In this document: positions 1 to 64,000 of the stretch, in pieces
Layout: each line of letters starts with the position of its first letter
Position numbering within the stretch: the stretch's first letter is position 1
Notes under the pieces: model-generated
What the model was told of the DNA's origin: nothing
Seen by the model: the letters and a program-made list of their open reading frames with translations, nothing else
Databases searched by the model: none
Translations under genes and position numbers: made by a program
DNA from: Salinarimonas sp.
Lineage (GTDB): Bacteria; Pseudomonadota; Alphaproteobacteria; Rhizobiales; Beijerinckiaceae
Assembly: GCF_040111675.1 (NCBI RefSeq)
Contig: NZ_CP157794.1
Coordinates: 4,694,444 to 4,758,443 of the forward strand
DNA length: 64,000 nt
Direction of reading: 5' to 3'

Positions 1-373
1 TCTCGCAGCGGCGGATCTCGTTGAAGTCCGTCGCCGGACCGTCGATCACCGCGCCGACGACACCCGCGAGCTTCGCCGCGTTGGTAACGACGCCGCCCCA
101 GCAGGCGTGCCTCGCGTCGCCGGCGCGATCGATGACGAGGAAGTCGCCCGGGCGCACCAGCGCCAGCGCATGGTGCAGCAGCGTCGAATCCGCTCCGGGG
201 ATGCGCAGCGTCACCGCGGTGCCGGCGACGCGCGTCTCCGGCAGCACGCCGCGCAGCGCCGAGTCCGCGAACTGGCTGTGCAGGAAATGCCCGACGGTCG
301 CGGTCTCCACCTGCTCGAGCAGGCGCACGAGACGGGGCTCGATCTGGCGGGGAAGGTCTCTGATCTCGAACAC
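1..373 (-). CDS. RraA-family protein (4-hydroxy-4-methyl-2-oxoglutarate aldolase / regulator of RNase E-like). Only the N-terminal part is in the window; the C-terminus runs off the window start.
   Basis: Not in the ORF track because it is truncated. The minus-strand frame from GTG at 371-373 reads VFEIRDLPRQIEPRLVRLLEQVETATVGHFLH...GDFLVIDRAGDARHACWGGVVTNAAKLAGVVGAVIDGPATD, which fits the RraA-family pattern. The start lies 11 nt downstream of the preceding stop. Confidence 0.55.
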   Translation of the reverse strand, partial: MFEIRDLPRQIEPRLVRLLEQVETATVGHFLHSQFADSALRGVLPETRVAGTAVTLRIPGADSTLLHHALALVRPGDFLVIDRAGDARHACWGGVVTNAAKLAGVVGAVIDGPATDFNEIRRCE

Positions 374-383
374 GTGCAGCGCC

Positions 384-1184
384 TCACAGAACGTGGTGAT
401 CGGCGACAGGGACGTTCTGGCGAACGCGGGCCTGGTATTCGGCATCGACGCGCGCGACGGCGTGGCCCGGATGGTCGCCGACCTGGGCGACGACGTGGCC
501 CCAGGGATCGATGATCATGCTGTGGCCGTAGCAGGCCTTGCGGCCGCCGGCATGCGTCCCGATCTGGCCGCTGGCGAGAACGTGCGTCTGCGTCTCGATG
601 GCGCGCGCCCGCAGCAGGACCTCCCAATGGTCCTTGCCGGTCATCAGCGTGAAGGCCGCCGGCAGCACGATGAGGTCGGCGCCGCGATCGCGCAGGGCGC
701 GGAACAGCTCCGGGAAGCGCAGGTCGTAGCAGATCGAGCAGCCGATCGTATAGCCGCCGCAGGAATAGGTGACGATGTCGCGGCCGCGCGAGATCGTCTC
801 GCTCTCGCGATGGCTGACGCCGCCGGGCACGTCGACGTCGAAGAGGTGGATCTTGCGGTAGCGCGCGATCTCGCGGCCCTGGGGGTCGAAGACGAGGCTG
901 GTGTTGTAGTAGGCGTCGCCGTCCTTCTCCACGATGCTGCCGCCGTGCACGGTGATCCCGTGGGTGCGGGCGAGCTCGGCCATGGTGGAATAGGCCTCGC
1001 CGTCCGGAAAGCGCTCGGCGCTGGCGTGGAACTCGGCCGGGCCGTCCCCGAGGCAGGCCCAGTATTCGGGCAGCACCACGAGATCCGGCTTGTCTTGAGC
1101 CGCCTGGTCGACGTGCCGTCGAGCCGCGTCGAGGTTCGCGGCTTTGTCTCCTCGAGAATTCATCTGAACGACGGCGACTCTCAT
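384..1184 (-). CDS. carbon-nitrogen hydrolase (nitrilase superfamily, omega-amidase/Nit-like)
   Basis: ORF 384-1244. I prefer the internal ATG at 1184 (MRVAVVQMNS...) because GGGGAGA precedes it. Family pattern is present: VVLPEY, RKIHLFD, CYDLRFPE (catalytic Cys context), VLPAAF. Confidence 0.85.
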   Translation of the reverse strand: MRVAVVQMNSRGDKAANLDAARRHVDQAAQDKPDLVVLPEYWACLGDGPAEFHASAERFPDGEAYSTMAELARTHGITVHGGSIVEKDGDAYYNTSLVFDPQGREIARYRKIHLFDVDVPGGVSHRESETISRGRDIVTYSCGGYTIGCSICYDLRFPELFRALRDRGADLIVLPAAFTLMTGKDHWEVLLRARAIETQTHVLASGQIGTHAGGRKACYGHSMIIDPWGHVVAQVGDHPGHAVARVDAEYQARVRQNVPVADHHVL

Positions 1185-1291
1185 GGACGATCTCCCCTGG
1201 GATTGGTTGCGAACATCTTCGCGAGGGGTCGTCCGAGCTGTCAAAAGACAAATTTCTGTCGCCGCGATCGCGTTTGCTTATGCAACCATGC

Positions 1292-2203
1292 TCACCAGGC
1301 GAGAGACGGTTCCTGGGCCGCGCAGAACTCCCGCGCCACTTCCCGGGCGAGGTCGGCGAGGGCGGCAGGCAGGTGTGAGGCGGGGCCGTCCCTGTAGGTC
1401 GCCTGGAAGCCGAGCGGCGGGAAGGGCTGGCGCACATCGAGCCGCACCAGCTCTCCGCGCTCGAGCTCCCGGCGCACCACCGTCGGCGGAATCGCCGCGA
1501 CCCCGATCCCGTCGGCGGTCATTCGAATGATCGTTGCGAGCGAGTTCGTCGAGTAGAAGGTCGTCTCGCCTTCCGGAAAGCGGCTGAAGTAGCGCATCAT
1601 CGCCTGGTGCGGCTGCGAGCAGCGCGGGAAGGACACGATCGCATGCCGGACGAGGTCACCGATGTCGAGGCGGCGTCCGTGCAGGCCAAGCGCGGGCGAG
1701 GCCACCCAGGCGGAAGCGTAGGTGCATAGGTCGATGTCGACGATCTCCGGCCCGCCGACCGGCCCCATGATGAGCGCCAGATCGATCTCGCCGGCGACGA
1801 GCATGTCGGCGAGCCTCAGGCTCGTGTCGGCGACGAGCTCGAGGTCGATCCTCGGATGAGTCTCCCGCGAGCGACGGATGAAGTCGATGAGCCAGGTGTG
1901 CGAGATCGTGTCGATGACGCCGATCCGTGCGGTGCCGCGCAGCCCGTCGCCGGCCGCCACATCGCGGTAGAACTCCTTCGAGCAGCGCAGCATGCGCTCG
2001 GCATGCGCGAGCGCCCGCTCGCCCTCCGGCGTGAGCCGGACGTCGCGGGGCTCTCGGATGAAGAGCTTCACCCCGAGATCGCGCTCCAGCGAGGCGATCC
2101 GAGAGGAGACAGCCGCTTGTGTCGCGTGCATGCGCTCCGACGCCAACGTGAAGCTGCGCAGGTGAGCGACCCAGACGAAGGTCTCGAGGAAGGTCAGGTT
2201 CAT
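1292..2203 (-). CDS. LysR-family transcriptional regulator
   Basis: 303-aa ORF with an N-terminal wHTH (MNLTFLETFVWVAHLRSFTLASERMHATQAAVSSRIASLERDLGVKLF) and a LysR substrate-binding domain pattern. Confidence 0.9.
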   Translation of the reverse strand: MNLTFLETFVWVAHLRSFTLASERMHATQAAVSSRIASLERDLGVKLFIREPRDVRLTPEGERALAHAERMLRCSKEFYRDVAAGDGLRGTARIGVIDTISHTWLIDFIRRSRETHPRIDLELVADTSLRLADMLVAGEIDLALIMGPVGGPEIVDIDLCTYASAWVASPALGLHGRRLDIGDLVRHAIVSFPRCSQPHQAMMRYFSRFPEGETTFYSTNSLATIIRMTADGIGVAAIPPTVVRRELERGELVRLDVRQPFPPLGFQATYRDGPASHLPAALADLAREVAREFCAAQEPSLAW

Positions 2204-2839
2204 CGCCGCTCGCCTCCGGCCGACAGTGGAGCACCTCGGCGTCGGCCGCGCAACGTGTCACGGCGCTCTGGCTTCCGGCGCGTCCCCGCGCTCTCAGAAA
2301 ATGTTCGCGCACTCGTACTGGCCGGGCCAGTCCACACCCTCCGCGCCGAGCGCATCAGGCCTGCGCGTCGATTGCGGCCAGTGAACTGATCGTCCGGTCC
2401 CGGATACACGACGCAACGTCCGGAATCGGCCCTGACCGGTCGTCCAGGGAGGCCCCGGTCGGCGCAGGCGGGTCATCGAACCGACCATGTCGGCGCACGT
2501 GGCGATCTCGGCGGTGGCGCCCGTCCAGACCGTCGATCCGCGCCTCGCGCCGGCCGCTACGCTCTTGAGGCGGGCGCGGCGCCGGCAGCCGCGATGTCCC
2601 CCGCCGCGTGCGCCTCCCCGACATGATGATCGATCTCGCGCGCGGCGATAGCCGCATCGATGAGGCGACAGTGGCCGGGCGGGCAGAGGCCGTCCCTGTC
2701 GAGAAACGGGCCCATGCCAGCGACGCCTGCGACATCGCTGCGGCCGGTCGCGGCGAACGGTCCGCGAACCGGAGCCGGTCCCGCTCGTTCGCCTCGAGAC
2801 CCGCCCCGCCGTCCCGCTCGAACCGGAGGTCTCGCGCCC

Positions 2840-4375
2840 GTGATCCCACAGGAAAGGCCCGCAGCCCCCACGCTCACCGCCCTCCTCGCCACCCTGGCGA
2901 CGCTCGCTTTCGCGGGGCCGGCGCAGGCGCACGTGAAGTGGTTCGCTCCCTACATCGTCGATGCGCCGCCCCGGGAGATCGGCGCCACGCTGGGGAACGT
3001 CTGGTTCTGGGCCGGCATCGCGCTCGTCGTCGCGTTCTTCCTCGCGGCCCGCCTCGTCGAGCGCGCCGCCGTCGGCGAGACCGTCCTTTCGGCCATGGAC
3101 CGGGCGAGCGATCCCCTGCACCGCCGGCTCGACGACTTCGTGCGCGTGTGCATCGGCGCCTTCTTCGTCGCGGTCTTCGCGGTGGGCGGCGTCTACCTGA
3201 CGCCCGATCTCCAGACGCCGAACGAATGGGTGTCGTGGACGCAGCTCGCCATCGCCGCCTGCGTCTTCTCGCGCAAGACCATGCCGATCGCGGCGGTGGG
3301 CATCCTCGCGCTCTGGATCGTCGCGCTGACGGACTACGCCTTCTTCCACCTGCTCGACTATCTCGCGCTCGGCCTCGGGGTCGCCGGCTATCTCGTGCTG
3401 GCCTCCTCCTCGAACGAGAGCCTGCGGGAGCGCCGCTTCGAGACGCTGCGCTGGGCGGTGGCGATCGCGCTGATGTGGTCGAGCCTCGAGAAGTTCGCCT
3501 ATCCCGACTGGTTCTACCCCCTCGTCGAGGAGCGCCCCTACCTCACCTTCGGCCTGCCGCGGGACGTCTTCATCCCGATGGCGGGCGTCGCGGAGTTCAC
3601 GCTGGGCTTCGGCCTGATCTGGACGCCGCTCGTGCGGCGGCTCTCGGCGCTGGCGCTCCTCGTGATCTTCACCGCCGCCGTCTATCCGTTCGGGCGCATC
3701 GATCTCGTGGGGCATGCCCTGATCATGGCCGTGCTCGTCGCCATCGCCGCCGACCGGGAGCGCCATCCGCACTTCCTGCCCGCGCTCAAGCGCCGGCTCG
3801 CGGGCGTGCCGACGGGGCTCGCCGCCGCGCTCGTCGTCATGATCGGCGGGTACTGGGGCACCCACTTCGCCATCTACGGCGAGGACTACCGCGCGGCCGC
3901 CGGGCCGGCCTCGGCCGAGCGCATGACGCACGCGCCCAACGCCGAGCATCCGCACGGCGCCGTCGCCCCGCTGGAGCCGCAGCCCCTCGACGCGGACGCG
4001 ACCGGCTCCATCGCGCCCGGCGTCGATCCCGCGAGCGCCCTCTTCGCGGAGGCGAACCGGCGGATGCACGAGGCGATGACGATCGACCCGAGCGGGGACA
4101 TCGCGGTCGATTTCGTCCGCGGCATGATCCCGCATCACGTCGGCGCCGTCGCCATGGCCGAGATCGCGCTCGCCCACGGCGAGGATCCCGAGATCCTGGC
4201 GCTCGCGCGCGAGATCGTGGCGCACCAGGAGGAGGAGATCCGGCTGATGCGGGACTGGCTCGAGCGCCGGGGCGTCGAGGCGGCGGCGATGCCGGGCGAG
4301 CCCGGTCACGACGGGCATGCGCAAGAAGGACATCTGCGCGAGGGCGATGCGCGCGGCGGCCACGCGCACGAGTGA
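2840..4375 (+). CDS. polytopic membrane protein with C-terminal DUF305 (ferritin-like, metal-related) domain
   Basis: Frame of ORF 2660-4375. I prefer GTG 2840 because GGAGG sits at 2825-2829 and a signal-like N-terminus follows (TLTALLATLATLAFAGPAQAHVKWF). Multiple hydrophobic segments follow, and the C-terminus shows the DUF305 pattern (MIPHHVGAVAMAEIALAHGEDPEILALAREIVAHQEEEIRLMRDWL). Confidence 0.75.
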   Translation: MIPQERPAAPTLTALLATLATLAFAGPAQAHVKWFAPYIVDAPPREIGATLGNVWFWAGIALVVAFFLAARLVERAAVGETVLSAMDRASDPLHRRLDDFVRVCIGAFFVAVFAVGGVYLTPDLQTPNEWVSWTQLAIAACVFSRKTMPIAAVGILALWIVALTDYAFFHLLDYLALGLGVAGYLVLASSSNESLRERRFETLRWAVAIALMWSSLEKFAYPDWFYPLVEERPYLTFGLPRDVFIPMAGVAEFTLGFGLIWTPLVRRLSALALLVIFTAAVYPFGRIDLVGHALIMAVLVAIAADRERHPHFLPALKRRLAGVPTGLAAALVVMIGGYWGTHFAIYGEDYRAAAGPASAERMTHAPNAEHPHGAVAPLEPQPLDADATGSIAPGVDPASALFAEANRRMHEAMTIDPSGDIAVDFVRGMIPHHVGAVAMAEIALAHGEDPEILALAREIVAHQEEEIRLMRDWLERRGVEAAAMPGEPGHDGHAQEGHLREGDARGGHAHE

Positions 4376-4481
4376 GGCCACCCACGCCGCACCGGCCGAG
4401 CCGTCGGCCCGGGCGGGCCGGGTGTGAACTCACGGCTCCGGCGATGGTTGTTCAGCAGAATCGACCAGCAGGAGCTTCGCC

Positions 4482-4985
4482 ATGTCGAGGATGTTCGGGA
4501 GTCGCCTGGCGCGATCCGTCTGCGCGTGCGCCCTCGCGCTCGCCGTCCCGCTCGCCGCGGGTGCTCAGGTCCCGCTCTCCGCGGGCGCTCAGGACCCCTT
4601 CGAGGAGGGGCCCGACATGGACGCGGTGAGGTCGGAATACGAGGCGGCCTTCAACGCCGGCGAAGCCGGGCGGCTCGCTGGGCTCTATGCCGAGAACGCG
4701 ATCGTCCTGCCGCCGGACTACGCCGTCGTCGAGACTCGCGAAGGCGTCGAGAGCTACCTCGCGGAACTGCTGGACCAGCGCCGAGCGACCGACCTGGCCA
4801 TCACGAGCATCGAGGATCGGCAGATCGACGGAGCCTATCTCGACGTGGGAACCTACGAGATGACGGTCGCCGGGCCGAGCGGCCAGGACGTACGGGTCGG
4901 CGGCGACTATGCCTCCCTCGTCGAGCAGGTCGAGGGAGAGTGGTTCATCACCCGCCACGTCATGAACCTGGACATGCCGCGCTGA
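4482..4985 (+). CDS. secreted SnoaL-like / DUF4440 (NTF2-fold) protein
   Basis: 167-aa ORF with a signal peptide (CACALALAVPLAAGAQ) and an NTF2-like pattern (AAFNAGEAGRLAGLYAENAIVLPP...GEWFITRHVMN). Confidence 0.7.
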   Translation: MSRMFGSRLARSVCACALALAVPLAAGAQVPLSAGAQDPFEEGPDMDAVRSEYEAAFNAGEAGRLAGLYAENAIVLPPDYAVVETREGVESYLAELLDQRRATDLAITSIEDRQIDGAYLDVGTYEMTVAGPSGQDVRVGGDYASLVEQVEGEWFITRHVMNLDMPR

Positions 4986-5215
4986 ACACCAATGGTGGCG
5001 CGCATCGGCCGGCGCCGTCGGGCGGAGATGTTTCTCTCGGGGCCGAGCGCCCCCGTCGAGCCGATCGCGCTGATCTTTCTGTGAGGCGTCGGCATCGAAG
5101 GACGAAGCCCGGTCGCGACCGCTCCGCGCCACGAACGGATCGCACCCGCCCCTTTTCTCCCGGCGCGCGCCGTCTATGTCGTCACGAGGACGCCCGCACC
5201 GCCGAGGAGCCGCCC

Positions 5216-6073
5216 GTGACGAGGACGATCGCCGCCACCCTGCTCGCCGCCGCCCTCGTGCTCGCAGACCCGACAGCGCGGGCGCAGGATCGGGACCCGG
5301 ACGTCGCGTTCGTCGACCTCGAGCTCGTCTTCGCCGCCGATGGATCGGGCTCGATCGACGACGACGAGCTTTACTTCCAACGGCGGAGCTGGGGGGAGGC
5401 GCTCGCGAGCGAGGACGTGCTCTCGGCCATCGCGCAGGGCATGCTCGGCTCCATCGCGGTCGCCTACGTGGAATGGGGCGGGCCGAGCTCACAGGTGCTC
5501 GTCGTCGACTGGCGGGTCATCGACGGGCCAGAGAGCGCGCGCGCCTTCGCCGACGAGCTGATGGCCGCGCCGCGCGGCGCCTTCGGCTGGAACTCGATCT
5601 CCAACGCCATCGACTTCTCGGTGCGGCTCGTCGAGGAGAACGCCATCGAGGGCACGCGGCGCATCATCGACGTGACCGCGGACAGCGGAAACCGCGGCGG
5701 GCGTCCGCTCGCCGCAGCGCGCGCCGACGCGCTCGCCGCGGGCTTCACCATCAACGGGCTCGCCATATCCCGGCCCGGCGGGCGCCCGGGCCTCGCCGGC
5801 GGCATGACGCTGGAGGACTACTTCGCGCGCGAGCTGATCGGCGGGCCGGGCGCTTTCGTCGAGATCGCCGACGCGCGCCGGCCCTTCGAGGTCGCCGCGC
5901 GCCGCAAGCTCCTCACCGAGATCGCCGGTGCATCCGATGCCCCGCGCAGGTTCGCCGAGACGCACCGGCGCTATTCCGGACGATCCGAACCCTCAACGAT
6001 GTCCGAAGATCGCCGAACTGCTCCGGCTTGGCCGGAGGCTCCACCCTCCGAGCCGGTGGAGCGGCCATGGTAG
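5216..6073 (+). CDS. DUF1194 (vWA-like) secreted protein
   Basis: C-terminal part of ORF 4424-6073. Start is GTG 5216 after GAGGAG (5204-5209), followed by a signal peptide. The pattern DLELVFAADGSGSIDDDE...VAYVEWGG...INGLAI is typical of DUF1194. Confidence 0.7.
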   Translation: MTRTIAATLLAAALVLADPTARAQDRDPDVAFVDLELVFAADGSGSIDDDELYFQRRSWGEALASEDVLSAIAQGMLGSIAVAYVEWGGPSSQVLVVDWRVIDGPESARAFADELMAAPRGAFGWNSISNAIDFSVRLVEENAIEGTRRIIDVTADSGNRGGRPLAAARADALAAGFTINGLAISRPGGRPGLAGGMTLEDYFARELIGGPGAFVEIADARRPFEVAARRKLLTEIAGASDAPRRFAETHRRYSGRSEPSTMSEDRRTAPAWPEAPPSEPVERPW

Positions 6074-6182
6074 GCGCTCCTCGCGCATCTTGCCGCGGGT
6101 CTCAGGCTGGAACTCGTCCAAACTGCATCCGTTGCCGCAAGGTGTTCCACTTCGGAGCACCGACGCACAGACGGAGCCCTCC

Positions 6183-6395
6183 ATGACGACCTGCGCTTGC
6201 GGCAACTGCCAATTCTTCGACGACAAGGCCCCCTCCGCGCCCGCCAAGAACGATGCCGGCCTGTGCCGCTTCAACCCGCCGATCTCCCAGCCGGCCCGCG
6301 ACGATCGCGGCCTGTGGCCGGTGGTCGAGAAGGAGGACTGGTGCGGCCACTTCGCCGCGACGGTCGAGCGCTTCATGACGCCGCCCGCCGAGTGA
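6183..6395 (+). CDS. small Cys-containing hypothetical protein (70 aa)
   Basis: ATG 6183, within ORF 5928-6395. Sequence: MTTCACGNCQFFDD...GLCRFNPP...WPVVEKEDWCGHF. The composition is protein-like, but I recognise no family. Confidence 0.5.
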   Translation: MTTCACGNCQFFDDKAPSAPAKNDAGLCRFNPPISQPARDDRGLWPVVEKEDWCGHFAATVERFMTPPAE

Positions 6396-6418
6396 TCCGC
6401 ATTCCGAGACGAAGAGCC

Positions 6419-6449
6419 GCGCACCGGACGCAGCCGCCGCCCGGTGCGC
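6419..6449. terminator. GC hairpin between convergent genes (possible bidirectional terminator)
   Basis: GCGCACCGG (6419-6427) pairs with CCGGTGCGC (6441-6449), giving a 9-bp perfect stem and a 13-nt loop. There is no U-tract. Confidence 0.35.
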
Positions 6450-6486
6450 ACCCACGCCTGACGCTTGTCCGAGACGACGGCGAGAC

Positions 6487-7011
6487 CTACTCGGCCGAAA
6501 GCCTCTCGCGCAGCGCCTCGAAGGCGGCGAGCTGGGCCGGATCGAGCGTACGGTCCGGCCCGCGCCGGACGAAGGCCTTGAACATCGACCCGCCCGCCTC
6601 GTCGAAGAACTGCACCGAGCAGGAGCGGCGGCCGTGGAAGGGGCGGTCGACGAGGTAGATCGCCCGGCACAGATCGGCCCGGATGTGCCCGCCGATCGGG
6701 CTGTCGCCGTGGACGTTGAACCAGCCGCGCGCGACCGTGCCGGGCGCAAGGCGCCCGACGACCTCGAGCACGACGGTCCGAGCGTGCATGAGGAACAGCA
6801 CCTCGCCCCACGTCCCGAGGCTCGCCCAGATCTCGGCGAATCGCTCGCCCGGAACGAAGACGCGCTCGGGTTCCGGCAACGCCTCGACGACCGTCTGCAG
6901 CGGCGCGCCGTGGGCCTCGGCGACGCGCTCCAGAACGCCGTCGGGCCGCTCGGCGAGCGTCTCGCGGATCGCCTCGAGCAGCGTCGCGCGCCGGGTCTCG
7001 TCCGCGCTCAT
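6487..7011 (-). CDS. hutX: heme utilization cytosolic carrier protein HutX/ChuX
   Basis: C-terminal 174 aa of ORF 6487-8559, starting at ATG 7009-7011 (MSADETRR...). ChuX/HutX pattern is present: WGEVLFLMH...GWFNVHG...GGHIRADLCRAIYLVDRPFHGRRSCSVQFFDEAGGSMFKAFV. An ATGA overlap links it to the upstream gene. Confidence 0.85.
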   Translation of the reverse strand: MSADETRRATLLEAIRETLAERPDGVLERVAEAHGAPLQTVVEALPEPERVFVPGERFAEIWASLGTWGEVLFLMHARTVVLEVVGRLAPGTVARGWFNVHGDSPIGGHIRADLCRAIYLVDRPFHGRRSCSVQFFDEAGGSMFKAFVRRGPDRTLDPAQLAAFEALRERLSAE

Positions 7012-7361
7012 CAGCCCGCCGGCTCCTCGGCCGCGGCGGTCACGCCCGGCGCCGTCTCGCCCAGCACGCTCTGGAAGCCCTCGAACTCGGGATGCCCGAG
7101 ATAGAGGCCCTTGTTCTGGCCGGCGTTGCGGTGCGAATCGCGGAACTGCTCGGAGCGGGTCCAGGCCTCGAAGCTGGCGCGGTCGGTCCAGACCGTGTGC
7201 GAGGCGTAGAGCGTGTGATCCTCGCGCTCCGGCCCGCGCAGCAGGTCGAAGGCGACGAAGCCCGCCATCTCGTCGAGCCGGGTCTTGCGGCTCGACCAGA
7301 CGGCCTCGAAATCCGTCTCGCGTCCCTTGGCGACCCTGAAGCGGTTCATGGCGATGAACAT
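7011..7361 (-). CDS. ABM-domain monooxygenase (IsdG/HmuQ-like putative heme-degrading enzyme)
   Basis: 116-aa ORF (MFIAMNRFRVAKGRETDFEAVW...SHTVWTDRASFEAWTRSEQFR). It lies between hmuR and hutX on the same strand. Confidence 0.75.
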   Translation of the reverse strand: MFIAMNRFRVAKGRETDFEAVWSSRKTRLDEMAGFVAFDLLRGPEREDHTLYASHTVWTDRASFEAWTRSEQFRDSHRNAGQNKGLYLGHPEFEGFQSVLGETAPGVTAAAEEPAG

Positions 7362-7388
7362 GGATGTCTCTCCTGTCTCGGGTGGCGC

Positions 7389-9425
7389 TCAATGCCCGAG
7401 CCGCGCCTGGAAGCCGAGCTTGGCGACGAAGCCGGGGCTGTCCGCGCCGTCGCGGAAGCGCCGGTAGCGGACGTCCCCGACATTCTCGAGCCGCACGTAG
7501 GCGCGCGCGTCGGGCGTGATGTCGTACGAGCCGTAGAGATCGACGAGCGTGTACGCCTCGCTCGCCAGGCTCGCCTCCGAGGCCGGCAGGCGATCCTGCT
7601 CGGCGACGAAGGTGACGCGCCCGCCGAGGGTGAGCTTCTCGTCGAGGAAACGCAACCCGCCGCCGAGCGACAACGTGTCCGGGTAGATCGAGGCGAGCGG
7701 CTCGTTCGTGACGCGATTGTCGCCACGGGTGATGCCGCCGGAGACGCTGGCGAACCAGGCCCGCGCGTCGTAGGCGAGGTCGAGCTCGGCGCCGGTGAGC
7801 CGGGCGCGGGAGACGTTGACGTACTGGAACGTGGCGTCGGCGCAGCCGAGGAAGGGCGGCCGGAAGCAGGGCAGGCCCGGATCGTTGCTGACGGACTCGA
7901 TGTAGTCGTCGACGTCGTTGCGGAAGACCGAGATCTTGCCCCGCAGCCGATCCCCGTCGAGGAAGAGGTCGTCGAAGGAGAGGTTGAGCCCGGCTTCCAG
8001 CGTCTTGCCGATCTCCGGGCGCAGGTTCGGGTTCGGCAGGAAGGAGAACGCCGCCGGCGGCGGATGCACGCCCGCCACCAGCGTCTCCGTCACCGACGGC
8101 GCGCGGTACCCCTCGGCATAGGTGCCGTAGAGCTGCAGCCCCTCGATCGGCCGGAAGCCGATCGTCACTTTCGGGGAGACGCGCTGCCCGTCGGAGGAGA
8201 CGCCGCCGCCGGACAGCTCGTAGGCGTCGAAGCGCACCGCGCCGATCAGGTCGAACCGCCCCCAGGTCGCCCGGCTCTGCAGGAAGCCGCCCCAGACCGT
8301 CCGCTCGCCCTTCGGCGTGAACAGGTCGGCGGAGCCGAACGGGTCGAAGGTCGTCACCTCGTCGCGGAACGCGTCCCAGCCGTAGGTCAGCGCGAAGGCG
8401 ACCGGGCCGGCGTCGAAGCGGGAGGTGTTGTGGACATCCGCGCCGATCGTGTGGATCTCGAAGGAGCGGGGCCGCCCGATCTGGGCCGGCGTGCCGCTGA
8501 GCTGGCGCTGGTCGGTCTCGGTGCGGGTGGAATAGGCGGAGACGTTCAGGTCGATCCACGGATTGCCCGGATCGGCCCAGCCCCAGCGCGCGACGTAGGT
8601 TTCCGTCACCACCTCGTTGTCGCGGCGCGGCTCGCGCGCGGTGCCGAGCCCGTTGGCGAAGTCGAAGCGCTGGAGCTGCGCGGAAAGCTCGATCTCGTGG
8701 AACGGCGCGGGGGTGAGCACCACCTTGCCGAGGCCGGTGACGATCTCCTGCCCGCTGTCGGCGACGACGACGCCGTCGCCGTTCTCGTAGGCGTCGAGCT
8801 TGCGCAGCGAGATGCCGGCTAAGGCGGCGAAGGCTTCCGTCGGGCGCATGGCCGCGACGCCCGAGCCGAGGAGCCCCTCCTGGCGCCCGAGCACGCCCGT
8901 CCCGTCGAGGACCACCGCCATGCGCTCGCCGGGCGCGAGGACGTCGTCGGGGTCGAGGGTCTCGAAGGAGACGACGCCGCCGATCGCGCCCGAACCGTAG
9001 ACGTTGGCCACCGGCCCGCGGGTGACGTCGATGAGGCCGACGAAGGCCGGATCGAGGAAGAAGGCGCCGTCTGCGTTGTGGCCCGAGCGCTGGAAGTTCT
9101 GCCGCGCGCCGTCGATCGTGACCGCGACGCGCCCGAAATCCTGCAGGCCGCGAATATTGATCGCGGTCGCGGGATCGTTCGCGTTCTCCTGCGTCGCCAC
9201 GTTCGGCAGCGCGTTCAGCACCGTGCCGATGCGCTGCGCCGCCTGGCGCTCGATCTCCTCGCGGGTGACCACGCTCGTTCCCGCCAGCGCGTCCACCGCG
9301 CGGGTCTCGTCCTTCGTCGCCGTCACCGTGATCGCGTCGAGCTGGATGCTCTCCTGCGCCGCGCCTGCGCTCGCGCCCAGCGCCAGCGCGCCGAGCGATA
9401 CCGCCCCCAGAAACATCTTACGCAT
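7389..9425 (-). CDS. hmuR: TonB-dependent heme/hemoglobin outer-membrane receptor
   Basis: 678-aa ORF with a signal peptide, plug domain (DAITVTATK...NIRGLQDFGRVAVTIDGARQNF), beta-barrel pattern and C-terminal aromatic end. The neighbours are heme genes. Confidence 0.9.
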   Translation of the reverse strand: MRKMFLGAVSLGALALGASAGAAQESIQLDAITVTATKDETRAVDALAGTSVVTREEIERQAAQRIGTVLNALPNVATQENANDPATAINIRGLQDFGRVAVTIDGARQNFQRSGHNADGAFFLDPAFVGLIDVTRGPVANVYGSGAIGGVVSFETLDPDDVLAPGERMAVVLDGTGVLGRQEGLLGSGVAAMRPTEAFAALAGISLRKLDAYENGDGVVVADSGQEIVTGLGKVVLTPAPFHEIELSAQLQRFDFANGLGTAREPRRDNEVVTETYVARWGWADPGNPWIDLNVSAYSTRTETDQRQLSGTPAQIGRPRSFEIHTIGADVHNTSRFDAGPVAFALTYGWDAFRDEVTTFDPFGSADLFTPKGERTVWGGFLQSRATWGRFDLIGAVRFDAYELSGGGVSSDGQRVSPKVTIGFRPIEGLQLYGTYAEGYRAPSVTETLVAGVHPPPAAFSFLPNPNLRPEIGKTLEAGLNLSFDDLFLDGDRLRGKISVFRNDVDDYIESVSNDPGLPCFRPPFLGCADATFQYVNVSRARLTGAELDLAYDARAWFASVSGGITRGDNRVTNEPLASIYPDTLSLGGGLRFLDEKLTLGGRVTFVAEQDRLPASEASLASEAYTLVDLYGSYDITPDARAYVRLENVGDVRYRRFRDGADSPGFVAKLGFQARLGH

Positions 9426-9647
9426 CGCCGTCCATCCTGAAGCGTCGTTGTCGTCGTGGCTGGCTGGCGGGCCGGCGCGAGACGGGTCGCGGGTCGGGCT
9501 GGCTGGCTGGTGCGCGCCGTTCTCTCGGCGAACGCTTGACGTCGTCTATGACAACCGCCAAGTAACGTCAATCCAAAACTCGAAAATATCCTCTTTTGAA
9601 AAATTCGAATGAGGATACACACACGATTACTCTGGAGTTCACAGTAG
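9426..9647. promoter_or_regulatory. divergent hmuR / hemP-hmuTUV control region
   Basis: An AT-rich island (about 9560-9640) sits in a very GC-rich context. It contains the ATTCGAAT palindrome (9603-9610), TCCAAAACTCGAAAATAT (9572-9589) and an AGAGTAAT core (minus strand, 9626-9633). Confidence 0.5.
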
Positions 9648-9818
9648 ATGGGTTCGAAAGAAGAGCCGAAGGCGGCCGGCGCGCCGGGCCCGGACGGGCC
9701 GCCTGTGATCGAGGTGCGCGCCCTCGTCGGCGAGGGCCGCGAGGCGGTCATCCGCCACAACGGCGAGAGCTACCGGCTGCGCATCACCGCCGCGAACAAG
9801 CTGATCCTCACCAAGTGA
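9648..9818 (+). CDS. hemP: hemin uptake protein HemP (56 aa)
   Basis: Below the 60-aa cutoff of the ORF track. Sequence: MGSKEEPKAAGAPGPDGPPVIEVRALVGEGREAVIRHNGESYRLRITAANKLILTK. The C-terminal Y-x-L-R-x-T-x-x-x-K-L-I-L-T-K is the HemP signature. It lies directly upstream of hmuT. Confidence 0.8.
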   Translation: MGSKEEPKAAGAPGPDGPPVIEVRALVGEGREAVIRHNGESYRLRITAANKLILTK

Positions 9819-9838
9819 GCCGAGCCAAGGACCGCACC

Positions 9839-10714
9839 ATGCATCGCATCCTCGCCGTCGCCGCCCTCGTCGCCTCTCTCGCGACGAGCCTCGCCACGCC
9901 GGCCGTCGCGTCGGAGCGCCTCGTCTCCGCCGGCGGCGTCGTCACCGAGATCCTCTACGCGCTCGGCGTCGAGGACCGCATCGTCGGCGTCGACACGACG
10001 AGCCTCTATCCGCCGCAGGCGCTGGAGGACCATCCGGACGTCGGCTACGTCCGCGCCCTCTCGGCCGAGGGCGTGCTCTCGCTCGGGCCCGACCGGGTGA
10101 TCGCGGTCGACGCCGCCGGTCCGCCGGACGCGCTGGCCCTGATCCGCCAGGCGGGCGTGCCCGTCGAGATCGTCGGCGAGGAACCGAGCGAGGCCGGCGT
10201 GCTGGCGCGCATCCGCGCGATCGGCGCGCTCGTCGGCGAGGAGGCGCGCGCCGAGGCGCTGGCCGAGGAGGTCGCCGCCGGCTTCGCCGATCTCGCCGCC
10301 GCGCGCGAGGCGGTCGACGCGCCGGTGCGGGTGCTGTTCGTGCTCTCGCTGCAGAACGGCCGCGCCATGGTCGGCGGCGCGGGCACCTCGGCGGACGCGA
10401 TCATCCGCCTCGCGGGCGCGGTCAACGCGGCGGCCGGGATCGAGGGCTACAAGCCCGTCACCGACGAGGCGATCATCGCGGCCGCGCCCGACGTGGTGCT
10501 CTCGATCTCGCGGGGCGACCACGCGCTTTCGGCAAAGGACGTGTTCTCGCTGCCCGCCTTCGCGCTCACGCCCGCGGCCGACGACGAGAGGCTGGTGAGC
10601 ATGGACGGGCTGGCGCTGCTGGGCTTCGGCCCGCGCACGCCGATGGCGGCGCATGACCTGATCCGCGCGCTCTACCCGCAGGTCGACGAGATCCGCGCCG
10701 AGGCGGCGCGATGA
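9839..10714 (+). CDS. hmuT: hemin ABC transporter substrate-binding protein
   Basis: ATG 9839 within ORF 9596-10714. It has a signal peptide and the cluster-A (BtuF/HmuT) binding-protein pattern. Confidence 0.9.
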   Translation: MHRILAVAALVASLATSLATPAVASERLVSAGGVVTEILYALGVEDRIVGVDTTSLYPPQALEDHPDVGYVRALSAEGVLSLGPDRVIAVDAAGPPDALALIRQAGVPVEIVGEEPSEAGVLARIRAIGALVGEEARAEALAEEVAAGFADLAAAREAVDAPVRVLFVLSLQNGRAMVGGAGTSADAIIRLAGAVNAAAGIEGYKPVTDEAIIAAAPDVVLSISRGDHALSAKDVFSLPAFALTPAADDERLVSMDGLALLGFGPRTPMAAHDLIRALYPQVDEIRAEAAR

Positions 10715-11796
10715 GCGCGGGCGTGGCGGGGAGCATTGCGAGCACGACCGCCATCGCCGCCCGGCGACGGCGCGCCCGCGTCGGGCTCGTCCTCCTCGCG
10801 GGACTGGCGCTCGCCGTCTCGGTGCTCGCGCTCGGCGCGGGGGCGGTGGCGATTCCGCCGGGCCGTGTCGTCGCGATCCTCTGGGAGGCCGCGACCGGCG
10901 CCGGCGGCGAGGCGCGCGACGCCCTCGTCGTCACCGGCATCCGGCTGCCGCGGCTCCTCGCCGGGCTCCTCGTCGGCGCGGCCTTGGCGGTGGCGGGCGC
11001 GCTGATGCAGGGGCTCTTCCGCAACCCGCTCGCCGATCCGGGCCTCGTCGGCGTCTCCTCGGGCGCGGGCCTCGCGGCGGGCGTGACGATCGTCCTCGGC
11101 GAGCGGCTCGTGCCCGCCTCGCTCGGGCTCGACCCGTTCGTGCTCCTGCCCTTCGGCGCCTTTCTGGGCGGGCTCGCGACGACGCTCGTGCTCTACGCCG
11201 TCTCCACCCGCGGCGGGCGCACGTCGATCGCGACGATGCTGCTCGCCGGCATCGCGCTCGGCGCGCTGGCGGGGGCGCTGTCGGGCTTCCTCGCCTTCCT
11301 GAGCGACGACCGGCAGCTGCGCGACCTCACCTTCTGGTCGCTCGGCTCGCTGGGCGGCGCCACCTGGGGCGAGCTCGCCGTCGTCGCGCCGATCCTCGGG
11401 GCGGTGCTCCTCGCGACGCCCGTCCTCGCGCGGGCGCTGAACGCGCTCTCGCTCGGCGAGGCGGAAGCCTACCATCTGGGCGTCTCGGTCGAGCGGGCCA
11501 AGACCGCGATCATCGTCCTCGTCGCCGCCGCGGTGGGGGCGAGCGTCGCGGCGGCGGGCGTGATCGGCTTCGTCGGCATCGTCGTGCCGCATCTGCTGCG
11601 CCTCGCCATCGGGCCCGACCACCGCACCCTGCTGCCGGCCTGCGCCCTGCTCGGCGCGGCGCTGCTGGTCGGCGCCGACGTGTTCGCGCGCACGATCGTC
11701 GCGCCGGCGGAGCTGCCGATCGGCATCGTCACGGCCGCGATCGGGGCGCCGTTCTTCCTGTGGCTACTCCTGCGCAAGCGAGGCATGTTCCCATGA
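10711..11796 (+). CDS. hmuU: hemin ABC transporter permease (FecCD family)
   Basis: 361-aa ORF with an ATGA overlap with hmuT and the FecCD pattern (GIVVPHLLRLAIGPDHRTLLP). Confidence 0.9.
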   Translation: MSAGVAGSIASTTAIAARRRRARVGLVLLAGLALAVSVLALGAGAVAIPPGRVVAILWEAATGAGGEARDALVVTGIRLPRLLAGLLVGAALAVAGALMQGLFRNPLADPGLVGVSSGAGLAAGVTIVLGERLVPASLGLDPFVLLPFGAFLGGLATTLVLYAVSTRGGRTSIATMLLAGIALGALAGALSGFLAFLSDDRQLRDLTFWSLGSLGGATWGELAVVAPILGAVLLATPVLARALNALSLGEAEAYHLGVSVERAKTAIIVLVAAAVGASVAAAGVIGFVGIVVPHLLRLAIGPDHRTLLPACALLGAALLVGADVFARTIVAPAELPIGIVTAAIGAPFFLWLLLRKRGMFP

Positions 11797-12626
11797 TCCC
11801 GCTCCTCGAGGCCCGTGGCGTCGCGGCGATCGTCGACGGCCGCACCCTCCTCCACCCGATCGACCTCGCCGTCGGGGCCGGCGAGACCGTCGTGATCGTC
11901 GGGCCGAACGGCGCCGGCAAGTCGACGCTGCTCGCCCTCCTCTCCGGCGAGCGGGCGCCGAGCGCCGGCCGCGTGCTCTACGACGGCCGCGACGCGCGCG
12001 CCTGGCCGGCCTGGCGGCTCGCGGCGAAGCGCGCGGTGATGGCGCAGTCGCAGGCCCTCGCCTTCCCCTTCACCGTGGCGGAGCTCGTCGGCATCGGCCT
12101 CGACGGCGCCGGCGGGCGCATCGCGGGGGCGGATCGCGACGCGCGCGTGGCGGCTGCGCTGGCGCGGGCGGACGTGCTCCACCTCGCCGCGCGCGACGTG
12201 CAGACGCTGTCGGGCGGCGAGCGCCAGCGCGCGCAGTTCGCCCGTGCGCTCGCCCAGCTCGAGGCCGGGCGCGCCGCCGGGGTCGGCGCGCAGGTGGCGC
12301 TCCTCGACGAGCCGGTGGCGAGCCTCGACCTGAGCCACCAGCTCGCCCTGCTGGAGGCGGCGCGCGGCCTCGCCGAGGCGGGGCTCGCCGTCGTGATCGT
12401 GCTGCACGACCTCAACCTCGCGGCGCTCTACGCCGACCGCATCCTCGCCCTGCGCGACGGCCGCCTCGCGGCGGCGGGTCCGCCGGGCGAGATGCTGAAC
12501 GACGCTTTCCTTCGGCGCGTCTTCGACGTCGCCCTGCCGGTCCGGCGACGCGACGGGGGCGGCGCGCCATTCGTCCTGCCGGAGCGGCCGGGGCGCGACG
12601 GCGAGACGCGGTTTCCCACGTCCTGA
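11793..12626 (+). CDS. hmuV: hemin ABC transporter ATP-binding protein
   Basis: I prefer ATG 11793, which forms an ATGA overlap with the hmuU stop. Walker A GPNGAGKST, signature LSGGERQR and Walker B LLDEP are present. Confidence 0.9.
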   Translation: MIPLLEARGVAAIVDGRTLLHPIDLAVGAGETVVIVGPNGAGKSTLLALLSGERAPSAGRVLYDGRDARAWPAWRLAAKRAVMAQSQALAFPFTVAELVGIGLDGAGGRIAGADRDARVAAALARADVLHLAARDVQTLSGGERQRAQFARALAQLEAGRAAGVGAQVALLDEPVASLDLSHQLALLEAARGLAEAGLAVVIVLHDLNLAALYADRILALRDGRLAAAGPPGEMLNDAFLRRVFDVALPVRRRDGGGAPFVLPERPGRDGETRFPTS

Positions 12627-12691
12627 GCAAGTCTATTTTCGAACGGCTGCAGCCTAATGCGTGCCCCGTACCAGCATTCTTCCTTCACCCG

Positions 12692-12710
12692 ATTCCAATC
12701 TAGAGTAATT
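12692..12710 (+). repeat. 19-nt AT-rich motif ATTCCAATCTAGAGTAATT (copy 1)
   Basis: 17/19 identical to 23191-23209. It lies 130 nt upstream of the pseudoazurin start. Confidence 0.5.
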
Positions 12711-12839
12711 GCGACGTTCCGCCCCAGTGAAGGGCTTGACCTTCAATCTAGTTCACTGGCAGCTTCGGCGTGACCGAAGGGTGCGTCACCCGTCGCCAGC
12801 ACACCGAATAACTACGGAACCGTTCGGAGGAATGAACAC

Positions 12840-13337
12840 ATGTCCCGTAACATCACGCGTCGCACCGCGCTCGGCCTCGTCTCGGCCGCCGCCCTCGCCC
12901 CGCTCGCGGCGCCCCGCATCGCCCGCGCGGCGACGACGCACGACGTCAAGATGCTCAACGTCCATCCCGACATGCCGCGCCTGCGCATGGTCTTCCTGCC
13001 GCGGCTCCTCGTCGTGCAGCCCGGCGACACGGTCCGCTTCCTGCCCACCGACCCCGGCCACAACAGCGCGTCGCTCGACGAGATGATCCCGGAGGGCGCC
13101 GAGGGCTGGAAGGGAGCCTTCAACAAGGAGGTCGCGGTCACGCTCGAGCGGCCCGGCTTCTACGGCTACGTCTGCACGCCGCACGTGGCGCTCGGCATGG
13201 TCGGCCTCGTCGTCGTGCAGGGCGACGGCATGATGGACAATTACGAGGCGGCGCGCGGCGTGGCCCATCGCGGCCGGGCCGCGGCCGTCTTCGACGAGAT
13301 CTGGGAGGAGGTCGCGGAGCAGGGCCTCGTGAGCTGA
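12840..13337 (+). CDS. pseudoazurin (type 1 blue copper protein), Tat-type signal
   Basis: 165-aa ORF with an RRTALG twin-arginine signal and the cupredoxin ligand pattern GHN...YVCTPHVALGM. An RBS (GGAGG) lies about 10 nt upstream. Confidence 0.85.
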   Translation: MSRNITRRTALGLVSAAALAPLAAPRIARAATTHDVKMLNVHPDMPRLRMVFLPRLLVVQPGDTVRFLPTDPGHNSASLDEMIPEGAEGWKGAFNKEVAVTLERPGFYGYVCTPHVALGMVGLVVVQGDGMMDNYEAARGVAHRGRAAAVFDEIWEEVAEQGLVS

Positions 13338-13392
13338 GACAGGCCGCTGCGCCGGATGCGCCGGCGCCCTGGCGAGGCGAGGAGCTCGCGTC

Positions 13393-14037
13393 ATGAGACG
13401 ATCTCACCGCAGATGCGCGCTCGCGCTCGCCGCGAGCCTGATCGCGGCGCCGGCCCTCGCCGCCCTCGGCGACGGCGCGGCGCCGGTCGGCTGCGAGAAG
13501 CTGCCGGAGCACGCCGTCCGGGCTGCGGCGGCCGGTAACGCGCAGGCGCAGGCCGTGGTCGGCGAGGTGCTCCTCGCCGGCTTCTGCGGCGCGACGCCCG
13601 CAATCTTCGCCGAGGGCGTCGATTGGCTCGAACGAGCGGCCGAGCAGGGCCACGCCGCCGCCGCGGCGCGACTCGCCCTCGCGCACGAGCGCGGCGAAGG
13701 CGTGCGCCCGGACGTGGAGCGCGCCGTCGCGCTCTATCGCCGCGCCGCCGCCGGCGGGCACCTCCCCGCCAAGCAGCGGCTCGGCCTCCTCCTCGTCTCG
13801 GCGGGCCAGGACGCTGCCCGGGCGGAGGGGCTCTACTGGCTCGGGACGGCCGCGAGCGGCGGCGACGGCGCGGCGGCGGCCGCGCTGGGCCTCATCCACG
13901 CCGAGGGACTGCACGGGGTCGAGCGCGACGTCTGCCTCGCGCTCGACTGGTTCGAGGCGAGCGCGCTGATCGGCGCCCCCGCGCCGCTGCGGCGCCTGCG
14001 CGCCGAGATCCCGCAGGACGCGGCGCGCGGCTGCTGA
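13393..14037 (+). CDS. secreted Sel1-like repeat (SLR/TPR-like) protein
   Basis: 214-aa ORF with a signal peptide and repeated A-x-x-W-(L/Y)-x-x-A-A-x-x-G-(H/D)-x-x-A modules (WLERAAEQGHAAAA, LYRRAAAGGHLPA, LYWLGTAASGGDGAAA). Confidence 0.75.
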   Translation: MRRSHRRCALALAASLIAAPALAALGDGAAPVGCEKLPEHAVRAAAAGNAQAQAVVGEVLLAGFCGATPAIFAEGVDWLERAAEQGHAAAAARLALAHERGEGVRPDVERAVALYRRAAAGGHLPAKQRLGLLLVSAGQDAARAEGLYWLGTAASGGDGAAAAALGLIHAEGLHGVERDVCLALDWFEASALIGAPAPLRRLRAEIPQDAARGC

Positions 14038-14090
14038 GCGTGACGCGGCGCACCGTGACCGGCCAAGGCCCGCAGCGCCGCGATTTCCCC

Positions 14091-15725
14091 TCAGTGCCGG
14101 GTCGCGTTCGCATACGCGCTCGGCGCCGCGTCCGCCTCGTCGCGCACACGCCGGCGATCGGCCGAGACGCGCGAGGCCTGCCGGTCGAGCGCGGCGGCGA
14201 GCGCGTGGGCGGCGATCTTCACCTGCGGCGCGTCGGGGCGGTCGACGAGCATGGCGGCGAAGCCGTCGAGAAGGTCGGCGTCCGCGCGGCGCGCCGCCTG
14301 GATCACGGCGAGGAGCTCCATCTCGTCCTCGCTGATCCGCAGGCAATGGGTTCCCATGAAGCGAAAGCGACGCCGCCGCTCGTTGCGGACCGCGAGGACG
14401 AGCGCGAGAACCCGGGCCAGCACCGCCGGGCCGTCGACCGGCCCCAGAACCTCGATCGAGGCCCGCAAGGCCGCGTCCCAGCGCTCCACGCGCCCGCTGA
14501 AATAGCCGTCCATGGCGAAGCGCACGAGCGCGATGGCGAGCGCCTCCAGCGGGTCGCGCGTCGCCCCGGCGAGGAGGGGCAGGCCCAGGCCTTCGCAGCC
14601 GCAGGCGGCCCGCTCCTTGGCGCGCGGCGTTTCGAGATCGGTCTCGGGTGCGGCTCCGCCGCGACGGCGCCGAAGATGCTTGATCGCGCTCATGACCGCG
14701 CCTCCCCCCGTGCGGGATCGGCGCGTCGCCGGATCCGGTCCAGGATCCCGGCCGCCAGGGCGCGCGGCGCCGCCGTCGGCGTCGTGATCGAGGAACAGCT
14801 CGGGCGCGTTCAGCTCGAGCCCGAGCGCGACGAGCCGGCCCGCGCGCCCGACGCCGTCGACGCGGGCATAGAGCGGGCGCTCGGGAAGCGCGGCGACGAG
14901 CGCCTCCGCGTCGGCGATCATCGCGCGCGTCGGCGCATCGGCCCGCACGCGCGGCGAGGAGCGGCCGCCGTCGCGACGCGCGCGGGGCTCCGTGCGCACG
15001 GCGTGCACGTACCGGCCCTCCACGAGAATCAGCGACCATGCGCCGTCCGCGATCTCGGGACAGACTTCCTGCAGCAGGACCGGCCCCGCGTCCGCGAGCG
15101 GCGGCAGCGTTTCGAGCAGGCGATGCCGCTCGACCAGCGCGCCGTCATGGCCGCCGGCGGCGCGAAGCGGCTTCAGCACGGCCTCGCGCCAGCCGCGCTC
15201 GTCCATGGCGAGCGCGATCTCGACGGCGTCCGCCCGCTCCAGCCGCACGGTCCGCGCGCCGAGGCCCGGGAGAGCGACGAGGTGGCGCTCGTCGAGCGCC
15301 TCGCGGACCAAGGTCGCGGAATTGAGGAGCGGGACGTCCAGCGCGCTGCACAGGTCGAGCCAGTCGCGATAGGCGTCCGCGCGGCGGCGGCCGTTCCGGC
15401 ACGAGCGGATGATCGCCGCGTCGCACCGCGGCACGTCGCAGCCCCAGGCCGACGCGCTCTGCCAGGAGACCGGTCGAACGGCGGCGCAGCGCTGCTCCAG
15501 AGCCGCGGCGAGAACGAGATCCGAGGCCGACGGCGCCGTCGCCTCGTCGTCGGTAACCAGCCAGACCATTGCCGGCCTCGCCATGTGCAGAACGGCGGGA
15601 AAGCGCGCCGGCACGTGGCTGCGCCGCGACGCCGCGAGACCGAGGCAGCGATCGAGCGGAGCGTTTGCGCCGCGCGGGAGCGGCGCAGGGGTCTGCGATG
15701 GCGAGATGGCCGCCTGGCTGGTCAT
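14091..15725 (-). CDS. ATP-grasp-like protein continuous in frame with a 200-aa C-terminal unknown domain. This may really be two genes separated by a frameshift.
   Basis: Real part of the 966-aa ORF 14091-16991. Start is ATG 15725 after GAGGAGAGGG. The N-terminal ~340 aa has an ATP-grasp/RimK-like pattern (...LVALGLELNAPELFLD). An internal ATG at 14693 has its own GGGGGAGG RBS (see findings). Confidence 0.55.
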   Translation of the reverse strand: MTSQAAISPSQTPAPLPRGANAPLDRCLGLAASRRSHVPARFPAVLHMARPAMVWLVTDDEATAPSASDLVLAAALEQRCAAVRPVSWQSASAWGCDVPRCDAAIIRSCRNGRRRADAYRDWLDLCSALDVPLLNSATLVREALDERHLVALPGLGARTVRLERADAVEIALAMDERGWREAVLKPLRAAGGHDGALVERHRLLETLPPLADAGPVLLQEVCPEIADGAWSLILVEGRYVHAVRTEPRARRDGGRSSPRVRADAPTRAMIADAEALVAALPERPLYARVDGVGRAGRLVALGLELNAPELFLDHDADGGAARPGGRDPGPDPATRRSRTGGGAVMSAIKHLRRRRGGAAPETDLETPRAKERAACGCEGLGLPLLAGATRDPLEALAIALVRFAMDGYFSGRVERWDAALRASIEVLGPVDGPAVLARVLALVLAVRNERRRRFRFMGTHCLRISEDEMELLAVIQAARRADADLLDGFAAMLVDRPDAPQVKIAAHALAAALDRQASRVSADRRRVRDEADAAPSAYANATRH

Positions 15726-15818
15726 GGAGCCCTCTCCTCTGTCGAGGCGTTGGAAGACGAGCCGATATACAAGATAATCATAGTATAGATCAAGCGATTT
15801 GTAGTATCCACTTTGGAA

Positions 15819-15834
15819 CTCGAATAATTTCGAG
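15819..15834. promoter_or_regulatory. perfect 16-bp palindrome CTCGAATAATTTCGAG in the AT-rich promoter island upstream of the ATP-grasp ORF
   Basis: Read directly from the sequence. It lies 94-109 nt upstream of ATG 15725 (minus-strand gene). Confidence 0.35.
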
Positions 15835-15916
15835 TAAAAGAACCATCCTCGCCGATTTGCATGCCACCGAACTCCCGGCTCGCGGGATGGGGCGGACGGC
15901 CGAGCGCGCACGGCAG

Positions 15917-15942
15917 GCGCACCCGCGGCGGCGCGCGGGTGC
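15917..15942 (-). terminator. GC hairpin downstream of tctC
   Basis: GCGCACCCGCG (15917-15927) pairs with CGCGGGTGCGC (15932-15942), giving an 11-bp perfect stem and a 4-nt loop 10 nt after the tctC stop. There is no U-tract. Confidence 0.45.
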
Positions 15943-15952
15943 GCCGAGGGCG

Positions 15953-16930
15953 TCAGCCGCCCGCGCCGATCGCCTCGCGCACGAGTGGAATCCAGGTCTC
16001 CCGCTGCTCGGCGTAGAACGCGTCGATCTCGGCCGGAGTCTTCGGGGCGACGAGGTTGGCGCCGAGCGCGAGCAGCTGGTCGCGCACGGCGGGCGTCTCC
16101 ATCACCGCCGCGACCTCGGCGTTGAGGCGCTCGACGATGGCGTCCGGCGTGCCGGAGGGCGCGGCGACGGTATTCCAGGTCGCCGCCTCGAAGCCCGGAT
16201 AGCCGAGCTCGGCGACGGTGGGCACCTCCGGCAGCGCCGCGGAGCGCTCGGGCGAGGTGATGGCGAGCGGGCGCACCGCGCCGGCCTCGATCTGCGGGAT
16301 CGCGGTCACGGCGACGTCGAACATGTGCGAGAGGCGCCCGGCGACGATGTCGCGCCGCGCCTCCGAGCCCGCCTGGTAGGGCACGTGCTCGACCTCGACC
16401 CCGACCTCGTTCGCCCAGCGCAGGCCGGTGACGTGCGTCGTCGTGCCGACGGGCCCGGAGCCGTACTGGTAGGCGCCGGGATCGGCCTTCAGCAGGTCGA
16501 CGTACTCGGCCATGGTCTCGGCTTGGTTCTCTGGATTCACCACCAGGACGAGCGGGACGGTGTTGATCATGGCCACCCCGCGCAGCGTCTCCGACAGGTC
16601 GACCGGCATGTCCGGGAACAGCGCGATGTTGAAGACGAGCTGCGAGGACGTGCCGACGAGGAGCGTGTAGCCGTCGGGCTCGGCGTTGGAGACGAGCTCG
16701 GTCGCCACCATGCCGGAGCTCTGCGGCATCGCTTCGAGCACGATGCGCTGCCCGAGCCGCTTCTCCAGCTCGGCCGCGACGATCTGGGCGGAGACGTAGG
16801 CGTTGCCGCTCGCCGCCGAGGCCGTGATCAGCCGGATCGGCTGGGTCGGCCAGTCCTGCGCCTGCGCCGGCACGGACGCGAGCGCGGTCGCGCCGACGAG
16901 GACGCCGACGGAGAGAATATTCTTCCACAT
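15953..16930 (-). CDS. tctC: tripartite tricarboxylate transporter substrate-binding protein (Bug/TctC family)
   Basis: 325-aa ORF with a signal peptide and Bug-family pattern (WPTQPIRLI...GYTLLVGTSS...YQYGSGPVGTTTHV...). Confidence 0.9.
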   Translation of the reverse strand: MWKNILSVGVLVGATALASVPAQAQDWPTQPIRLITASAASGNAYVSAQIVAAELEKRLGQRIVLEAMPQSSGMVATELVSNAEPDGYTLLVGTSSQLVFNIALFPDMPVDLSETLRGVAMINTVPLVLVVNPENQAETMAEYVDLLKADPGAYQYGSGPVGTTTHVTGLRWANEVGVEVEHVPYQAGSEARRDIVAGRLSHMFDVAVTAIPQIEAGAVRPLAITSPERSAALPEVPTVAELGYPGFEAATWNTVAAPSGTPDAIVERLNAEVAAVMETPAVRDQLLALGANLVAPKTPAEIDAFYAEQRETWIPLVREAIGAGG

Positions 16931-16992
16931 GGTCTTTCCCTGGTCTAGAACAACGGTGTCGAAGAAATAGCCGTTTCTCGCTGAGAGGCAAT

Positions 16993-17517
16993 ATGAGTAA
17001 CGACCAAAAAGCGCATCGGCGAAGATTTCTAGTCTTACTTGGTTCTAAGTTGGATTACAGTATTTGCGTGGAGATATCCGTAGCGGCAACGGCCGCGGCC
17101 TTCGCCGTCGCCGCGAGCGCCCTGCCGGAGGGGCGGCCGGGCCGGCTCGGGCCGGCGGACGTGCCGCTGGCGCTGGCGGCGCTCGCCGGCCTCGCCAGCC
17201 TCGTCGGGCTCGCGACACGGCGGCGGCCCGTGACCTCGCCCAACGCCGAGGTCGACCCGTGCGCGGCTCTCGATCCCGTGCCGATGCGCACGGTCGTGCG
17301 CCTCCTCGCGGCGGTCGTCCTCCTGGCCGCGACGCTCGACCTCCTCGGCCTTCTCCTGTCCGGCACGCTCTGCGGCGCCCTCGCGGCGTCGGCCGTGGCG
17401 GGCTCGCGGCTTCCCGCAGCGCTGGCCGCCGGCGTCGCGACGACCTCCCTCGTCGCCGGCGTGTTCGTCGGCCTCGTCGGCCAGCCGCTCCCGCTCTGGC
17501 CGACGGCGCTGCGATGA
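16993..17517 (+). CDS. tctB: tripartite tricarboxylate transporter small membrane subunit (TctB family)
   Basis: ORF 16993-17517 is hydrophobic. The true start may be GTG 17068, because the first 25 codons lie in the AT-rich promoter island. An ATGA overlap links it to tctA. Confidence 0.7.
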   Translation: MSNDQKAHRRRFLVLLGSKLDYSICVEISVAATAAAFAVAASALPEGRPGRLGPADVPLALAALAGLASLVGLATRRRPVTSPNAEVDPCAALDPVPMRTVVRLLAAVVLLAATLDLLGLLLSGTLCGALAASAVAGSRLPAALAAGVATTSLVAGVFVGLVGQPLPLWPTALR

Positions 17518-18992
17518 CGGGCGCCGACATCGCCGCCGGGCTCGCCGCCGCGCTCGCGCTCGAGCATCTCGGCTACGCCTTCGCCGGCGCGTTCCTCGGC
17601 ACGCTGGTGGGCGTGCTGCCGGGCCTCGGGCCGGTGGCGACGGTGGCGCTGCTCCTGCCGACGACCTTCTTGCTGCCGCCGGCGGGCTCGCTGATCATGC
17701 TGGCCGGCATCTATTACGGCGCCCAGTACGGCTCCTCGACGACGGCGATCCTGCTCAACGTGCCGGGCGAAGCCTCCGGTGCGATCACCGCGGTCTCCGG
17801 CCACAAGCTCGCGCGGGAGGGCCGCGCGGTCGAGGCGCTCGCCGTCGCGACGCTGGCCTCGGCCGTGGCGGGGATCCTGTCGGCGCTCGTGCTGGCGATC
17901 GCGACGCCGGCGCTGGCGCAGGCCTCGCTCGCCGTGGGGTCGGCCGACGTCGCGGCGATGATGTTGCTCGCCTGCGTGCTCGCCGTCGTTCTGTCCGCCG
18001 CCCCGCTCGCGCGCGGCTTCGCCATGCTGGGGCTCGGCGGGTTGCTGGGCCTCGTCGGGACGCCTGGGCCCGACGGGCTGCCGCGCTTCACCTTCGGCCT
18101 GAGGGCGCTCTTCGACGGCATCGGCTTCGTGCCGCTCGTCGTCGGCCTGTTCGGACTGTCGGAGGCGCTGGCCCTCGCCGCGCGCGGAAGCGGCGGCGGC
18201 GCGGTGGCGCGGATCGCGCGCTGGTGGCCCGGCGCGGCGGCGATCCGCGGCTGGGCCGCGCCGGCGCTGCGCGGCTCGCTGGTCGGCGCCGCCATCGGCC
18301 TCGTCCCCGGCGCGACGACCCTCGTCTCGGCATTCGCCGCGTGGTCGCTCGAGAAGCGCGTCTCCCGGCACAAGCCCGAGACGCGCCGCGACATCGCCGG
18401 GGTGGCCGCGCCGGAGGCCGCCAACAACGCCAGCGCCCAGACCGGCTTCGTCGCCATGTTCGGGCTCGGCATCCCCTCCAACGCCGTCACCGCCGTGCTG
18501 GTGGGGGCGATGATGATCCACGGCCTGCCGCCGGGGCCGGCGCTGATGGACCGCGAGCCGACCCTGTTCTGGACCTTCGTCGGCTCGATGCTGATCGCGA
18601 ACCTGATGCTCGTCGTCCTCAACCTGCCCCTCGTCGGCCTGTGGGCGCGCCTCGTCACGGTGCCGCCGCTGTGGCTCGTGCCGGGCATCGTCCTCGTCTC
18701 GGGCGTGGGCGTGCTCGCGAGCGGCGGACTCGCCTTCGACGTGGTGCTCCTCGCGGTCTTCGGCGGGTTCGGCTACGCGCTGCGCCGCACGGGCTTCCCG
18801 CTCCTGCCGCTCCTCGTCGGCTTCGTGCTCGCGCCGATCTTCGAGGATCACCTGCGCCGCGCCCTCGCGCACGCCCGCGGCGATCTCGCCGCGCTCGCGA
18901 GCGAGCCCATCGCCGCCGTGCTCGGCGCGACGGCGGCTTTGGTCCTGGTGCTCGTTCTCGTGCGCCGCGCGCGCGGCATTCCGGGTCGGTGA
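17514..18992 (+). CDS. tctA: tripartite tricarboxylate transporter large permease (TctA family)
   Basis: ATG 17514 within ORF 17064-18992 (MTGADIAAGLAAALALEHLGYAFAGAFLGTLVGVLPGLGP...). 492 aa with the TctA pattern. Confidence 0.9.
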   Translation: MTGADIAAGLAAALALEHLGYAFAGAFLGTLVGVLPGLGPVATVALLLPTTFLLPPAGSLIMLAGIYYGAQYGSSTTAILLNVPGEASGAITAVSGHKLAREGRAVEALAVATLASAVAGILSALVLAIATPALAQASLAVGSADVAAMMLLACVLAVVLSAAPLARGFAMLGLGGLLGLVGTPGPDGLPRFTFGLRALFDGIGFVPLVVGLFGLSEALALAARGSGGGAVARIARWWPGAAAIRGWAAPALRGSLVGAAIGLVPGATTLVSAFAAWSLEKRVSRHKPETRRDIAGVAAPEAANNASAQTGFVAMFGLGIPSNAVTAVLVGAMMIHGLPPGPALMDREPTLFWTFVGSMLIANLMLVVLNLPLVGLWARLVTVPPLWLVPGIVLVSGVGVLASGGLAFDVVLLAVFGGFGYALRRTGFPLLPLLVGFVLAPIFEDHLRRALAHARGDLAALASEPIAAVLGATAALVLVLVLVRRARGIPGR

Positions 18993-19254
18993 GGGGCTGT
19001 CGGCAGTCCCCCATCCTGGTCACATGACGCTACGGCACTCTCGAGTGTCGAACCTGCAGATCGGCTGTCCGCGTCAGGGTAAGGGTGACGTCGGCATCGC
19101 GGCGAGATTGGATGCCTCGTAGGGAACCAGACTTGGAAGACGGTAACCCGCGGCCTGATCCGGCATGGATCGAGTCTAAACTGGACGAGAACCATCCCAC
19201 CCGCGTTTTGTAAAAGCATAGCCGCCATTCTCTACGGAATATACGGAGCTTGAT

Positions 19255-19276
19255 TTTCCGATTTGTTCATCGGAAA
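19255..19276. promoter_or_regulatory. perfect inverted repeat TTTCCGAT-N6-ATCGGAAA
   Basis: 8-bp arms at 19255-19262 and 19269-19276, 66-87 nt upstream of the GTG 19342 operon start. It sits inside a 350-nt lower-GC intergenic region. Confidence 0.35.
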
Positions 19277-19341
19277 GTTCGACCAGCAGAGCCGGCGCGT
19301 GCAGGGACGCGAATGATGACCGAGGCGAAGGGCGGACGGCC

Positions 19342-19983
19342 GTGACGTCGCGCGCAGAGCTCCGCCGGGGAGCGGATCGGACGAAGACGAACGAGCCCCG
19401 CAGGCTGCGGTCGCGCACGCTCGCGCTGCTGCTCGTCGGAGCGGCGCTCGCCGGCGCGGCCGGCGGTGTCTTCGCCCTGACCGCGCCGGAGCGCACGGCT
19501 GCGACGCAGCCGGCGACGGCGCCGGGCCTGCCCGCGATGACGCCGGAGCAGGCGGCGGCGGGAGCGCATCGCCTCGGCCCCGCCCTCCTCGGCGGCGTCT
19601 ACGAGGCGTTCGGGGAGACCGAGGAAGGCGCGATCTACGAGCGGCTCTCCACGGTGGCGCACGGCGCCGCGCTGGAGGCGCTCTACCTCGAGCGCGCGGG
19701 CGCCATGGCGGGCGGCGGCCTCGCGGCCTCGCAGCAGGAGGTCCATCTCGTTCGCATGATCGCGGTCGAGACGCGCCGCGACGGCGACCGCCTGATCATG
19801 GACGCCGTCTTCGACGTGATCGGAAGCGTGGGCCACGACGATCACATCCATGTCCGCGGCAACCGCTACGGCGCGGCGCTCACCGTCGCGCCCGCCGGCG
19901 GGGCCTGGAAGATCGCCGCGTTCGCGCTGACGGAGGTGGACCGCTCGGGCGCCGGAGAGCGGGTGGAGGCCGATCACCCGTGA
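19342..19983 (+). CDS. membrane-anchored hypothetical protein (first gene of the FtsX-type ABC operon)
   Basis: 213-aa ORF (GTG start) with one N-terminal TM segment (TLALLLVGAALAGAAGGVFAL) and a soluble domain of unknown family. A GTGA overlap links it to the next gene. Confidence 0.6.
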   Translation: MTSRAELRRGADRTKTNEPRRLRSRTLALLLVGAALAGAAGGVFALTAPERTAATQPATAPGLPAMTPEQAAAGAHRLGPALLGGVYEAFGETEEGAIYERLSTVAHGAALEALYLERAGAMAGGGLAASQQEVHLVRMIAVETRRDGDRLIMDAVFDVIGSVGHDDHIHVRGNRYGAALTVAPAGGAWKIAAFALTEVDRSGAGERVEADHP

Positions 19984-20642
19984 TCGCGCTCCACGACGTC
20001 GGCTTCGCCTACCCGGACGGGCGCTTTCGCCTGCCGGTCCGCTCCCTGGAGGTCGCCGCGGGCGAGCGGCTGGCCGTGGTGGGGCCGAGCGGCACGGGCA
20101 AGACCACGCTCCTGTCGCTGATCGCCGGGCTTCTGCGGCCCGCGACCGGGCGCATCCAGGTCGCGGGCGCCGATCTGGGCCGGCTCCCGGAGGCGGCGCT
20201 GCGACGCTTCCGAGCCGAGACGATCGGGCTCGTCTGCCAGGATTTCGCGCTGCTGGACTACCTCACGGTGCGCGAGAACATCCTCTATCCGTTTCGCGTC
20301 GTCCCCTCCCTGCGGCTCGACGCGGAGGCGCGCGCCCGCGCCGAGGCGCTGGCGGAGGGGTGCGGGCTCGCCGACCTGCTCGATCGCCGTCCCGGCCGGC
20401 TCAGCCGCGGCGAGCAGCAGCGCGTCGCGATCTGCCGCGCGCTGGCGACGCGCCCGCGCATCGTCCTGGCCGACGAGGCGACCGGCAATCTCGACCCTCA
20501 GACCAAGGAACGGATCCTCGACCTGTTGCTCGACCGGGCCGCGGCCTCGGGGGCGACCGTCGTGGCGGTGACGCACGATCACGGGCTGCTGCACCGCTTC
20601 GGCCGCGTGGTCGACCTGTCCGCGTCGAGGGCCGCGGCATGA
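19980..20642 (+). CDS. ABC transporter ATP-binding protein (LolD/MacB/FtsE-like)
   Basis: 220-aa ORF with Walker [10 protein letters not shown], signature LSRGEQQRV and Walker [11 protein letters not shown]. Confidence 0.9.
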
Positions 20643-21799
20643 GCGCGCTCTTCCTCGCCACGGCCTACCTGCGGTTCCACTGGGGGCGCAGCCTCGTCGT
20701 GATCGTCAGCGCGGCGCTGATCCTCCTCGTCCCGGCCGCGACCCACCTCCTGCTCGGCTCCGCCGAGCGCGCGCTGACCGCCCGGGCGGAGGCGACGCCG
20801 CTCCTCCTCGCCAGCCGAGGGAGCGCGCTCGACGCGACCATGGCCGCCTTGTACTTCACGGCGGACCGTCCCGAGCCGCTGCCCATGCGCGAGGTGGACG
20901 CGATCCGGGACGGCGGCCTCGCCGTGCCGATCCCGCTCCACACCGCCTTCGAGGCGCGCGGGCGGCGCATCGTGGGCACCACGCTCGACTATTTCGAGCT
21001 GCGCGGCCTCGACATCGCCGAAGGCCGGGGCCTCGCGCTGCTGGGCGAGGCCGTCGTCGGCGCGGACGCGGCGGCGGCGCTCGCCCTCGGCCCCGGCGAC
21101 ACGCTCGTCTCGACGCCGAACACCCTGTTCGACCTCGACGGCGCCTATCCGCTGGAGATGCCGATCGTCGGCGTGCTGGCCCGCCGCGGCACGCCCGACG
21201 ACGAGGCGGTCTTCGTCGACCTGAAGACGGCCTGGGTGATCGCCGGCCTCGGCCACGGCCATGCCGATCCGCGGACGGGGGAGGATGCCGGCGCGCCGCC
21301 TGCGACGGCGTATCGGCGCATCACGCCGGAGACGATCGAGAGCTTCCACTTCCACGGCGATCGCGGCGCCTATCCGGTTACCGCGGCCATCGTGGCGCCG
21401 CGCGACGCCCGGGCGGCCACGATCCTCCAGGGCCGCTATCTCGATCCGGACGGCGGGGCGCAGCTGATCCGGCCGGACCGCGTGGCGCAGAGCCTCGTCG
21501 AGCGCGTCCTGCGCATCCGCCCGGTCCTCGACGCGGTGACGGCGATCGTCGCGGCGGCGGCGACGGCGGCGATCGCGCTCGCGCTGCATCTCTCCTACAG
21601 GCTCCGGGCGCCCGAGGTCGCGACGGCCGTGAGGCTCGGCGCGTCACGCGGATCGGTGCTGCGGCTGCTGGCGGTCGAGACCGCCCTGCTGCTCGGCTGC
21701 GCCGCGATCCTGGCCGGGGCGGCGACGCTCGCGCTCGGCCGTCACGCCGAGGCCGCGACGGCCTGGCTGCTCGCCCTCGGCCCGTCGTCGACGATCTGA
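20639..21799 (+). CDS. FtsX/MacB-type ABC transporter permease
   Basis: ATG 20639 (ATGA overlap) within ORF 20360-21799. It has an N-terminal TM, a large periplasmic domain and a C-terminal FtsX three-TM block. Confidence 0.85.
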   Translation: MSALFLATAYLRFHWGRSLVVIVSAALILLVPAATHLLLGSAERALTARAEATPLLLASRGSALDATMAALYFTADRPEPLPMREVDAIRDGGLAVPIPLHTAFEARGRRIVGTTLDYFELRGLDIAEGRGLALLGEAVVGADAAAALALGPGDTLVSTPNTLFDLDGAYPLEMPIVGVLARRGTPDDEAVFVDLKTAWVIAGLGHGHADPRTGEDAGAPPATAYRRITPETIESFHFHGDRGAYPVTAAIVAPRDARAATILQGRYLDPDGGAQLIRPDRVAQSLVERVLRIRPVLDAVTAIVAAAATAAIALALHLSYRLRAPEVATAVRLGASRGSVLRLLAVETALLLGCAAILAGAATLALGRHAEAATAWLLALGPSSTI

Positions 21800-21811
21800 A
21801 AGGACCGCGCC

Positions 21812-22156
21812 ATGACACGAACGCTCCTCGCCGCCTGCGCCCTCTCCTCGGCCCTCGCCTGGGCCGCGCCGGCGCACGCGCACGGGCTCGACCTCGCCGT
21901 TTCCGTCGATTGCGAGGCGATCCGGGTCGAGGCGTCGTTCGCCGGCGGCCGGCCCGCCGGCGACGGCGAGGTGCGGCTGCGGGACGGCGCGAACGCGCTC
22001 CTCGCCACCGTCGCGCTCGCCTCCGACGGAACGGCGGCGATCCCCCTCGACCGGCTCGACGCGAGCGGCGGCTTCGTCGTCGAGGTCGAGACGAGCGGCC
22101 ACGGCGACTACCGCATCCTGACGCCCGAGGACGTCGCGCGCGCATGCCCGCGCTGA
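21812..22156 (+). CDS. small periplasmic protein, unknown family
   Basis: 114-aa ORF with a signal peptide (ACALSSALAWAAPAHAHG) and a beta-rich sequence. Confidence 0.6.
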   Translation: MTRTLLAACALSSALAWAAPAHAHGLDLAVSVDCEAIRVEASFAGGRPAGDGEVRLRDGANALLATVALASDGTAAIPLDRLDASGGFVVEVETSGHGDYRILTPEDVARACPR

Positions 22157-23040
22157 CCCGAGCCCTCCTCGCCGTCGCGGCCGCGCTCGCGCTCGCCACC
22201 ACGGCGCCCGCAGCGGAGCGCCCGCGGGTCGTCGCGGTGAACTATCCGCTGGCCTATTTCGCCGAGCGGCTGGCGGGGGACGCCGCAGAGGTCGTCCTCC
22301 CCGTGCCGCAGGGCGTCGACCCGGCGTTCTGGCGACCGGGCATCGCCGACATCCAGGCGATCCAGGCAGCCGACCTGATCCTCCTCAACGGCGCCGGCTT
22401 CGCCGCCTGGACGGAGCGCGTCTCGCTCCCGCAGGCGCGCGTCGTCGACACGTCCCGCGCCTTCGCGGACCGGCTGATCGAGACCGAGACGATCCTGCAC
22501 AGCCACGGCCCGGACGGGATGCACGCGCATGCCGGCGTCGCCTCCTTCACGTGGCTCGACCAGGAGCAGGCGCTCCTCCAGGCCGAGGCGGTCGCGGCCG
22601 CGCTGCGCGACCGGGGCCTGGCGCCGGAGGCGGATCTCGCGCCCCATCTCGCGGCGTTGGCCGACGACCTGCGCGCGCTCGACGTCGCCGGCGACCGCAT
22701 CGCGGCGCGTGCCGAGGGGGCCGTCCTCGTCGCGACCCATCCCCGCTACCAGTATCTCGCCCGCGCCTACGGCCTCACCGTCCACGCGCTCGAGTGGGAG
22801 CCGGGGGTGGCGCCCGATCCCGCGCAGCTGGCCGCTCTGGCAGCGCTCGCCGGCGAGACCGATGCGACGATCCTCCTGTGGGAGGCCCCTCCCCCCGCCG
22901 AGGCGCGCGCCGACGTGCAGGCGCTCGGTCTCGCCGACGTGGTCTTCCCCACGCTCGCCCGGCCGGCGCCGGAGGGCTACGTCGCGGCGCTCTCCGCCGC
23001 CTTCGCCGGCCTCGAGGCAGCGCTCGCCGCCGCACCATGA
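22144..23040 (+). CDS. metal ABC transporter substrate-binding protein (ZnuA/TroA, cluster A-I) with His-rich loop
   Basis: ATG 22144 within ORF 21910-23040. It has a signal peptide, the ZnuA pattern (VVAVNYPLAYFAERL...ADLILLNGAGF...THPRYQYLARAYGL) and the loop LHSHGPDGMHAHAG. Confidence 0.85.
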   Translation: MPALTRALLAVAAALALATTAPAAERPRVVAVNYPLAYFAERLAGDAAEVVLPVPQGVDPAFWRPGIADIQAIQAADLILLNGAGFAAWTERVSLPQARVVDTSRAFADRLIETETILHSHGPDGMHAHAGVASFTWLDQEQALLQAEAVAAALRDRGLAPEADLAPHLAALADDLRALDVAGDRIAARAEGAVLVATHPRYQYLARAYGLTVHALEWEPGVAPDPAQLAALAALAGETDATILLWEAPPPAEARADVQALGLADVVFPTLARPAPEGYVAALSAAFAGLEAALAAAP

Positions 23041-23190
23041 CGCGTGCATCGGGCGCTGGGCCGCCCGGACCCGCCCCGCCGGCCCGCGCGGAGCGTCACG
23101 CCCGACCGTTCCGCGTCGAACAACGGCGCGACCTGACGTAGAACTTGAACGCTCCGGGAGCAGTAAATCCAGATAATCCAAGTTGAACAC

Positions 23191-23209
23191 ATTCCAAACT
23201 AGAGTATTT
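23191..23209 (+). repeat. 19-nt AT-rich motif ATTCCAAACTAGAGTATTT (copy 2)
   Basis: 17/19 identical to 12692-12710. It lies 147-165 nt upstream of the family-5 binding-protein gene. Confidence 0.5.
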
Positions 23210-23355
23210 CTTTGTCCTTGTCGACGATATATGCTTGTCTTTCGATGAATACTTTGTGATCCTCTCGCGCCGTCGGGGTCCGTCTCGCGACCCCGCCCCC
23301 ATGCCCGGGCCGCGCGCAGCGGCCCGCGACGTCTGCTTCAAGACCGGAGGCGCTC

Positions 23356-25047
23356 ATGGCCCGCTCGGCCCCTCTCGCTTTGACCCTCTCCCTGATGACC
23401 GCCGTCGCCGCCGGTCCCGCCCTGGCGCAGTCGCTCGCGCCCGGCGAATCCGGCAACCGGCTGGAGCCGGCGCGCTACGTCAGCGAGGCCGTCAACGACG
23501 GGCCCAAGGCGGCCGATCGCCTGACGCTGGGGATGTGGGTCGCGGCGGGCAACGTCACGACCTACACGATCGGCAACAGCTGGAACGACTGGGTGCTCTG
23601 GCTCGTCTACGACAAGCTGCGCGAGCCCTCGCCCTATGTCGGCAATTCCCAGGACTGGCTGGCGACCCGGGTGGAGCAGGTCAGCGACGACGCCCGCGTC
23701 TGGGAGATCGCGTTGCGCGACGGGATCACCTGGCACGACGGCACGCCCTTCACCGCCGAGGACGTCGCCTTCACCTTCGAATACTACCGTGAAGGCCCCC
23801 CCAACCGCTGGACGCACCACGCCTCGTCGGTGCCGCGGATGGTCGGCATCGAGGTCGTCGACCGGCTCACCGTGCGTCTCACCGCCGAGAAGCCGATGCC
23901 GAACTTCGACCGGATCACGGCGGCGGACCTGCCGATCATCCAGAAGGCGCAATGGGAGGGCGTTGAGGAGCCCCGCTCGTTCGAGGAGCTGCCCGTCGGC
24001 ACCGGGCCCTACCGCCTCGTCGCCTACGAGGCGGACCGCTTCTATCGCTTCGAGGCGAACGAGGACTACTGGAAGGGCGCGCCGGTGGTGAAGAACCTCG
24101 ACCTGGTGATGATCAAGGATCCCCAGACGATGTTCACCGCGCTCAAGACCGGCGAGATCGACGGCGCGGCGCGGCCCGTCCCGCCCGAGCTCGTGCGGGA
24201 GTGGCGGGACGATCCCGACCTCGAGATGATCTCCGCGCCGACGCTGTGGGGCGCCTGGCTCGACCTCAACGTCCAGCGCCCGCCCTTCGACGACCGCGAG
24301 CTGCGGCGCGCCGTCACGCTGGCCGTGGACACCGCGCCGATGCTGGAGCGGGTCATGCTCGGCCAGGGCAAGCCCGGCACCCATTCCTGGCCGCATGTCG
24401 ACAGCTTCTGGACGAAGCCCGACCTCCACGCCGGCTACGACCCCGCCTCGGCCGCGGCGATCCTCGACGCCGAGGGCTACGTCGACGCCGACGGCGACGG
24501 GACGCGCGACTATCCCGACGGCTCCCCGCTGACGCTCGATCTCAAGGTCGCCTCGAACCAGCCGCTGTTCCTGCGCGCCGCCGAGATGGTCGACGCGCAG
24601 CTCGCCGAGGTCGGCCTGCGGGTGGACGTCGAATCGGTCGACCCCGGCACGCTCGCCGCGCTCTGGCGGGGCGGCGACTTCAATCTGCGGATCGCCGACA
24701 TCACGCCGCACGGCATCGCCGACCAGGACATGCTGATCATCCTCTACCGGGGCGACCGGGGCCGCGAGCCGACGGTCGACGAGGAGAAGGCGGCCATCGT
24801 CGAGCGCTGGCTCGACGCCGAGACCCGGGAGGAGCGCCTGGCCATCAGCTACGAGCTGCAGGAATACCAGACGCGCTATCCCAATCGCGTGATGCTCTGG
24901 TACCCGGAATCGACCTTCGCCTACCGTTGGGAGAGCTTCGACGCCTACGTGCCGTCGGCCGGCTACGGCATCTTCCACAAGTACTCCTTCCTGCCGCAGG
25001 AGGTGCGCGAGGCCATCGCCGATCCGATGCTGCCGGCCGGCCAGTGA
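23356..25047 (+). CDS. ABC transporter substrate-binding protein, family 5 (peptide/nickel/opine type)
   Basis: 563-aa ORF with an RBS GGAGG at 23346-23350, a signal peptide and the SBP_bac_5 pattern (ITWHDGTPFTAEDVAFTF...PVGTGPYRLV...). Confidence 0.9.
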   Translation: MARSAPLALTLSLMTAVAAGPALAQSLAPGESGNRLEPARYVSEAVNDGPKAADRLTLGMWVAAGNVTTYTIGNSWNDWVLWLVYDKLREPSPYVGNSQDWLATRVEQVSDDARVWEIALRDGITWHDGTPFTAEDVAFTFEYYREGPPNRWTHHASSVPRMVGIEVVDRLTVRLTAEKPMPNFDRITAADLPIIQKAQWEGVEEPRSFEELPVGTGPYRLVAYEADRFYRFEANEDYWKGAPVVKNLDLVMIKDPQTMFTALKTGEIDGAARPVPPELVREWRDDPDLEMISAPTLWGAWLDLNVQRPPFDDRELRRAVTLAVDTAPMLERVMLGQGKPGTHSWPHVDSFWTKPDLHAGYDPASAAAILDAEGYVDADGDGTRDYPDGSPLTLDLKVASNQPLFLRAAEMVDAQLAEVGLRVDVESVDPGTLAALWRGGDFNLRIADITPHGIADQDMLIILYRGDRGREPTVDEEKAAIVERWLDAETREERLAISYELQEYQTRYPNRVMLWYPESTFAYRWESFDAYVPSAGYGIFHKYSFLPQEVREAIADPMLPAGQ

Positions 25048-25054
25048 GGCGTCC

Positions 25055-26020
25055 GTGGTCTGGCTGCGCATCATCGCCGCCTATGCCGCCGTCCTCGCAC
25101 TCGCGCTGACGCTCAACTTCGCGCTCCCGAGGATGGCGCCGGGCGACCCCCTCGCCTTCCTCCTGCCGGAGGACGTCCTCGCGGAGATGACGCCGGCGGA
25201 GAAGGACCGGGTGCTGGCGGAGTTCGGCCTCGACGATCCGGTCGCCGTCCAGTTCGCGGCCTATGTTGGCGGGGTGGTCACCGGCGATCTCGGCACCTCG
25301 ACCCGCTACGGCGCGCCGGTCTGGGACGTGGTGGCCGGGCGGCTGCCCTGGACGCTCCTGCTCATGGGCTGGGCGCTGGCGCTGTCGGCGGCGCTCGGCA
25401 CGGCGCTCGGCGTCGCGGCGGCGCGCAGCCGGGGCGAGATGAGCGACATCGGCACGACCGTTCTCGTCCTCGCCCTCGGCTCCGCGCCGGTCTTCTGGGT
25501 GGCGATGCTCTTGATCACCCTGTTCTCGGCGAAGCTCGGCTGGCTGCCCTCCTTCGGCGCGGCGCCGCTGATGGCGATCCCCGGCACCTGGGGCTACGTC
25601 GCAGGCGTGGCCGAGCGGCTGATCATGCCCGTCACGGCGCTGACCATCGCGCAGACGGCCGGCGTCTGGCTCACCGCGCGATCGGCCATGGCGGTGGCGC
25701 TCTCGCGCGACTACGTCACCGTGGCGCGGGCCAAGGGCGTGCCCGAGCGCGCGGTGTTCTGGCGCCATGCGCTGCGCAACGCCATGCTGCCGATCTACAC
25801 CAACGTCGCGATCGGGCTCGGCGCCCTCCTCGGCGGCGCGCTCGTCGTCGAGACGGTGTTCTCCTGGCCCGGCATCGGCCAGCTCGTCGTGCAGGGCGTG
25901 GAGGCCCGCGACTACAATCTCCTGCAGGGCGTGTTCCTCGTCGCGACGCTGTCCGTGCTCGCGGCGAACCTGCTCTCCGACCTGACCTATCCCTTCATCG
26001 ACCCGCGGGTGCGGCGATGA
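25055..26020 (+). CDS. ABC transporter permease (DppB/OppB-like)
   Basis: 321-aa ORF (GTG start) with the binding-protein-dependent transport inner-membrane pattern. Confidence 0.9.
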   Translation: MVWLRIIAAYAAVLALALTLNFALPRMAPGDPLAFLLPEDVLAEMTPAEKDRVLAEFGLDDPVAVQFAAYVGGVVTGDLGTSTRYGAPVWDVVAGRLPWTLLLMGWALALSAALGTALGVAAARSRGEMSDIGTTVLVLALGSAPVFWVAMLLITLFSAKLGWLPSFGAAPLMAIPGTWGYVAGVAERLIMPVTALTIAQTAGVWLTARSAMAVALSRDYVTVARAKGVPERAVFWRHALRNAMLPIYTNVAIGLGALLGGALVVETVFSWPGIGQLVVQGVEARDYNLLQGVFLVATLSVLAANLLSDLTYPFIDPRVRR

Positions 26021-28458
26021 CGGAGCTGGCGATCCCCGCACCGCCTCCCTCCCGGGTCTCGCGCCTGCGCGGCGTGCAGAAGGCCGGGCTCGCCATGCTG
26101 GGCACGCTGCTGGCGCTCGTCGTCGTCGGGCCCTGGCTCCTCCCGCACGCGCCGGACGCGGTGGCCTGCCCCGGCTTCGCGCCGCCCTCGCCGGCCCATC
26201 CGCTGGGCTGCAACGACGTCGGCCAGGATCTGCTGGCGGGCATCCTCTCGGGCGGGCGCGTCTCGCTGGCGGTGGGGCTCGTCACCGCGACGCTCGCCAC
26301 CGCCTTCGCCGCGGCGCTCGCGATCGGCTCGGCCTGGCGCGGGGGGCTGTGGGACGTGATCGCCATGCGGGTCGTCGACGCGGTCATGGCGCTGCCCTTC
26401 CTGCCCCTCGTGATCGTGCTCTCGGCCTTCTTCGGCGCGTCCGTGACGGTGCAGATCGCCGTCCTGTGCCTCGTCCTGTGGACGCAGCCGGTGCGCGAGC
26501 TGCGCGCCCAGGCGAAGAGCCTCAGGACGGCCGACTACACCGACGCCGCCCGCGCCATGGGCGCGTCGGGCTGGCACGTCTGCACCCGCCACATCCTCCC
26601 CGAGCTCGCGCCGCTGATCGTGCCGCAATTCGTGCGCATCGCGCACGCCGCCATCCTCGCGGAGAGCGCGCTGAGCTTCCTCGGTCTCGGCGACGCCACC
26701 GCCAAGAGCTGGGGCACGATCCTCTTCCACGCCAATGCGCGCACCGCCTTCCTCACCGACGCCTGGCTCTGGTGGGTGCTGCCCCCCGGGCTCCTGATCG
26801 CGGCCTCGGTCGTCGCGCTGGCGCTGATCGGCCACGGCATCGGCGACCGCTACGCGGACGGCACGCTCCCCGCGACGCCGCGGTCGGGCGACCCGCGCCC
26901 GCGCCAGGGAGACGCCGCGATCGAGGTCGCGGGGCTGACGGTCGCCTATGCCGGACGGCCGGCGCTCGCGGACGTCTCGCTCGGCGTCGCCACCGGCGAG
27001 ACCGTGGGCCTGATCGGCGAGAGCGGATCGGGCAAGTCGACCCTCGCCATGACCGCGCTGCGCCTCCTGCCCCCGGCCGCCGAGATCCGCGCGGGCTCGG
27101 TCTGGCTCGGGGCGAAGGACGTGATGGACCTGCCGCCGGACGCGCTGCGCGCCCTGCGCGGCCGGCGCATCGCCCTCGTGCCGCAGGCGGCGATGGCGGC
27201 GCTGAACCCGGTGCGCAGCGTCGGCGCCCAGATCGCGGAGGCGGCGCGCGTCCACGGCCATCCCGACCCGCAGGCGCGCGCGCGGGACCTGATGGCGGAG
27301 GTCGAGCTTCCCGCCGATCGCCTCTCGGCCTATCCGCACGAGCTCTCCGGCGGCCAGCGCCAGCGCGTGGCCATCGCCATGGCGCTCGCCGCGGAGCCGG
27401 AGGTGCTGATCGCCGACGAGCCGACCACCGGCCTCGACGTCCTCGTCCAGAAGGCGATCCTCGATCTCCTGGCGCGGCTCTCGGCGGCGCGCGGACTCGC
27501 GGTGCTCTTCGTCACCCACGACTTGCCGATGATCGCGCGCCGCGCCGCGCGCCTCGCCATCCTGCAAGAGGGCCGGCTGGTCGAGACGGGGGAGCCGGCG
27601 GCGCTCGAGGCGTCGCCCCGGCACGGCCACACCCGCGCGCTCTTCGCCTCCGTGCTGCGCCTCGACGCGCCCAAGCGCTGGGCGCGGCCCGAGACGGAGG
27701 GGGAGGTCGTGCTGGAGGCGCGCGGGCTCGGCGTGACCTACGGCACCGGCCTCGCGCAGCGCCTGCGCGGCGCCGCGCCCGTCGAGGCGCTGCGCGACGT
27801 CTCGCTGAGCGTGCGCGACGGCGAGGTGGTGGGTCTCGTGGGCGCGTCGGGCTCCGGCAAGACGACGCTCGCCCGCGCGGCCCTCGGCCTCGTCCGACCG
27901 AGCGCGGGCGCGATCGACGTCGCGGGCGCGGCGCCGCGGCCGGGCGGGCCGGCGGCCATGGTCTTCCAGGATCCCTACCAGTCGCTGCGCCCCGCCATGA
28001 TCGTGGGCGACGCCGTCGGCGAGCCCCTCGCCATCGCCGGCGCGCCGCCGCAGGCCCGCCGCGCCGCAGTCCGCGCCGCCCTCGCGGACATGCGGCTGCC
28101 GAACGACGAGGCCTTCCTCGCCCGGCGCGTCGGCTCGCTCTCCGGCGGGCAGCGCCAGCGCCTCGCCATCGCCCGCGCGCTGGTGGCGCGGCCGCGGCTC
28201 CTGCTCGCGGACGAGCCGACCTCGATGCTCGACCAGTCGCTGCGCATGGACCTGCTGGGGACGCTGGAGGCGGCGCGCGCGGCCTACCGCCCCGGCATCC
28301 TCTTCATCACCCACGACCTCGCGCTCGCCTACCATTTCTGCGACCGGATCGCCGTGATGGAAGCCGGCCGCATCGTCGAGCACGGGCCCGCCGAGAGCCT
28401 GTGCCGCGCCCCCGCGCATCCCTATACACGCGCCCTGCTCGACGTCGCGGAGGCCTGA
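26017..28458 (+). CDS. fused ABC permease (DppC-like) plus two ABC ATPase domains (DppD/DppF-like)
   Basis: 813-aa ORF with an ATGA overlap. The N-terminal ~280 aa is polytopic permease. Two full nucleotide-binding domains follow (GESGSGKST...LSGGQRQRV...IADEPTTGLD and GASGSGKTT...LSGGQRQRL...LADEPTSMLD). Confidence 0.85.
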   Translation: MTELAIPAPPPSRVSRLRGVQKAGLAMLGTLLALVVVGPWLLPHAPDAVACPGFAPPSPAHPLGCNDVGQDLLAGILSGGRVSLAVGLVTATLATAFAAALAIGSAWRGGLWDVIAMRVVDAVMALPFLPLVIVLSAFFGASVTVQIAVLCLVLWTQPVRELRAQAKSLRTADYTDAARAMGASGWHVCTRHILPELAPLIVPQFVRIAHAAILAESALSFLGLGDATAKSWGTILFHANARTAFLTDAWLWWVLPPGLLIAASVVALALIGHGIGDRYADGTLPATPRSGDPRPRQGDAAIEVAGLTVAYAGRPALADVSLGVATGETVGLIGESGSGKSTLAMTALRLLPPAAEIRAGSVWLGAKDVMDLPPDALRALRGRRIALVPQAAMAALNPVRSVGAQIAEAARVHGHPDPQARARDLMAEVELPADRLSAYPHELSGGQRQRVAIAMALAAEPEVLIADEPTTGLDVLVQKAILDLLARLSAARGLAVLFVTHDLPMIARRAARLAILQEGRLVETGEPAALEASPRHGHTRALFASVLRLDAPKRWARPETEGEVVLEARGLGVTYGTGLAQRLRGAAPVEALRDVSLSVRDGEVVGLVGASGSGKTTLARAALGLVRPSAGAIDVAGAAPRPGGPAAMVFQDPYQSLRPAMIVGDAVGEPLAIAGAPPQARRAAVRAALADMRLPNDEAFLARRVGSLSGGQRQRLAIARALVARPRLLLADEPTSMLDQSLRMDLLGTLEAARAAYRPGILFITHDLALAYHFCDRIAVMEAGRIVEHGPAESLCRAPAHPYTRALLDVAEA

Positions 28459-29069
28459 TGCCGCGCGCTCTCGTCCTCGCCCTCGCGATCGCTCTTCTCG
28501 TCGCGCCGCCGGCCGCGGCCCACCAGCCGTCGGAGACCCTGCTGCGCACGGCGCTGGTGGAGCGCGGCTGGTTCCGCACGAGCGTCGTCGTGCGCCTGCC
28601 CGCGACGCTGCTCTACGCGGCCGCTGCCGCCGAACGCGCCCATCCGGGAGAGCCGGTGGAGGCGCCGCTCCTGATCGCCCGCCGGCAGGGCGCCGGATGG
28701 GACTACCGTCTCGACCCCGACGCCCCGCCGGAGGACCTCGCGCCCCTGCTCGAGCGCGCGCTCGCGGTGAAGATCGGCGGACGCGACGCACAGCTCGACG
28801 CGGTGAGGCTGCATCACGTCCGCCACGCGCCGCCCATCGGCGAGGACGCCGAGCCGGCGAACCTTGCAGACGCCCACCTCTCGGAGGTCCTCGTCGAGGC
28901 GCGCTACCGCGTCTGGGGCGGCGGGCCGGTCGTGCTCGCCTTCCCCGTCGACGACGTCACCCTGCCACCCTTCGTCCACCTCGAGACCGCGGTGGAGGAC
29001 CGGCGCACGGCCTCGACGCTGTGGCGCGTCGGCCCGCTCGCCGCACCCTTGGAGCTTCCCGCGCCATGA
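28458..29069 (+). CDS. secreted hypothetical protein
   Basis: ATG 28458 (1-nt overlap with the upstream stop) within ORF 26349-29069. It has a signal peptide (ALVLALAIALLVAPPAAAH). 203 aa. Confidence 0.6.
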   Translation: MPRALVLALAIALLVAPPAAAHQPSETLLRTALVERGWFRTSVVVRLPATLLYAAAAAERAHPGEPVEAPLLIARRQGAGWDYRLDPDAPPEDLAPLLERALAVKIGGRDAQLDAVRLHHVRHAPPIGEDAEPANLADAHLSEVLVEARYRVWGGGPVVLAFPVDDVTLPPFVHLETAVEDRRTASTLWRVGPLAAPLELPAP

Positions 29070-29689
29070 GCCACCTACCCGACACGCGAGCGATCTGGCT
29101 GCGCTCGGCCTTCGCCGACCCCTCCGAGGTCGTGCGCGCCGCCGAGGCGGCGGGCCGCCTCACCGTCCTCGCCGAGACGGAGCTGACCCGCGCGGCGCTG
29201 TTCGCGCATCGCGGGCTCGTCACCGGCATGCAGATCGACCAGGATCGCGCGCTCGGCTGGGCGGCGGACCTGCGCGACTGGCTCGCCGCCGGCGGGCGCT
29301 GGCTCTACAACGGGCACATGATGCGGCCGCTCCTCGCGGGGGCCGCGCCGTTCGTCCCGCTGGAGCGGCCCGGGCGGGCCGATTTCGTGCTCACCCGCCT
29401 CGCCGACCACCCGATCCTCGCCGGCATCGATCTCGACAAGCTCGAGGCCAATCGCGGCGTCGCGGGCTTCTACGGGCGCGGCCACAACCCGATGCCGGAG
29501 GGCGCCGTCGCGGTGACGGGGCTCGGCCCCGCCCGCATCCCGGTCGACTGGCATTGCGAGATCGGGGACGGCGCGGTCTTCAGCCATGCGGGCAACGACA
29601 TCTGGGCGGCGGGCCTGGAGCACGGGCTCGGCCCGGTCATCGCCGAGCGCTGCATCGCCTGGGCGGGAGGAGAGACGCCATGCGCCTGA
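29066..29689 (+). CDS. hypothetical protein, possibly ThuA-like / class I glutamine amidotransferase-like fold
   Basis: ATG 29066 (ATGA overlap) within ORF 28697-29689. 207 aa. It contains ADHPILAGIDL and looks paralogous to the next gene. Confidence 0.55.
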   Translation: MSHLPDTRAIWLRSAFADPSEVVRAAEAAGRLTVLAETELTRAALFAHRGLVTGMQIDQDRALGWAADLRDWLAAGGRWLYNGHMMRPLLAGAAPFVPLERPGRADFVLTRLADHPILAGIDLDKLEANRGVAGFYGRGHNPMPEGAVAVTGLGPARIPVDWHCEIGDGAVFSHAGNDIWAAGLEHGLGPVIAERCIAWAGGETPCA

Positions 29690-30330
29690 TCGCCACGACC
29701 TGCGGGACCCACTACCACATCGAGACCTTCGAGGGCGATCGCGCGCCGCTCGTCTGGGACGTCGTCGTGCCGCCGGAGCGGCTCGCCGAGGTGCTGCACC
29801 CCGAGGACACGCTGTTCGTCCCCTGCCGCAGCCCGGCCCAGCGGCTGATCGCCGTCGCGGAGACGATCCGCGCCCATCTCGACGGCGGCGGCGCGGTCGT
29901 CGCCATGGGCGAGAGCCGCTCCGACCTGTGGCTGCCGCATGTCGCCTTCACGCCGCGGCCGACGAACTGGTGGTGGTGGCTCGAGCCCGGCGCGGAGCTC
30001 GGCGTCGAGGTGACCGCGCCCGATCATCCGCTGTTGGCGGACCTCGAGCCGCGCGACGTGATCTGGCACCTGCACGGCCATTTCGACCCGCCCGCCGGGT
30101 CCGAGGTGCTGGTGCGCGACGCCGAGGGCCGCGCGCTCCTCTACGTCGACACCGTCTCGACGAACGGGCGCATGGTCGTCACCAGCCTCGACCCCTGCTT
30201 CCACCACGGCTCGCACTTCATGCCGGCGACGACCCGCTTCCTGGCGGGCTTCCTTCCCGCGCTCGGCGCCCTCGTGAAACAGGAGAGATCATGGACACGA
30301 TCACCGTCCGCGAGAACGGCGCGGACCTGA
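29680..30330 (+). CDS. hypothetical protein, distant paralogue of the preceding gene
   Basis: ATG 29680 after GGGAGGAGAG, within ORF 28864-30330. 216 aa. It contains APDHPLLADLE in the equivalent position. Confidence 0.55.
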   Translation: MRLIATTCGTHYHIETFEGDRAPLVWDVVVPPERLAEVLHPEDTLFVPCRSPAQRLIAVAETIRAHLDGGGAVVAMGESRSDLWLPHVAFTPRPTNWWWWLEPGAELGVEVTAPDHPLLADLEPRDVIWHLHGHFDPPAGSEVLVRDAEGRALLYVDTVSTNGRMVVTSLDPCFHHGSHFMPATTRFLAGFLPALGALVKQERSWTRSPSARTART

Positions 30331-30812
30331 CCTTCGGCTGGGAGGACCTGCTGCGCTACCACGGCGGCGGCTTTCCCGGCGGCGTCGTGCACGGGCTCAA
30401 GGCGATGCAGGCGGCCTTCCGGCTCCTCTCCGACGATCCGCCGGAGCGCCGCGAGATCGTGGTCGCGACCGCCTTCACCGGGCCCGGCGGGCGCGACGCG
30501 ATCGAGCACGTGACCCGCGCCCTGACCGACGGGCGCCTGACCGTCGATCGGAGCCTGGGCGGCGCTCATCCCATCGACGATCCGCCCGGCCCCTACCTCT
30601 TCCGCTTCGCCTATCGCGGGCGGCGGGTGGAGGCGACCGTGCTGCCCGGGCACGTACGGGCGGACTTCATCGCGCTCGGCGCGAAGCCCGACCGCAGCCC
30701 GGACGAGGAGGCGCGGCTCACGGCGCTGAAGGCCGAGATGGCGCAGCGCCTGCTGCCGCTCCCGGCGGACGCGGTCTACGCCGCACGCCTGCTCCCGCCC
30801 GCCACCGGCTGA
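30291..30812 (+). CDS. hypothetical protein with FmdE/FwdE-like sequence pattern (Cys ligands absent)
   Basis: ATG 30291 after AGGAGAG, within ORF 29586-30812. 173 aa. YHGGGFPGGVVHGLKAMQAAFRLL...VATAFTGPGGRDAIEHVTRALTDGRLTVD resembles the FHGHxCPGxxxG...C..DaiQ..tGct.Gk pattern of FmdE. Confidence 0.5.
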   Translation: MDTITVRENGADLTFGWEDLLRYHGGGFPGGVVHGLKAMQAAFRLLSDDPPERREIVVATAFTGPGGRDAIEHVTRALTDGRLTVDRSLGGAHPIDDPPGPYLFRFAYRGRRVEATVLPGHVRADFIALGAKPDRSPDEEARLTALKAEMAQRLLPLPADAVYAARLLPPATG

Positions 30813-30978
30813 GCGCGGCGCCCCTTACGCGGCAGCCGAGGTCTCGCCTGAACCCGGCTTACGACCGCTCTCGATGCGGTCGTCATCGTCACCCGACGAT
30901 TTGCCCCGCCCCGAAAGCTCGCCGAGAGACCAGGCCCGTGCCATAAGGCCGCGAAACGATCTTTCAGGCCGGCCATAG

Positions 30979-32601
30979 ATGATCCGCATCGAGAACGTCA
31001 CCAAGCAGAACAGCCACCGAATCCTTTTCATCGAGGCCTCCGCCACGCTCCAGCGGGCGGAGAAGGTCGGCCTCGTCGGCCCCAACGGGGCCGGCAAGAC
31101 CACGCTGTTCCGGATGATCACCCGGGAGGAGCAGCCCGACGAGGGGCAGGTCTCCGTCGATCGCGGGGTGTCGATCGGCTATTTCAGCCAGGACGTCGGC
31201 GAGATGGCGGGACGCAGCGCCGTCGCCGAGGTGATGGACGGCGCCGGACCCGTGAGCGCGGTCGCCGACGAGTTGCGGGAGCTCGAAGCCGCGATGGTCG
31301 ACCCCGACAGGGCCGACGAGCTGGAGGCGGTCGTCGAACGCTACGGCGAGGTGCAGGCCCGCTTCGAGGAGCTCGACGGCTATTCCCTCGACGGGCGTGC
31401 GCGCGAGGTTCTCGCCGGGTTGGGCTTCGGCGAGGAGATGATGGACGGCGACGTCGGCAAGCTGTCCGGGGGCTGGAAGATGCGCGTCGCGCTGGCCCGC
31501 ATTCTTCTGATGCGCCCGGACGTGATGCTGCTCGACGAGCCGAGCAACCATCTCGATCTCGAAAGCCTGATCTGGCTCGAAGCTTTCTTGAAGAGCTATC
31601 CCGGCGCGCTTCTGATGACCTCGCACGATCGCGCCTTCATGAACCGCGTGGTGGGCAAGATCATCGAGATCGACGGCGGGACGCTCACCAGCTATTCCGG
31701 CGACTACGAGTTCTACGAGGCGCAGCGCGCGCTGGCCGAGAAGCAGCAGCAGGCCCAGTTCGAGCGCCAGCAGGCGATGCTCGCCAAGGAGATCGCCTTC
31801 ATCGAACGCTTCAAGGCGCGCGCCTCCCACGCAGCCCAGGTGCAGAGCCGCGTGAAGAAGCTCGACAAGATCGATCGGGTGGAGCCGCCCCGGCGGCGCC
31901 AGGCCGTCGCGTTCGAGTTCAAGCCCGCGCCGCGCTCGGGGGACGACGTGATCAGCCTGAAGGGCGTCCACAAACGCTACGGCAGCCGGCGCATCTACGA
32001 GGGGCTCGACTTCGTCGTGCGCCGCAAGGAGCGCTGGTGCGTCATGGGCGTCAACGGCGCCGGCAAGTCGACACTGCTCAAGCTCGCCGCCGGCGCCATC
32101 GAGCCCGACGACGGGGCGGTGGCCATCGGCAGCAGCGTCAAGATGGGCTATTTCGCCCAGCACACGATGGAGGTGCTCGACGGCGACCGCACCGTGTTCC
32201 AGTCGCTCGAGGACGCCTTCCCGCAGGCCGGCCAGGGCTCGTTGCGCGCGCTCGCGGGATGTTTCGGCTTCTCGGGCGACGACGCCGAGAAGAAATGCCG
32301 GGTCCTCTCGGGTGGAGAGAAGGCGCGCCTCGTCATGGCCAAGATGCTGTTCGACCCGCCGAACCTGCTGGTGCTCGACGAGCCGACGAACCACCTGGAC
32401 ATCGCCACCAAGGAGATGCTCATCGCCGCCCTGGCGCGCTACGAGGGCACCATGCTGTTCGTCTCCCACGACCGCCACTTCCTGGCGGCGCTGTCGAACC
32501 GGGTGCTCGAGGTGACGCCAGACGGCGTGCACCAATATGCCGGCGGCTACAGCGAATACGTGGCAAGCACCGGGCACGAGGCGCCGGGCCTTCGCGGGTG
32601 A
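30979..32601 (+). CDS. ABC-F family ATPase (translation-associated, no membrane domain)
   Basis: 540-aa ORF with two ABC cassettes (GPNGAGKTT, LSGGWKMR; GVNGAGKST, LSGGEKAR) joined by a charged Q/E/K-rich linker. Confidence 0.9.
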   Translation: MIRIENVTKQNSHRILFIEASATLQRAEKVGLVGPNGAGKTTLFRMITREEQPDEGQVSVDRGVSIGYFSQDVGEMAGRSAVAEVMDGAGPVSAVADELRELEAAMVDPDRADELEAVVERYGEVQARFEELDGYSLDGRAREVLAGLGFGEEMMDGDVGKLSGGWKMRVALARILLMRPDVMLLDEPSNHLDLESLIWLEAFLKSYPGALLMTSHDRAFMNRVVGKIIEIDGGTLTSYSGDYEFYEAQRALAEKQQQAQFERQQAMLAKEIAFIERFKARASHAAQVQSRVKKLDKIDRVEPPRRRQAVAFEFKPAPRSGDDVISLKGVHKRYGSRRIYEGLDFVVRRKERWCVMGVNGAGKSTLLKLAAGAIEPDDGAVAIGSSVKMGYFAQHTMEVLDGDRTVFQSLEDAFPQAGQGSLRALAGCFGFSGDDAEKKCRVLSGGEKARLVMAKMLFDPPNLLVLDEPTNHLDIATKEMLIAALARYEGTMLFVSHDRHFLAALSNRVLEVTPDGVHQYAGGYSEYVASTGHEAPGLRG

Positions 32602-32860
32602 CGCGCGGCCCGCGACGGAGAGGAGCCGCGAGATCTCGACGGCTCTCGGCCCCAAGCGTCCGGCTCGCCAGCCGTTCGGCATGAGACTGATCCGGATCGT
32701 CGATCGGTCGCGTCGCGGCCCAGGCGACCGCATCCGCTGTTTCGTCGACCCCCACGGCAGGAGCGCGGGTGCGATCGGGCGCCCTCGCGACGGTGGCGCT
32801 TGAACCGCGGACCTCCGCGTGGTTCGCTCGCGTCGCCCCGAACGCGTCGCGAGCCGCCCC

Positions 32861-34189
32861 ATGCACCAGCTCCTCGTCGAAAACGCCCGCCTGCCAGACG
32901 GGACCGGTCCGGTCTCCATCGCGGTGCGCGAAGGAAGGATCGTCGCGATCGCTCCCGCGGTCGAGGGCGACGCGGAGCGCGTCGTCGACGCGGGCGGGCG
33001 GCTCGTGGCGCCCCCCTTCGTCGATCCGCATTTCCACATGGACGCGACGCTCTCGCTCGGGCTGCCCCGGCTCAACCGCTCGGGGACGCTGCTCGAGGGC
33101 ATCGCGCTGTGGGGCGAGCTCAAGCCGCACCTCACCGAGGAGGCGGTGATGGAGCGGGCGCTGCGCTATTGCGACATGGCGGCGGCGCGCGGCCTGCTCG
33201 CGATCCGCAGCCACGTCGACGTCTGCGACGAGCGCCTCGTCGCCGTGCGCGCCCTCCTCGAGGTGAGGAAGCGCGTCGCGCCCTGGATCGACCTCCAGCT
33301 CGTCGCCTTCCCCCAGGACGGGCTCTACCGCCACGAGCGGGGCGAGGCCGGGCTCCTCGCGGCGCTGGATCTCGGCGTCGACGTCGTGGGCGCGATCCCG
33401 CACTTCGAGCGCACGATGGAGGACGGCGCGGCCTCGCTGCGGCGCATCTGCGCCATCGCCGCCGAGCGGGGGCTCATGGTCGACGTCCATTGCGACGAGA
33501 CCGACGATCCGCTCTCGCGCCACGTCGAGACGCTCGCCGCCGAGACGGTCCGGCACGGCCTGCAGGGCCGCGTCGCCGGCTCGCACCTCACCTCGATGCA
33601 CTCGATGGACAATTACTACGCCTCGAAGCTGATCCCCTTGATCGCCGAGGCCGGCCTGCATGCGATCCCCAACCCGCTCATCAACATCACCCTCCAGGGC
33701 CGCTCCGACACCTATCCGCGCCGGCGCGGGCTCACCCGCATCCCGGAGCTGCGGGCGGCGGGCGTCAACGTGGCGCTGGGCCAGGACTGCACGATGGATC
33801 CCTGGTATCCGCTCGGCTCCGCCGACATGCTCGACGTCGCCCACATGGCGATCCACGCCGTGCCCATGACCTCGCGCGAGGCCATGCGCTTCGCCTTCGA
33901 CGCGGTCACGGTGAACGGCGCGCGGGCGATGGGCTTGGCCGACCCGACGCTGCGGGTCGGCGGGCCCGCGCGCTTCGTCGTGCTCGACGCGCGCGATCCG
34001 ATCGAGGCGATCCGCCTGCGCGCGAGCCGTCTCGCGGTGGTGCGCGACGGGCGCGTGATCGCGCAGGAGCCCGCGCGCGCGGTCCGGCTCGATCTGCCCG
34101 GCCGTCCGGAGACGATCGCGCTCGCCGACTACGCGCCCGCCGCCGAGGATCGGCAGGAGGACTGGAACCGGGACGCCGCCCGTCCTTGA
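32861..34189 (+). CDS. codA: cytosine deaminase-like amidohydrolase
   Basis: ATG 32861 (MHQLLVENARLPDG...) within ORF 32819-34189. The metal-ligand pattern is PFVDPHFHMD, SHVD, VHCDE, GQDCTMDPWYPLG. Confidence 0.8.
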   Translation: MHQLLVENARLPDGTGPVSIAVREGRIVAIAPAVEGDAERVVDAGGRLVAPPFVDPHFHMDATLSLGLPRLNRSGTLLEGIALWGELKPHLTEEAVMERALRYCDMAAARGLLAIRSHVDVCDERLVAVRALLEVRKRVAPWIDLQLVAFPQDGLYRHERGEAGLLAALDLGVDVVGAIPHFERTMEDGAASLRRICAIAAERGLMVDVHCDETDDPLSRHVETLAAETVRHGLQGRVAGSHLTSMHSMDNYYASKLIPLIAEAGLHAIPNPLINITLQGRSDTYPRRRGLTRIPELRAAGVNVALGQDCTMDPWYPLGSADMLDVAHMAIHAVPMTSREAMRFAFDAVTVNGARAMGLADPTLRVGGPARFVVLDARDPIEAIRLRASRLAVVRDGRVIAQEPARAVRLDLPGRPETIALADYAPAAEDRQEDWNRDAARP

Positions 34190-34295
34190 CAACGCCGCGC
34201 GGCTGGCCTCCGACTTGCCTTGCGACATGAACCCTGCCGCTACGTCAGTGGCGGCGCCCGCCGTACCCCGTTCCCGACGAAGAGGTCGCAAAGCC

Positions 34296-35279
34296 ATGAG
34301 CATCCGCCCCACCCGCCGCCACGTCCTCGTCGGCGCTACCGCGATCCTCGCCCTGCCGGCGAGCCTGCGCGTCGCGCAGGCCCAGGCCCCCGTCAAGGTG
34401 GCCGGCGTCCACGCCTCGCCCGTCGAGAACGCCTGGAATTCCCGCATCCACGAGGCGATGCGCCAGGCCGCCGCCGACGGCCTGATCGAGTACACCTTCT
34501 CCGAAGGCGTCTCCGCGACCGATTACCCGCGCGTGATGCGCGAGTTCGCGGAGAGCGGCGTCGACCTGGTCTGGGGCGAGAGCTACGCGGTCGAGCGCGA
34601 GGCGCGCCAGGTCGCGGCCGACTATCCGGACGTCGCCTTCCTGATGGGCTCCTCCGGTGAGCCGGCCGGCGACAATTTCGGCGTTTTCGGCACCTACAAT
34701 CACGAAGCCGCCTATCTCGCGGGCATGCTCGCCGGCCCGATGTCGGAGACCGGCGTGTTCGGGTCCGTCGGCGGCTATCCGATCCCCGAGGTGAACCTGC
34801 TGATCAACGCCTACCGCGCCGGCGTGCTGGAGACGCGCCCCGACGCGCGCTTCCTGAACGGCTTCATCGGCGCCTGGTTCGACCCGGCCAAGGCCAAGGA
34901 AGCGGCCTTCGCGCAGATCGACGCGGGCGCGGACATCCTCTTCGGCGAGCGCATCGGCACCGCGGACGCGGCGCAGGAGCGCGGCGTGAAGGCGATCGGC
35001 TCGCTCCTCGACTACACCCCGCGCTATCCCGACACCGTCTTCGCCAGCGCGGTCTGGAACTACCGTCCGACCATCGAGGCCGTCGTCGCGGACATCCGCG
35101 CGGGCCGGCCGGTCGGACGCGACTACACCGAGTTCTCCTTCATGCAGCATGGCGGCAACGAGCTCGTCTACGAGGCCGGGATGGTGCCCGACGACGCGAT
35201 CCCGCCGATGGAGGCGCGCCGCTCCGCGATCCAGGCCGGCGACTTCGAGGTGCCGATCGTCACCACCGAGCCTTCCTGA
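34296..35279 (+). CDS. BMP-family (Med/PnrA-like) ABC substrate-binding protein, Tat-type signal
   Basis: ATG 34296 (MSIRPTRRHVLVGATAILALP...) within ORF 34215-35279. BMP lipoprotein-family pattern. Confidence 0.85.
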   Translation: MSIRPTRRHVLVGATAILALPASLRVAQAQAPVKVAGVHASPVENAWNSRIHEAMRQAAADGLIEYTFSEGVSATDYPRVMREFAESGVDLVWGESYAVEREARQVAADYPDVAFLMGSSGEPAGDNFGVFGTYNHEAAYLAGMLAGPMSETGVFGSVGGYPIPEVNLLINAYRAGVLETRPDARFLNGFIGAWFDPAKAKEAAFAQIDAGADILFGERIGTADAAQERGVKAIGSLLDYTPRYPDTVFASAVWNYRPTIEAVVADIRAGRPVGRDYTEFSFMQHGGNELVYEAGMVPDDAIPPMEARRSAIQAGDFEVPIVTTEPS

Positions 35280-35307
35280 TCCGAGCCGGCATCGCGGGGG
35301 GACGGGC

Positions 35308-36864
35308 ATGGACGCGACGGCTCACGCCCGGGCGATCCGGGACGGGCGCACGAGCGCGCCCGTCCTCGCGCTCGAGGGAATCACCAAGCGCTTCGGGCCG
35401 CTCGTCGCCAACGAGGACGTGAGCCTCTCCCTCGCGCGCGGCGAGGTCCTGGCGCTCCTGGGCGAGAACGGCGCCGGCAAGACCACGCTGACGAACATCC
35501 TCTTCGGCCACTACACCGCCGACGCGGGACGCGTCCTCGTCGAGGGCCGGCCGCTCGCGCCGGGGCGTCCGCGCGCGGCGATCGAGGCCGGCATCGGCAT
35601 GGTCCACCAGCACTTCACGCTGGCGGGCAACCTCACCGTCCTCGACAACGTGACGATCGGCTCGGAGCCGCTCGCGCGCCTGTCGAGCCGACGCGAGGAG
35701 GGACGCGAAAAGCTCCTCGCCGTCGCCGCGCGCTTCGGCCTGCCGGTCGACCCGGAGGCGCGGGTCGGCGATCTCTCGGTGGGCGAACGCCAGCGCGTGG
35801 AGATCCTGAAGGCGCTCTACCGCGACGCGCGCATCCTCGTCCTCGACGAGCCGACCGCCGTCCTCGCGCGCCCCGAGGCCGAGCGGCTGTTCGCGACCTT
35901 GCGCGGCATGACGGCGGACGGGCTGTCGATCGTCTTCATCTCGCACAAGCTCGACGAGGTGATGGCCGCGGCCGACCGCGTGGTCGTGCTGCGCCAGGGC
36001 CGCGTCGTCGCCGAGCGGCGCCCACGCGAGACGAACGCGGCCGAGCTCGCCGAGCTGATGGTGGGACGGCGCGTCGAGCGCCCGCGCCGGGCGGCGCATT
36101 CCGTCGGCGAGGTGATCGTGCGCGCCGAGGGCGTGAGGCTCGTCGAGGGCGGGCACGCACGGCTCGCCGGCGTGGATTTCGAGATTGCCGCCGGGGAGAT
36201 CCTCGGCATCGTCGGCGTCTCCGGCAACGGGCAGGCCGCGCTGGGGCGGATCGCGAGCGGCCTCGCGCGGCCGACCTCCGGGCGGCTTTGTCTCGGCGAC
36301 ACCGACATCGGGGCGACGAGCCCGGCCGGGCTCGTCGCCGCCGGCGTCGGCCGCATCCCCGAGGACCGGCACGCGGAAGGCGTCGTCGGCGAGATGAGCG
36401 TGTGGGAGAACGCCGTGCTCGAGCGGCTCGACGAGCGCGGCTTCGCGCGCTTCGGGTTCGTGCGCCGGGCCGCCGCCCGCGCCTTCGCCGAGCGGCTGAT
36501 CGCGCGCTTCGACGTGCGCGGCGCCGGTCCCGACACGCGCACGCGGCTCCTGTCGGGCGGCAACATGCAGAAGCTGGTGCTCGGCCGCAATCTCGCCCGC
36601 GATCCCCGTTTCGTGCTGGCCAACCAGCCGACCCGCGGGCTCGACGAGGGGGCGATCGCGGCGGTGCACGCCGAGCTCCTGGCGGCGCGGGCGCGCGGGG
36701 CGGCGATCCTGCTCGTCTCGGAGGATCTCGACGAGGTGCTCGCGCTCGCCGACCGCATCCAGGCCATCGTCAAGGGGCGGCTGTCGCGCCCGATCCCGGC
36801 GGAGAAAGCGGATGCGCGCACGGTCGGCTTGATGATGGCGGGCGTGTGGGAGGAAGCGGCGTGA
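35308..36864 (+). CDS. ABC transporter ATP-binding protein, duplicated NBD (sugar/nucleoside type)
   Basis: ATG 35308 within ORF 35149-36864. Walker A is GENGAGKTT and the signature is LSVGERQRV. The second NBD (GVSGNGQ) is degenerate, which is typical of this family. Confidence 0.9.
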   Translation: MDATAHARAIRDGRTSAPVLALEGITKRFGPLVANEDVSLSLARGEVLALLGENGAGKTTLTNILFGHYTADAGRVLVEGRPLAPGRPRAAIEAGIGMVHQHFTLAGNLTVLDNVTIGSEPLARLSSRREEGREKLLAVAARFGLPVDPEARVGDLSVGERQRVEILKALYRDARILVLDEPTAVLARPEAERLFATLRGMTADGLSIVFISHKLDEVMAAADRVVVLRQGRVVAERRPRETNAAELAELMVGRRVERPRRAAHSVGEVIVRAEGVRLVEGGHARLAGVDFEIAAGEILGIVGVSGNGQAALGRIASGLARPTSGRLCLGDTDIGATSPAGLVAAGVGRIPEDRHAEGVVGEMSVWENAVLERLDERGFARFGFVRRAAARAFAERLIARFDVRGAGPDTRTRLLSGGNMQKLVLGRNLARDPRFVLANQPTRGLDEGAIAAVHAELLAARARGAAILLVSEDLDEVLALADRIQAIVKGRLSRPIPAEKADARTVGLMMAGVWEEAA

Positions 36865-37910
36865 GGCTCGAGCGGCGCGCGGACGTTCCCCTCGCGCTCG
36901 CGGCGACGGCGCCGCTCGGCGCGATCCTCGCCGCGCTCGCGCTCTCGGGCGTGCTGATCGCCGCGGCGGGGGCGAACCCGCTCGAGGCCTACGCCGCGAT
37001 GCTGCATGGCGCCTTCGGCTCGCGCCTCGCGATCACCGAGACGCTGGCGCGGGCGACGCCGCTGATCCTCACCGGGCTCGCGGCCGCGGTGGCCTTCCGC
37101 GCGAGGCTGTGGAACATCGGCGGCGAGGGCCAGCTCTACATGGGCGCGCTCGCCGCCGTCTGGCTGGGCCATTCCGCCCTCGTCGGCCTGCCGCCGGCGC
37201 TCGGCATCCTCGTCATGATGCTCGCCGGCATGGCCGCGGGCGCGGCCTTGCTGATCGGCCCCGTGATCCTGCGGGTGCGCTTCGGCGTCGACGAGGTGGT
37301 GACGACGCTGCTCCTGAACTTCGTCGTCATCCTGTTCGTCGGCATGATGATCGAGGGGCCTCTGCGCGATCCCCTCGCCTTCGGCTGGCCGCAATCGGTG
37401 CCGGTCGACGACGGCCTTCTCCTGCCCAAGCTCGTCGAGCGCACGCGGCTCCACATCGGGCTTCTCGTCGCGGCGGGCGCGGCGCTCGTCGTGTGGGTGA
37501 TCGCCGCGCGCACGGTCTTCGGGATGCGCACGCGCGCGGCGGGGCTCTCCCCGCGCGCCGCCGCCTTCGCCGGCGTCTCTCTGCCGCGCACGCTGGTGGG
37601 CGTAGGCCTCCTGTCGGGCGCGCTCGCCGGGCTCGCCGGCGCGATCGAGGTCGCGGGGCTCAAGGGCTACGTCACCACCGACCTCTCGCCCGGCTACGGC
37701 TATGCCGGCATCGTGGTCGCCATGCTCGCCGCCCTCAACCCGATCGGCGTCGTCGCGAGCGCGCTGTTCGTCGCGGTCGCCTTCGTGGGGGCGGATGCGA
37801 TGAGCCGCGCGGTCGGCACGCCGAGCTTCATCGCCGACGTCATCGTCTCGGTGTCGCTGCTCACCATGCTCGTCGCCCTCCTTTTCACCAGCTACAGGAT
37901 CCGCCGATGA
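36861..37910 (+). CDS. ABC transporter permease (BMP/nucleoside system)
   Basis: GTG 36861 (GTGA overlap) within ORF 36288-37910. Polytopic, with NIGGEGQLYMGA. Confidence 0.85.
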   Translation: MRLERRADVPLALAATAPLGAILAALALSGVLIAAAGANPLEAYAAMLHGAFGSRLAITETLARATPLILTGLAAAVAFRARLWNIGGEGQLYMGALAAVWLGHSALVGLPPALGILVMMLAGMAAGAALLIGPVILRVRFGVDEVVTTLLLNFVVILFVGMMIEGPLRDPLAFGWPQSVPVDDGLLLPKLVERTRLHIGLLVAAGAALVVWVIAARTVFGMRTRAAGLSPRAAAFAGVSLPRTLVGVGLLSGALAGLAGAIEVAGLKGYVTTDLSPGYGYAGIVVAMLAALNPIGVVASALFVAVAFVGADAMSRAVGTPSFIADVIVSVSLLTMLVALLFTSYRIRR

Positions 37911-38848
37911 GCGAGGCGCTCGAGATCCTCGGCACGGCGAGCCTGTGGGCCGCGGTCCTGCGCATCGCCACCCCGCTGATCCTGGGCGCCCTCGGCGCGC
38001 TGATCTGCGAGCGCGCGGGCGTGCTCAACCTCGGCATCGAGGGCATCATGACCCTGGGCGCCATGGTCGGCTGGCTGACGGTCTTCCTCGGGGCGGACCT
38101 GTGGACGGGTATCGCGGCGGCGGCCTTCTTCGGCGCGCTCTTCGGGCTCCTGCACGCCATGCTGACGGTGCCGCTGGGGCTCTCGCAGCACGTGGCCGGC
38201 CTCGGCATCACGCTGTTCGCCTCCTCGCTGAGCTACTACGTCTATCGCCTCGTCGTCGATGTCGGCGCCTCGCCGCCGACGATCGAGCCCTTCCGGCCGC
38301 TGGCGATCGCGGGCCTCTCGGACATCCCCTTCCTGGGGCCCGTGCTCTTCGCCCAGACGGCGCCGACCTACCTCGCCCTCGCCGCGGTGGCGATCACGGC
38401 CTACGTGCTCGCGCGCACGCCGCTCGGGCTCGCGGTGCGCATGGCCGGCGAGAACCCCCACGCGGTCGAGGCGCAGGGCCTCGACCCCAACGCCATCCGC
38501 ACGGGCGCGGTGATGGTCGGCTCGGCCCTGATGGCGGTGGGCGGCGCCTTCCTGACGACGGCGGCGTTCAACTCGTTCTTCCCGCACATGGTGCAGGGGC
38601 GCGGCTGGATCTGCATCGCGCTCGTCGTCTTCGCCGCCTGGCGGCCCGGCAAGGCGCTTCTCGGCGCCCTCCTGTTCGCGTTCTTCGACGCCTACCAGCT
38701 GCGGCTGCAGCACGTGGTGCAGGGCCTGCCCTACCAGGTCTTCCTGATGGCGCCCTACCTGCTGTCGATCCTCGCCCTCGTCCTCGTCTCGCGCCGCGGC
38801 CGCGCCCCCGAGGCGCTGATGACGCCGTACCGGCGGGGAGAACGATAG
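37907..38848 (+). CDS. ABC transporter permease (BMP/nucleoside system)
   Basis: ATG 37907 (ATGA overlap) within ORF 37109-38848. Polytopic, with NLGIEGIMTLGA. Confidence 0.85.
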   Translation: MSEALEILGTASLWAAVLRIATPLILGALGALICERAGVLNLGIEGIMTLGAMVGWLTVFLGADLWTGIAAAAFFGALFGLLHAMLTVPLGLSQHVAGLGITLFASSLSYYVYRLVVDVGASPPTIEPFRPLAIAGLSDIPFLGPVLFAQTAPTYLALAAVAITAYVLARTPLGLAVRMAGENPHAVEAQGLDPNAIRTGAVMVGSALMAVGGAFLTTAAFNSFFPHMVQGRGWICIALVVFAAWRPGKALLGALLFAFFDAYQLRLQHVVQGLPYQVFLMAPYLLSILALVLVSRRGRAPEALMTPYRRGER

Positions 38849-38907
38849 CGCCCGGCGCTCGCCGTCGGCGGCCGGCCCGCTCGTTCGGAACGGACCGCGC
38901 CTGCGCC

Positions 38908-39951
38908 TCAGCGGGAGGAGCGCGGCGCGGCGCCCCAGGTGTCCGACAGGCGATAGCCCTCGGGCCAGGGATCGTCCGGATCGAGCATGTGCTGGTGCAT
39001 GCCGGTGATCCAGCCGCGCCCGGAAATTTCGGGCACGATCGCCGGGATGTCCCCGACCCGGGTCTCGCCCTCGATCCGCCCGGTGAAGGTCGAGCCGATC
39101 AGCGACACCGCGGTCAGCGTCTCGCCGGGCCGCATCTGCCCGCGCGCGGCGAGCAACGCCATTCGTGCGCAGAGCGCCGTTCCCGTCGGCGAGCGATCGA
39201 CCTTGCCGGGGCGGATCGCGACGGCGGCGCCCGCCCGCAGCCCGGCGGCGTCGCGCGTCGGCGGACCGGCGAAGAGGCAGAAGGAGACATGCCGCCAGTC
39301 CGGGTTCTCGGGATGGGTGAAGCCGAGCTGCTCGGTCGCCGCTCGCGTGATCGTCACCCCGAGGCCGGCGATGTCGCGCGCTTCGTCCGGCGTGAGCGCG
39401 AAGCCGAGCGCCTGCGCGTCGACGACGACGAAGCTGTCGCCGCCATAGGCCGTGTCGACGGTCAGCGTGCCGAGCCCGGGCACGTCGAGCGTGGCGTCGA
39501 GGCGTTGCGCGAAGCTCGGCAGGTTCTGCACGAAGATTCGCTCGGCCTTGCCGTTTCGGCACTGCGCCGTCACCCGGACCAGCCCACCGGGCGCCTCGAG
39601 CAGCATCGTCGTCTCCGGCTCGACCATCGGCACGATACCGGCGTCGAGCAGCACGGTCGCGACGCAGATCGCGTTCGAGCCCGACATCGGCGGCGTGTCC
39701 TCCGGCTCCATGATGATGAAGGCGGCATCCGCCCGCGGGTCCTTCGGCGGCACCAGCAGGTTCACGTGCCGGAAGACGCCGCCACGCGGCTCGTTGAGCA
39801 CGAAGTTCCGGAGCGTCTCGTCCCGCGCGATGAAGCGGCTCTGCTCCCACAAGGTCGCCCCGGGCGGGGGCGCCACCCCGCCGACGATGACGTCCCCGAC
39901 CTCCCCCTCGGCATGAGCGGAGATCACGTGGATGGTCTTGGTGGTGCGCAT
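38908..39951 (-). CDS. proline racemase superfamily protein with Ser/Thr at the two catalytic positions (3-hydroxyproline dehydratase-like, not a racemase)
   Basis: 347-aa ORF. It aligns by eye with the paralogue at 41743-42744. MSGSN replaces MCGHG, and DRSPTGTA replaces DRSPCGTG. Confidence 0.85.
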
Positions 39952-40069
39952 GGGGCGTCCCCGGTTCGACGTCGCCGCGGCTCTGTCGCGTCATGCCGGG
40001 CGCCGACGCCGGCGTGGTGCTTCCGGGCGCGGATGGGCTTCGCCGTCCGGTAGCGAGGACGCGAGGACG

Positions 40070-41746
40070 TCATCCCATCCACCTCGGCGGCGCCTCCGTC
40101 GCTCTCCCCGTGCGCGCCGTCTCGACGCATTGCGCCAGGCTGCCGAAGCGCATGGCGCGGCCGGTGAGGCCGGGGCCGTAATGGGCGTACTTGCCGGAAT
40201 TGGTCATCACCACCCGGGCGGCGGGCGGGAAAACCGGTTCCGAGATCGAGCACCAGCACAGATCCGGCACGACCCGCGCGCCGAAGGCCTCGAGCCGGGC
40301 GAGCGTGCCGTCGTTGCGGATGTCGGCGAGCGTGGCGCGGCCGACGGTGACGATGGTCGCGATCCGGGCCGTGCCCGTGGCGAGCGCCGCGAGGGTCCGG
40401 CATTCGGTGGCCGACGCATGCGGGCTCCCGACCGCGACGAGGTCGACCGGGCCGGCGCCGGCGTTGAACGCGGCCCAGAGGACGCGGAAGTCGGCGAGCC
40501 CGAGGACGACCGTGTCCGCCTCCTCCACGGCCGCGAGATCCGCCTCCGGCGTATGCCCCGCGACGTGGAGCATCGGCGCGGCCGAGGTCGTCCCGAAGGC
40601 GGCGCAGAGCGCTTTGAGATCGTCCTGCGACGCGCAGAGCGCCTCGCAGCCGACGACGAGCGGGACGCGGTCGGGCGCGGCGCGCCCGACGAGCCAGCCG
40701 AGCATCGGCCAGAACGCGTCGTCCACCCGCGTCGGCGCGTCGACGCGCACGATCCGGCGCGGCCGGCGGCTCTCGGCGAGGTAGACGCCCGAGAGCGGCG
40801 CGCGACCGGTGAGCGCGATGCACAGATCGAGGAAATCGGGATGCTTCACCGTGCGCGCGCCGAGCACGGAATTGGCGTAGATCACGGCGTTCGATTCCGA
40901 CCAGCCGATCGCCTCGCCGGGCGCCGGCGCGTCCGGCAGGAGATAGGGCGCGCAGGTGAAGCTCGGCGCGGCGCCCATGGCGACGTAGGCGTCGGCGAGG
41001 CGGCTCGCGGGGCCGCCGAAGGCCTCGGGCACCTTCTGCGCACGCCAGTTCTCGCGATCGACCGAGATGGCGTTCGTCGTCGTCGGCACGACGACGCGGG
41101 CGCCGAGCGCGACCATCTCCTCGGCGAAGCGCAGGTTCGCCGGGCTCGCGTAGATGCAGCCGTCGATATGGACGCGGGTGACGTCGCACAAAGCCCGCGC
41201 GCCCTGCGCATCGGCCATGGCGACGAGGATTTCCATCGCCCGCTGCACGGCGGGGCCGTGCTCGCCGGCGAGGCAGGCGCGATCGCGCGCATCGAGGGCG
41301 ATCTCCGCCGCGTCGCCGGCCTCGAAAGCGACCGCCTCCCCGTCGATGTCGAGCCCCGCCGCGCCGATCGCGACCCGCCTCGCTCCGGCGATGCGGGCGA
41401 AGACCTCCGCCGACACGCGCACCACCGGAAAGCCGCAGCCGAAGAGCCGGGCCGCGACCATGGCGCCGAGCGTCAACACGTCCTCCGCCTCGCGGAAGAC
41501 GAGCGCCGCCGGCGCACGGCCGTTCAGCGCGAGATCGAGGAGGACGCCGCTTCCGGTGCACGATCCGCGGCTCGTCGGCAGCGCCAGCACGGCGCCCGCG
41601 ACGCGCGCGCCGTGGAGCGGGTGGTGCGTGTCGATCACCCGCGCATGCGCGGGATCGACGCCGCCCCAGAAGCTCAGGCCCTCCTCGCAGGCGAGAACGG
41701 GGCCCTCCGCGAAGCCGGGGAGGATGGCGCGGGCGGACGCCGTCAT
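40070..41746 (-). CDS. aconitase X family protein, fused DUF126 + DUF521 (cis-3-hydroxy-L-proline dehydratase-like)
   Basis: ATG 41746 (ATGA overlap with the upstream epimerase stop) within ORF 40070-41821. The N-terminal swivel-like domain reads [17 protein letters not shown]...[16 protein letters not shown]. The large C-terminal domain carries conserved Cys. Confidence 0.8.
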
Positions 41747-42744
41747 CGAACGACGAAGCCGTGCGCGAAGGGGTCCCGATCGTCGATGAAGATGGTGTTG
41801 TACCCCGTCATCCGCGCCCACCCTGCGATCGAGGGCACGATCCCGTCATGCCCGCCGACGCGGGTCTTCGCCTCGACGCGCCCCTCGAAGACCGAGCCGA
41901 TGATGCTCTCGTGCCGGAACGTATCGCCCACCGCGAGCAGTCCCTTGGCGGCGCGCTGCGCCATGCGCGCGGAGGTCCCGGTGCCGCAGGGCGAACGGTC
42001 GATCGCCTTGTCGCCGTAGAAGACGGCGTTGCGCGCGTGCGCGTGCGCCACCGTCGGCGCGCCGGTCCAGAGGACGTGCGAGAGCCCGCGGATCTGCGGC
42101 TGCTCGGGATGGACGAAGTCGTGCGCGGCGTTCAAGGCCGCGCGCAGCGCCTGCGAGAAGGCGATGAGCTCGCCCGCGGTGTGATCGGCGATGTCGCGGA
42201 AGGCCGGCTGCGGATCGACGATCGCGTAGAAGTTCCCGCCGTACGCGACATCGACGACGACCTCGCCGAGCCCCGGCACCGTCGCGCGGAGCGCCTCGGC
42301 ATGGAGGAAGGCCGGCACGTTCGTCAGCCGCACTTCCTCGACGAAGCGCCCTTCCTGCCGGACGGCGACGTCGACCTTGCCGGCAGGCGTCTCGATCGAG
42401 AGGCGGCCCGGCGTCCGGGGCGTGATCAGGCCGTTCTCGATGCCCATCGTGATGGTGCCGATGGCGCCGTGGCCGCACATCGGCAGGCAGCCGGAGGTTT
42501 CGATGAAGAGCACCGCGACGTCGCAATCGTCCCTGGTCGGCGGGTAGAGGATCGCGCCCGACATCATGTCGTGACCGCGGGGCTCGAACATCAGGCCGGT
42601 GCGGATCCAGTCGTAATCGCGCTGGAAATGGGCGCGGCGCTCGAGCATGGTCGCGCCGTGGAGGCGCGGCGCGCCACCCGTCACGAGCCGGACCGGATTG
42701 CCGCAGGTGTGCCCGTCGATACAGGCGAAGGTATGGGTGGCCAT
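41743..42744 (-). CDS. 4-hydroxyproline 2-epimerase / proline racemase family (Cys/Cys type)
   Basis: C-terminal 333 aa of ORF 41743-43842, starting at ATG 42744 ([21 protein letters not shown]...). Both catalytic motifs are intact ([17 protein letters not shown]). Confidence 0.85.
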
Positions 42745-42863
42745 CGTTCGGCTCTCTCGGGATGGAGGGCGGCCGGATCGTCTCGGTCCTCGATACATGC
42801 GCGCGCGGCTCGTCCGCCTCCGCGGGTCGTTCGGCGCGCCGAGCATCGGCTCCGGCGGGCCGA

Positions 42864-43826
42864 TCAGCGTGCGAAGGACGCGACCTCGGGCTGCCGTGAC
42901 CATTCGGCATACCACGTGTCGAAGAGCGCCAGCTGCGCCTCGACGAAGCCCTGCTGGCTCGGCGAGAGCCGGTCCGTCTCGTTGAAGTGCAGCGCGAATT
43001 CCCGGTGCCCCTTCAGCACCATCATGTGCTTGAAGAAGAGCACGAGATCCGGCCCGGCGTCGACGGTCGAGAGCACCCGCATCGCATCGTCGAGCTCCTT
43101 GGCGAGCCGCCGGGCGACGACGTCGCCGCGCGCCGCCGCTTCGCAGAGCGCCACCAGGTGCAGCACCTCGCGCGGCAGGACGTTGCCGATGCCCGTAATG
43201 GCGCCCGTCGCCCCGCAATTCACGTAGCCGTGGAAGACGCAGGTGTCGACGCCGATCATCAAGGTGACGGCCGCGTCGCGGCTGGTGATGTGCTCGGCCG
43301 CGTAGGACAGGTCCTCCGGCCCGCCGAACTCCTTGAAGCCGACGAGGTTCGGGTGCTTTTCGCGCAGGGCGAAGAACAGGTCGGCCTTGGTGGTGAAACC
43401 GTAATAGGGGCTGTTGTAGATCACCGCCGGCAGGTCCGGCGCCGCCGCGAGGATCGCCTCGAAATGCGCCTTCTGCGCCGCGGGCACGGTGCCGCGCGAG
43501 AGGACGCGGGGGATCACCATCAACCCCGCGGCGCCGACTTTCCGTGCATGCGCCGCATGCGCGACCGCCGCGCGGGTGTTCACCGCACCCGTCCCCACGA
43601 TCACCGGCACGCCGGCCGCGACGAGCCGCGCGACCCCCTCCATGCGTTCCGCGTCGGTGAGGAGCGGCCAATCGCCCATCGAGCCGCAATAGACGACGGC
43701 GCGCATCCCCATGCCGACGAGATCCTCGGCCCGGCGCACCAGCGCGTCGTAATCGGGCGTGCGGTCCGCGGTGCAGGGGGTCATCAGGGCCGGGACGGTG
43801 CCCGAGAATATCGCGGCGGACGGCAT
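42864..43826 (-). CDS. DapA/NAL-family lyase (1-pyrroline-4-hydroxy-2-carboxylate deaminase-like)
   Basis: 320-aa ORF with an RBS AAGGAGAA. It shows the DHDPS-family pattern with Schiff-base Lys in GFKEFGG. The neighbours are hydroxyproline genes. Confidence 0.8.
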   Translation of the reverse strand: MPSAAIFSGTVPALMTPCTADRTPDYDALVRRAEDLVGMGMRAVVYCGSMGDWPLLTDAERMEGVARLVAAGVPVIVGTGAVNTRAAVAHAAHARKVGAAGLMVIPRVLSRGTVPAAQKAHFEAILAAAPDLPAVIYNSPYYGFTTKADLFFALREKHPNLVGFKEFGGPEDLSYAAEHITSRDAAVTLMIGVDTCVFHGYVNCGATGAITGIGNVLPREVLHLVALCEAAARGDVVARRLAKELDDAMRVLSTVDAGPDLVLFFKHMMVLKGHREFALHFNETDRLSPSQQGFVEAQLALFDTWYAEWSRQPEVASFAR

Positions 43827-43893
43827 CGCTTTCTCCTTGCACGGGACCGTGGACGAGGCCGCGGTCGGGTCTCGCGCAGCAGGATAGGCTGTG

Positions 43894-43916
43894 TATTTTT
43901 CTTGTCGACAGGAAAG
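43894..43916 (+). promoter_or_regulatory. candidate GntR-type operator TATTTTTCTTGTCGACAGGAAAG
   Basis: It contains the TGTCGACA palindrome (43903-43910). It lies 68-90 nt upstream of the DapA-like start and has a near-identical inverted copy at 44655-44676. Confidence 0.4.
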
Positions 43917-43943
43917 AGACGCGGACGGATCTGGGCGATCGCC

Positions 43944-44648
43944 TCAGAGCGGCACCGCCTGCCGGCGGTCGCCCGCGACGAAGCTCTGGATCTGCCGCAC
44001 GATCTGGTCGGCGTGACCGCTGGCGAGGCGGTCCGCCGTCGTCACGTCGCGCGCTTCGATGGCGGCGATGATCTCGTCGTGCTCGACGACGTATTCGTCC
44101 GGCAGCCGATCGTCGAAGGACCTGTAATAGAGCCGCAGGAGCCGCCGCCCCTCGTCGAGCACCCGGCAGGTGAGGAGGCTGAAATAGGGGTTGCGCCCGG
44201 CGTCGGCGATCGAGGCGTGGAACTCGCGGTTCGACGCGATCATCGCCAGCGCGTCGCGGGCGGCGACGGCGCGGGCGAACTCGGCTTGGCGAGCGCGGAT
44301 GGCGAGGAGGTCCTCCGGCCCGTGATGCTCGGCCGCGAGCCGGGAGGTGACGCGGTACATGAGCGTGAGCGCGTCGAAGAAGGCGTTCAGGTTGGCGAGG
44401 TCGATGCTCGACACCACGGTCGAGCGGTTGGCGAGCACGGTCACCAGCCCCTCGCCGGAGAGCCGCGCCAGCGCCTCGCGGATCGGCGTGCGCGACATGG
44501 CGAGCCGCTCCGCGATCTGGATCTCGTCGATCGGGCTGCCGGGCGGCAGCGTCAGGCTCATGATCTCGTCGCGCAGCGTGTCGTACACGTGCTTGACGCC
44601 GGAGCCGCGCTTGCGCTCGACGGGATGGGTTCCGGACGTGGTGCTCAT
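43944..44648 (-). CDS. GntR-family (FadR-like) transcriptional regulator
   Basis: ATG 44648 (MSTTSGTHPVERKRG...) within ORF 43944-44807. It has a wHTH (IAERLAMSRTPIREALARLSGEGLV) and an FCD-like C-terminal domain. Confidence 0.85.
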   Translation of the reverse strand: MSTTSGTHPVERKRGSGVKHVYDTLRDEIMSLTLPPGSPIDEIQIAERLAMSRTPIREALARLSGEGLVTVLANRSTVVSSIDLANLNAFFDALTLMYRVTSRLAAEHHGPEDLLAIRARQAEFARAVAARDALAMIASNREFHASIADAGRNPYFSLLTCRVLDEGRRLLRLYYRSFDDRLPDEYVVEHDEIIAAIEARDVTTADRLASGHADQIVRQIQSFVAGDRRQAVPL

Positions 44649-44654
44649 CGTCGA

Positions 44655-44676
44655 CCTTTCGTCCACAAGCAAAATA
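44655..44676 (-). promoter_or_regulatory. candidate GntR-type operator (minus strand TATTTTGCTTGTGGACGAAAGG)
   Basis: It lies 7-28 nt upstream of the GntR ATG and matches the core of 43894-43916 at about 14/16 positions in inverted orientation. Confidence 0.4.
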
Positions 44677-44891
44677 CAGAAGGGACGGACGAGATCAACG
44701 CCGACACGCCGCCAGATGCGCCGCCCGCGCGTGCCGAGGCGCCGAGGGGGCCGCCGTGACGTCGGAGCCAGGACGACTCCGCAGCCGGGTCGAGCTGGCG
44801 GCTGCATTCTCGCTCAGAAGCATCGTCCAGCCAGTGGGCTCGCAGCGTGTTCCACCTGCCTGTGGCCCCCTCCGGATCGTCCCCGGACCGT

Positions 44892-45779
44892 TCACCCCGC
44901 CCGCGGCTCGCGCCAGCGATGCGCGCGGGCGGCCTCGACGAAGGCGGCGAGCGCGGGGGCGTGGCGCCGGCCGCGGCGGCTCGCGAGCGCGATCGTACGG
45001 GTCACCGCGGGGTCGATCAGGGCGCGGCGGTCGAGATCGGGGCGGGTCACCGCGAATTCCGGCATGAACGCGAAGCCGATCCCGCGCGCCACCATGGCCT
45101 GGACCCAGTCCTCCCGCTCGGAGCGGAAGCGCGCGTAGAGCGCGACCTCGCGGTCGCGGCAGACCGCCATCACCATCTCCCGCATCTCGCAGGCGAGGCG
45201 GTCGACGTAAGGAAGGCCGGAGAGCTCCTCGAGCCGGACCGCGTTGCCGCTCGGCCCCTCTCCCGGCGGGAAGACCGCGACGTAGCTCTCCTCGTAGAGC
45301 GGCTCGGCGTGGAAGGCCTCGCCGAGGCCCTCCAGCGGATTGAGGATCGCCGCGTCGATCTCGCCCGCGTCGAGGAGCGCGGCGAGCGCCTCCGGCGCGC
45401 CGTCGCGCACGGCGACCTCGACGCCCGGCGTCCTGCGGCCGAAGGCGGCGAGGAGCCCCGCGATGGCGGCGGGGCCGACCGTGGTCATCACGCCGAGCCG
45501 CAGGGGCACCTGGTTCAGGAGCCGGAAGTCGCGCGCCAGCGTCGCCACCGCCTCGGTCTCCTCGGAGATGCGCGTGAAATGCGGCAGGAGCCGCCGGCCG
45601 ACGTCGGTGAGGACGAGCTTGTGCCCGTCGCGATGGAACAAGGGCGCCTCGACCTGCGCCTCGAGCTTGCGGATCGCCGTCGTCAGCGCCGGCTGCGAGA
45701 CGCGGCACGCCTCGGCGGCACGGGTGAAGCTCAGCTCGCGCGCGGCGGCGAGAAAGTAGCGGACCTGGTGCATCTCCAT
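44892..45779 (-). CDS. LysR-family transcriptional regulator
   Basis: ORF 44892-45794. I prefer ATG 45779 (MEMHQVRYFLAAARELSFTRAAEACRVSQPALTTAIRKLE). It is divergent from the DUF4242 gene. Confidence 0.85.
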   Translation of the reverse strand: MEMHQVRYFLAAARELSFTRAAEACRVSQPALTTAIRKLEAQVEAPLFHRDGHKLVLTDVGRRLLPHFTRISEETEAVATLARDFRLLNQVPLRLGVMTTVGPAAIAGLLAAFGRRTPGVEVAVRDGAPEALAALLDAGEIDAAILNPLEGLGEAFHAEPLYEESYVAVFPPGEGPSGNAVRLEELSGLPYVDRLACEMREMVMAVCRDREVALYARFRSEREDWVQAMVARGIGFAFMPEFAVTRPDLDRRALIDPAVTRTIALASRRGRRHAPALAAFVEAARAHRWREPRAG

Positions 45780-45932
45780 CGGCGGGCCCTCCACTCGGGT
45801 CTTCCCTTGGGTGAGGATAAGCCGAGAGCGCGAAAGCCGCAGCTATGATTCGATAAACGCCGCGCCCTACCCCGCCGCGCGCGGACGTGGCCTGATCGGG
45901 ATGTCGAAACCCGAGACGGGAGGACCGAGGTC

Positions 45933-46196
45933 ATGAGCGTCTACATGGTGGAGCGCGAGCTCGAGGGCATCGCGATGGAGGATCTCGCCGCCGCGCAGAA
46001 GGCGGCGATCGCGACCGCGGAGAAGCACGCCGCCGCGGGCGAGCCGGTGCGCTACATCCGCTCGACCTTCGCGCCGGGCGACGGGCGTTGCCTGTGCCTG
46101 TTCGAGGCGCGCTCGCCGGAGGCGGTGGCGCGCGTCAACGACGAGGCGAACATCCCCTACGTCCGCGTCACCGAGGTGCTCGACCTCGCACCGTGA
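45933..46196 (+). CDS. DUF4242-family small protein
   Basis: 87-aa ORF: MSVYMVERELEGIAMEDL...VRYIRSTFAPGDGRCLCLFEARSPEAVARVNDEANIPYVRVTEV. Confidence 0.7.
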   Translation: MSVYMVERELEGIAMEDLAAAQKAAIATAEKHAAAGEPVRYIRSTFAPGDGRCLCLFEARSPEAVARVNDEANIPYVRVTEVLDLAP

Positions 46197-46286
46197 CGCG
46201 GCGACGCGTCGTTGCGCGCACCAGCGCAGCCGATGCGGGCTCCGCGCGTTGTCCCCTCAGCCAGGGACGTCACCGGAGCCCTCGTC

Positions 46287-47297
46287 ATGCGCTCTCCCCG
46301 ATCGGCCGGCCGCGCCCGCGCGGCCGGCCTCGTCGCAACCGCCCTCGCCGCGACCGGCCTCGCGGGCGCCCTCGCCGGCAGGGCGGCGCTCGCCCGCTTC
46401 CGCGCGGAGCGCGACGTCGCGGCCGCCCGCCTCGCCGCGCGCGGCCGCCTCGTCGCCACGCGCCGCGGCCCGATCGAATACGCCGAGGCCGGCGAGGGCC
46501 CTCCCGTCCTCGTGATCCACGGCGCCGCCGGCGGCTTCGACCAGGGGCTCGAGGCGGCGCACGATCTCGTCGCCGCGGGCTATCGCGTGATCGCGGTCTC
46601 GCGCGTCGGCTATCTCGGCACGCCGATGCCGCCGGGCGGCGCCTCCGCAGCGGACCAGGCCGACGCCCACGCGGCGCTCCTCGACGCGCTCGGGATCGCG
46701 GCCGCGATCGTGATGGCCCTCTCCGCCGGCGCGCGCTCGGCGCTCGCGCTCGCGGCCGATCATCCGCAGCGCGTCCGCGCCCTCCTCCTCGTCGCCCCCG
46801 CCATCGACGCGCCCGGCGCCCGGCCGCGCATCGCCGACACGCCGCAGAGCCGGGCCGCCTTGGCCGTCGCGGAAAGCGGCTCGGACCTCGCCCTCTGGAC
46901 GGCGATGCGCGTCGCCCGCCCCGCCCTGCTGCGGATGATGGGCGTGCCGGCCGGCGTCGAGGCGCGCGCCTCCGCGCGGGAGCGGGCGCGGATCGACCGG
47001 CTGATGCGCACGGCCTTTCCGCTCGCCCCCCGCGCCGCCGGCATCGCCGCGGACGCGCGAGGCGCCGAGCCGCCGCCGCTCGCGCGCGTGCGATGCCCGA
47101 CCCTGATCGTCACCGCCGAGGACGACCTGTTCCATACCGTTCCAGGCGCCCGCCGGGCGGCCGCGACGATCCCCGACGCGGCCCTGATCGTCCTTCGAAC
47201 CGGAGGCCACCTTCTCGTCGAGCGCCGCCTCGAGCTGCGCGGCGCGGCCCTGGCGTTCCTGGAGCGGCATGGGATGGCGGGCGCGCCGGGCGTGTAG
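46287..47297 (+). CDS. alpha/beta-fold hydrolase
   Basis: ORF 46212-47297. I prefer ATG 46287. The pattern is PPVLVIHGAAGG...MALSAGA (nucleophile elbow)...TAEDDLF...GGH. Confidence 0.75.
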   Translation: MRSPRSAGRARAAGLVATALAATGLAGALAGRAALARFRAERDVAAARLAARGRLVATRRGPIEYAEAGEGPPVLVIHGAAGGFDQGLEAAHDLVAAGYRVIAVSRVGYLGTPMPPGGASAADQADAHAALLDALGIAAAIVMALSAGARSALALAADHPQRVRALLLVAPAIDAPGARPRIADTPQSRAALAVAESGSDLALWTAMRVARPALLRMMGVPAGVEARASARERARIDRLMRTAFPLAPRAAGIAADARGAEPPPLARVRCPTLIVTAEDDLFHTVPGARRAAATIPDAALIVLRTGGHLLVERRLELRGAALAFLERHGMAGAPGV

Positions 47298-47376
47298 GCC
47301 GGAGTGCGCCTCTCCCGGAACGGTCGCGGCGCGGGAGTCATTGTCCCGCCGAACCTCGCCCCTGCTTCGGACCCGC

Positions 47377-47859
47377 ATGCTCGAGATCTGGCTCAAGGCC
47401 GCGCATATCGCCTTCCTGTCGCTGTGGGCCGCCGGGCTCGTGGCGCTGCCGGCGCTGATCGGGCCGCGGACGGAGACGCACGACGGCGAGTACGCGCGGC
47501 GCATGCGCTTCACGCGCCTCGCCTACGAGCTCGTCGTCTCCCCGGCCGCCGTCTTCACCGTCGCGACCGGAACGGCGCTCGTCTTCGTCGCCGCCTGGGA
47601 GACGCCGTGGCTCGCGGCGAAGCTCGTCGCGGTGGGCGGGATGGGGCTCCTCCACATGCTCGTCGGCCGGGGCCTCGCGAGGCGCAGCGCGCGCCTCGAG
47701 GCCGGCCCGGCGACGCGCGCCGCGATCGCGCTCGGCGCGGTGGGGCTGATCTCCGCCGTGCTCGCCTTCGTGCTCGGCAAGCCCGATCTCGCGGCGGAGG
47801 ATTTCCTGCCGACCTTCCTGCTGGAGGGCCGGCCCGTCGGCTTCCCGGGAGACCTCGTC
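47377..47859 (+). CDS. HemJ/CopD-like small polytopic membrane protein. The 3-prime end cannot be defined because there is no in-frame stop.
   Basis: ATG 47377 (MLEIWLKAAHIAFLSLWAAGLVALP...) with about 4 TM segments over ~150 codons. The frame stays open to 49143 (see findings). The end coordinate here is arbitrary: it is the last base before the convergent gene. Confidence 0.4.
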
Positions 47860-48411
47860 TCAGGGTTCGCTGGAGACGTCGCCGCCGCCGGCGCGCTGCT
47901 CGGCCTCCTCCTCCGGCGAGGCGACGCCGAAGCGGTGCTCGAACACGAGCTTGCCGCCGTGCCAGCCGGCGAAGCCCACGAGGACGAGCTGCACCCCGGA
48001 GAGCAGCAGACCCCAGGGCAGCACCGCGGCAACGGGATCGTCCATGCGGTGGGCCCAGCTCAGCGCCAGCACGCCGAGCAGCGTCATGGCGATCACGCCG
48101 TGCGACCAGGCGGCGGCGCGGTGGCGCGCGCCCGGCACGAGCATCATCTCGCCGAAGCCCGAGAGCGCCGCCGCGCAGCCCATCAGGAAGGCCGCGCCCG
48201 CGCCCCACAGGCCGGAGCGGGCGAAGAACGGGTCGAGCGTCCACCAATAGGCCGCGTCCGAGCCCGCGACCCAGAACGCCCCGGCGATCGGGAAGGCGAC
48301 CAGCATGGCGTGGATCGGGTGCCCGAACAGGGCGACGCGGCTGTCGAGATCGGACAGCGAATCGGGCTTGCCCAGGGTGGTGGTGACGACGTTCGTCCGG
48401 TCGGCGCGCAT
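47860..48411 (-). CDS. DUF2231-family membrane protein
   Basis: ATG 48411 after AAGGAGA, within ORF 47860-48606. Sequence: MRADRTNVVTTTLGKPDSLSDLDSRVALFGHPIHAMLVAFPIAG... with 4 TM segments. Confidence 0.75.
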   Translation of the reverse strand: MRADRTNVVTTTLGKPDSLSDLDSRVALFGHPIHAMLVAFPIAGAFWVAGSDAAYWWTLDPFFARSGLWGAGAAFLMGCAAALSGFGEMMLVPGARHRAAAWSHGVIAMTLLGVLALSWAHRMDDPVAAVLPWGLLLSGVQLVLVGFAGWHGGKLVFEHRFGVASPEEEAEQRAGGGDVSSEP

Positions 48412-48540
48412 CGGGTCTCCTTTCTCGGGCTCGCCGCCCTCGGCGCGGCGGCGGCGACGGTCTCGGGCTGCGCCGGGCCGCTCTCGACGCTCGACCCGGC
48501 GGGGCCTGCGGCGGAGCGCGTCGCGACCCTGTGGTGGATC

Positions 48541-49143
48541 ATGCTCGCCGGTGCGACGCTGATCCTGCTGGGCGTGTGCGCGCTCGCGCTCGTCCCCTTC
48601 CTTCAAGCCCGGCGGAGCGATGCGGTTTCACGGCGCGCCCCGCGCGACGGCGTCTGGCTCTTCGGCGGCGGCCTCGCGTTTCCCCTCGCGACGCTCCTCG
48701 CGCTGATGCTCTACGCCTTCGTGCTGGACCCCATCGACGACGCCGCGCGCACCGGCGCCGCGCCGCTGCGCGTCGAGGCGGTGGCGCGGCAATGGGACTG
48801 GCGCTTCGTCCATCCGGACGCGCCCGGCGGGCCGCTCGAGACGGAAGGGCGCCTGCACGTCCCCGCCGGCCGGCCGGTCGAGGTCGCGATCACGAGCGAG
48901 GACGTGATCCATTCGTTCTGGGTGCCGCGCCTCGCGGGCAAGCGCGACGCGATCCCGGGGCGGGTGAACACGATCACGATCCTCGCCGAGCGCCCCGGCG
49001 TCTACGGCGGGATCTGCGCCGAGTTCTGCGGCTACGGCCATGCCGGCATGCGCTTCGAGGTCGTCGTCCACGAGGCGAGCGCCTATCGCGGCGTGATGGC
49101 CAGCCTCGCGGCCGACCCGCGGACACGGGAGGCGCGGCGATGA
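48541..49143 (+). CDS. coxB: cytochrome c oxidase subunit II (CuA domain)
   Basis: Last part of ORF 47269-49143. CuA ligands are present (DVIHSFWVP...CAEFCGYGHAGM). 48541 is the first ATG, but conserved-looking N-terminal sequence lies upstream without a start codon (see findings). Confidence 0.75.
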   Translation: MLAGATLILLGVCALALVPFLQARRSDAVSRRAPRDGVWLFGGGLAFPLATLLALMLYAFVLDPIDDAARTGAAPLRVEAVARQWDWRFVHPDAPGGPLETEGRLHVPAGRPVEVAITSEDVIHSFWVPRLAGKRDAIPGRVNTITILAERPGVYGGICAEFCGYGHAGMRFEVVVHEASAYRGVMASLAADPRTREARR

Positions 49144-51665
49144 ACGACCCCGTCGTCGCCGCCCGCCGCTCCAGGGCGATCCGCCTGCATCGCGGCCTCT
49201 CCGCGATCTGGGACACGCCGCCTGGCCTCCCGCGCCTCGCGGCGGTGAACCACACCATCGTCGGGCGGCGCTTCATGCTCACGGCGCTCGCCTTCTTCGC
49301 CGCGGCGGGCCTGCTGGCGATGCTGATCCGCACCCAGCTCGCCGTTCCGACGAACGACTTCCTGGGACCCGACGCCTACAACCAGATCGTCACGGTGCAC
49401 GGCACGGTGATGATGTTCCTGTTCGCCATCCCCTTCATCGAGGGGCTGGCGATCTACCTCCTGCCGAAGCTGCTCGGCGCGCGGGACCTCGCCTTCCCGC
49501 GCCTATCGGCCTTCGGCTACTGGTGCTACCTGATCGGCGGCACGACCGTGCTCGGCTCCATCGCCTTCGGCGCCGCGCCCGACGGCGGCTGGTTCATGTA
49601 CGCGCCGCTCTCGACGAAGCCCTACTCGCCCGGCATCGGCGCGGACGTCTGGCTGCTCGGCATCACCTTCGTCGAGGTCTCCGCCATCGCGGCGGCGGTG
49701 GAGATCGCGGTGACGATCCTGAAGGTGCGCGCGCCGGGCATGTCGCTGTCGCGCATGCCGATCCTCGCCTGGTACCTCCTCGTCACGGCGATCATGATCC
49801 TCGGGGGCTTCCCGCCGCTGATCCTCGGCTCGATCCTGCTGGAGACCGAGCGCGCCTTCGGATGGCCGTTCTTCTCGCCCGAACGCGGGGGCGATCCGCT
49901 GCTGTGGCAGCACCTGTTCTGGCTGTTCGGCCACCCGGAGGTCTACATCATCTTCGTGCCCGCGGCCGGCGTGATCTCGACCGTGCTCCCCGTCTTCGCC
50001 CGCCGGCCGATCGTGGGATATTCCTGGGTCGTCGCCGCCGTGGTGGCGCTCGGCTTCCTGTCCTTCGGGCTGTGGGTGCACCACATGTTCGCCACCGGGC
50101 TGCCGCGGCTCTCGCTGGGCTTCTTCTCCGCCGCCTCGCTGCTCGTGACGGTGCCCACCGCCGTGCAGATCTTCGCCTGGCTGGCGACGCTCGCGAAGGG
50201 CCGCCCGGTCCTGTCGCTGCCGATGCTCTACATCCTCGGCTTCTTCTTCGTCTTCGTCGCCGGCGGGCTCACCGGGGTGATGGTGGCGATCGTGCCGTTC
50301 GACGAGCAGGTGCACGACACGCATTTCGTCGTCGCGCACCTGCACTACGTCCTCATCGGCGGCTTCGTCCTGCCGGCCATCGCGGGCGTCTACTATTGGC
50401 TGCCGCAGATCTCCGGTCGGGTGCCGGTCTTCGGCCTGGGCAAGACCGCGTTCTGGCTGATCTTCGCCGGCTTCAATCTCACCTTCCTCGTCATGCACTG
50501 GACGGGGCTCCTCGGCATGCCCCGGCGCGTCTTCACCTACGAGGAGGGGCTCGGCTGGCATCTGCCGAACCTGATCTCGTCCTTCGGCGCCTTCCTGCTC
50601 ACCGCGGGCTTCGCCCTCGTCGCCCTCGACCTCTTCCTGCAGCTGCGCCACGGCAAGTCGTTCCGGCGCAATCCTTGGGGGGCGGGCACGCTGGAATGGG
50701 CGATGCCCACGCCCCCTGCGCCCTACAATTTCGCGAGCCTGCCGCACGTCTCCGATCGCGACCCGCTCCACGCCGAGCCCGCCCTGCCCGAATGCCTCGC
50801 CGCGGGCGAAGGCTATCTCGGACGCGTTCACGAGGGCCGCATGGAGACCCTCGTCGTCTCGATGGTGGAGGGGAAGCCCGAGCAGATCCTCCTCCTGCCG
50901 AACCAGGACTACACGCCGCTCTGGACGGCGCTCTCCCTCGCGGTCTTCTTCGGCGCCATGCTGGCGGGGCTCTACTGGCTCGCCCCGGCGGGGCTCGTGC
51001 TCACCCTCGTCTTCGCCTGGCGCTGGGCGGCGAGCGGGGCGATGCGGGACGATCCGCCGATCGAGGACGCGGGCCGCGGCGTTTCCCTGCCGCTCCACCT
51101 CGCCGCGCCGCGCCCGCCGGCCTGGTGGGGAATGGTGTTCCTGCTCCTCGCCGACGCGATCCTGTTCGGCTCCCTCGCCTTCGGCGCGATCTACCTCGCG
51201 ACCTTCGCGCCCGGCTGGCCGGCGACCGCGCCCTGGGAGCCGGCCTCGGCCGCGGCGCTCGCCGCCGCGATCGCGCTGGCGCTCGCGGGGCTCGCGGGCC
51301 CTGCGGCGATGGGCGCCAACCGTCGCGCCGGGATCGCCCGCGGCGCGATGCGGGACGCGCTCCTCGCGCTCTGCGCCGCGGGAAGCCTCGGCGCCCTCGC
51401 CGCGCTCGCCTGGCTCGCCTGGGCTCTCGACCCGACGGCGCACGCCCACGGCGCGGTGGCCGGCGCGCTCCTCGCCTATGCGGGCTTTCACGCGCTGATC
51501 GGGCTCCTCACGAGCGCCTTCGCCCTGCGCGGGAGCCTCGCCGGCCTCGTCTCCGACGTCCGCCGCACGCCGGTCGAGGTCGCCGCGATGTGGCAGGCCT
51601 ATACGGCCGCGACGGGGCTTCTCGCGCTCGTCCTCGCCCTCTACGCGCCGGAGGCGCTGCGATGA
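49140..51665 (+). CDS. ctaD: cytochrome c oxidase subunit I fused to a subunit III-like C-terminal domain
   Basis: ATG 49140 (ATGA overlap) within ORF 48531-51665. 841 aa. Heme-copper motifs are present (WFFGHPEVYI-like LFWLFGHPEVYIIF, HHMF, HDTHFVVAHLHYV), followed by ~280 aa of additional TM helices. Confidence 0.9.
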   Translation: MNDPVVAARRSRAIRLHRGLSAIWDTPPGLPRLAAVNHTIVGRRFMLTALAFFAAAGLLAMLIRTQLAVPTNDFLGPDAYNQIVTVHGTVMMFLFAIPFIEGLAIYLLPKLLGARDLAFPRLSAFGYWCYLIGGTTVLGSIAFGAAPDGGWFMYAPLSTKPYSPGIGADVWLLGITFVEVSAIAAAVEIAVTILKVRAPGMSLSRMPILAWYLLVTAIMILGGFPPLILGSILLETERAFGWPFFSPERGGDPLLWQHLFWLFGHPEVYIIFVPAAGVISTVLPVFARRPIVGYSWVVAAVVALGFLSFGLWVHHMFATGLPRLSLGFFSAASLLVTVPTAVQIFAWLATLAKGRPVLSLPMLYILGFFFVFVAGGLTGVMVAIVPFDEQVHDTHFVVAHLHYVLIGGFVLPAIAGVYYWLPQISGRVPVFGLGKTAFWLIFAGFNLTFLVMHWTGLLGMPRRVFTYEEGLGWHLPNLISSFGAFLLTAGFALVALDLFLQLRHGKSFRRNPWGAGTLEWAMPTPPAPYNFASLPHVSDRDPLHAEPALPECLAAGEGYLGRVHEGRMETLVVSMVEGKPEQILLLPNQDYTPLWTALSLAVFFGAMLAGLYWLAPAGLVLTLVFAWRWAASGAMRDDPPIEDAGRGVSLPLHLAAPRPPAWWGMVFLLLADAILFGSLAFGAIYLATFAPGWPATAPWEPASAAALAAAIALALAGLAGPAAMGANRRAGIARGAMRDALLALCAAGSLGALAALAWLAWALDPTAHAHGAVAGALLAYAGFHALIGLLTSAFALRGSLAGLVSDVRRTPVEVAAMWQAYTAATGLLALVLALYAPEALR

Positions 51666-52015
51666 GCGTGCTCGCACGCCCGATCGGTCTCCTGGGCCTC
51701 GCCGTCGGCTTCCTCGTCTGGTCGGCGGCCTTCCTCGTGCTCTACGGGCTGCACGCGCTCGGCTGCGCCTGGGGCTGGGACGCCCGCGCGGCCGGGCCGA
51801 CGAGCCTGCTGCGGCTCGTCCTGGTCGCCGCCTGGATCGGGCATCTCGCCCTTCTCGCCGGGCTCGCCATTCCCGCGCGCCGGCTCGCCCGCGCGGCGCA
51901 GGCCGGGGACGCCCCTGCCCTCCTCGCGCGCACGACCCTCGCCCTCACCCTCGCCGCGCTCGTCGCGACGCTCTGGACCGGCCTTCCGACGATCGCCTAC
52001 CCGCTCTGCCGCTGA
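51662..52015 (+). CDS. small membrane protein coupled to the oxidase genes
   Basis: ATG 51662 (ATGA overlap) within ORF 49523-52015. 117 aa with 3 hydrophobic segments. Confidence 0.6.
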   Translation: MSVLARPIGLLGLAVGFLVWSAAFLVLYGLHALGCAWGWDARAAGPTSLLRLVLVAAWIGHLALLAGLAIPARRLARAAQAGDAPALLARTTLALTLAALVATLWTGLPTIAYPLCR

Positions 52016-52115
52016 ATGCGGAACGGTGGGGCCTCGCCGAAACGGCCGAGGTCCCGAACGGCCAAGCCGCCGGCGCGTTCTCCTCAGGGCGCGCGGCCGC
52101 GCCGCGGGAGGACGC

Positions 52116-52625
52116 ATGAAGAAGCTCTACGAGGGATTGGCGCTCGTCTATTTCGTCATCGCGACCCTGGCGATCATGCTGCTCGCCTTCCTCCTCATCG
52201 TGAGCGCCATCTGGAACGTCGTCGTGGCCCTGCCGGCGAAGGACGTGGTCGACCCCGTGCTCGAGGGGATCGGCCTCCTCATCATCGGCTTCGCCGTGGT
52301 GGAGACCGCGAAGTTCATCGCCGAGGAGGAGATCCTGCGCCGGCGCGAGCTGCGCTCGGCGGTGGAATCGCGCCGCTCGCTGACGAAGTTCGTCACCATC
52401 ATCGTCATCGCCGCGAGCCTCGAGGCGCTGGTGATGGTGTTCAAGACGAGCCGCGCCAGCATCCCGGACGCCATCTATCCCGCCGCCCTGTTCATCGCCG
52501 CGATGGCGGCGCTCGTCGCGCTCGGCGGCTACCAGTGGCTGTCGAGCCGCATCAACCCGGAGATCCCGCCGGGCGACCCGTCCGGCCACGGTCGCGACGG
52601 GAACGGCGACGGCGAGCAGCGCTGA
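52116..52625 (+). CDS. membrane protein, unknown family
   Basis: ATG 52116 after GGGAGGA, within ORF 52026-52625. Sequence: MKKLYEGLALVYFVIATLAIMLLAFLLIVSAIW... with 4 TM segments. Confidence 0.6.
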   Translation: MKKLYEGLALVYFVIATLAIMLLAFLLIVSAIWNVVVALPAKDVVDPVLEGIGLLIIGFAVVETAKFIAEEEILRRRELRSAVESRRSLTKFVTIIVIAASLEALVMVFKTSRASIPDAIYPAALFIAAMAALVALGGYQWLSSRINPEIPPGDPSGHGRDGNGDGEQR

Positions 52626-52641
52626 GCGCCCGCACGCCGTC

Positions 52642-53577
52642 TCACGCCGAGGCGGGCTTGCGGGCGCGCCGGAGCGAGACGGTCCCGTAGACGGTGAACG
52701 CCGTGAGCAGCAGCACGCAGACGAGGCTCGCCTGCGAGACGGCGAGGCGCGGATCGGCGAGCTGGGCGAGATAGGTGAAGATCAGGTTCGTCGAGAACAG
52801 GAGCGAGACCGTCATCGGCTCGGTGCGCGAGATGCCGATCTGCAGGAGGTAGATGCCGATGAACACGCCTATGACGGTGAGCACCGCGATGGTGCCGATG
52901 GTCGCGGGCGTGTAGGGCGACCACGAGCCCTCGCTCGCCAGGATCGCGAAGGCGACGACATTGAGCAGCGTGAACCGCACCGTCATGATGTCGGCCGAGG
53001 AGAAGTCCCGCTCCGTCAGCGCCTTGGTCACGTAGGTGTTGGTGCTCACCCCCAGCGCGGTGAGGAGCGCCGCGACGACGCCGACGGCGACGGTCGTCCA
53101 GGGCAGCGCGCCCAGCCCGCTGAGGCCCTGCGCGGAGACGGCGACCAGGGCGAGGACCGAGAGGGCGCAGCCCACCGCCGCGACGAGCTCCTGGCGGAGG
53201 ATCGGCGCGTTCGGCCGCAGCCGCGGCGCGAGGGCGAGGGTGATCAGCGGGATCGCGCCGACGATGAGGCCGTTGACCACCGCCGGCTCCAGCGCATCGA
53301 GGGCGTAGAGCACGGCGAGCCAGCTCAGCGCCGTCGTCACGTTGATGGCCAGGACGTGCCGCCAGGCGCCGCGCGCCTTCGCGAGGAGCGCGCCGCGCTC
53401 GCGATGGGTGGCGAGGTAGACGATCTGGGCCAGCACGAAGCAGTTCACCGCGATGAAGGCCGGCGACAGCGTCACCAGGACGTAGCCCTCGAAAACCGAC
53501 TTCGCGGCGTTCATCAACGTGTAGCCGAGCACGTAGACGGCGCCGGGCACCACCCAGGCCGCCTCACGCCGCGACAT
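52642..53577 (-). CDS. EamA/DMT-family transporter (putative exporter)
   Basis: ATG 53577 within ORF 52642-53646. 311 aa with about 10 TM segments in two EamA-like halves. It overlaps the upstream ATP-grasp stop by 14 nt. Confidence 0.85.
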   Translation of the reverse strand: MSRREAAWVVPGAVYVLGYTLMNAAKSVFEGYVLVTLSPAFIAVNCFVLAQIVYLATHRERGALLAKARGAWRHVLAINVTTALSWLAVLYALDALEPAVVNGLIVGAIPLITLALAPRLRPNAPILRQELVAAVGCALSVLALVAVSAQGLSGLGALPWTTVAVGVVAALLTALGVSTNTYVTKALTERDFSSADIMTVRFTLLNVVAFAILASEGSWSPYTPATIGTIAVLTVIGVFIGIYLLQIGISRTEPMTVSLLFSTNLIFTYLAQLADPRLAVSQASLVCVLLLTAFTVYGTVSLRRARKPASA

Positions 53578-54805
53578 CGTAGAAGCTCTCCCGGTCGAGA
53601 TGCCGGATCGTGCGGGAATCGCGCACGACGGCGGCCGCGTCCGCATGAGCGAGCACGATCATCATCGGGTAGGTCACGTCGTTGATCGTCACCTTCAGGT
53701 CTCCGCCCGGACGCACGATCTCGACGATCTCGCGGAAGGTCTCCAGCGCCTGGACCGCGGGCAGGCCCGGATAGCCGACGAGCCGCCCCGCGCGGCGGCT
53801 GATCAAGGCGGTGGAGGAGACGGTGGCCTCGAGCCGGTAGGGCGTCCCGGCCTCGGCGCGGAAGCGCTCCGGCTCGGCGTAGGCGGTGGCGATCCAGTCG
53901 ATCTGGCTCCGGCCGAGGCCCGTCCGCGCGATGCGCGAGAGCGGGCCGCCCACCAGCCGGGCGCCGAGCTCGACGAGGCGCGGGCCTTCGCGGGTCATCC
54001 GGATCTCGAGATGGGCGGGGCTGTCCGTGACCCCGAGCGCGTCGAGGCAGGCGCGGGCGTAGGGCGCGAGCCGGTCCTGCACCTCGCCCGTCGCGGGCAG
54101 GAGGATGGCCGAATCGAGCAGGTTGAGCACGCCGTTGGCGGCGACGTGCGTCGTCAGCCAGATCTCGGCGATGTGGTGCACGCCGCCACGGCTGACCGTG
54201 TTGACGTAGTACTCGTGGCCGTCGAGGTAGGATTGTGCGACGACCGCCTCGATCAGGTCGCCGTAGAAGCTCGTTCGTCCCACCACCGCGTCGAAGGCCG
54301 CGCCGGCTTGCTGCGGCGTGTCGCAGAAGGAGACGCCGTCGTTGAGCGCGGAATTGAGCGGCTTCACCACGATGCGCGCGCCCTGCTCGCGGGCGAAGGC
54401 TTCGACCTCGGCGCGGCTGCGGCACAGGCGCTGCGCCGCCGCCGGGACGCCGGCCTCGTGCAGCGCCTCGATCATCGCGTACTTGTCGCGCCGCAGCGCC
54501 GTCGTCGTCGGGTCGTTGGTGGGCGCGCCGTGCGCGAAGGCGAGCGCCTCGGCGAGCTCGACGCCGTACTCGGATCCGGCGATCACCTGCTCGACCCCGA
54601 GCGCCCGCAGCCGCGCCGCGGTGGCGGCGAGATCGCCCTCGTGCACCACGTTCTCGACGAAGTCGCCGGGCCGGAAGGTCGGCGCGTGCATGGCGAGGAG
54701 CGTCGGCCGGCTCTGCACGTGTACGCAGGCCGCGCCGCGCCCGGCGAGCGCCGGAGCGATCTGGTTCGCCGACGAATAGGCGTTGACGATGGCGATGCGT
54801 CTCAT
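53564..54805 (-). CDS. ATP-grasp ligase (L-amino-acid-ligase-like)
   Basis: ATG 54805 (ATGA overlap) within ORF 53564-55735. 413 aa: MRRIAIVNAYSSANQIAPAL...RDKYAMIEAL...IVVKPLNSALNDGV...QSYLDGHEYYVNTV...HLEIRMTREGPRLVELGARL. Confidence 0.8.
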   Translation of the reverse strand: MRRIAIVNAYSSANQIAPALAGRGAACVHVQSRPTLLAMHAPTFRPGDFVENVVHEGDLAATAARLRALGVEQVIAGSEYGVELAEALAFAHGAPTNDPTTTALRRDKYAMIEALHEAGVPAAAQRLCRSRAEVEAFAREQGARIVVKPLNSALNDGVSFCDTPQQAGAAFDAVVGRTSFYGDLIEAVVAQSYLDGHEYYVNTVSRGGVHHIAEIWLTTHVAANGVLNLLDSAILLPATGEVQDRLAPYARACLDALGVTDSPAHLEIRMTREGPRLVELGARLVGGPLSRIARTGLGRSQIDWIATAYAEPERFRAEAGTPYRLEATVSSTALISRRAGRLVGYPGLPAVQALETFREIVEIVRPGGDLKVTINDVTYPMMIVLAHADAAAVVRDSRTIRHLDRESFYDVAA

Positions 54806-55905
54806 CGGGCGGCCTCCGCGAGGGGTACGAGGTCGTCGGCGACCGGTCCGACGACGAAGGCGCCGCGCCGGTTGATGGCGTCGAGGCGCGCGATGTCGGC
54901 CTCGAGCACCTCGAGCGCGGCGTGCGCGAGGAAGACCGTGGCGCCGTAGCTGTAGCCGTCGAAGGTGGGCGCCGCCCGCGCGCCGAGGGCGGGCTCCTGG
55001 TAGAGGTAGCGATAGGTCGGCAGGCGCCGGATCTCGGGCAGGTCCGGCAGGTCGAGGAGCACGCCTTCCTCGTCGACGACGAAGGAATAGTCGGCGACGA
55101 AGCCCTCCGGCTCCGGCGTGTCGGGGAGCGCGGTCTCGAAGCCGTGCGCGCGGGCGCGCTCGAACAGCGCGCGCTGCCCCGGCTGCCCGCCGAGGCGGCA
55201 CAGCGCCGGCAGCGGCTCCGTCGCGAGACGCGGCGCGGCCTTGACCAGCCGCGCCCCGCCGGCTTGCGTGAGCACGAGCTCGAAATGCACGGGCCCGGCG
55301 AGGATGCCCAAGGCCCGCGCGAGGCGCCCGAGCCGCTCCGTGAGATCGGCCGGCAGCGCCGCGCGCGGCAGGTTGACGACGCTCGCGAGAATGTCGCGGC
55401 AGCCGATCGGCATCAGGATGCAGCGCCAGACGTCGGCGAGGGCGAGGCGCCCGCCCGACACGACGCCGTTGACGAAGATCGGCTGCCCGGGCTCGTGGAC
55501 GTGCGCGTGCAACGCCCCGCAGCGCGCGAGATAGGCGCGCTCGGCCGGGCTCGGCGGCCGGTCCGGGCCGATCACGAGGGCGGAGCCCTTGGACGAGGCG
55601 GAGAGCCGCGGGCGCACGACGAGCGTGCGCTCCGGCGCGGACGGCACGTCCTCGGCCCGGGCCTGGTCGACGGCCTCGAAGGCGAGGTCCGGCTCGACCT
55701 TCCGGACGAGCGCGTGCTGCAGGCTCTTGTCGCACAAGGCGGCCGGGTCGGCCTGCGGATTGAAGAAGCCGGCGCGGGCGTTGCGGGAGGCGGCCTCGAT
55801 CACCTGGGCGTCGGTCTCGGCCAGGGTGAACGGGCCGCGCGGCGTCGCGACCCGCACGAGGCCGGGCGCGAGCGTCTCGACGGGCGGAGCGATCCAGTCC
55901 GTCAC
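54802..55905 (-). CDS. second, divergent ATP-grasp-like ligase
   Basis: GTG 55905 (GTGA overlap) within ORF 54802-56463. 367 aa. ATP-grasp C-terminal pattern is present (GPVHFELVLTQAGGARLVKAAPRL). Confidence 0.7.
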   Translation of the reverse strand: MTDWIAPPVETLAPGLVRVATPRGPFTLAETDAQVIEAASRNARAGFFNPQADPAALCDKSLQHALVRKVEPDLAFEAVDQARAEDVPSAPERTLVVRPRLSASSKGSALVIGPDRPPSPAERAYLARCGALHAHVHEPGQPIFVNGVVSGGRLALADVWRCILMPIGCRDILASVVNLPRAALPADLTERLGRLARALGILAGPVHFELVLTQAGGARLVKAAPRLATEPLPALCRLGGQPGQRALFERARAHGFETALPDTPEPEGFVADYSFVVDEEGVLLDLPDLPEIRRLPTYRYLYQEPALGARAAPTFDGYSYGATVFLAHAALEVLEADIARLDAINRRGAFVVGPVADDLVPLAEAAR

Positions 55906-56651
55906 AGCCCGAGCTCCGCGCGCGTCTGGCCCTCGAAATGGATGCGCCGCACGCCGCCGTCGCGCGGCTGCGTCAGCGCGAAGCGCACGGCGTTCCAGAT
56001 CGCCGGCTCGCCCAGCAGCGACCCGGGCGCCCGCGGCGCGTACCAGTCCGGCGACAGCGGCTCGACGTTGTCGAAGTCCGGCGGGAACAGGCCCGTGACG
56101 CGGATGCCCTCCGGCGCGAGCCGCGCGCCGAGCACGTCGCAGAAGCCGGCCACGCCGTGCTTGGCGGCGTAGAAGGCCGGGTGCGCGTTCGAGCGCAGGT
56201 AGCCCGGCTCGCCGCAGACCGAGACCATGGCGAGGATGTCCGCCTGCCCGGCCCGTCGCAGCGCGGGCAGGAGGCGCTTCGTGAGGATCATGGCGCCGGT
56301 CAGGCTGGAGCTCACCGTGTCCGCGATGTCGGCGTCGTCGACCTCGTCGAGCTCGCCTTCGAGCCAGCGTGCGGCGTTCAGGACGAGGACGTCCACGCCG
56401 GAGCCGTCGCCAGCCACGGCCTCGGCGAAGGCCGAGACGGATTCGGGATCGGAGACGTCGCAAGCGTGCGCCCGCGCCCTGCCGCCACGGTCGCGGATCG
56501 TCATGGCCACGGCCTCGGCGGCGTCGCGGTCGCGCGCCGAGAGCTCGACGGCGCCCCCCTCGGCCGCGAACATGATCGCGAGCGTGCGCCCGAAGTCGCG
56601 GCCCGCTCCGGTGATGACGATGCGCTTGCCGGCGAAGGGTGCGGCGCTCAT
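55902..56651 (-). CDS. SDR-family oxidoreductase
   Basis: ATG 56651 (ATGA overlap) within ORF 55902-58271. 249 aa with ITGAGRDFG and YAAKHG motifs. Confidence 0.85.
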   Translation of the reverse strand: MSAAPFAGKRIVITGAGRDFGRTLAIMFAAEGGAVELSARDRDAAEAVAMTIRDRGGRARAHACDVSDPESVSAFAEAVAGDGSGVDVLVLNAARWLEGELDEVDDADIADTVSSSLTGAMILTKRLLPALRRAGQADILAMVSVCGEPGYLRSNAHPAFYAAKHGVAGFCDVLGARLAPEGIRVTGLFPPDFDNVEPLSPDWYAPRAPGSLLGEPAIWNAVRFALTQPRDGGVRRIHFEGQTRAELGL

Positions 56652-57415
56652 GCGGCGGTCTCCTCGTGCGTTGCGGCGGACTGGTCCGGGACGGTGTGGC
56701 TGCCCGACGCGTTCTCGGCGTAGAGCGTGGTGGCGATGTAGGCGGCGGCGCCGGGTCCCCAGCGCTCCGGGGAGACGTAGTCGTCGTGCTCGTCGGGCAG
56801 GCACTCCGCCAGCATGCGGGTGTTGATGCCGCCGCCGGGATCGAGCGCCACGGCGCGCACGCCTTCGGGCAGGTCGTGCCGGAGCGTGTCGACGATCCCC
56901 TCGACCGCGAACTTGCTCGCGCAATAGGGGCCGAGCCCCCAATCGGCGCTGCGTCCCCAGCCCGAGCTCGTGGCGACGAACAGCCCCGACCCGGCGGCGA
57001 TCATCGCCGGCAGGAAGGCCCGCGCCGTGATCGCCACGCCGAGGACGTTGACGTCGAGCACGCGACGCCATTGCGCCGTCTCGATCTCCCATACCGGCCG
57101 GCGCGGGTTGATCACCCCCGCATTGGCGACGACGAGGTCCGGCGCGCCCTCCCGGCAGGCCTCCTCGGCGAAGCGCGCCATCGCATCCTCGTCGGTGACG
57201 GAGGCGACGTGCACGAGGTGGCCCGGGCCGAGCGCGTCGGCGACCGCGCGCAGGCGCGCGGCGTCGGTGGCGCAGCCGGCGACGACGGCGCCGCGCGCGG
57301 CGAAGGCCCGCGCCAGGGCGAGCCCGAGGCCCTCCGAGACGCCGGTGATCACGACCCTGCGCGGCTCGGCCGGCGCAGGGTCTCGGGTGGCGGACGCAGT
57401 GGACGCGGTCGACAT
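56648..57415 (-). CDS. SDR-family oxidoreductase
   Basis: 255-aa ORF with an RBS GGGAGA and the motifs VITGVSEGLG, NAGV and YCASKFA. Confidence 0.85.
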   Translation of the reverse strand: MSTASTASATRDPAPAEPRRVVITGVSEGLGLALARAFAARGAVVAGCATDAARLRAVADALGPGHLVHVASVTDEDAMARFAEEACREGAPDLVVANAGVINPRRPVWEIETAQWRRVLDVNVLGVAITARAFLPAMIAAGSGLFVATSSGWGRSADWGLGPYCASKFAVEGIVDTLRHDLPEGVRAVALDPGGGINTRMLAECLPDEHDDYVSPERWGPGAAAYIATTLYAENASGSHTVPDQSAATHEETAA

Positions 57416-57436
57416 GCGATCTCCCGTGGCTGGCTT

Positions 57437-58210
57437 TCAGGTCCGCGCGGGGGCGAGCCGCGCGATCGGGTCGAGGCTGCGGGCCGCGTAGGCCGGCGGG
57501 CCGTTGGCGGGCCAGGGGGACAGGACCGTCTCCGCCGACACGAGCGCGAGGCCCGAGACGAAGACGAACGGCACGCCGAGCGCGCGCGCCGCGTCCCTGT
57601 CGGCCACGGCGTCGCCGAACAGGACGGCCTCGTCCGGGCGCAGCCCGCGCTCGGCGAGGAGCGCGGCCATGGCCTCGGCCTTCGGCGTCGGCGTGCCGAT
57701 CACCGCGTCGAACGCGCCGGCGAAGCCGGCGGCGTCGAGGGCGCGCGCCGCTTCGGCCCCGACACCACCGGTGACGACGGCGCAGGGTCGGTGCGCCGCG
57801 CGCAGCATGCCGACGAGAGCCCGCGCGCCCGGCGCGGGCGCCGAGAGCGGGTAGCGCTCGGCGAGGAGCGCGGCGTAGGCCGCGGTGCGCGTCCGCACGA
57901 AATCCTCCGCATCCTCGGGTGCGCCACCCAGGATGCGGTGAAAGGTGGCGAAATGCTCGGCCCGGCCGCGGCCGAAATTGGCCGCGAAGGTGGCGAGGCA
58001 GGCCTCGCGCTTCTCCGCCGGCGCGTCCGCGAGCACGTCCGCCACCGCATCGAGCTTGACCCGGTTGGCGTCGAGCAGCACGCCGTCGCAGTCGAAGAAG
58101 GCCATCGCCGCCGCGCGGGCGATCTCGCCCACGCTGCGCGGCTCGCTGCCGGGCTCGAGGTCGGGAGCCCCGGAGAGCGGCTGGCGGCCGGCGGCCGCGA
58201 GCGCGCTCAC
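57437..58210 (-). CDS. HAD-superfamily hydrolase
   Basis: 257-aa ORF (GTG start, GTGA overlap with the upstream stop). Motif I is FFDCDGVLLD and the late motif is FGDAVADRDAA. An internal ATG at 58105 is an alternative start. Confidence 0.75.
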   Translation of the reverse strand: MSALAAAGRQPLSGAPDLEPGSEPRSVGEIARAAAMAFFDCDGVLLDANRVKLDAVADVLADAPAEKREACLATFAANFGRGRAEHFATFHRILGGAPEDAEDFVRTRTAAYAALLAERYPLSAPAPGARALVGMLRAAHRPCAVVTGGVGAEAARALDAAGFAGAFDAVIGTPTPKAEAMAALLAERGLRPDEAVLFGDAVADRDAARALGVPFVFVSGLALVSAETVLSPWPANGPPAYAARSLDPIARLAPART

Positions 58211-59247
58211 GACGCCCTCCGCGCGGACTCGAGGAGACCGGCGTCGTAGCGGCCCTTGGGGGACGACGCAACGAGCCGGTCGAGAACGGCGAAGCGATCG
58301 AGATCGGTCATGGCGGCGTCCTCGGCGAGCTTCTGGGCGTAGGTCGGATGCAGGCCGACGCGGGCCTGCCAGCGGTAGAGCGGCGTCGCGCCCCAGCGGC
58401 TCTCGGCGCGCAGAGGCTCGACGTGGCGGGCGAGGAAGCGATCGCAGGCGGCGAGCGCCTCCGGCGTCGGCGCGGAATCGAGAAGAAGCCGCACCGTCTC
58501 GGTCGCCGCGTTGCCGGCGCCGCGGCCCAGCCCGCCCATGGTCGCGTCCACCATCCGAGCGCCCGCCTCGATCGCCGCCTGCGTGTTGGCGACGGCGAGG
58601 CCGATATTGTCGTGGGCATGGAAGCCGAGCGGGGTGGCGAGGGCGGCGCCGACGGTCTCGAACAGGCGGGTCACGTCCGCCGGCCGCATGCGCCCGAAGC
58701 TGTCGGCGAAGTACAGCGCCTGGATCGGCGCCTCGCCGAGGCGCCCGGGCAGCTCGGCGGCGAGCTGCTCGGGCGGCAGGTCGGCCGCCTGCATCAGGTT
58801 GACGATCGGGGTGATTCCGCGCGCCGCGAGCGCCGTCGCGACCGCGGCCGCGCCCGCGAGCCCGTCCATGCGGGTCGCGACGCGCACGGTCTCGATCGTG
58901 ACCGGCGCCTCGGAGAGGCGCTCGGCCACGCGGTCCGCCGCCTCCTCGGGCGCGACCCGCGCGGCGTCGGCCGCATCGACCATGACGGCCGCCGAGACCC
59001 GAGGGGCCTCGGCGAGGAGCGCGCGCTGCGCCAGCGTGAGGGAGCGCGGCAGGTCCGCGTAGTCGCCCGACGGCGCAGCCGGGGTCGGCGCCGCCACCCG
59101 CAGGTAGCCGAGCTCGACACGGTCGACGCCGAGCGCGGCGCAGACCGTGAGCCAGTCCGCCACGAACCCGTCCGAGAAGCGCCAGTCCGTCTGGTAGCCG
59201 CCGTCGCGCAGGGTGCAGTCGAGGAGGAGCGGGCGCGGGCGGGTCAT
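58207..59247 (-). CDS. HMGL-like / DRE-TIM metallolyase (pyruvate-carboxyltransferase-type aldolase)
   Basis: 346-aa ORF with an ATGA overlap and the motifs LLDCTLRDGG and GFHAHDNIGLAVANTQAAIEAGARMVDATMGGLGRGAGNA. Confidence 0.8.
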   Translation of the reverse strand: MTRPRPLLLDCTLRDGGYQTDWRFSDGFVADWLTVCAALGVDRVELGYLRVAAPTPAAPSGDYADLPRSLTLAQRALLAEAPRVSAAVMVDAADAARVAPEEAADRVAERLSEAPVTIETVRVATRMDGLAGAAAVATALAARGITPIVNLMQAADLPPEQLAAELPGRLGEAPIQALYFADSFGRMRPADVTRLFETVGAALATPLGFHAHDNIGLAVANTQAAIEAGARMVDATMGGLGRGAGNAATETVRLLLDSAPTPEALAACDRFLARHVEPLRAESRWGATPLYRWQARVGLHPTYAQKLAEDAAMTDLDRFAVLDRLVASSPKGRYDAGLLESARRAS

Positions 59248-59627
59248 TCGGCCGCCTCCCGCGCGCCGGACCCCGCGGGGCGGCTCCAGTTGAAGATCGG
59301 GTCCAGGCGATACCAGTTGAGCGCCGTGTCGTTGCCCTCGATGCGGCGCAGCAGCTCGCCGTGCATCAGGTCGTCCCAGCGCTGGACGACGGGGTGCATC
59401 GCCAGCGCGCGGGTGAAGTCCCGCTGCGGGTCGAAGCCCTCCTCGGCCTCGACCTGCATGAACAGCGTGCGCGGCGGCAGGAGGTGGATCGACATGGCGC
59501 GCAGGCCGATGGCGTCGAGCGCGCCGCCCGGGCCGGAGATCTCGGGGGGGACGGCGCGATGGGCCTCGCGATAGCGCGCGAGCGCCTCGTCGGACACGAC
59601 CTCGATGGCGAAACCGATGCGAATCAT
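59244..59627 (-). CDS. L-rhamnose mutarotase (RhaM/DUF718) family protein
   Basis: ATG 59627 (ATGA overlap) within ORF 59244-59801. 127 aa: MIRIGFAIEVVSDEALARYREAHRAVPPEI...LFMQVEAEEGFD...HPVVQRWDDLM. Confidence 0.7.
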   Translation of the reverse strand: MIRIGFAIEVVSDEALARYREAHRAVPPEISGPGGALDAIGLRAMSIHLLPPRTLFMQVEAEEGFDPQRDFTRALAMHPVVQRWDDLMHGELLRRIEGNDTALNWYRLDPIFNWSRPAGSGAREAAE

Positions 59628-60562
59628 GCTGCCTCTCCCATGTCGGCGGCGGTGGTCACGGTGGCGAGCAGCCGGTCGTAGACGGTCTCGACCTCGGCGA
59701 GCGTCTCCGGGTCGACGTGGTAGTCGAGCGGCGGGCGGATGTCGGTGCGCTCGATGAGGCCACGGCGATGCAGGAGGTGCTTCGAGATCCCGAGATAGCA
59801 ATCTATGCTATTCATCATGTGACACATCAAGTACGAAAGCGGGTAGGCGATCTCGCGCGCCTCGCGCTCGCGCCCGGCCTCGAGAAGCCGCCAGAGGCGA
59901 ACCGTGATCTCGGCGATCTCGGTGGCGGGGATGACGCCGGCGAGGCCGCGGCGATAGGTGTCGGCGAGCATCATTCCGCCGTCGCCCTCGAAGATCCGCG
60001 CCTTGCCGCCGGTGGCCTCGCGCAGGAGCGAGACGCGCGGCGGGGTGGGCGCCGATTCGGGCTTGAACTGCACCTTCTCCGGCCCGTAGGCGGCTAACAG
60101 ACGCGCCTGCACCGCGATGGAGAGCGGCCGCTTGGCCAGGCTCTTGGCGTGGTGGACGAGGATCGGCAGGCCGACGGAGTCGATGACCGCCGCGAAGTAG
60201 CGGTACATTTCCTCGTCATCGAGGGCCATGATCGAGGGATGCATCACGAGGAGCGCGTCGCAGCCCGCCTTCTCGGCCTGGCGCGAGAACTCGATCGCCT
60301 CGCGAATGCTTTCTCCGCCCGTGCTCATCACCGAGACGCCGCGCGCGCCGCAGCTCTCGGCGAGCAGCTCCGCGACCCGGAAGCGCTCCGCGGTCGTCAG
60401 GCGCGAGACCTCCGAGACCTGGCCGACGACGACCCCGCTGCAGCCCACGTCGAGCATGTGCCCGACCTGCCTGCGAAAATCGGCCTCGTGGACGTCGCCG
60501 CGTTCGTCGTAGGGCATGATGACGACGGGAAGAACTCCCGCGAGAGCTTTTGCGCTGGTCAT
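59624..60562 (-). CDS. DapA/DHDPS/NAL-family class I aldolase
   Basis: 312-aa ORF with an RBS AAGGAA. Family pattern is present, with the Schiff-base Lys in VQFKPES. It is the first gene of the minus-strand operon. Confidence 0.85.
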   Translation of the reverse strand: MTSAKALAGVLPVVIMPYDERGDVHEADFRRQVGHMLDVGCSGVVVGQVSEVSRLTTAERFRVAELLAESCGARGVSVMSTGGESIREAIEFSRQAEKAGCDALLVMHPSIMALDDEEMYRYFAAVIDSVGLPILVHHAKSLAKRPLSIAVQARLLAAYGPEKVQFKPESAPTPPRVSLLREATGGKARIFEGDGGMMLADTYRRGLAGVIPATEIAEITVRLWRLLEAGREREAREIAYPLSYLMCHMMNSIDCYLGISKHLLHRRGLIERTDIRPPLDYHVDPETLAEVETVYDRLLATVTTAADMGEAA

Positions 60563-60700
60563 ACCTGTTCCTTTGGGTAGCGGTGAGAGGCTGGCCGCAA
60601 CACGCAGGCAAGCGGATCAGCGAGATAGAATGGCAATCAAAGCGTGTCAATCTAAAATTTTTGATCGGAGCGCATTGCTCAGCTGCACAATCTGCGATAC
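60563..60700. promoter_or_regulatory. divergent promoter region of the putative biosynthetic cluster
   Basis: Minus strand: TTGACA (60645-60650), a 17-nt spacer, then TATCTC (60622-60627). Plus strand: TTGATC (60661-66). The AT-rich stretch TCTAAAATTTTTGATC lies between the two -35 elements. Confidence 0.5.
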
Positions 60701-62080
60701 ATGACCGGGAACGTAGATGCTGCGCCGCACGGGCGCGGCCCAACTCCGGAGGCGCGAAACGTGCGGACGGCTCCCACTGTGCTCGATCTCGTCGGCGTCG
60801 GCTTCGGCCCGGCGAACCTCGCCCTGGCACTGGCGCTGGAAGAAGACGCTTCTTCGAGCCGCAGCGCCTATTCCAGACTCTTCCTCGAAGCGAAGAGAGA
60901 CTTCTCGTGGCACAAAGGGATGCTGCTCGACGGCGCCACGATGCAGATCTCCTTCCTGAAGGATCTCGTCACGCAACGCAACCCGCAGAGCCCTCACAGC
61001 TTCCTGTGCTATCTCAAGGACCGCGGCCGGCTGGCCGACTTCCTGAACCTCAAGGACTTCTTTCCGACCCGGCTCGAGTTCCACGACTATTTCAAATGGT
61101 GCTCGGAGGCCGTCGGTCCCGTGGTCCGCTACAACCAGAAAGTCCTCTCCGTGGATCTGGCGACGCCGGGCGGCGCGGCGGTCGCCACGCTCGCCGTGAC
61201 GGCGCGCGGGGCCGACGGAACGGAGCGTACGCATTTCACCCGCGCCGTGTCGCTGGCGATGGGTCTCGCGCCGCGCCTGCCGCTCGGGCTCGCGGCCGGG
61301 CCCCGTGTCTGGCATACGAGCGATCTCCTTCCGCGGACCACCGCCCTCGCGCCGTCGGCGAGCCCGCGCTTCGCCGTGGTCGGCGCCGGCCAGAGCGCGG
61401 CCGAGGCGGTCGAGCACCTGCTCGCGCGCTTCCCGGATGCACGCGTGCACACGATCATGAGCCGGCTCGGTTTCACGCCCTCCGACGATACGCCCTTCGT
61501 CAACCGGGTGTTCGATCCGACCATGGTCGACAGCTATCACGCCATGTCGCCGGAGCTGCGGTCGCACGTCCGCTCGACGCACGCCAACACCAATTACAGC
61601 GTCGTCGACCAGGACCTGATCGCCGCGCTCTACAAGCGCTGGTACGCCGATCGGGTGGCGGGGCGCGAGCGTCTCGTGCTGGAGCCGCTCTCGCGCCTGA
61701 CCGACGTCGAGGAGACCGCGGACGGGCTGCGGCTCGGCCTCGCGGCGGCGGCCGGGCCCGGAACCCGCGCGCTCGAGGTCGACTACCTCGTCTGCGCCAC
61801 CGGCTACGACCCCGTCTCGCCCGACGCGGTGCTCTCGCCCGCCTTGAGCGCGCTCGTCGAGCGCGACGCCTCCGGCGCCCCGATCATCGAGCGCGACTAC
61901 CGCCTGCGCACCCGCGCGCCGCTCCTCGCCCCGATCTACGTCCAGGGCGACTGCGAGGCGAGCCACGGCCTCTCGGCGACGCTGCTGTCCAACCTCGCGC
62001 CGCGAGCCGGGGAGATCCGCGACAGCCTCGCGGCGTACCTGGCCGGGCTCCAGGAGGAGGCGCGCTATGCCAGCGCCTGA
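60701..62080 (+). CDS. lysine/ornithine N-monooxygenase (SidA/IucD/PvdA family flavoprotein)
   Basis: 459-aa ORF with FAD motif GVGFGPANLALA, NADPH motif VVGAGQSAAE and the family pattern ...MQISFLKDLVT...DYLVCATGY. Confidence 0.9.
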   Translation: MTGNVDAAPHGRGPTPEARNVRTAPTVLDLVGVGFGPANLALALALEEDASSSRSAYSRLFLEAKRDFSWHKGMLLDGATMQISFLKDLVTQRNPQSPHSFLCYLKDRGRLADFLNLKDFFPTRLEFHDYFKWCSEAVGPVVRYNQKVLSVDLATPGGAAVATLAVTARGADGTERTHFTRAVSLAMGLAPRLPLGLAAGPRVWHTSDLLPRTTALAPSASPRFAVVGAGQSAAEAVEHLLARFPDARVHTIMSRLGFTPSDDTPFVNRVFDPTMVDSYHAMSPELRSHVRSTHANTNYSVVDQDLIAALYKRWYADRVAGRERLVLEPLSRLTDVEETADGLRLGLAAAAGPGTRALEVDYLVCATGYDPVSPDAVLSPALSALVERDASGAPIIERDYRLRTRAPLLAPIYVQGDCEASHGLSATLLSNLAPRAGEIRDSLAAYLAGLQEEARYASA

Positions 62081-63146
62081 GCGCGAGACGGTGGTGATCG
62101 GCGCCGGCGTGATCGGCGCCGCCGCGGCGCTCGCCCTGCGCCGGGCGGGACGCGCCGTCGCGCTGCTCGACGCCGATCGGGTCGCCGCCGGTGCGAGCGG
62201 CTGGTCGGGAGGCGTGGCGCGCGTGTTCCACCTCGACGCCGAGGAGGCCGCCCGCGCCGCCTACGGCCTGCCGATCCTGCGCGACCTCGCACGCGCCATC
62301 GGCGTGGGCGTGCCCTTCCACGAGACGGGCTACCTCTACTTCCCGAAGCCGCAGGACCGGGAGGCGGCGCTCGCCGCCGCGCGCGCCCTCGCGCCGGAGC
62401 ACGGAACGGAATTCGTCGGCGCCGGCCAGCTCGCGACCCTCTATCCCGGGCTCGCCCTGTCGGGCGAGGGGGCGATCCACGAGCCGCGGGCCGGCTTCGC
62501 CGATCCCCGCGCCGTCGCTCTCGCCTATGCGGAGGCCTTCGTGCGCGCCGGCGGCCGGTCGCTCGAGGGCGTCCGCGTCGGGGCGCTCGCGCCCGACGCC
62601 GGCGGCGTGCGGCTCGAGACGACGCTCGGCCCGATCCACGCCGACCAGGTGGTGCTCGCAGCCGGCTACGCGACGCCCGGCATGCTCGACGCGCTCGGCG
62701 TCGCCCACGACCTGTTCTCCCGTTCCATCCAAGTGACGCTGTTCGAGCCGCCGCATCGGATCGTCGCGCCCGCCTTCACGGACGAGGAGCTCGACGTCTA
62801 CGGCAAGCCCGATCCGGCGAGCGGAGGCCTCTACGTCGGCGCGCCGACCACGGCCGAGAGCCGCGGCGAGATCGCCGCAGAGCCCGTGGACGCCGACCAC
62901 GTCGGGCGGACGATGGCGGCGGCCCGCGACCGCTTCGGCTGGATGGACGCCGCGCGCCCGCGCGGCGGCCTGCGCCACGCCGACTGCTACAGCGCGCGCG
63001 GACGCGGCGAGGTGTTCCGCCTGCCGGGCGCGCTGTCGCGCATCGTCGTCGCCGCCGGCTTCTCCGGCGGAGGCTTCAAGATGGCGCCGTGGGCCGGCGA
63101 AGCCGCCGCGGCGCTCGTCGCGGAGCGCGCCGCCGACGCCGCCTGA
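62067..63146 (+). CDS. FAD-dependent oxidoreductase (DAO / glycine-oxidase-like)
   Basis: 359-aa ORF with an RBS AGGAGGAGG, the N-terminal motif VVIGAGVIGAAAALAL and C-terminal GFSGGGFKMAP. Confidence 0.85.
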   Translation: MPAPERETVVIGAGVIGAAAALALRRAGRAVALLDADRVAAGASGWSGGVARVFHLDAEEAARAAYGLPILRDLARAIGVGVPFHETGYLYFPKPQDREAALAAARALAPEHGTEFVGAGQLATLYPGLALSGEGAIHEPRAGFADPRAVALAYAEAFVRAGGRSLEGVRVGALAPDAGGVRLETTLGPIHADQVVLAAGYATPGMLDALGVAHDLFSRSIQVTLFEPPHRIVAPAFTDEELDVYGKPDPASGGLYVGAPTTAESRGEIAAEPVDADHVGRTMAAARDRFGWMDAARPRGGLRHADCYSARGRGEVFRLPGALSRIVVAAGFSGGGFKMAPWAGEAAAALVAERAADAA

Positions 63147-63233
63147 CCCCGATCCCCCGCTTCCCGCTTCTCGATCGTCTCGACCCACGCGCGGCCGGCC
63201 GCGCGCCGTCAGGCCAGCTCTCGGAGACCAGAC

Positions 63234-64000
63234 ATGCAGATCTTCGACCTGTTCGATTTCACGGGCGAAGCCTACGACCTCAAGTGCCGCCCCTTCGCGC
63301 CGAAGGGCGCCCCCGCGGGCGCCATGGTCTGCGAGGTCGCGCCCGGATCGGTCTCGCGCATCCACAATCACGCGGAGGCCGAGGCCTTCCTCGTGCTGGA
63401 GGGCGCGGGCCACGTCACCGACGGGACCGAGCGCCGGCCCATCGCCGCCGGGCAGGGCGTGCTGTTCCCGCCCTTCGTCAATCACGTGATCGAGAACGCC
63501 GACCCCGACAAGCCGCTGCGGATGATCTCGATCTACTGGATGGGCGACCTCGCCGCCGACGACGCCGCCGCGAAGGCCGGCGCGCCGCGCGACACGCTCG
63601 TCTTCTCGACGCCGCCGACCCCCAACGGCGATCTTCATCTCGGGCATCTCTCCGGGCCCTATCTCGCCGCCGACGTGCTGCGGCGCGCGCTCGCCCAGCG
63701 CGGCGCCGCGGCGCTCCACGTCACCGGGCGCGACGACAACCAGACCTACGTCCTGCTCAAGGCCTCGCGCGAGGGCTCGACGCCGACGGACGTCGCCGAC
63801 CGGTTCGCGCAGGCGATTCGCGGCACGCTCGCCGCCGCCGACATCCCCCTCGACGGCTTCATCGAGCCCGACCGCGACGGCCTCTACGCGGCTTTCGTCG
63901 CCGACCTCGTGGCGCGGCTCTCCGCCAACGGCTTCGTCGAGGCGCGCCGCGCCCCGGTCCTCGTCGACGACGCGGGGCGCGTGGTGCACGAGGCCTATGT
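63234..64000 (+). CDS. cupin domain fused to a methionyl-tRNA-synthetase-like class I catalytic domain (hydrazine synthetase-like); truncated by the window end
   Basis: Not in the ORF track (no stop in the window). ATG 63234 follows GGAGA. Cupin motifs are SRIHNHAEAEAFLVLEG and GVLFPPFVNHVIEN. The class I aaRS core follows: FSTPPTPNGDLHLGHLSGPYLAADV (HLGH at 63636-63647). Confidence 0.85.
   Translation, partial: MQIFDLFDFTGEAYDLKCRPFAPKGAPAGAMVCEVAPGSVSRIHNHAEAEAFLVLEGAGHVTDGTERRPIAAGQGVLFPPFVNHVIENADPDKPLRMISIYWMGDLAADDAAAKAGAPRDTLVFSTPPTPNGDLHLGHLSGPYLAADVLRRALAQRGAAALHVTGRDDNQTYVLLKASREGSTPTDVADRFAQAIRGTLAAADIPLDGFIEPDRDGLYAAFVADLVARLSANGFVEARRAPVLVDDAGRVVHEAY

Follow-up and report, generated by a model that had tools for sequence, protein, structure and literature searches.

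A predicted por-type hydrazine-synthetase gene cluster without NRPS or PKS genes in Salinarimonas sp.

The por gene cluster of Pseudomonas orientalis DSM 17489 was reportedly described by Matsuda et al. (JACS 2022). Its N-hydroxylase and hydrazine synthetase are characterised, Por9 hydroxylating ornithine and Por11 coupling N5-OH-Orn to glycine, and the product of the cluster is listed as unknown (review PMC11705231). The hydrazinoacetic-acid cassettes Spb38/39/40 and Tri26/27/28 (s56-p1, triacsin, azaserine) consist of the same three enzyme families as the cassette of Salinarimonas sp., with the cupin metal and HLGH motifs; these pathways pass the hydrazine to carrier-protein, NRPS or PKS machinery, while the Salinarimonas sp. 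cluster has no such machinery and carries aldolase-type enzymes instead. In the actinopyridazinone (apy) pathway a hydrazine synthetase provides the hydrazine that is cyclised to a six-membered N-N ring; the DAO homolog cuts the amino-acid side and leaves the hydrazine on the diamino-acid, and the ring carbons come from a hybrid PKS, whereas the Salinarimonas sp. cluster has no PKS. The fuscazine (fuz) cluster of Microbispora ('Microbiospora fusca' in the paper, Nat Chem 2026), in which FuzC forms a hydrazide, is a precedent for ATP-grasp ligases alongside a hydrazine cassette, the likeness consisting of the cassette, two such ligases, the absence of NRPS and a small peptide product (PMC13149037). 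Unlike the Salinarimonas sp. cluster, fuz lacks the DHDPS, RhaM, HMGL, HAD and SDR module and contains a tRNA deacylase and a Fe/2OG hydroxylase; FuzC and FuzH were compared by description.

The operon and its divergent cassette

The window, i.e. the whole stretch of 64,000 nucleotides analysed, contains nine intact open reading frames on the minus strand, running from 60562 to 52642 exactly where the first-pass annotation had placed them, and three divergent genes:

g1, 59624..60562, minus strand: DHDPS/NAL-family Schiff-base enzyme of an atypical subfamily (Pfam DHDPS, E 9e-30)
g2, 59244..59627, minus strand: RhaM-like (PF05336) small alpha+beta protein (Pfam rhaM, E 1e-14)
g3, 58207..59247, minus strand: DRE-TIM (HMGL-like) metallolyase (Pfam HMGL-like, E 2e-26)
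g4, 57437..58210, minus strand: HAD-superfamily phosphatase (Pfam Hydrolase/HAD_2, HAD, E 4e-16)
g5, 56648..57415, minus strand: canonical short-chain dehydrogenase/reductase, SDR (adh_short, E 7e-36)
g6, 55902..56651, minus strand: atypical SDR (adh_short, E 1e-31)
g7, 54802..55905, minus strand: cluster-specific non-canonical ATP-grasp-fold protein, last gene of the conserved core
g8, 53564..54805, minus strand: canonical L-amino-acid ligase (ATP-grasp), accessory (Pfam ATP-grasp_4)
g9, 52642..53577, minus strand: EamA/DMT-family membrane transporter, accessory (Pfam EamA, E 5e-11)
60563-60700: divergent intergenic region of 138 bp, relatively A+T-rich, common to both transcription units
60701..62080, plus strand: flavin-dependent Lys/Orn N-hydroxylase, Por9/Spb38-type (Pfam Lys_Orn_oxgnase, E 5e-100)
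62067..63146, plus strand: DAO-family FAD oxidase, Por10/Spb39-type (Pfam DAO, E 4e-45)
63234..64000, plus strand: cupin plus MetRS-like hydrazine synthetase, Por11/Spb40-type, N-terminal 255 residues (Pfam Cupin_2 and tRNA-synt_1g)

Protein matches of 100% assign the DNA to the alphaproteobacterium Salinarimonas sp. and not to an actinomycete. The GC3 of g1-g9 was 0.89-0.97 against a GC2 of 0.46-0.59, the pattern expected of real genes in this genome of 72% G+C, and a GGAG-like Shine-Dalgarno site is located 6-12 nt before every start. All junctions described in the first-pass annotation agreed with the sequence to the nucleotide: ATGA stop-start overlaps at 59624-59627, 59244-59247, 56648-56651 and 54802-54805, GTGA overlaps at 58207-58210 and 55902-55905, the 14-nt overlap of g8 and g9 (ATGTCGCGGCGTGA, 53564-53577), the sole gap within the operon (21 nt, 57416-57436) and the 138-bp region. 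The latter carries one sigma-70-like match on the plus strand (60630-60658), a candidate promoter, and on the minus strand a TTGACA picked out by eye as a candidate promoter element.

Homology to characterised enzymes supports the prediction that the divergent genes make the N-N bond. The flavin monooxygenase, closest among known structures to MbtG (Lys, 2.5e-121) and KtzI (Orn, 1.6e-101), would N-hydroxylate the side-chain amine of ornithine or lysine, and the synthetase would couple the hydroxylated amine to a small amino acid (glycine in Por11) in an ATP-dependent reaction. The resulting hydrazine conjugate would be oxidised by the DAO-family flavoenzyme, whose gene overlaps that of the N-hydroxylase by 14 nt and whose nearest structures are sarcosine oxidases. 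The synthetase gene runs past the window end (64000); the fragment carries the HNHAEAE (cupin) and HLGH (class-I) motifs and is in frame with residues 1-252 of the 668-aa Pseudomonas enzyme (44% identity).

The first-pass annotation did not recognise this gene combination from any described pathway, but it is homologous to por and thus already described, although the product is unsolved. Our locus L007 was identified with por since the accession of Por9 (WP_057724698.1) comes seven numbers after that of the g1 homolog (WP_057724691.1), as the gene order predicts. The por homologs of g1-g7 are collinear (71, 59, 48, 40, 54, 51 and 41% identity, respectively); the N-hydroxylase, DAO and cupin-MetRS genes (45, 34 and 43%) come next, all within one co-directional operon whose last two genes encode a Peripla_BP_6 protein and a PLP decarboxylase. 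In Salinarimonas sp. the cassette is divergent, and g8 and g9 are found instead of these last two genes. The reported absence of NRPS and PKS genes was borne out, and is shared by por.

Conserved core and accessory genes

The Pfam calls and, for g7, the structure model bore out the families of the first-pass annotation, while its wording of two aldolases, two reductases and two ATP-grasp ligases was overstated, the active sites of g1, g6 and g7 being atypical. The most conserved gene across the cluster family is g1, with 59-77% identity to homologs in Pseudomonas, Xenorhabdus, Streptomyces and metagenome clusters. It shares the fold and the Schiff-base lysine (FKPES) of the class I aldolases DapA (4-hydroxy-tetrahydrodipicolinate synthase) and NAL, but the T44/Y107/Y133 catalytic set is replaced throughout the subfamily: in all orthologs T44/T45 are changed to Q/V, Y107 is lost and Y133 is changed to H, so that g1 is without the catalytic Tyr that every characterised DapA/NAL aldolase has.

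A sequence search found no PDB relative of g2. RhaM and HMGL-like domains are fused in P0028, P0032, P0044 and locus L087, which links g2 to g3 as its functional partner. The g3 product is predicted to be a class II keto-acid aldolase or condensing enzyme; its DCTLRDGG motif and H210-x-H212 metal ligands are invariant (alignment A1), and its nearest structures are 3dxi, a 'putative aldolase', and 4-hydroxy-2-oxovalerate aldolases. In the g4 protein, DCDG at residue 40 provides the DxD nucleophile motif, and GDxxxD is present as well. The TGxxxGxG, NAG and YCASK motifs are present in g5, while g6 has Phe at the position of the canonical SDR catalytic Tyr (FYAAK here, FFAAK in the Pseudomonas and Xenorhabdus orthologs).

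No Pfam match was obtained for g7, a paralog of g8 (25% identity, E 4e-14). The best Foldseek matches of its AlphaFold model (pLDDT 87.9) were L-amino-acid ligases (3vot, YwfE/BacD, RizA; E 1e-18 to 1e-15). R98 replaces the ATP-binding (phosphate) Lys and K222 the Mg2+-binding Glu, both invariant in alignment A2, and the family is small, with about 37 clusters at 50% identity (E<=1e-30) in a set of 1.84 billion representatives.

The g8 protein exceeded the cut-off of NCBIfam PRK07206 (318.9 against 302 bits) and matched over its full length the PDB L-amino acid ligase 30vh (E 1e-50) as well as DdaF of dapdiamide biosynthesis (model E 2e-46), BacD/YwfE, RizA and BL00235. Its DdaF score of 159 bits is far under the equivalog cut-off of 840, which indicates a substrate different from that of dapdiamide. 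The g9 protein is hydrophobic along its entire length and is probably an exporter. Homologs of g8 were found in L001-3, L008, L009, L087 and L090, accompanied by g9 in all of these except L008, and no g8 was found in the Pseudomonas, Xenorhabdus and S. malaysiensis-type clusters examined. Judged by homology, g1-g7 are the conserved core and g8 and g9 an optional module of some lineages only, likely an add-on for ligation and export.

Candidate chemistry and product

The labelling pattern of pyridazomycin was reportedly established by Bockholt et al. in 1994. For pyridazomycin of Streptomyces violaceoniger, ornithine, glycine and oxaloacetate have been named as the precursors, the enzymes responsible being unknown (PMC7347517); these precursors match an Orn hydroxylase, a Gly-using synthetase and keto-acid enzymes. 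By this analogy, our leading idea, tentative and unproven, is that the product may be an N-N heterocyclic (pyridazine-type) amino acid and not a linear hydrazide. The core g1-g7 would supply a keto-acid carbon unit and condense it onto the hydrazine: g3 with its partner g2 would generate or use a pyruvate/oxaloacetate-type enolate, g4 would remove phosphate, g5 and possibly g6 would adjust the oxidation state, and g1 would perform a DapA-like aldol reaction and close the ring by attack of the hydrazine nitrogen, giving the heterocycle on the amino-acid side chain. The cluster-specific ATP-grasp-fold protein g7 is left without assigned chemistry in this scheme. The ligase g8 would couple the non-proteinogenic amino acid to another amino acid, a dipeptide strategy known from dapdiamide and bacilysin, and g9 would export the product.

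The S. malaysiensis-type cluster has an extra asparagine synthase and neither g8 nor g9, which fits a free amino acid with a carboxamide. No asparagine synthase was found within the window, and with the added ligase the Salinarimonas sp. product would be at most an analogue of pyridazomycin or a dipeptide. Sister clusters hold a PLP decarboxylase, amino-acid permeases and LysE, which hints at an amino-acid-like product.

A linear hydrazide or amide, the kind of product proposed in the first-pass annotation, appears unlikely. In that case g1-g6 would make a keto/hydroxy or sugar acid out of pyruvate and a phosphorylated aldehyde, the DAO-type oxidase would free hydrazinoacetic acid (as Spb39 and Tri27), g7 and/or g8 would join the acid to the hydrazine and g9 would export the product. 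The cassette is indeed of the same type as the hydrazinoacetic-acid-making Spb38-40 and Tri26-28, a hydrazide-forming ATP-grasp ligase is documented (FuzC, PMC13149037), and aldolase, HAD phosphatase and SDR are the typical tool kit for a keto-deoxy-acid; however, g1 lacks the aldolase catalytic Tyr, g7 lacks the canonical ATP and Mg residues, no sugar substrate is indicated, and the decarboxylase (acting on amino acids), permeases and L-amino-acid ligase of the sister clusters argue that the alpha-amino-acid moiety is retained.

Distribution of the module and the cassette

Pseudomonas, Xenorhabdus, Streptomyces, a Burkholderiaceae MAG and four metagenome lineages yielded loci with close g3 homologs. 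Wherever the g3 homolog of a recovered locus reaches at least 36% identity, the hydrazine cassette adjoins the DHDPS-like, RhaM-like, HMGL-like and HAD genes, and most of these loci have the SDRs and g7 too. Among 80 genome loci with g3-like genes the cassette occurred in four, exactly those with at least 36% identity, and was not found at the other 76, all with remoter g3 homologs. Homologs of g1-g7 adjoin the N-hydroxylase, DAO and cupin/MetRS genes in L001-3, P. monsensis (L004), Xenorhabdus (L005), P. orientalis (L007), Streptomyces (L008, L009, L091/92) and the metagenome loci L087 (without g6), L088 and L090; L089 has only g1-g4 and g6 of the core, and the Burkholderiaceae contig L023 carries a partial cluster. 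Elsewhere core and cassette often form a single co-directional operon. The gene orders vary among loci, which favours selection over shared ancestry of one block.

The closest relative, L001-3 (87% identical, three independent assemblies), has a deletion that removes the synthetase gene after residue ~158, which may mean that the pathway is being lost in this lineage. For Salinarimonas sp., a decaying or silent remnant without product is nonetheless improbable: some family members adjoin transposases, an integrase or resolvases, but all twelve genes of the window are intact as far as visible and show strong codon bias, the synthetase is in frame and homologous up to the edge, and even in L001-3 the remaining genes are intact (84-96% protein identity).

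A catabolic keto-deoxy sugar-acid (rhamnose/fucose-like) operon with the cassette as a mere neighbour is hardly credible: RhaM-like, DHDPS-family, HMGL-like and SDR proteins are all known in sugar-acid catabolism and remote g3 homologs (<=38% identity) occur in other contexts, some adjoining GntR regulators, but the nine genes include no sugar kinase, dehydratase, sugar transporter or catabolic regulator, the last of them encode an amino-acid ligase and an exporter, all close homologs adjoin the hydrazine cassette in distant phyla and in differing gene orders, and a search by comparative genomics for a homologous operon without the cassette, beside sugar-acid catabolic genes, revealed none.

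The proposal of the first-pass annotation that operon and cassette are one biosynthetic cluster is thus strongly supported, the module adjoining the cassette in all lineages with close homologs, and the two very probably act as one functional por-type N-N cluster. For the whole explanation, including the proposed chemistry, in which a translationally coupled nine-gene operon is part of an NRPS/PKS-free cluster of roughly 14 genes for a secondary metabolite, we estimate a probability of about 75%. On sequence grounds, the Salinarimonas sp. cluster is a member of the widespread 'por'-type hydrazine-synthetase family.

Organisation of the operon and the divergent cassette

Analysis of the window showed that none of the nine minus-strand open reading frames is interrupted and that their codon-position G+C (GC3 0.89-0.97) is typical of genuine genes; a GGAG-type ribosome-binding site is found ahead of each of them. 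An actinomycete source, which the 72% G+C content would suggest, was rejected, the DNA being that of the alphaproteobacterium Salinarimonas sp. The features, in window positions, are:

52642 to 60562, minus strand: nine genes, g1 to g9, read from 60562 downwards
60563 to 60700: divergent intergenic region of 138 bp
60701 to 62080, plus strand: cassette N-hydroxylase
62067 to 63146, plus strand: cassette DAO-type oxidase
63234 to 64000, plus strand: cassette cupin/MetRS-like hydrazine synthetase, visible to residue 255, where the window end cuts the gene
52016 to 52690, plus strand: small open reading frame converging on the end of g9

The junctions were exactly those of the first-pass annotation, with four ATGA and two GTGA overlaps, a 14-nt overlap at 53564-53577 and a sole gap of 21 nt at 57416-57436, and the length of the divergent region was likewise as first described. 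Searches of Pfam and NCBIfam returned the families previously assigned, that is DHDPS for g1, rhaM for g2, HMGL-like for g3, HAD for g4, adh_short for both g5 and g6, ATP-grasp for g8 and EamA for g9. The Pfam assignments at 60701-64000 were a Lys/Orn N-monooxygenase, a DAO-family oxidase and a cupin plus MetRS-like protein, and among known structures those nearest to the hydroxylase are MbtG, which acts on lysine, and then KtzI, which acts on ornithine. Most positions of the published amino-acid specificity code for the synthetase lie beyond the window. Scans of the window for promoters and terminators gave none above chance.

A second DHDPS-family gene lies within 42864-45794 beside GntR/FCD and LysR regulators, with cytochrome oxidase genes between it and the cluster; this unit looks like an ordinary catabolic unit.

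Co-occurrence of the nine genes with the N-N cassette

The operon and the cassette had been proposed to form one biosynthetic cluster, and comparative genomics bore this out, since the cassette adjoins the module at every close-homolog locus, although the arrangements vary. The layout of an 87%-identical metagenomic relative, represented by three independent assemblies (L001-L003), is the same as that of the window. In P. monsensis, Xenorhabdus sp. BG5, P. orientalis and the Pseudomonas-like contig L088, a single co-directional operon holds the g1-g7 homologs, the cassette and the genes for a Peripla_BP_6 protein and a PLP decarboxylase. On a TARA scaffold the cassette precedes an HMGL-RhaM fusion, a TauD gene and genes resembling g9 and g8; the metagenome locus L090 carries all of g1-g9 after the cassette, with recombinases adjacent, and in L089, also metagenomic, the arrangement is divergent and an NRPS lies close by. 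Streptomyces beigongshangae has 12 of the 12 genes, and S. malaysiensis-type genomes have the core and an asparagine synthase without g8 and g9.

A g3 profile search retrieved 80 genome loci, and the cassette was found at four of them, which are the only ones with at least 36% identity, while the remaining 76 are remote homologs in unrelated contexts. Among the loci retrieved there was no close homolog without the cassette and none with catabolic neighbours, so that on the evidence of gene neighbourhood the assignment of operon and cassette to one cluster is strongly supported. The alternative that the nine genes are a sugar-acid catabolic operon of the rhamnose/fucose type is thereby effectively excluded, and a sugar transporter, kinase, dehydratase and catabolic regulator are all absent at the window cluster.

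The core of the family consists of the N-hydroxylase, the DAO-type oxidase, the cupin/MetRS synthetase, g1 to g4 and one or more SDRs, to which g7 is added everywhere but in L089.

Accessory genes found in addition to the core, and where they occur
g8 and g9: Salinarimonas, two Streptomyces, and the metagenome loci L087 and L090
Peripla_BP_6: most lineages outside Salinarimonas and the Streptomyces locus L008; in some cases joined to a second DAO in one protein
PLP decarboxylase: Pseudomonas, Xenorhabdus, L088 and L089
Asparagine synthase: S. malaysiensis, S. beigongshangae and L089, with mutual identity of 58-94%
Further accessory genes: ARD cupin, Pyridox_ox_2, TauD and DDAH-like

The asparagine-synthase-type amidotransferase lies inside the clusters of Streptomyces (L091:663-2507 and L009 near 1088) and of a proteobacterial metagenome contig (L089:15038-16879), and its recurrence points to a carboxamide in some family members. 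The Streptomyces fusions of Peripla_BP_6 to a second DAO-type oxidase are 662-679 aa long (L091:3264-5252, L009:1878-3917) and link the binding-protein-like part functionally to oxidation of the hydrazine conjugate. Directly upstream of the L088 cluster (L088:1036-5105) are genes for an ECF sigma factor, a FecR-like protein and a TonB-dependent receptor, an arrangement typical of siderophore uptake and its regulation, which may be a coincidence or a hint of a metal-binding product. Transposases, resolvase/recombinase or integrase genes flank several members (L005:245-2720 in Xenorhabdus, L090:19956-21062 and L006:5534-6676), as would be expected if the cluster had spread horizontally from phylum to phylum.

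The close relative shows the borders of the cluster: its cassette side runs on with an SDR gene and a second EamA gene up to helicase and SecA genes, and the other side stops after g9. The small open reading frame at 52016-52690 of the window has no Pfam hit, is kept in the relative (L001:16616-17125, 169 aa) and may mark the cluster border. Between the DUF2231 gene and this small frame, 3' of g9, the window carries about 3.6 kb more than the relative (48452-52055 against L001:17191-17300), comprising a second cytochrome oxidase subunit I/II set that is about 70% identical.

Alignment of the synthetase over 63234-63707 revealed that collinearity with the relative stops at window 63707, which corresponds to the breakpoint of a deletion in the relative; homology ends after residue ~158 and the relative's gene continues out of frame to a 263-aa product (L001:5228-6019, also in L002 and L003), while the window gene runs on normally past this point. 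The possibility that the 263-aa cupin protein is a novel shortened version of the synthetase, in which an ATP-grasp protein stands in for the MetRS part, was ruled out by the deletion and frame change. Because the same broken form is present in three independent assemblies, the lineage of the relative has probably inactivated the N-N step, its other genes being intact, and since the synthetase is destroyed in the closest relative this lineage may be losing the pathway.

Sequence features of the nine gene products

The g1 protein, at 59-77% identity between phyla, is the most conserved. Its Schiff-base lysine is retained (FKPES aligns with K161 of DapA), and it lacks the DapA/NAL catalytic set, GTTGE being replaced by GQ(V/I)SE and ILYNVPS by LVHHAKS, with Y107 lost and Y133 changed to H in all six orthologs aligned; the name "standard aldolase" should therefore be avoided. 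Its subfamily comprises about 96 clusters at 90% identity, including P. entomophila, P. putida, X. nematophila, Legionellaceae, Micromonospora, Amycolatopsis and many Streptomyces, and Pantoea, Erwinia, Dickeya and Serratia contribute a more distant tier with 47% identity.

All DRE-TIM motifs for metal and substrate are kept in g3, and DCTLRDGG, H210 and H212 are invariant in the g3 alignment. The RhaM-like and HMGL-like domains are fused in a protein of about 460 aa in three homologs (P0028, P0032 and P0044) and at L087:6996-8378, which argues that g2 and g3 would work together as one unit. HAD phosphatase motifs are present in g4. The g5 protein is a canonical SDR, in which YCASK meets YxxxK, and g6 has F at the position of the catalytic Tyr with a shifted Y, the orthologs reading FFAAK.

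Two ATP-grasp ligases had been annotated, and this holds fully for one of them. The g8 protein is a canonical L-amino-acid ligase, with a full-length match to the PDB L-amino-acid ligase 30vh and aligned VVKP, HLE and VELGAR motifs (phosphate-binding Lys and acidic Mg2+ ligands). Its paralog g7 (E 4e-14) has no Pfam hit; the best matches of its AlphaFold model (pLDDT 87.9) are L-amino-acid ligases, which gives it the ligase fold, but R98 takes the place of the phosphate-binding Lys and K222 that of the second Mg2+-binding Glu, both invariant across the g7 family, so that g7 is at most a putative ligase. Its family, of about 37 clusters at 50% identity, is a small one that stands clearly apart from ordinary ATP-grasp ligases.

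Relation to the por cluster and a possible route to pyridazines

The cassette proteins share 45, 34 and 43% identity with their P. orientalis homologs (the synthetase being visible up to residue 255), and tblastn showed that the DHDPS-like, RhaM-like, HMGL-like, HAD, SDR, SDR and g7-like genes are collinear in the window and in por, the published cluster of P. orientalis DSM 17489. Our P. orientalis locus derives from this same strain, and the accession numbers of its g1 homolog (WP_057724691.1) and of the hydroxylase Por9 (WP_057724698.1) are seven apart, which fits the observed gene order and identifies g1-g7 with por2-por8. Unlike the window (to 64000) and L001, por has genes for a Peripla_BP_6 protein and a PLP-dependent decarboxylase downstream of the synthetase, and the window cluster is thus a variant with g8 and g9 instead. 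Por9 is an ornithine-specific N-hydroxylase, the hydrazine synthetase Por11 couples N5-hydroxy-ornithine or N4-hydroxy-DABA to glycine, and the por product is listed as unknown (PMC11705231). Zhao et al. 2021 synthesised an S. malaysiensis pair of a cupin (125 aa) and a MetRS-like protein (529 aa), which the cassette genes of L091/L092 match in size and whose accession, ATL88544, is close to that of a g1 homolog, ATL88547.

What stood of the original interpretation is therefore the single cluster, and not the view that the combination matches no described pathway, since it had already been seen. No account of the aldolase-type module or its product was found in the literature searched; reports on N-nitroglycine, diazo-capture and thrazarine and Aravind 2010 were considered as sources and concern other clusters. 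The Salinarimonas cluster is a known kind of N-N cluster with an added ligase and exporter.

By homology to characterised enzymes, the cassette would N-hydroxylate ornithine or lysine and couple it through an N-N bond to a small amino acid, and the sarcosine-oxidase-like flavoenzyme would oxidise the conjugate. That the product keeps its amino-acid backbone is suggested by the L-amino-acid ligase of the window and, in sister clusters, by a PLP amino-acid decarboxylase, amino-acid permeases and LysE. The keto-acid enzymes may then add a pyruvate- or oxaloacetate-derived unit to the oxidised hydrazine. As a DapA relative, g1 is a good candidate for aldol addition and ring closure by transimination, analogous to tetrahydrodipicolinate formation, in which a hydrazine nitrogen would take the role of the aspartate-semialdehyde amine to give a tetrahydropyridazine. 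In Salinarimonas, g8 would ligate the pyridazine amino acid to give a dipeptide, for which g9 would be the exporter.

Pyridazomycin is an ornithine whose delta-nitrogen is N1 of a 5-carbamoylpyridazinium ring, and its producer is S. violaceoniger; S. malaysiensis belongs to the violaceusniger clade. Our tentative reading, with a probability of about 0.3-0.35, is that the por-type family, including the Salinarimonas cluster, is a route to pyridazomycin-type pyridazines, in which the ornithine side-chain nitrogen is joined to glycine and g1 closes the ring. The match is circumstantial and comes from the building blocks and from the S. malaysiensis-type cluster (11.5-Mb genome) with its asparagine synthase, which could make the carboxamide; the lack of a ligase in that cluster fits a free amino acid. 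Pyridazomycin is reported to be built from ornithine, glycine and oxaloacetate by enzymes not yet known (PMC7347517). The linear hydrazide of the first-pass annotation, in which hydrazinoacetic acid would be joined to a sugar acid, we regard as unlikely.

The hosts of the por-type family are plant-, insect- or soil-associated and include Pseudomonas orientalis, P. monsensis, P. entomophila, P. putida, Xenorhabdus, many Streptomyces, Micromonospora and Amycolatopsis. Hydrazine-synthetase cassettes are known from pathways that rely on an NRPS, a PKS, a carrier protein or a simple peptide ligase; the por-type family instead pairs the cassette with aldolase-type C-C bond-forming enzymes, and no member's product is known. 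The family is of moderate to high interest because it is widespread, its mechanism is unexplained and it offers a concrete, testable candidate for pyridazine biosynthesis. To our knowledge, the formation of the natural pyridazine ring has been an open question since a labelling study of 1994, and the pyridazomycin link, if true, would answer how nature makes this ring. Solving the family would add a new way to build N-N compounds and would yield enzymes of the g1 and g7 families with unprecedented chemistry; the Salinarimonas version is a ready-made ligation and export variant for comparison.

Follow-up and report, generated by a model that had tools for sequence, protein, structure and literature searches.

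The analysed window, a stretch of 64,000 nucleotides of Salinarimonas sp. DNA, contains two divergent operons. Their gene structure and synteny were observed here, along with domains, motifs and the pocket code. Their features are as follows (window coordinates).

52642..53577, minus strand: EamA-family transporter (Pfam EamA), last gene of the minus-strand operon
53564..54805, minus strand: full-length ATP-grasp ligase, PRK07206/DdaF-like (NCBIfam PRK07206, 4e-95, above cut-off)
54802..55905, minus strand: ATP-grasp-related protein, Por8-like, 367 aa (NCBIfam PRK07206, C-terminal half, 9e-10)
55902..56651, minus strand: short-chain dehydrogenase/reductase (SDR), Por7-like (Pfam adh_short; 50-67% identity in por-type loci)
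56648..57415, minus strand: SDR, Por6-like (Pfam adh_short; 54-59% identity in Pseudomonas loci)
57437..58210, minus strand: HAD-IA phosphatase-like protein, Por5-like (Pfam Hydrolase/HAD_2)
58207..59247, minus strand: HMGL-like (DRE-TIM) 4-hydroxy-2-oxoacid aldolase-type enzyme, Por4-like (Pfam HMGL-like)
59244..59627, minus strand: RhaM-like small alpha+beta-barrel protein, Por3-like (Pfam rhaM)
59624..60562, minus strand: DHDPS-family class I aldolase-fold enzyme, Por2-like (Pfam DHDPS)
60563..60760, no strand: intergenic region separating the two divergent operons, with an A+T-rich patch
60761..62080, plus strand: gene 1, flavin-dependent N-hydroxylase of the SidA/IucD/PvdA family, counterpart of Por9/Spb38/Tri26
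62067..63146, plus strand: gene 2, FAD oxidoreductase of the DAO/sarcosine-oxidase family, by position the counterpart of Spb39/Tri27/Por10
63234..64000, plus strand: gene 3, 5' part (255 of 676 codons) of a predicted cupin-MetRS-like hydrazine synthetase, continuing to window-equivalent 65264

The genes of the minus-strand operon are tied together by 4-nt overlaps, and the overlapping or close-set arrangement suggests co-transcription. A sigma-70-like site is located at 60630-60658 on the plus strand (placed from positions 8564-8592 of contig L001 plus 52066), as one promoter-like match versus 0.0 expected.

The three-gene cassette

The cassette consists of three co-directional plus-strand genes coding for an N-hydroxylase, a DAO-type oxidase and a cupin-MetRS-like fusion, all with Pfam E-values far past chance. 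The genes lie as the initial annotation had described them, with a 14-nt overlap of genes 1 and 2 (placed at 62067-62080) and an 87-nt gap (63147-63233) before the ATG start of gene 3 at 63234.

The gene 1 product, which includes GVGFGPANLALA and VVGAGQSAAE, matches Pfam Lys_Orn_oxgnase (E 5e-100) and, among solved structures, MbtG (Lys; 1e-120), KtzI (Orn; 2e-101) and PvdA (2e-83). The nearest solved N-hydroxylase is thus the lysine enzyme MbtG, with ornithine enzymes scoring nearly as high. As listed, the open reading frame extends over 60701-62080 from an alternative upstream ATG at 60701. The true start is more likely the GTG at 60761, which gives a protein of 439 aa, because GGAGG lies 8 nt upstream of this codon, the RefSeq protein WP_349369150.1 (439 aa) starts there, and the solved-structure alignments of the 439-aa product start at residue 5-9. 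The product is 45% identical to that of the Por9 gene of contig L010. Since the por-type N-hydroxylases did not fall into a single clean clade in neighbour-joining trees, the ornithine preference of Por9 is not transferable with confidence.

Gene 2 codes for 359 aa (Pfam DAO, E 4e-45) with sarcosine oxidases as the best solved relatives (5e-15), and its product presumably breaks a C-N bond in the hydrazine adduct by oxidation. The same position is filled by oxidase genes of 27-46% identity in 15 proteobacterial loci, and the gene is missing altogether from some related loci (L006, L022).

The part of gene 3 inside the window encodes a Cupin_2 domain (residues 32-101) and the beginning of a tRNA-synt_1g domain (from residue 125) with the motif PTPNGDLHLGH. 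Sequence past 64000, whose recovery the initial annotation had called for, was obtained from L001, which overlaps the window by 1201 bases without a single mismatch. The whole gene (L001 11168-13198) codes for 676 aa, with tRNA-synt_1g spanning residues 125-508 (E 1e-66) and the class I synthetase motifs HLGH at 135 and KFSTS at 452; a Pfam search of the full-length protein did not find an anticodon-binding domain. The cupin is conserved, its zinc ligands H44/H46/E50/H84 having the spacing of the PyrN ligands H50/H52/E56/H90 (PMC8664883), and the fusion with intact ligands is kept in more than 100 homologues. The best solved match was PyrN-C (4e-64, 220 bits, residues 115-631); the best real MetRS scored 174 bits (5e-50) and E. 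coli MetRS about 105 bits.

Gene 3 shares with PyrN of the pyrazomycin pathway (PDB 9L8V, 9VQ4, 9VQJ, 9VR2) the residues contacting ATP, the alpha-amino/carboxylate groups and the hydroxylamine, retaining the PyrN catalytic and backbone-binding T141, N143, Q182, D420, N421, N449 and K458, whereas G374 and H419 stand where PyrN has its glutamate-binding R390 and R425 (residue roles according to preprint 10.1101/2025.08.22.671884); one PyrN zinc knuckle is conserved and the second lost. The substrate of PyrN is D-glutamate, whereas gene 3 appears to be glycine-type. Its eight-residue binding-pocket code, TPDQWMNH, is also found in the glycine enzyme Spb40 (PMC12376268) and in the Por11 gene of L010, and Por11 takes glycine in vivo according to PMC11705231. 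As judged from its sequence, the gene 3 product is a glycine-type hydrazine synthetase and not a true MetRS, the glycine assignment following from the identity of this code with that of Spb40 and Por11.

The divergent operon and por-type clusters

The cluster's most conserved gene is the DHDPS-like one (79% identity to Saliniramus, 71-72% to Pseudomonas/Pantoea), whose product retains the Schiff-base Lys and has lost the DapA Thr/Tyr/Tyr triad and Arg138. The RhaM-like gene is 59-79% identical across por-type loci, and its product had no sequence match among solved structures. The HMGL-like protein matched the NCBIfam 4-hydroxy-2-oxovalerate aldolase below its cut-off (1e-29) and the solved 'putative aldolase' 3dxi (1.5e-22), and the HAD-IA protein had sub-cut-off NCBIfam matches to the AHBA-synthesis-associated and phosphoglycolate phosphatase types. 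The Por8-like gene is 37-53% identical across por-type loci, and a Pfam search of its product gave no match. The full-length ligase, which matches the dapdiamide A synthase DdaF (2e-46) and is 62% identical in L002, is restricted to the Salinarimonas and Saliniramus versions of the cluster. The EamA transporter, a putative exporter, has no counterpart in the other loci compared.

The initial annotation regarded these surroundings as unlike any characterised N-N natural product cluster known to it. They do resemble the published orphan por gene cluster of Pseudomonas orientalis; the enzymes of the cassette are members of a large, known family, and the por cluster type is already reported from this species. 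Matsuda et al. reportedly described por in JACS in 2022 (summarised in PMC11705231), with the N-hydroxylase Por9 and the hydrazine synthetase Por11, from P. orientalis DSM 17489. In this strain (contig L010), 11 genes are syntenic with the Salinarimonas cluster at 34-71% identity, namely the DHDPS-like, RhaM-like, HMGL-like, HAD, two SDR and ATP-grasp-like genes, the cassette trio and a PBP-like gene. The synteny extends to eight other proteobacterial loci, and relatives of the cluster occur in Saliniramus, P. entomophila, Pantoea and Xenorhabdus. Both clusters are orphan and have the same pocket code, but por forms one operon whereas Salinarimonas has two divergent ones, together with the additional full-length DdaF-like ligase and EamA transporter. 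Conversely, the Pseudomonas version is flanked by amino-acid dehydrogenase-like and PLP-decarboxylase-like ORFs (recognised by inspection of the sequence alone), both of which Salinarimonas lacks. The cassette is probably the N-N bond-forming core of a por-type orphan cluster of about 13.5 kb in the Salinarimonas chromosome (window 52.6 to approximately 66.2 kb).

Characterised cassettes and the proposed pathway

The three enzyme types and their order are those of Spb38-40 (s56-p1), Tri26-28 (triacsin), AzsL/S/N (azaserine) and DobG/E (Dob), whose hosts are actinomycetes, whereas Salinarimonas is an alphaproteobacterium. In these cassettes, ATP-dependent O-glycylation of a hydroxylamine is followed by a cupin-catalysed rearrangement. 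Spb38-40 and Tri26-28, with the roles NMO, DAO homologue and cupin-MetRS, constitute the first half of a six-gene operon (tri26-31, corresponding to spb38-43), and purified Tri26-28 made hydrazinoacetate. Motifs, the best match to PyrN-C and the pocket code support the original recognition of a trio of this type, in this order and using glycine. Of the N6-hydroxylation of lysine that had been named for such pathways, the N-hydroxylase role stands, but lysine as the amine is not established for Salinarimonas: the Spb, Tri, Azs and Dob pathways hydroxylate lysine and Tri26 rejects ornithine, whereas Por9 and Por11, from the only partly characterised syntenic cluster, act with ornithine according to PMC11705231. 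By analogy, the amine would be ornithine, as for Por9, or lysine, as for Spb38/Tri26; with an identity of 43-45%, a substrate shared with por is not to be assumed.

In the proposed pathway the chemistry of steps 1-4 is taken from the literature on homologues, and we infer which amine is used, on which side the adduct is cleaved, all of step 5 and what the product is. The flavin N-hydroxylase would turn a basic amino acid into its side-chain hydroxylamine (step 1), the MetRS-like domain of gene 3 would adenylate glycine and pass the glycyl group to the hydroxylamine oxygen (step 2), and the zinc cupin domain would rearrange the O-glycyl ester to form the N-N bond of N-(carboxymethylamino)-ornithine or -lysine (step 3). 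The DAO-like flavoenzyme would then oxidise the adduct at one of its C-N bonds and release a hydrazine building block (step 4), the products most likely being hydrazinoacetic acid and an amino-acid semialdehyde. Release of hydrazinoacetate is contingent on the side at which the oxidase cleaves; Apy10-type enzymes cut the opposite one.

Alternative readings and the fate of the hydrazine

The actinopyridazinone enzymes Apy9-11 (N-hydroxylase, hydrazine synthetase and oxidase of the same families as the Salinarimonas trio) use N4-hydroxy-DABA and alanine, and Apy10, a member of the Spb39/Tri27 family, cleaves the adduct on the alanine side to pyruvate and a gamma-hydrazino amino acid (PMC11705231). 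A similar cut at the glycine C-alpha-N bond would yield glyoxylate and N5-amino-ornithine or N6-amino-lysine, with glycine as nitrogen donor only and the omega-hydrazino amino acid as building block. The lack of the hydrazinoacetate-processing Spb41-43/Tri29-31 genes and the two pyruvate/2-oxoacid aldolase-type enzymes at the locus favour this cleavage, which is nevertheless unlikely given that every characterised glycine system (Spb, Tri, Azs, Dob) frees hydrazinoacetate and that the genes are arranged as in the Spb/Tri cassette. The synthetase could also accept another or a mixed substrate such as alanine or serine and give a substituted hydrazino acid, as pocket codes are model-based predictions and dual Ser/Gly and Ala/Gly homologues exist (preprint 10.1101/2025.08.22.671884); the code shared with two reported glycine enzymes, Spb40 and Por11, makes this very doubtful.

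A hydroxamate siderophore pathway, with gene 3 as a housekeeping or spare methionyl-tRNA synthetase accidentally fused to a cupin, would accord with the pathways from which the N-hydroxylase family is best known and with the public annotation of gene 3 relatives as 'methionyl-tRNA synthetase'. It is extremely improbable: the check beyond the window for this alternative, which the initial annotation had itself raised, revealed no IucA/IucC or NRPS gene following the cassette, and neither these nor an acyltransferase gene occur within 9 kb on either side. Moreover, the intact cupin fusion is widely kept, gene 3 lacks the Pfam anticodon-binding domain and is nearer to PyrN-C than to any MetRS, and homologues are present in Pseudomonas and Pantoea. 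Finally, the hydrazine might be passed to a convergent type I PKS just past the window, which would then be part of the cluster, in the manner of triacsin, where a hydrazinoacetate-derived unit is coupled to a polyketide. Beyond the end of gene 3 come a 4HBT thioesterase at 2.3 kb and a KS-AT-KR-DH synthase at 2.8 kb, and a metagenomic hydrazine synthetase with 53% identity to gene 3 is encoded beside a PKS (L041). However, genes for the PKS, the thioesterase and the HAD-IIA protein are missing from all 38 related loci, the closest loci (L002, 63%; L040, 64%) have housekeeping genes after the PBP-like gene, and the locus has no adenylase or free carrier protein for hydrazine loading, so that a hand-off to this PKS is very unlikely.

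The absence of the Tri29-31/Spb41-43 processing genes counts against the preferred por-type pathway with release of hydrazinoacetate. In every characterised pathway hydrazinoacetate is processed by an adenylase, a carrier protein and a succinyltransferase (Tri29-31/Spb41-43; DobC/Q/B); Salinarimonas lacks all three at this locus and has ATP-grasp ligases. In step 5, the divergent operon would elaborate the hydrazine without a carrier protein by means of the aldolase-fold, RhaM-like, HAD, SDR and ATP-grasp enzymes, and the product would leave the cell through the EamA transporter. The ATP-grasp ligases could plausibly form a hydrazide or amide bond. These ligase genes are best paralleled by the fuscazine (Fuz) system, which, by its description (PMC13149037), likewise pairs a hydrazine cassette with ATP-grasp ligases and has no carrier protein. 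In contrast to Salinarimonas, Fuz has the cupin and MetRS-like parts as separate instead of fused proteins, uses arginine or hydroxyarginine as acceptor and lacks the aldolase, SDR and HAD set. Its ligase FuzC forms a hydrazide bond with the hydrazine as nucleophile (PMC13149037).

The three-gene cassette and its hydrazine synthetase

The right end of the window carries three co-directional genes whose Pfam domains (Lys_Orn_oxgnase, DAO, and Cupin_2 plus tRNA-synt_1g) agree with the initial annotation, as do the 14-nt overlap between the N-hydroxylase and oxidase reading frames and the 87-nt gap between the oxidase gene and the third gene (gene 3), which runs from 63234 past the window end. 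A search for exact matches to the DAO protein yielded a public Logan contig (L001) that is identical to the window in 1201 of 1201 overlapping bases, and from which the remainder of gene 3 beyond position 64000 was recovered, giving a full-length protein of 676 aa. An identical DAO protein is on record from Salinarimonas sp., in keeping with the alphaproteobacterial host assigned before.

Genes of the cassette and the gene that follows it (window coordinates unless stated otherwise)
60701–62080, plus strand: N-hydroxylase reading frame; Pfam Lys_Orn_oxgnase (E 5e-100); motifs GVGFGPANLALA and VVGAGQSAAE
62067–63146, plus strand: DAO-family oxidase reading frame; Pfam DAO (E 4e-45); FAD-binding motif VIGAGVIG
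63234 onward, plus strand: in-window part of gene 3; Cupin_2 at residues 32–101, tRNA-synt_1g from residue 125; motif PTPNGDLHLGH
L001 13209–14099 (window-equivalent 65275–66165): PBP-like gene; 296 aa, LivJ-type (Peripla_BP_6), without signal peptide

The likelier start codon of the N-hydroxylase gene is the GTG at 60761, which is preceded by a GGAGG at 8 nt distance and is also the start of the RefSeq protein WP_349369150.1 (439 aa), and not the ATG at 60701. The gene lies 1.15 kb upstream of the synthetase gene in the same operon, and 35 of 38 related loci likewise have an N-hydroxylase gene in the vicinity of the synthetase gene. The order N-hydroxylase, oxidase, synthetase equals that at the start of spb38-43 of the s56-p1 cluster and tri26-31 of the triacsin cluster. 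No terminator-like site was found across this plus-strand operon. An A+T-rich patch (…CAATCTAAAATTTTTGATC…), embedded in sequence of 72% G+C, lies in the intergenic region (60563–60760) that separates the operon from the divergent accessory genes, and overlaps the second hexamer (TAAAAT) of the sole sigma-70-like match in the 7.8 kb scanned. Both operons may therefore be controlled from this region.

By homology, gene 3 is a hydrazine synthetase. The full-length protein matches Pfam tRNA-synt_1g over residues 125–508 (E 1e-66) and carries the class I motifs HLGH (at 135) and KFSTS (at 452; K452 aligns with K458 of the pyrazomycin enzyme PyrN). Its best solved-structure matches (9VQ4, 9L8V, 9VQJ, and 9VR2; 4e-64, 220 bits) all represent the MetRS-like domain of PyrN, the hydrazine synthetase of pyrazomycin biosynthesis (preprint 10.1101/2025.08.22.671884), and true MetRS score lower (P. 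abyssi enzyme 5e-50; E. coli about 3e-29). The cupin zinc ligands H44, H46, E50, and H84 (pattern H-x-H-x3-E...H) have exactly the spacing of H50, H52, E56, and H90 in PyrN, where E56 is essential (PMC8664883). Of the 38 related loci, 28 have a synthetase gene with a complete fused cupin domain, and 27 of these keep all four residues, the exception being L035 with S/R/-/T. In a residue-by-residue alignment, the residues with which PyrN holds ATP, the alpha-amino and carboxylate groups, and the hydroxylamine (T141, N143, Q182, D420, N421, N449, and K458) are retained, and the helical bundle at the C terminus can be aligned with its counterpart in the MetRS-like PyrN-C. The two proteins differ at R390 and R425, the arginines with which PyrN binds the side chain of glutamate and in whose place gene 3 has G374 and H419, and in the zinc knuckles, of which PyrN has two and gene 3 keeps one.

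A canonical MetG, the alternative named in the initial annotation, would have an anticodon-binding domain and no cupin and would be the single housekeeping copy, whereas gene 3 has an N-terminal cupin, its full-length product gave no Pfam match to an anticodon-binding family, and it is closer to PyrN-C than to true MetRS. For the 255 N-terminal residues encoded in the window, the part that was scanned, all NCBIfam MetG hits scored well short of their cut-offs (103 versus 553 bits in one case). The 73-kb extended sequence contained no second metG-like, N-hydroxylase, or DAO gene. Homologs with E < 1e-10 numbered 703 in a database search, and nearly all of the best 120 of these carry both domains.

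Substrates and the released hydrazine unit

Eight pocket residues were delineated by Matsuda in the glycine-using Spb40 (T128, P129, D169, Q172, W371, M374, N412, and H416; PMC12376268). The corresponding residues of gene 3 (T126, P127, D167, Q170, W368, M371, N415, and H419) are the same in identity and spacing, and an identical eight-residue code is present in the synthetase gene of Pseudomonas orientalis DSM 17489 that encodes Por11, an enzyme reported to take glycine as its substrate in vivo (PMC11705231). Since this code is shared with both Spb40 and Por11, glycine is a well-supported prediction for the amino acid activated by gene 3, which bears out the earlier proposal of glycine.

The amine partner is predicted to be either ornithine or lysine. 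Among solved lysine and ornithine hydroxylases the N-hydroxylase matched the lysine enzyme MbtG best (1e-120), with the ornithine enzymes close behind (KtzI 2e-101, PvdA 2e-83), so that the likeness to both groups is about equal. The ornithine-binding residues of SidA contact the alpha-amino-acid end that lysine and ornithine have in common, and were therefore judged unable to discriminate between them. Among characterized relatives, Tri26 accepts lysine and rejects ornithine; Por9 has been placed in the ornithine series, and Por11 couples N5-hydroxyornithine or N4-hydroxy-DABA with glycine (PMC11705231). The Salinarimonas N-hydroxylase is 45% identical to Por9, and neighbor-joining trees of the N-hydroxylases and synthetases of the 38 loci did not contain a clean por clade. 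A siderophore context, which the initial annotation had weighed against hydrazine formation, was not encountered: neither IucA/IucC nor NRPS genes follow gene 3, and none of these nor a hydroxamate acyltransferase gene occurs anywhere between 38.9 kb in the window and a point 9 kb past its end. Neither of the refuting outcomes set out in the initial annotation was therefore observed.

The DAO-family gene sits between the N-hydroxylase and synthetase genes as in spb and tri, and 15 proteobacterial loci have an oxidase homolog of 27–46% identity at this position. Its closest solved relatives are sarcosine oxidases (5e-15), a likeness that fits the oxidation of a secondary C–N bond. Which side of the hydrazine adduct is cleaved decides the nature of the released unit. 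Spb39 releases hydrazinoacetate and a semialdehyde (PMC11705231), and hydrazinoacetate would, with somewhat better than even prospects, be the unit released here as well. Apy10 of the actinopyridazinone pathway cleaves the amino-acid side to yield a 2-oxo acid and an omega-hydrazino amino acid (PMC11705231); release of such an omega-hydrazino amino acid in Salinarimonas appears unlikely. The protein given as Apy10 in the same source, WP_057724699.1, directly follows the accession of Por9 (WP_057724698.1) and, judged from this numbering, is probably the P. orientalis oxidase Por10.

Two related loci, from a Salinarimonas sp. MAG (L006) and Rhizobium helianthi (L022), have N-hydroxylase, synthetase, and PBP-like genes that lie too close together for an oxidase gene to fit in; there the hydrazine adduct may stay uncleaved, or may be cut by an enzyme whose gene lies at another site.

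The por-type cluster and its possible later chemistry

All proteins encoded around the cassette were compared by tblastn with the 38 loci encoding gene 3 relatives. The conserved set consists of DHDPS-like, RhaM-like, HMGL-like, HAD, two SDR, ATP-grasp-like, N-hydroxylase, oxidase, synthetase, and PBP-like genes. It recurs in Saliniramus, P. entomophila (two loci, L005 and L007), Pantoea sp. Cy-639, P. orientalis DSM 17489 (L010), Xenorhabdus sp. BG5, and P. atagonensis; partial sets were found in a Legionellaceae MAG (L008), Serratia, and a Burkholderiaceae MAG. It was in P. orientalis DSM 17489 that Matsuda et al. defined the por cluster (summarized in PMC11705231), and all eleven conserved genes have counterparts in this cluster at 34–71% identity. 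The por numbering was reproduced by counting the L010 genes back from Por9, and the hydrazine synthetase protein cluster contains P. orientalis entries from the same contig, but the accession WP_057724816.1 in the review was not matched. The initial view that the surroundings resemble no characterized N–N cluster thus has to be revised, because the por architecture had already been published, as an orphan; no report of a por product was found in the literature searched. As judged by gene content, the locus shows that this architecture reaches from the gammaproteobacteria into the alphaproteobacteria. Compared to por, the gene order in Salinarimonas is rearranged and two genes are added, whereas two open reading frames of the Pseudomonas cluster have no Salinarimonas counterpart: one upstream (L010 472–1503), which by eye resembles an amino acid dehydrogenase, and one (L010 12819–14243) that by eye resembles a PLP-dependent decarboxylase and overlaps the stop codon of the PBP-like gene.

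The PBP-like gene begins 10 nt past the synthetase stop codon. Of the 38 related loci, 17 have a counterpart of 33–50% identity, whether or not they carry the por accessory genes, and in 16 of these it directly follows the synthetase gene (in the Legionellaceae MAG the gene is located elsewhere). The PBP-like protein may be a fourth part of the cassette in proteobacteria that has so far gone unrecognized.

Hydrazinoacetate made by the cassette is processed in the s56-p1, triacsin, azaserine, and Dob pathways by an adenylase, a carrier protein, and a succinyltransferase, whose genes come after those of the cassette. The Salinarimonas cluster lacks this second half of spb38-43 and tri26-31 (AMP-dependent ligase, carrier protein, and N-succinyl/acetyltransferase) and instead continues with the PBP-like gene and a HAD-IIA gene; neither Pfam nor NCBIfam detected AMP-binding, PP-binding, or GNAT domains in any gene of the cluster. 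It encodes a DdaF-like ATP-grasp ligase (NCBIfam PRK07206, 4e-95) and a second ATP-grasp-related protein, for which the nearest precedent is FuzC from the fuscazine pathway, an ATP-grasp ligase that forms a hydrazide bond (PMC13149037). The two aldolase-fold proteins are of generic type; the HMGL-like one is similar to 4-hydroxy-2-oxovalerate aldolases. The DHDPS-like protein has kept the Schiff-base lysine, but the Thr/Tyr/Tyr triad and the Arg138 position of DapA are replaced, so that capture of the amino-semialdehyde co-product by this enzyme, as DapA does with aspartate semialdehyde, is unsupported. No solved-structure match by sequence was obtained for the RhaM-like protein, and searches of NCBIfam and solved structures for a characterized pathway with the same accessory set returned generic sub-cut-off family matches only.

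What the sequence itself shows is the gene structure, the domains, the catalytic motifs, the pocket code, and the synteny. By analogy to published work on homologs, a basic amino acid would be N-hydroxylated, glycyl-adenylate would be formed at the expense of ATP and used to O-glycylate the hydroxylamine, the zinc cupin would rearrange the O-glycyl product to create the N–N bond, and flavin-dependent C–N cleavage would follow; all steps beyond this cleavage we infer. One tentative scenario, to which we assign slightly less than even chances, is that por-type clusters, including the one in Salinarimonas, make an undescribed N–N metabolite without a carrier protein: a glycine-derived hydrazine and a 2-oxo or hydroxy acid (built jointly by the SDRs and the pair of aldolase-fold enzymes) would be joined either through a hydrazide formed by an ATP-grasp enzyme or through a hydrazone-type ring closure in which the RhaM-like barrel might help, with the cytoplasmic PBP-like protein as fourth cassette component.

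Among the known families of N–N bond-making enzymes, the hydrazine synthetases form the largest, with published estimates of >1,200 members (PMC13149037), to which this locus contributes a predicted glycine-type member from the Salinarimonadaceae. As this family is large and well known, the cassette itself will not surprise specialists, and the interest lies in the downstream chemistry. Because the cluster does without the succinylation and carrier-protein logic of all characterized hydrazinoacetate pathways, its product would reveal a second use of this reactive building block, and might also reveal a new N–N scaffold. P. entomophila and P. orientalis are tractable hosts with the same cluster.

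Cluster boundaries and neighboring genes

Downstream of gene 3, the PBP-like gene is followed by genes for a HAD-IIA hydrolase, a small membrane protein, and a 4HBT thioesterase, and by a convergent type I PKS gene. Conservation ends with the PBP-like gene, which marks the right boundary of the cluster; in L040, a locus whose synthetase is 64% identical, housekeeping genes come next.

Features flanking the cluster
L001 15498–21080 (beyond the window), convergent: type I PKS, KS-AT-KR-DH; >1,900 aa, cut by the locus end
48900–51665: cytochrome oxidase genes at the left edge; COX1 (subunit I), E 6e-146
38908–44813: likely hydroxyproline catabolism set; proline-racemase family, aconitase X, second DHDPS-family protein, and GntR, by family names only

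The tblastn comparison with the 38 loci revealed no counterpart of the PKS, thioesterase, HAD-IIA, or EamA proteins, and the small membrane protein beside the PKS is not conserved in any related locus either. The PKS was therefore rejected as a part of the hydrazine cluster and, given that the thioesterase and the membrane protein are equally unconserved, this region is probably a separate neighboring cluster. A large PKS was seen in L041, a JGI metagenome contig (synthetase 53% identical), together with an AMP-binding enzyme, three methyltransferases, and an N-hydroxylase, but no oxidase.

On the left side, the mechanical list of open reading frames in the cytochrome oxidase region (48900–51665) is full of long spurious frames, the DNA having a G+C content of 72%. 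The hydroxyproline catabolism set farther left appears unrelated to the hydrazine cluster. A LysR regulator is encoded at 44.9–45.8 kb of the window.

Follow-up and report, generated by a model that had tools for sequence, protein, structure and literature searches.

The gene that runs off the right-hand end of the window (by which we mean the whole 64-kb stretch of DNA analyzed here) very probably encodes a didomain hydrazine synthetase, a member of the family that includes Spb40, Tri28, AzsN, PyrN, and Por11. We base the assignment on domain architecture and motifs, on structural similarity, and on gene context; what is said below of the chemistry, the substrates, and the end product of the locus is inferred. 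Hydrazine synthetases have been described from 2018 onward and are estimated to have more than 1,200 members (PMC13149037); crystal structures of the family date from 2025. They combine a cupin of approximately 100 amino acids with a methionyl-tRNA synthetase (MetRS)-like domain of approximately 550 amino acids, the two being sometimes separate proteins (PMC8664883). In the MetRS-like domain a free amino acid is adenylated and then, without any tRNA, attached through oxygen to an N-hydroxylated amino acid; the zinc cupin converts the resulting unstable ester into a product with an N-N bond (PMC8664883). Both the independence from tRNA and the division of labor between the two domains have been demonstrated for PyrN. 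PyrN, RHS1, and Spb40 are the only members for which ATP-dependent, tRNA-free ester formation followed by Zn-dependent rearrangement has been shown.

A preliminary description of this DNA had proposed a paralog of the aminoacyl-tRNA synthetases that is distinct from the housekeeping enzyme. That proposal is borne out by the metG cut-offs, which the protein fails, by its altered KMSKS motif, by the generic name that it carries at NCBI, and by a cupin that is both coding and conserved. However, the combination of a cupin with a MetRS-like domain is that of an already characterized family, and the locus is far less novel than was first supposed. It is an example of a tRNA-synthetase fold put to use in small-molecule chemistry. 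Because annotation pipelines continue to label such genes “methionyl-tRNA synthetase” or “class I tRNA ligase family protein,” recognizing them matters for both annotation and genome mining.

Gene boundaries and the cupin domain

The open reading frame starts with the ATG at 63234 on the forward strand, has an in-frame stop upstream at 63144, and stays open to the end of the window, whose edge, as had been noted, cuts the gene after 255 codons. We extended the contig, a step that the preliminary description had suggested. An exact-sequence look-up of the upstream oxidase protein led to the Logan contig SRR35362199_143 (L001), which agrees with the window at every one of the 11,934 bases that they share (100% identity) and completes a protein of 676 amino acids (gene end at L001:13198). 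The exact protein is on record as WP_349369152.1 / XBQ07907.1 from Salinarimonas sp., encoded on a contig of 5.35 Mb, and NCBI names it just “class I tRNA ligase family protein.” The gene calls near the synthetase are those supplied with the Logan contig, which reaches the window only from about 50 kb; upstream of that point, Pfam was run on stop-to-stop open reading frames. The features are listed in Table 1.

Table 1. Features of the synthetase gene and its surroundings, in window coordinates
Feature	Position	Strand	Basis
EamA exporter	52642-53577	-	Pfam, NCBIfam
DdaF-like ATP-grasp ligase	53564-54805	-	Pfam, NCBIfam
Divergent 7-gene cassette	54802..60562	-	Pfam and synteny
367-amino-acid protein, without Pfam family	54802-55905	-	Gene call
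SDR, second	55902-56651	-	Pfam
SDR, first	56648-57415	-	Pfam
HAD	57437-58210	-	Pfam
HMGL-like aldolase	58207-59247	-	Pfam
RhaM-like	59244-59627	-	Pfam
DHDPS-like aldolase	59624-60562	-	Pfam
Lys/Orn N-monooxygenase (Spb38/Tri26/Por9-type)	60701..62080	+	Pfam Lys_Orn_oxgnase, E 5e-100
FAD-dependent DAO / sarcosine-oxidase-type oxidase (Spb39/Tri27/AzsS-type)	62067..63146	+	Pfam DAO, E 4e-45
Shine-Dalgarno GGAG	63223..63226	+	7-nt spacer to ATG 63234, read directly off the sequence
N-terminal zinc-type cupin (aa 1-104)	63234..63545	+	Pfam Cupin_2, AlphaFold barrel, HHEH ligands
Ala/Asp-rich inter-domain linker (aa 105-120)	63546..63593	+	Low pLDDT
MetRS-like class I adenylating domain, first part (aa 121-255 visible)	63594..64000	+	tRNA-synt_1g; PyrN-C match
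Pocket-code residues in window	T126/P127 63609-63614; D167 63732-63734; Q170 63741-63743	+	Alignment

The first 105 or so codons had been described as a cupin with both metal-binding motifs, and the description holds. Pfam matches Cupin_2 to residues 32-101 (E 4e-14), and the ligand set consists of H44-N-H46-x3-E50 together with N83-H84. Among 125 didomain homologs, H44, H46, E50, and H84 show no variation or almost none, and in an alignment of 59 sequences they are invariant. Their spacing is identical to that of H50, H52, E56, and H90 in PyrN, which have been probed by mutagenesis, as has K458 of the PyrN motif 458-KFSTG-462 (PMC8664883). An AlphaFold model, built on the cluster representative P0001 (97% identical to the query) with 59 aligned sequences, has a pLDDT of 93.3 and a pTM of 0.89. 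It forms a beta-barrel over residues 11-102, in keeping with a cupin at approximately residues 10-102, and its pLDDT dips only at the linker (about residues 101-120), to 66-68; the equivalent linker in PyrN lies at residues 111-126. By analogy with the family, the cupin is predicted to be of the zinc type and to rearrange an O-aminoacyl-hydroxylamine ester into an N-N bond.

The GC content of the window is 72.8%, in line with the genus Salinarimonas. In codons 1-105 of the synthetase gene GC3 is 0.95, equal to that of the remainder of the gene, which indicates that the cupin part is coding. An internal start at M97 or M103, which would leave the cupin untranslated, is ruled out by this GC3 value, by the Shine-Dalgarno sequence upstream of the ATG, and by the invariant metal ligands.

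The MetRS-like domain and its nearest relatives

The MetRS-like domain extends to about residue 650 of the full protein. The class I synthetase core with an HLGH motif (residues 135-138, nucleotides 63636-63647) that had been read from the visible part is recovered by the Pfam family tRNA-synt_1g, at residues 125-240 in the visible part (E 3e-15) and at residues 125-508 in the full protein (E 1e-66). True MetRS sequences align only from residue 119-122 or so onward, that is, past the cupin, as had been anticipated. The KMSKS loop, which had been expected to become assessable with the complete gene, is not conserved as such: its position reads KFSTS (residues 452-456), without the second lysine, and KFSTS is found in 125 of the 129 aligned homologs. 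In the same 129-sequence alignment HLGH, N131, D414, N415, and K452 are invariant or nearly so. A single zinc knuckle of the form C-x2-C...C-x2-C was identified (C260, C263, C272, C275). The C-terminal region (approximately 130 residues) is helical, a diverged bundle that superposes on both MetRS and PyrN-C; on the full protein the Pfam model Anticodon_3 stays below threshold (E 0.064, 13.6 bits, cut-off 23.5).

By sequence, the best matches in the PDB are 9L8V, 9VQ4, 9VQJ, and 9VR2 (E 4e-64), all of them structures of the MetRS-like domain (PyrN-C) of PyrN, the hydrazine synthetase for pyrazomycin (bioRxiv 10.1101/2025.08.22.671884). The best true MetRS in this search, that of P. abyssi, reaches 5e-50, and that of E. 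coli about 3e-29. The structural comparison gives the same order: PyrN-C takes the first three Foldseek ranks (TM 0.90-0.91, rmsd 2.3-2.8 Å), and MetRS structures have TM values of 0.74-0.86 and rmsd values of 3.8-6.2 Å. All seven NCBIfam metG models match the protein, each far below its curated cut-off. The best is NF008859 (253.9 bits versus 553), and the score is less than half of the cut-off for every model except TIGR00398 (202.1 versus 336.35). Neither a second MetRS-like gene nor a tRNA gene was found within the 64-kb window.

In PyrN, too, the Rossmann core carries a CP insertion and is accompanied by a KFST-motif domain and a helical bundle, and the PyrN motifs 147-HLGH-150 and 458-KFSTG-462 correspond to HLGH and KFSTS here. 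The identity to PyrN-C is 32% in the structural alignment, and the residues that bind ATP and the hydroxylamine in PyrN are kept (N131 = N143, D414/N415 = D420/N421, K452 = K458). The two proteins differ in the substrate pocket, since PyrN takes D-Glu (code SFVQALNR, with R390 and R425) whereas the code here is TPDQWMNH and R390 aligns with Gly. They also differ in that PyrN-C has two zinc clusters. With MetG the protein has in common the class I Rossmann fold, an HxGH motif, the zinc knuckle of the CP domain, and a helical C-terminal bundle; it departs from MetG in having KFSTS for KMSKS, an added N-terminal cupin, a setting in a biosynthetic operon, and scores below the metG thresholds.

Partner genes, predicted chemistry, and alternative readings

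The genes for an N-monooxygenase, an oxidase, and the synthetase are immediately consecutive on the same strand. The gene caller starts the N-monooxygenase at 60761, and the gene overlaps that of the oxidase by 14 nt; the best PDB matches of the oxidase are sarcosine oxidases. For comparison, 38 related loci were taken from species-representative genomes. The N-monooxygenase gene adjoins the synthetase homolog in 35 of them, the three exceptions being short or truncated contigs. The oxidase gene lies between the two in 15 of the 38 loci, and a PBP-like gene lies just downstream of the homolog in 16.

The acyl substrate can be predicted from an eight-residue pocket code, which was defined on Spb40 (T128, P129, D169, Q172, W371, M374, N412, H416; Matsuda 2024, as reported in PMC12376268). 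The code is TPDQWMNH for the glycine-using Spb40 and AzsN, SADQWYGH for ThzN (threonine), and SFVQALNR for PyrN (glutamate). We took the corresponding residues from a 129-sequence MAFFT alignment. They are T126, P127, D167, Q170, W368, M371, N415, and H419, or TPDQWMNH, which is the published glycine code, and glycine is the acyl substrate that it predicts. The same code is found in the homolog from P. orientalis and is common to 116 of the 129 aligned sequences. As an empirical predictor, the code may partly mirror common ancestry and not specificity.

For the hydroxylamine partner, the PDB matches of the N-monooxygenase (“L-lysine N6-monooxygenase MbtG,” 2.5e-121; the ornithine enzyme KtzI, 1.6e-101) leave the choice between lysine and ornithine ambiguous. 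The carrier here may be ornithine, because the syntenic Por9 is an N-hydroxylase that has been reported with N5-hydroxy-L-ornithine, according to the account in PMC11705231.

By homology, these assignments can be combined into a proposed pathway. The N-monooxygenase, a flavin enzyme, is predicted to supply the N-hydroxy-amino acid by hydroxylating L-ornithine or L-lysine at the amine of the side chain. The MetRS-like domain, through HLGH and KFSTS, would adenylate glycine with ATP and would then acylate the N-hydroxyl oxygen, and not a tRNA, with the glycyl residue; the result would be an O-glycyl-N-hydroxy-amino acid ester, which is unstable. The zinc cupin (H44, H46, E50, H84) would then rearrange this ester in a redox-neutral manner to N-(carboxymethylamino)-ornithine or -lysine. 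The sarcosine-oxidase-like FAD enzyme is predicted to cut one C-N bond of the hydrazine conjugate oxidatively, thereby freeing a hydrazine building block (a role assigned after PMC12376268 and PMC11705231). If the cut falls on the diamino-acid side, as with Spb39 and AzsS, the building block would be hydrazinoacetic acid. The remaining genes of the por-type cassette would turn it into a metabolite that contains an N-N bond.

Could the gene be the genuine methionyl-tRNA synthetase of its host, with a cupin that is appended or untranslated? We consider this extremely improbable. The core is of the MetRS type by its tRNA-synt_1g match, yet all metG cut-offs are failed (TIGR00398, 202 versus 336), the second lysine of KMSKS is gone, and the closest structure, PyrN-C, belongs to a tRNA-independent enzyme. 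The C-terminal helical bundle does superpose on MetRS structures, but Anticodon_3 is below threshold. Some databases label homologs “methionyl-tRNA synthetase,” and the window is without another MetRS gene, though its 64 kb make up no more than about 1% of the genome; against this, the cupin has the GC3 of coding sequence and invariant metal ligands, and the gene belongs to a biosynthetic cassette whose N-hydroxylase neighbor recurs in 35 of the 38 loci, Pseudomonas genomes of about 6 Mb included. Very improbable too is an amide or ester ligase that resembles the aminoacyl-tRNA synthetases and works in the manner of MshC, without N-N chemistry, next to a cupin that acts as an independent oxygenase or isomerase. 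Paralogs of class I synthetases with non-tRNA acceptors do exist, cupins are diverse in function, and there are weak matches to MshC. However, the MshC-type models reach only E ~0.1, while PyrN-C is matched specifically, and conservation extends to the KFST motif, the cupin ligands, and the N-hydroxylase neighbor.

It is less far-fetched, though still unlikely, that a hydrazine synthetase is at work here outside the hydrazinoacetic acid pathway, either with a cut on the glycine side of the Apy10 type, which would give glyoxylate and a side-chain hydrazine of Orn or Lys, or with a substrate other than glycine. The cleavage side is known to differ within the oxidase family: Apy10 cuts on the amino-acid side (the C-alpha-N bond) and Spb39 on the diamine side (PMC11705231). 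The gene order here is nevertheless that of spb38-40 and tri26-28, which yield hydrazinoacetic acid. In favor of this alternative, too, the por-type cassette is one without a characterized product (PMC11705231). As for the substrate, some family members have broadened specificities (e.g., Ser/Gly or Ala/Gly); the pocket code TPDQWMNH, on the other hand, is that of Spb40 and AzsN, both of which use glycine, and glycine has also been reported as the substrate of the syntenic Por11.

A por-type cassette and known hydrazine clusters

Divergent from the hydrazine genes lies the seven-gene cassette of Table 1. The left edge of the cluster is probably at the DdaF-like ligase and the EamA exporter (52642..54805), and upstream of 52.1 kb are genes of primary metabolism (cytochrome oxidase, a regulator, hydroxyproline-catabolism genes). 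On the right side, past the end of the window, contig L001 carries a PBP-like gene, a HAD gene, a 119-amino-acid open reading frame, a 4HBT thioesterase, and a large type I PKS. The thioesterase, the PKS, and the other genes to the right of the PBP-like gene were not found in the related loci compared.

All seven cassette genes, together with the hydrazine genes and the PBP-like gene, are syntenic in seven loci: a Saliniramus MAG (L002), P. entomophila (L005 and L007), Pantoea sp. Cy-639 (L009), P. orientalis DSM 17489 (L010), Xenorhabdus sp. BG5 (L011), and P. atagonensis (L032). The synthetase is 63% identical to its homolog in the Saliniramus MAG. In P. orientalis, tblastn matches 11 genes at 34-71% identity in the same relative order (the DHDPS-, RhaM-, and HMGL-like genes, HAD, two SDRs, the 367-amino-acid protein, the N-monooxygenase, the oxidase, the synthetase, and a truncated PBP-like gene).

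The por cluster was described from P. orientalis DSM 17489 (Matsuda et al., JACS 2022, doi 10.1021/jacs.2c05269, as cited in PMC11705231), and according to the latter account Por11 joins N5-OH-Orn or N4-OH-DABA to glycine in vivo. In the P. orientalis locus the N-monooxygenase is the ninth gene and the synthetase the eleventh if one more gene precedes the DHDPS-like gene, which agrees with the Por numbering. The synthetase of this locus is WP_248842641.1 in RefSeq, whereas PMC11705231 cites WP_057724816.1 from the same strain; its equation with Por11 is a probable one. As a side observation, WP_057724699.1 seems to be wrongly labeled as Apy10 in PMC11705231.

Literature searches on Pseudomonas, Xenorhabdus, Pantoea, Erwinia, and Salinarimonas returned nothing relevant to the product of the cassette. 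It is tempting to speculate that the cassette, together with the DdaF-like ligase, the exporter, the thioesterase, and the PKS, gives a new N-N metabolite in this halophilic alphaproteobacterium (e.g., a polyketide or peptide linked through a hydrazide or hydrazone), with a carrier that might be derived from ornithine and not from lysine; we offer this as a possibility, somewhat short of an even expectation. The range of the por-type cassette takes in Pseudomonas, Pantoea, Xenorhabdus, Saliniramus, and Salinarimonas, and a distant, GC-rich example with added ligase and PKS genes could help to define its product.

Compared with known systems, the protein has the didomain architecture, HLGH, KFSTS, and TPDQWMNH in common with the P. 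orientalis protein, the probable Por11, although the identity is only approximately 43%. In contrast to the P. orientalis locus, the host here is the alphaproteobacterium Salinarimonas and not a Pseudomonas, and the aldolase/SDR cassette is divergent. The DdaF-like ligase, the EamA exporter, the thioesterase, and the type I PKS are extra, being absent from the por-type loci compared.

The glycine-using synthetases of actinomycetes, namely Spb40 (s56-p1), Tri28 (triacsins), and AzsN (azaserine), have a cupin and a MetRS-like domain as here, and Spb40 and AzsN have the identical pocket code. The clusters spb38-39-40 and tri26-27-28 have the same gene order as the Salinarimonas genes, and AzsL/AzsS/AzsN make up the same set of functions; in these triads C-N cleavage by the oxidase yields hydrazinoacetic acid (PMC12376268, PMC11705231). 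There are also differences. The hydroxylamine of Spb40, Tri28, and AzsN is N6-hydroxylysine, whereas here the carrier is at least as likely to be ornithine; the extra C-terminal carrier domain of AzsN-type proteins is absent; and the downstream NRPS, ACP, or triazene machinery of the actinomycete clusters is absent here as well.

Genes conserved beside the hydrazine genes

Past the window end, on the Logan contig SRR35362199_143 (L001), the synthetase gene is directly followed by a gene whose 296 amino acid product resembles periplasmic binding proteins (PBP). The similarity is confined to the N-terminal half of the LivJ-type periplasmic amino-acid-binding proteins: the match to Peripla_BP_6 covers positions 2-157 of 343, and there is a PDB match to 3ip5 (E 3e-12). 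No obvious signal peptide was seen on inspection by eye. A homolog lies directly 3' of the synthetase gene in 16 of the 38 related loci, including some that lack the aldolase/SDR cassette described below. The PBP-like protein may be an unrecognized fourth component of the hydrazine module.

The seven-gene cassette is also found in a Saliniramus MAG (L002), P. entomophila (L005, L007), Pantoea (L009), P. orientalis DSM 17489 (L010), Xenorhabdus (L011) and P. atagonensis (L032); cassette and hydrazine genes are conserved together across Alpha- and Gammaproteobacteria. Its 367 amino acid protein matches no Pfam family; its weak similarity to an ATP-grasp family model lies in the C-terminal part of that model. 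We found no assignment of the cassette's product in the searchable literature.

The FAD-oxidase gene shares 14 nt with the end of the N-monooxygenase gene (window 62067-62080), which suggests that the two are translationally coupled. The N-monooxygenase start is ambiguous: there is an ATG at 60701, whereas the gene caller places the start at 60761.

Neighboring genes

Features in the window and on contig L001
Feature	Position	Strand	Remarks
Proline-racemase family gene	window 38908-39990	-	probable hydroxyproline set
Aconitase X with swivel domain	window 40070-41845	-	probable hydroxyproline set
Second DHDPS-family gene	window 42864-43943	-	probable hydroxyproline set
GntR and LysR regulators	window 43944-45842		next after second DHDPS-family gene
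Stop-to-stop ORF	window 48387-51665	+	1,092 codons
Seven-gene cassette	window 54802-60562	-	DHDPS-like, RhaM-like, HMGL-like aldolase, HAD, two SDRs, 367-aa protein
PBP-like gene	L001:13209-14099	+	directly 3' of synthetase gene
4HBT thioesterase and type I PKS	L001:15498-21080	-	about 4-9 kb past window end, adjoining cluster

The PKS is more than 1,900 amino acids long (KS-AT-KR-DH...). In the loci from Saliniramus, Pseudomonas, Pantoea and Xenorhabdus nothing corresponds to it or to the thioesterase; the pair is therefore a gain specific to this lineage, or else a distinct cluster that lies alongside.

Minus-strand genes at window 38908-43943 form a probable hydroxyproline-catabolism set, which seems to have no connection with the hydrazine cluster. 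At 73 % GC, ORF calls are noisy. In the 1,092-codon ORF, where only amino acids 292-737 match a domain (cytochrome oxidase subunit I), the long N-terminal stretch is probably untranslated, or else the ORF runs adjacent genes together.

The oxidase of the por cluster

A review (PMC11705231, section 4.1.2.1) lists the Streptomyces oxidase Apy10 under WP_057724699.1. Because this number directly follows WP_057724698.1, the N-hydroxylase Por9 of P. orientalis, it probably denotes the por oxidase (Por10), and the Apy10 label is probably a mislabel.
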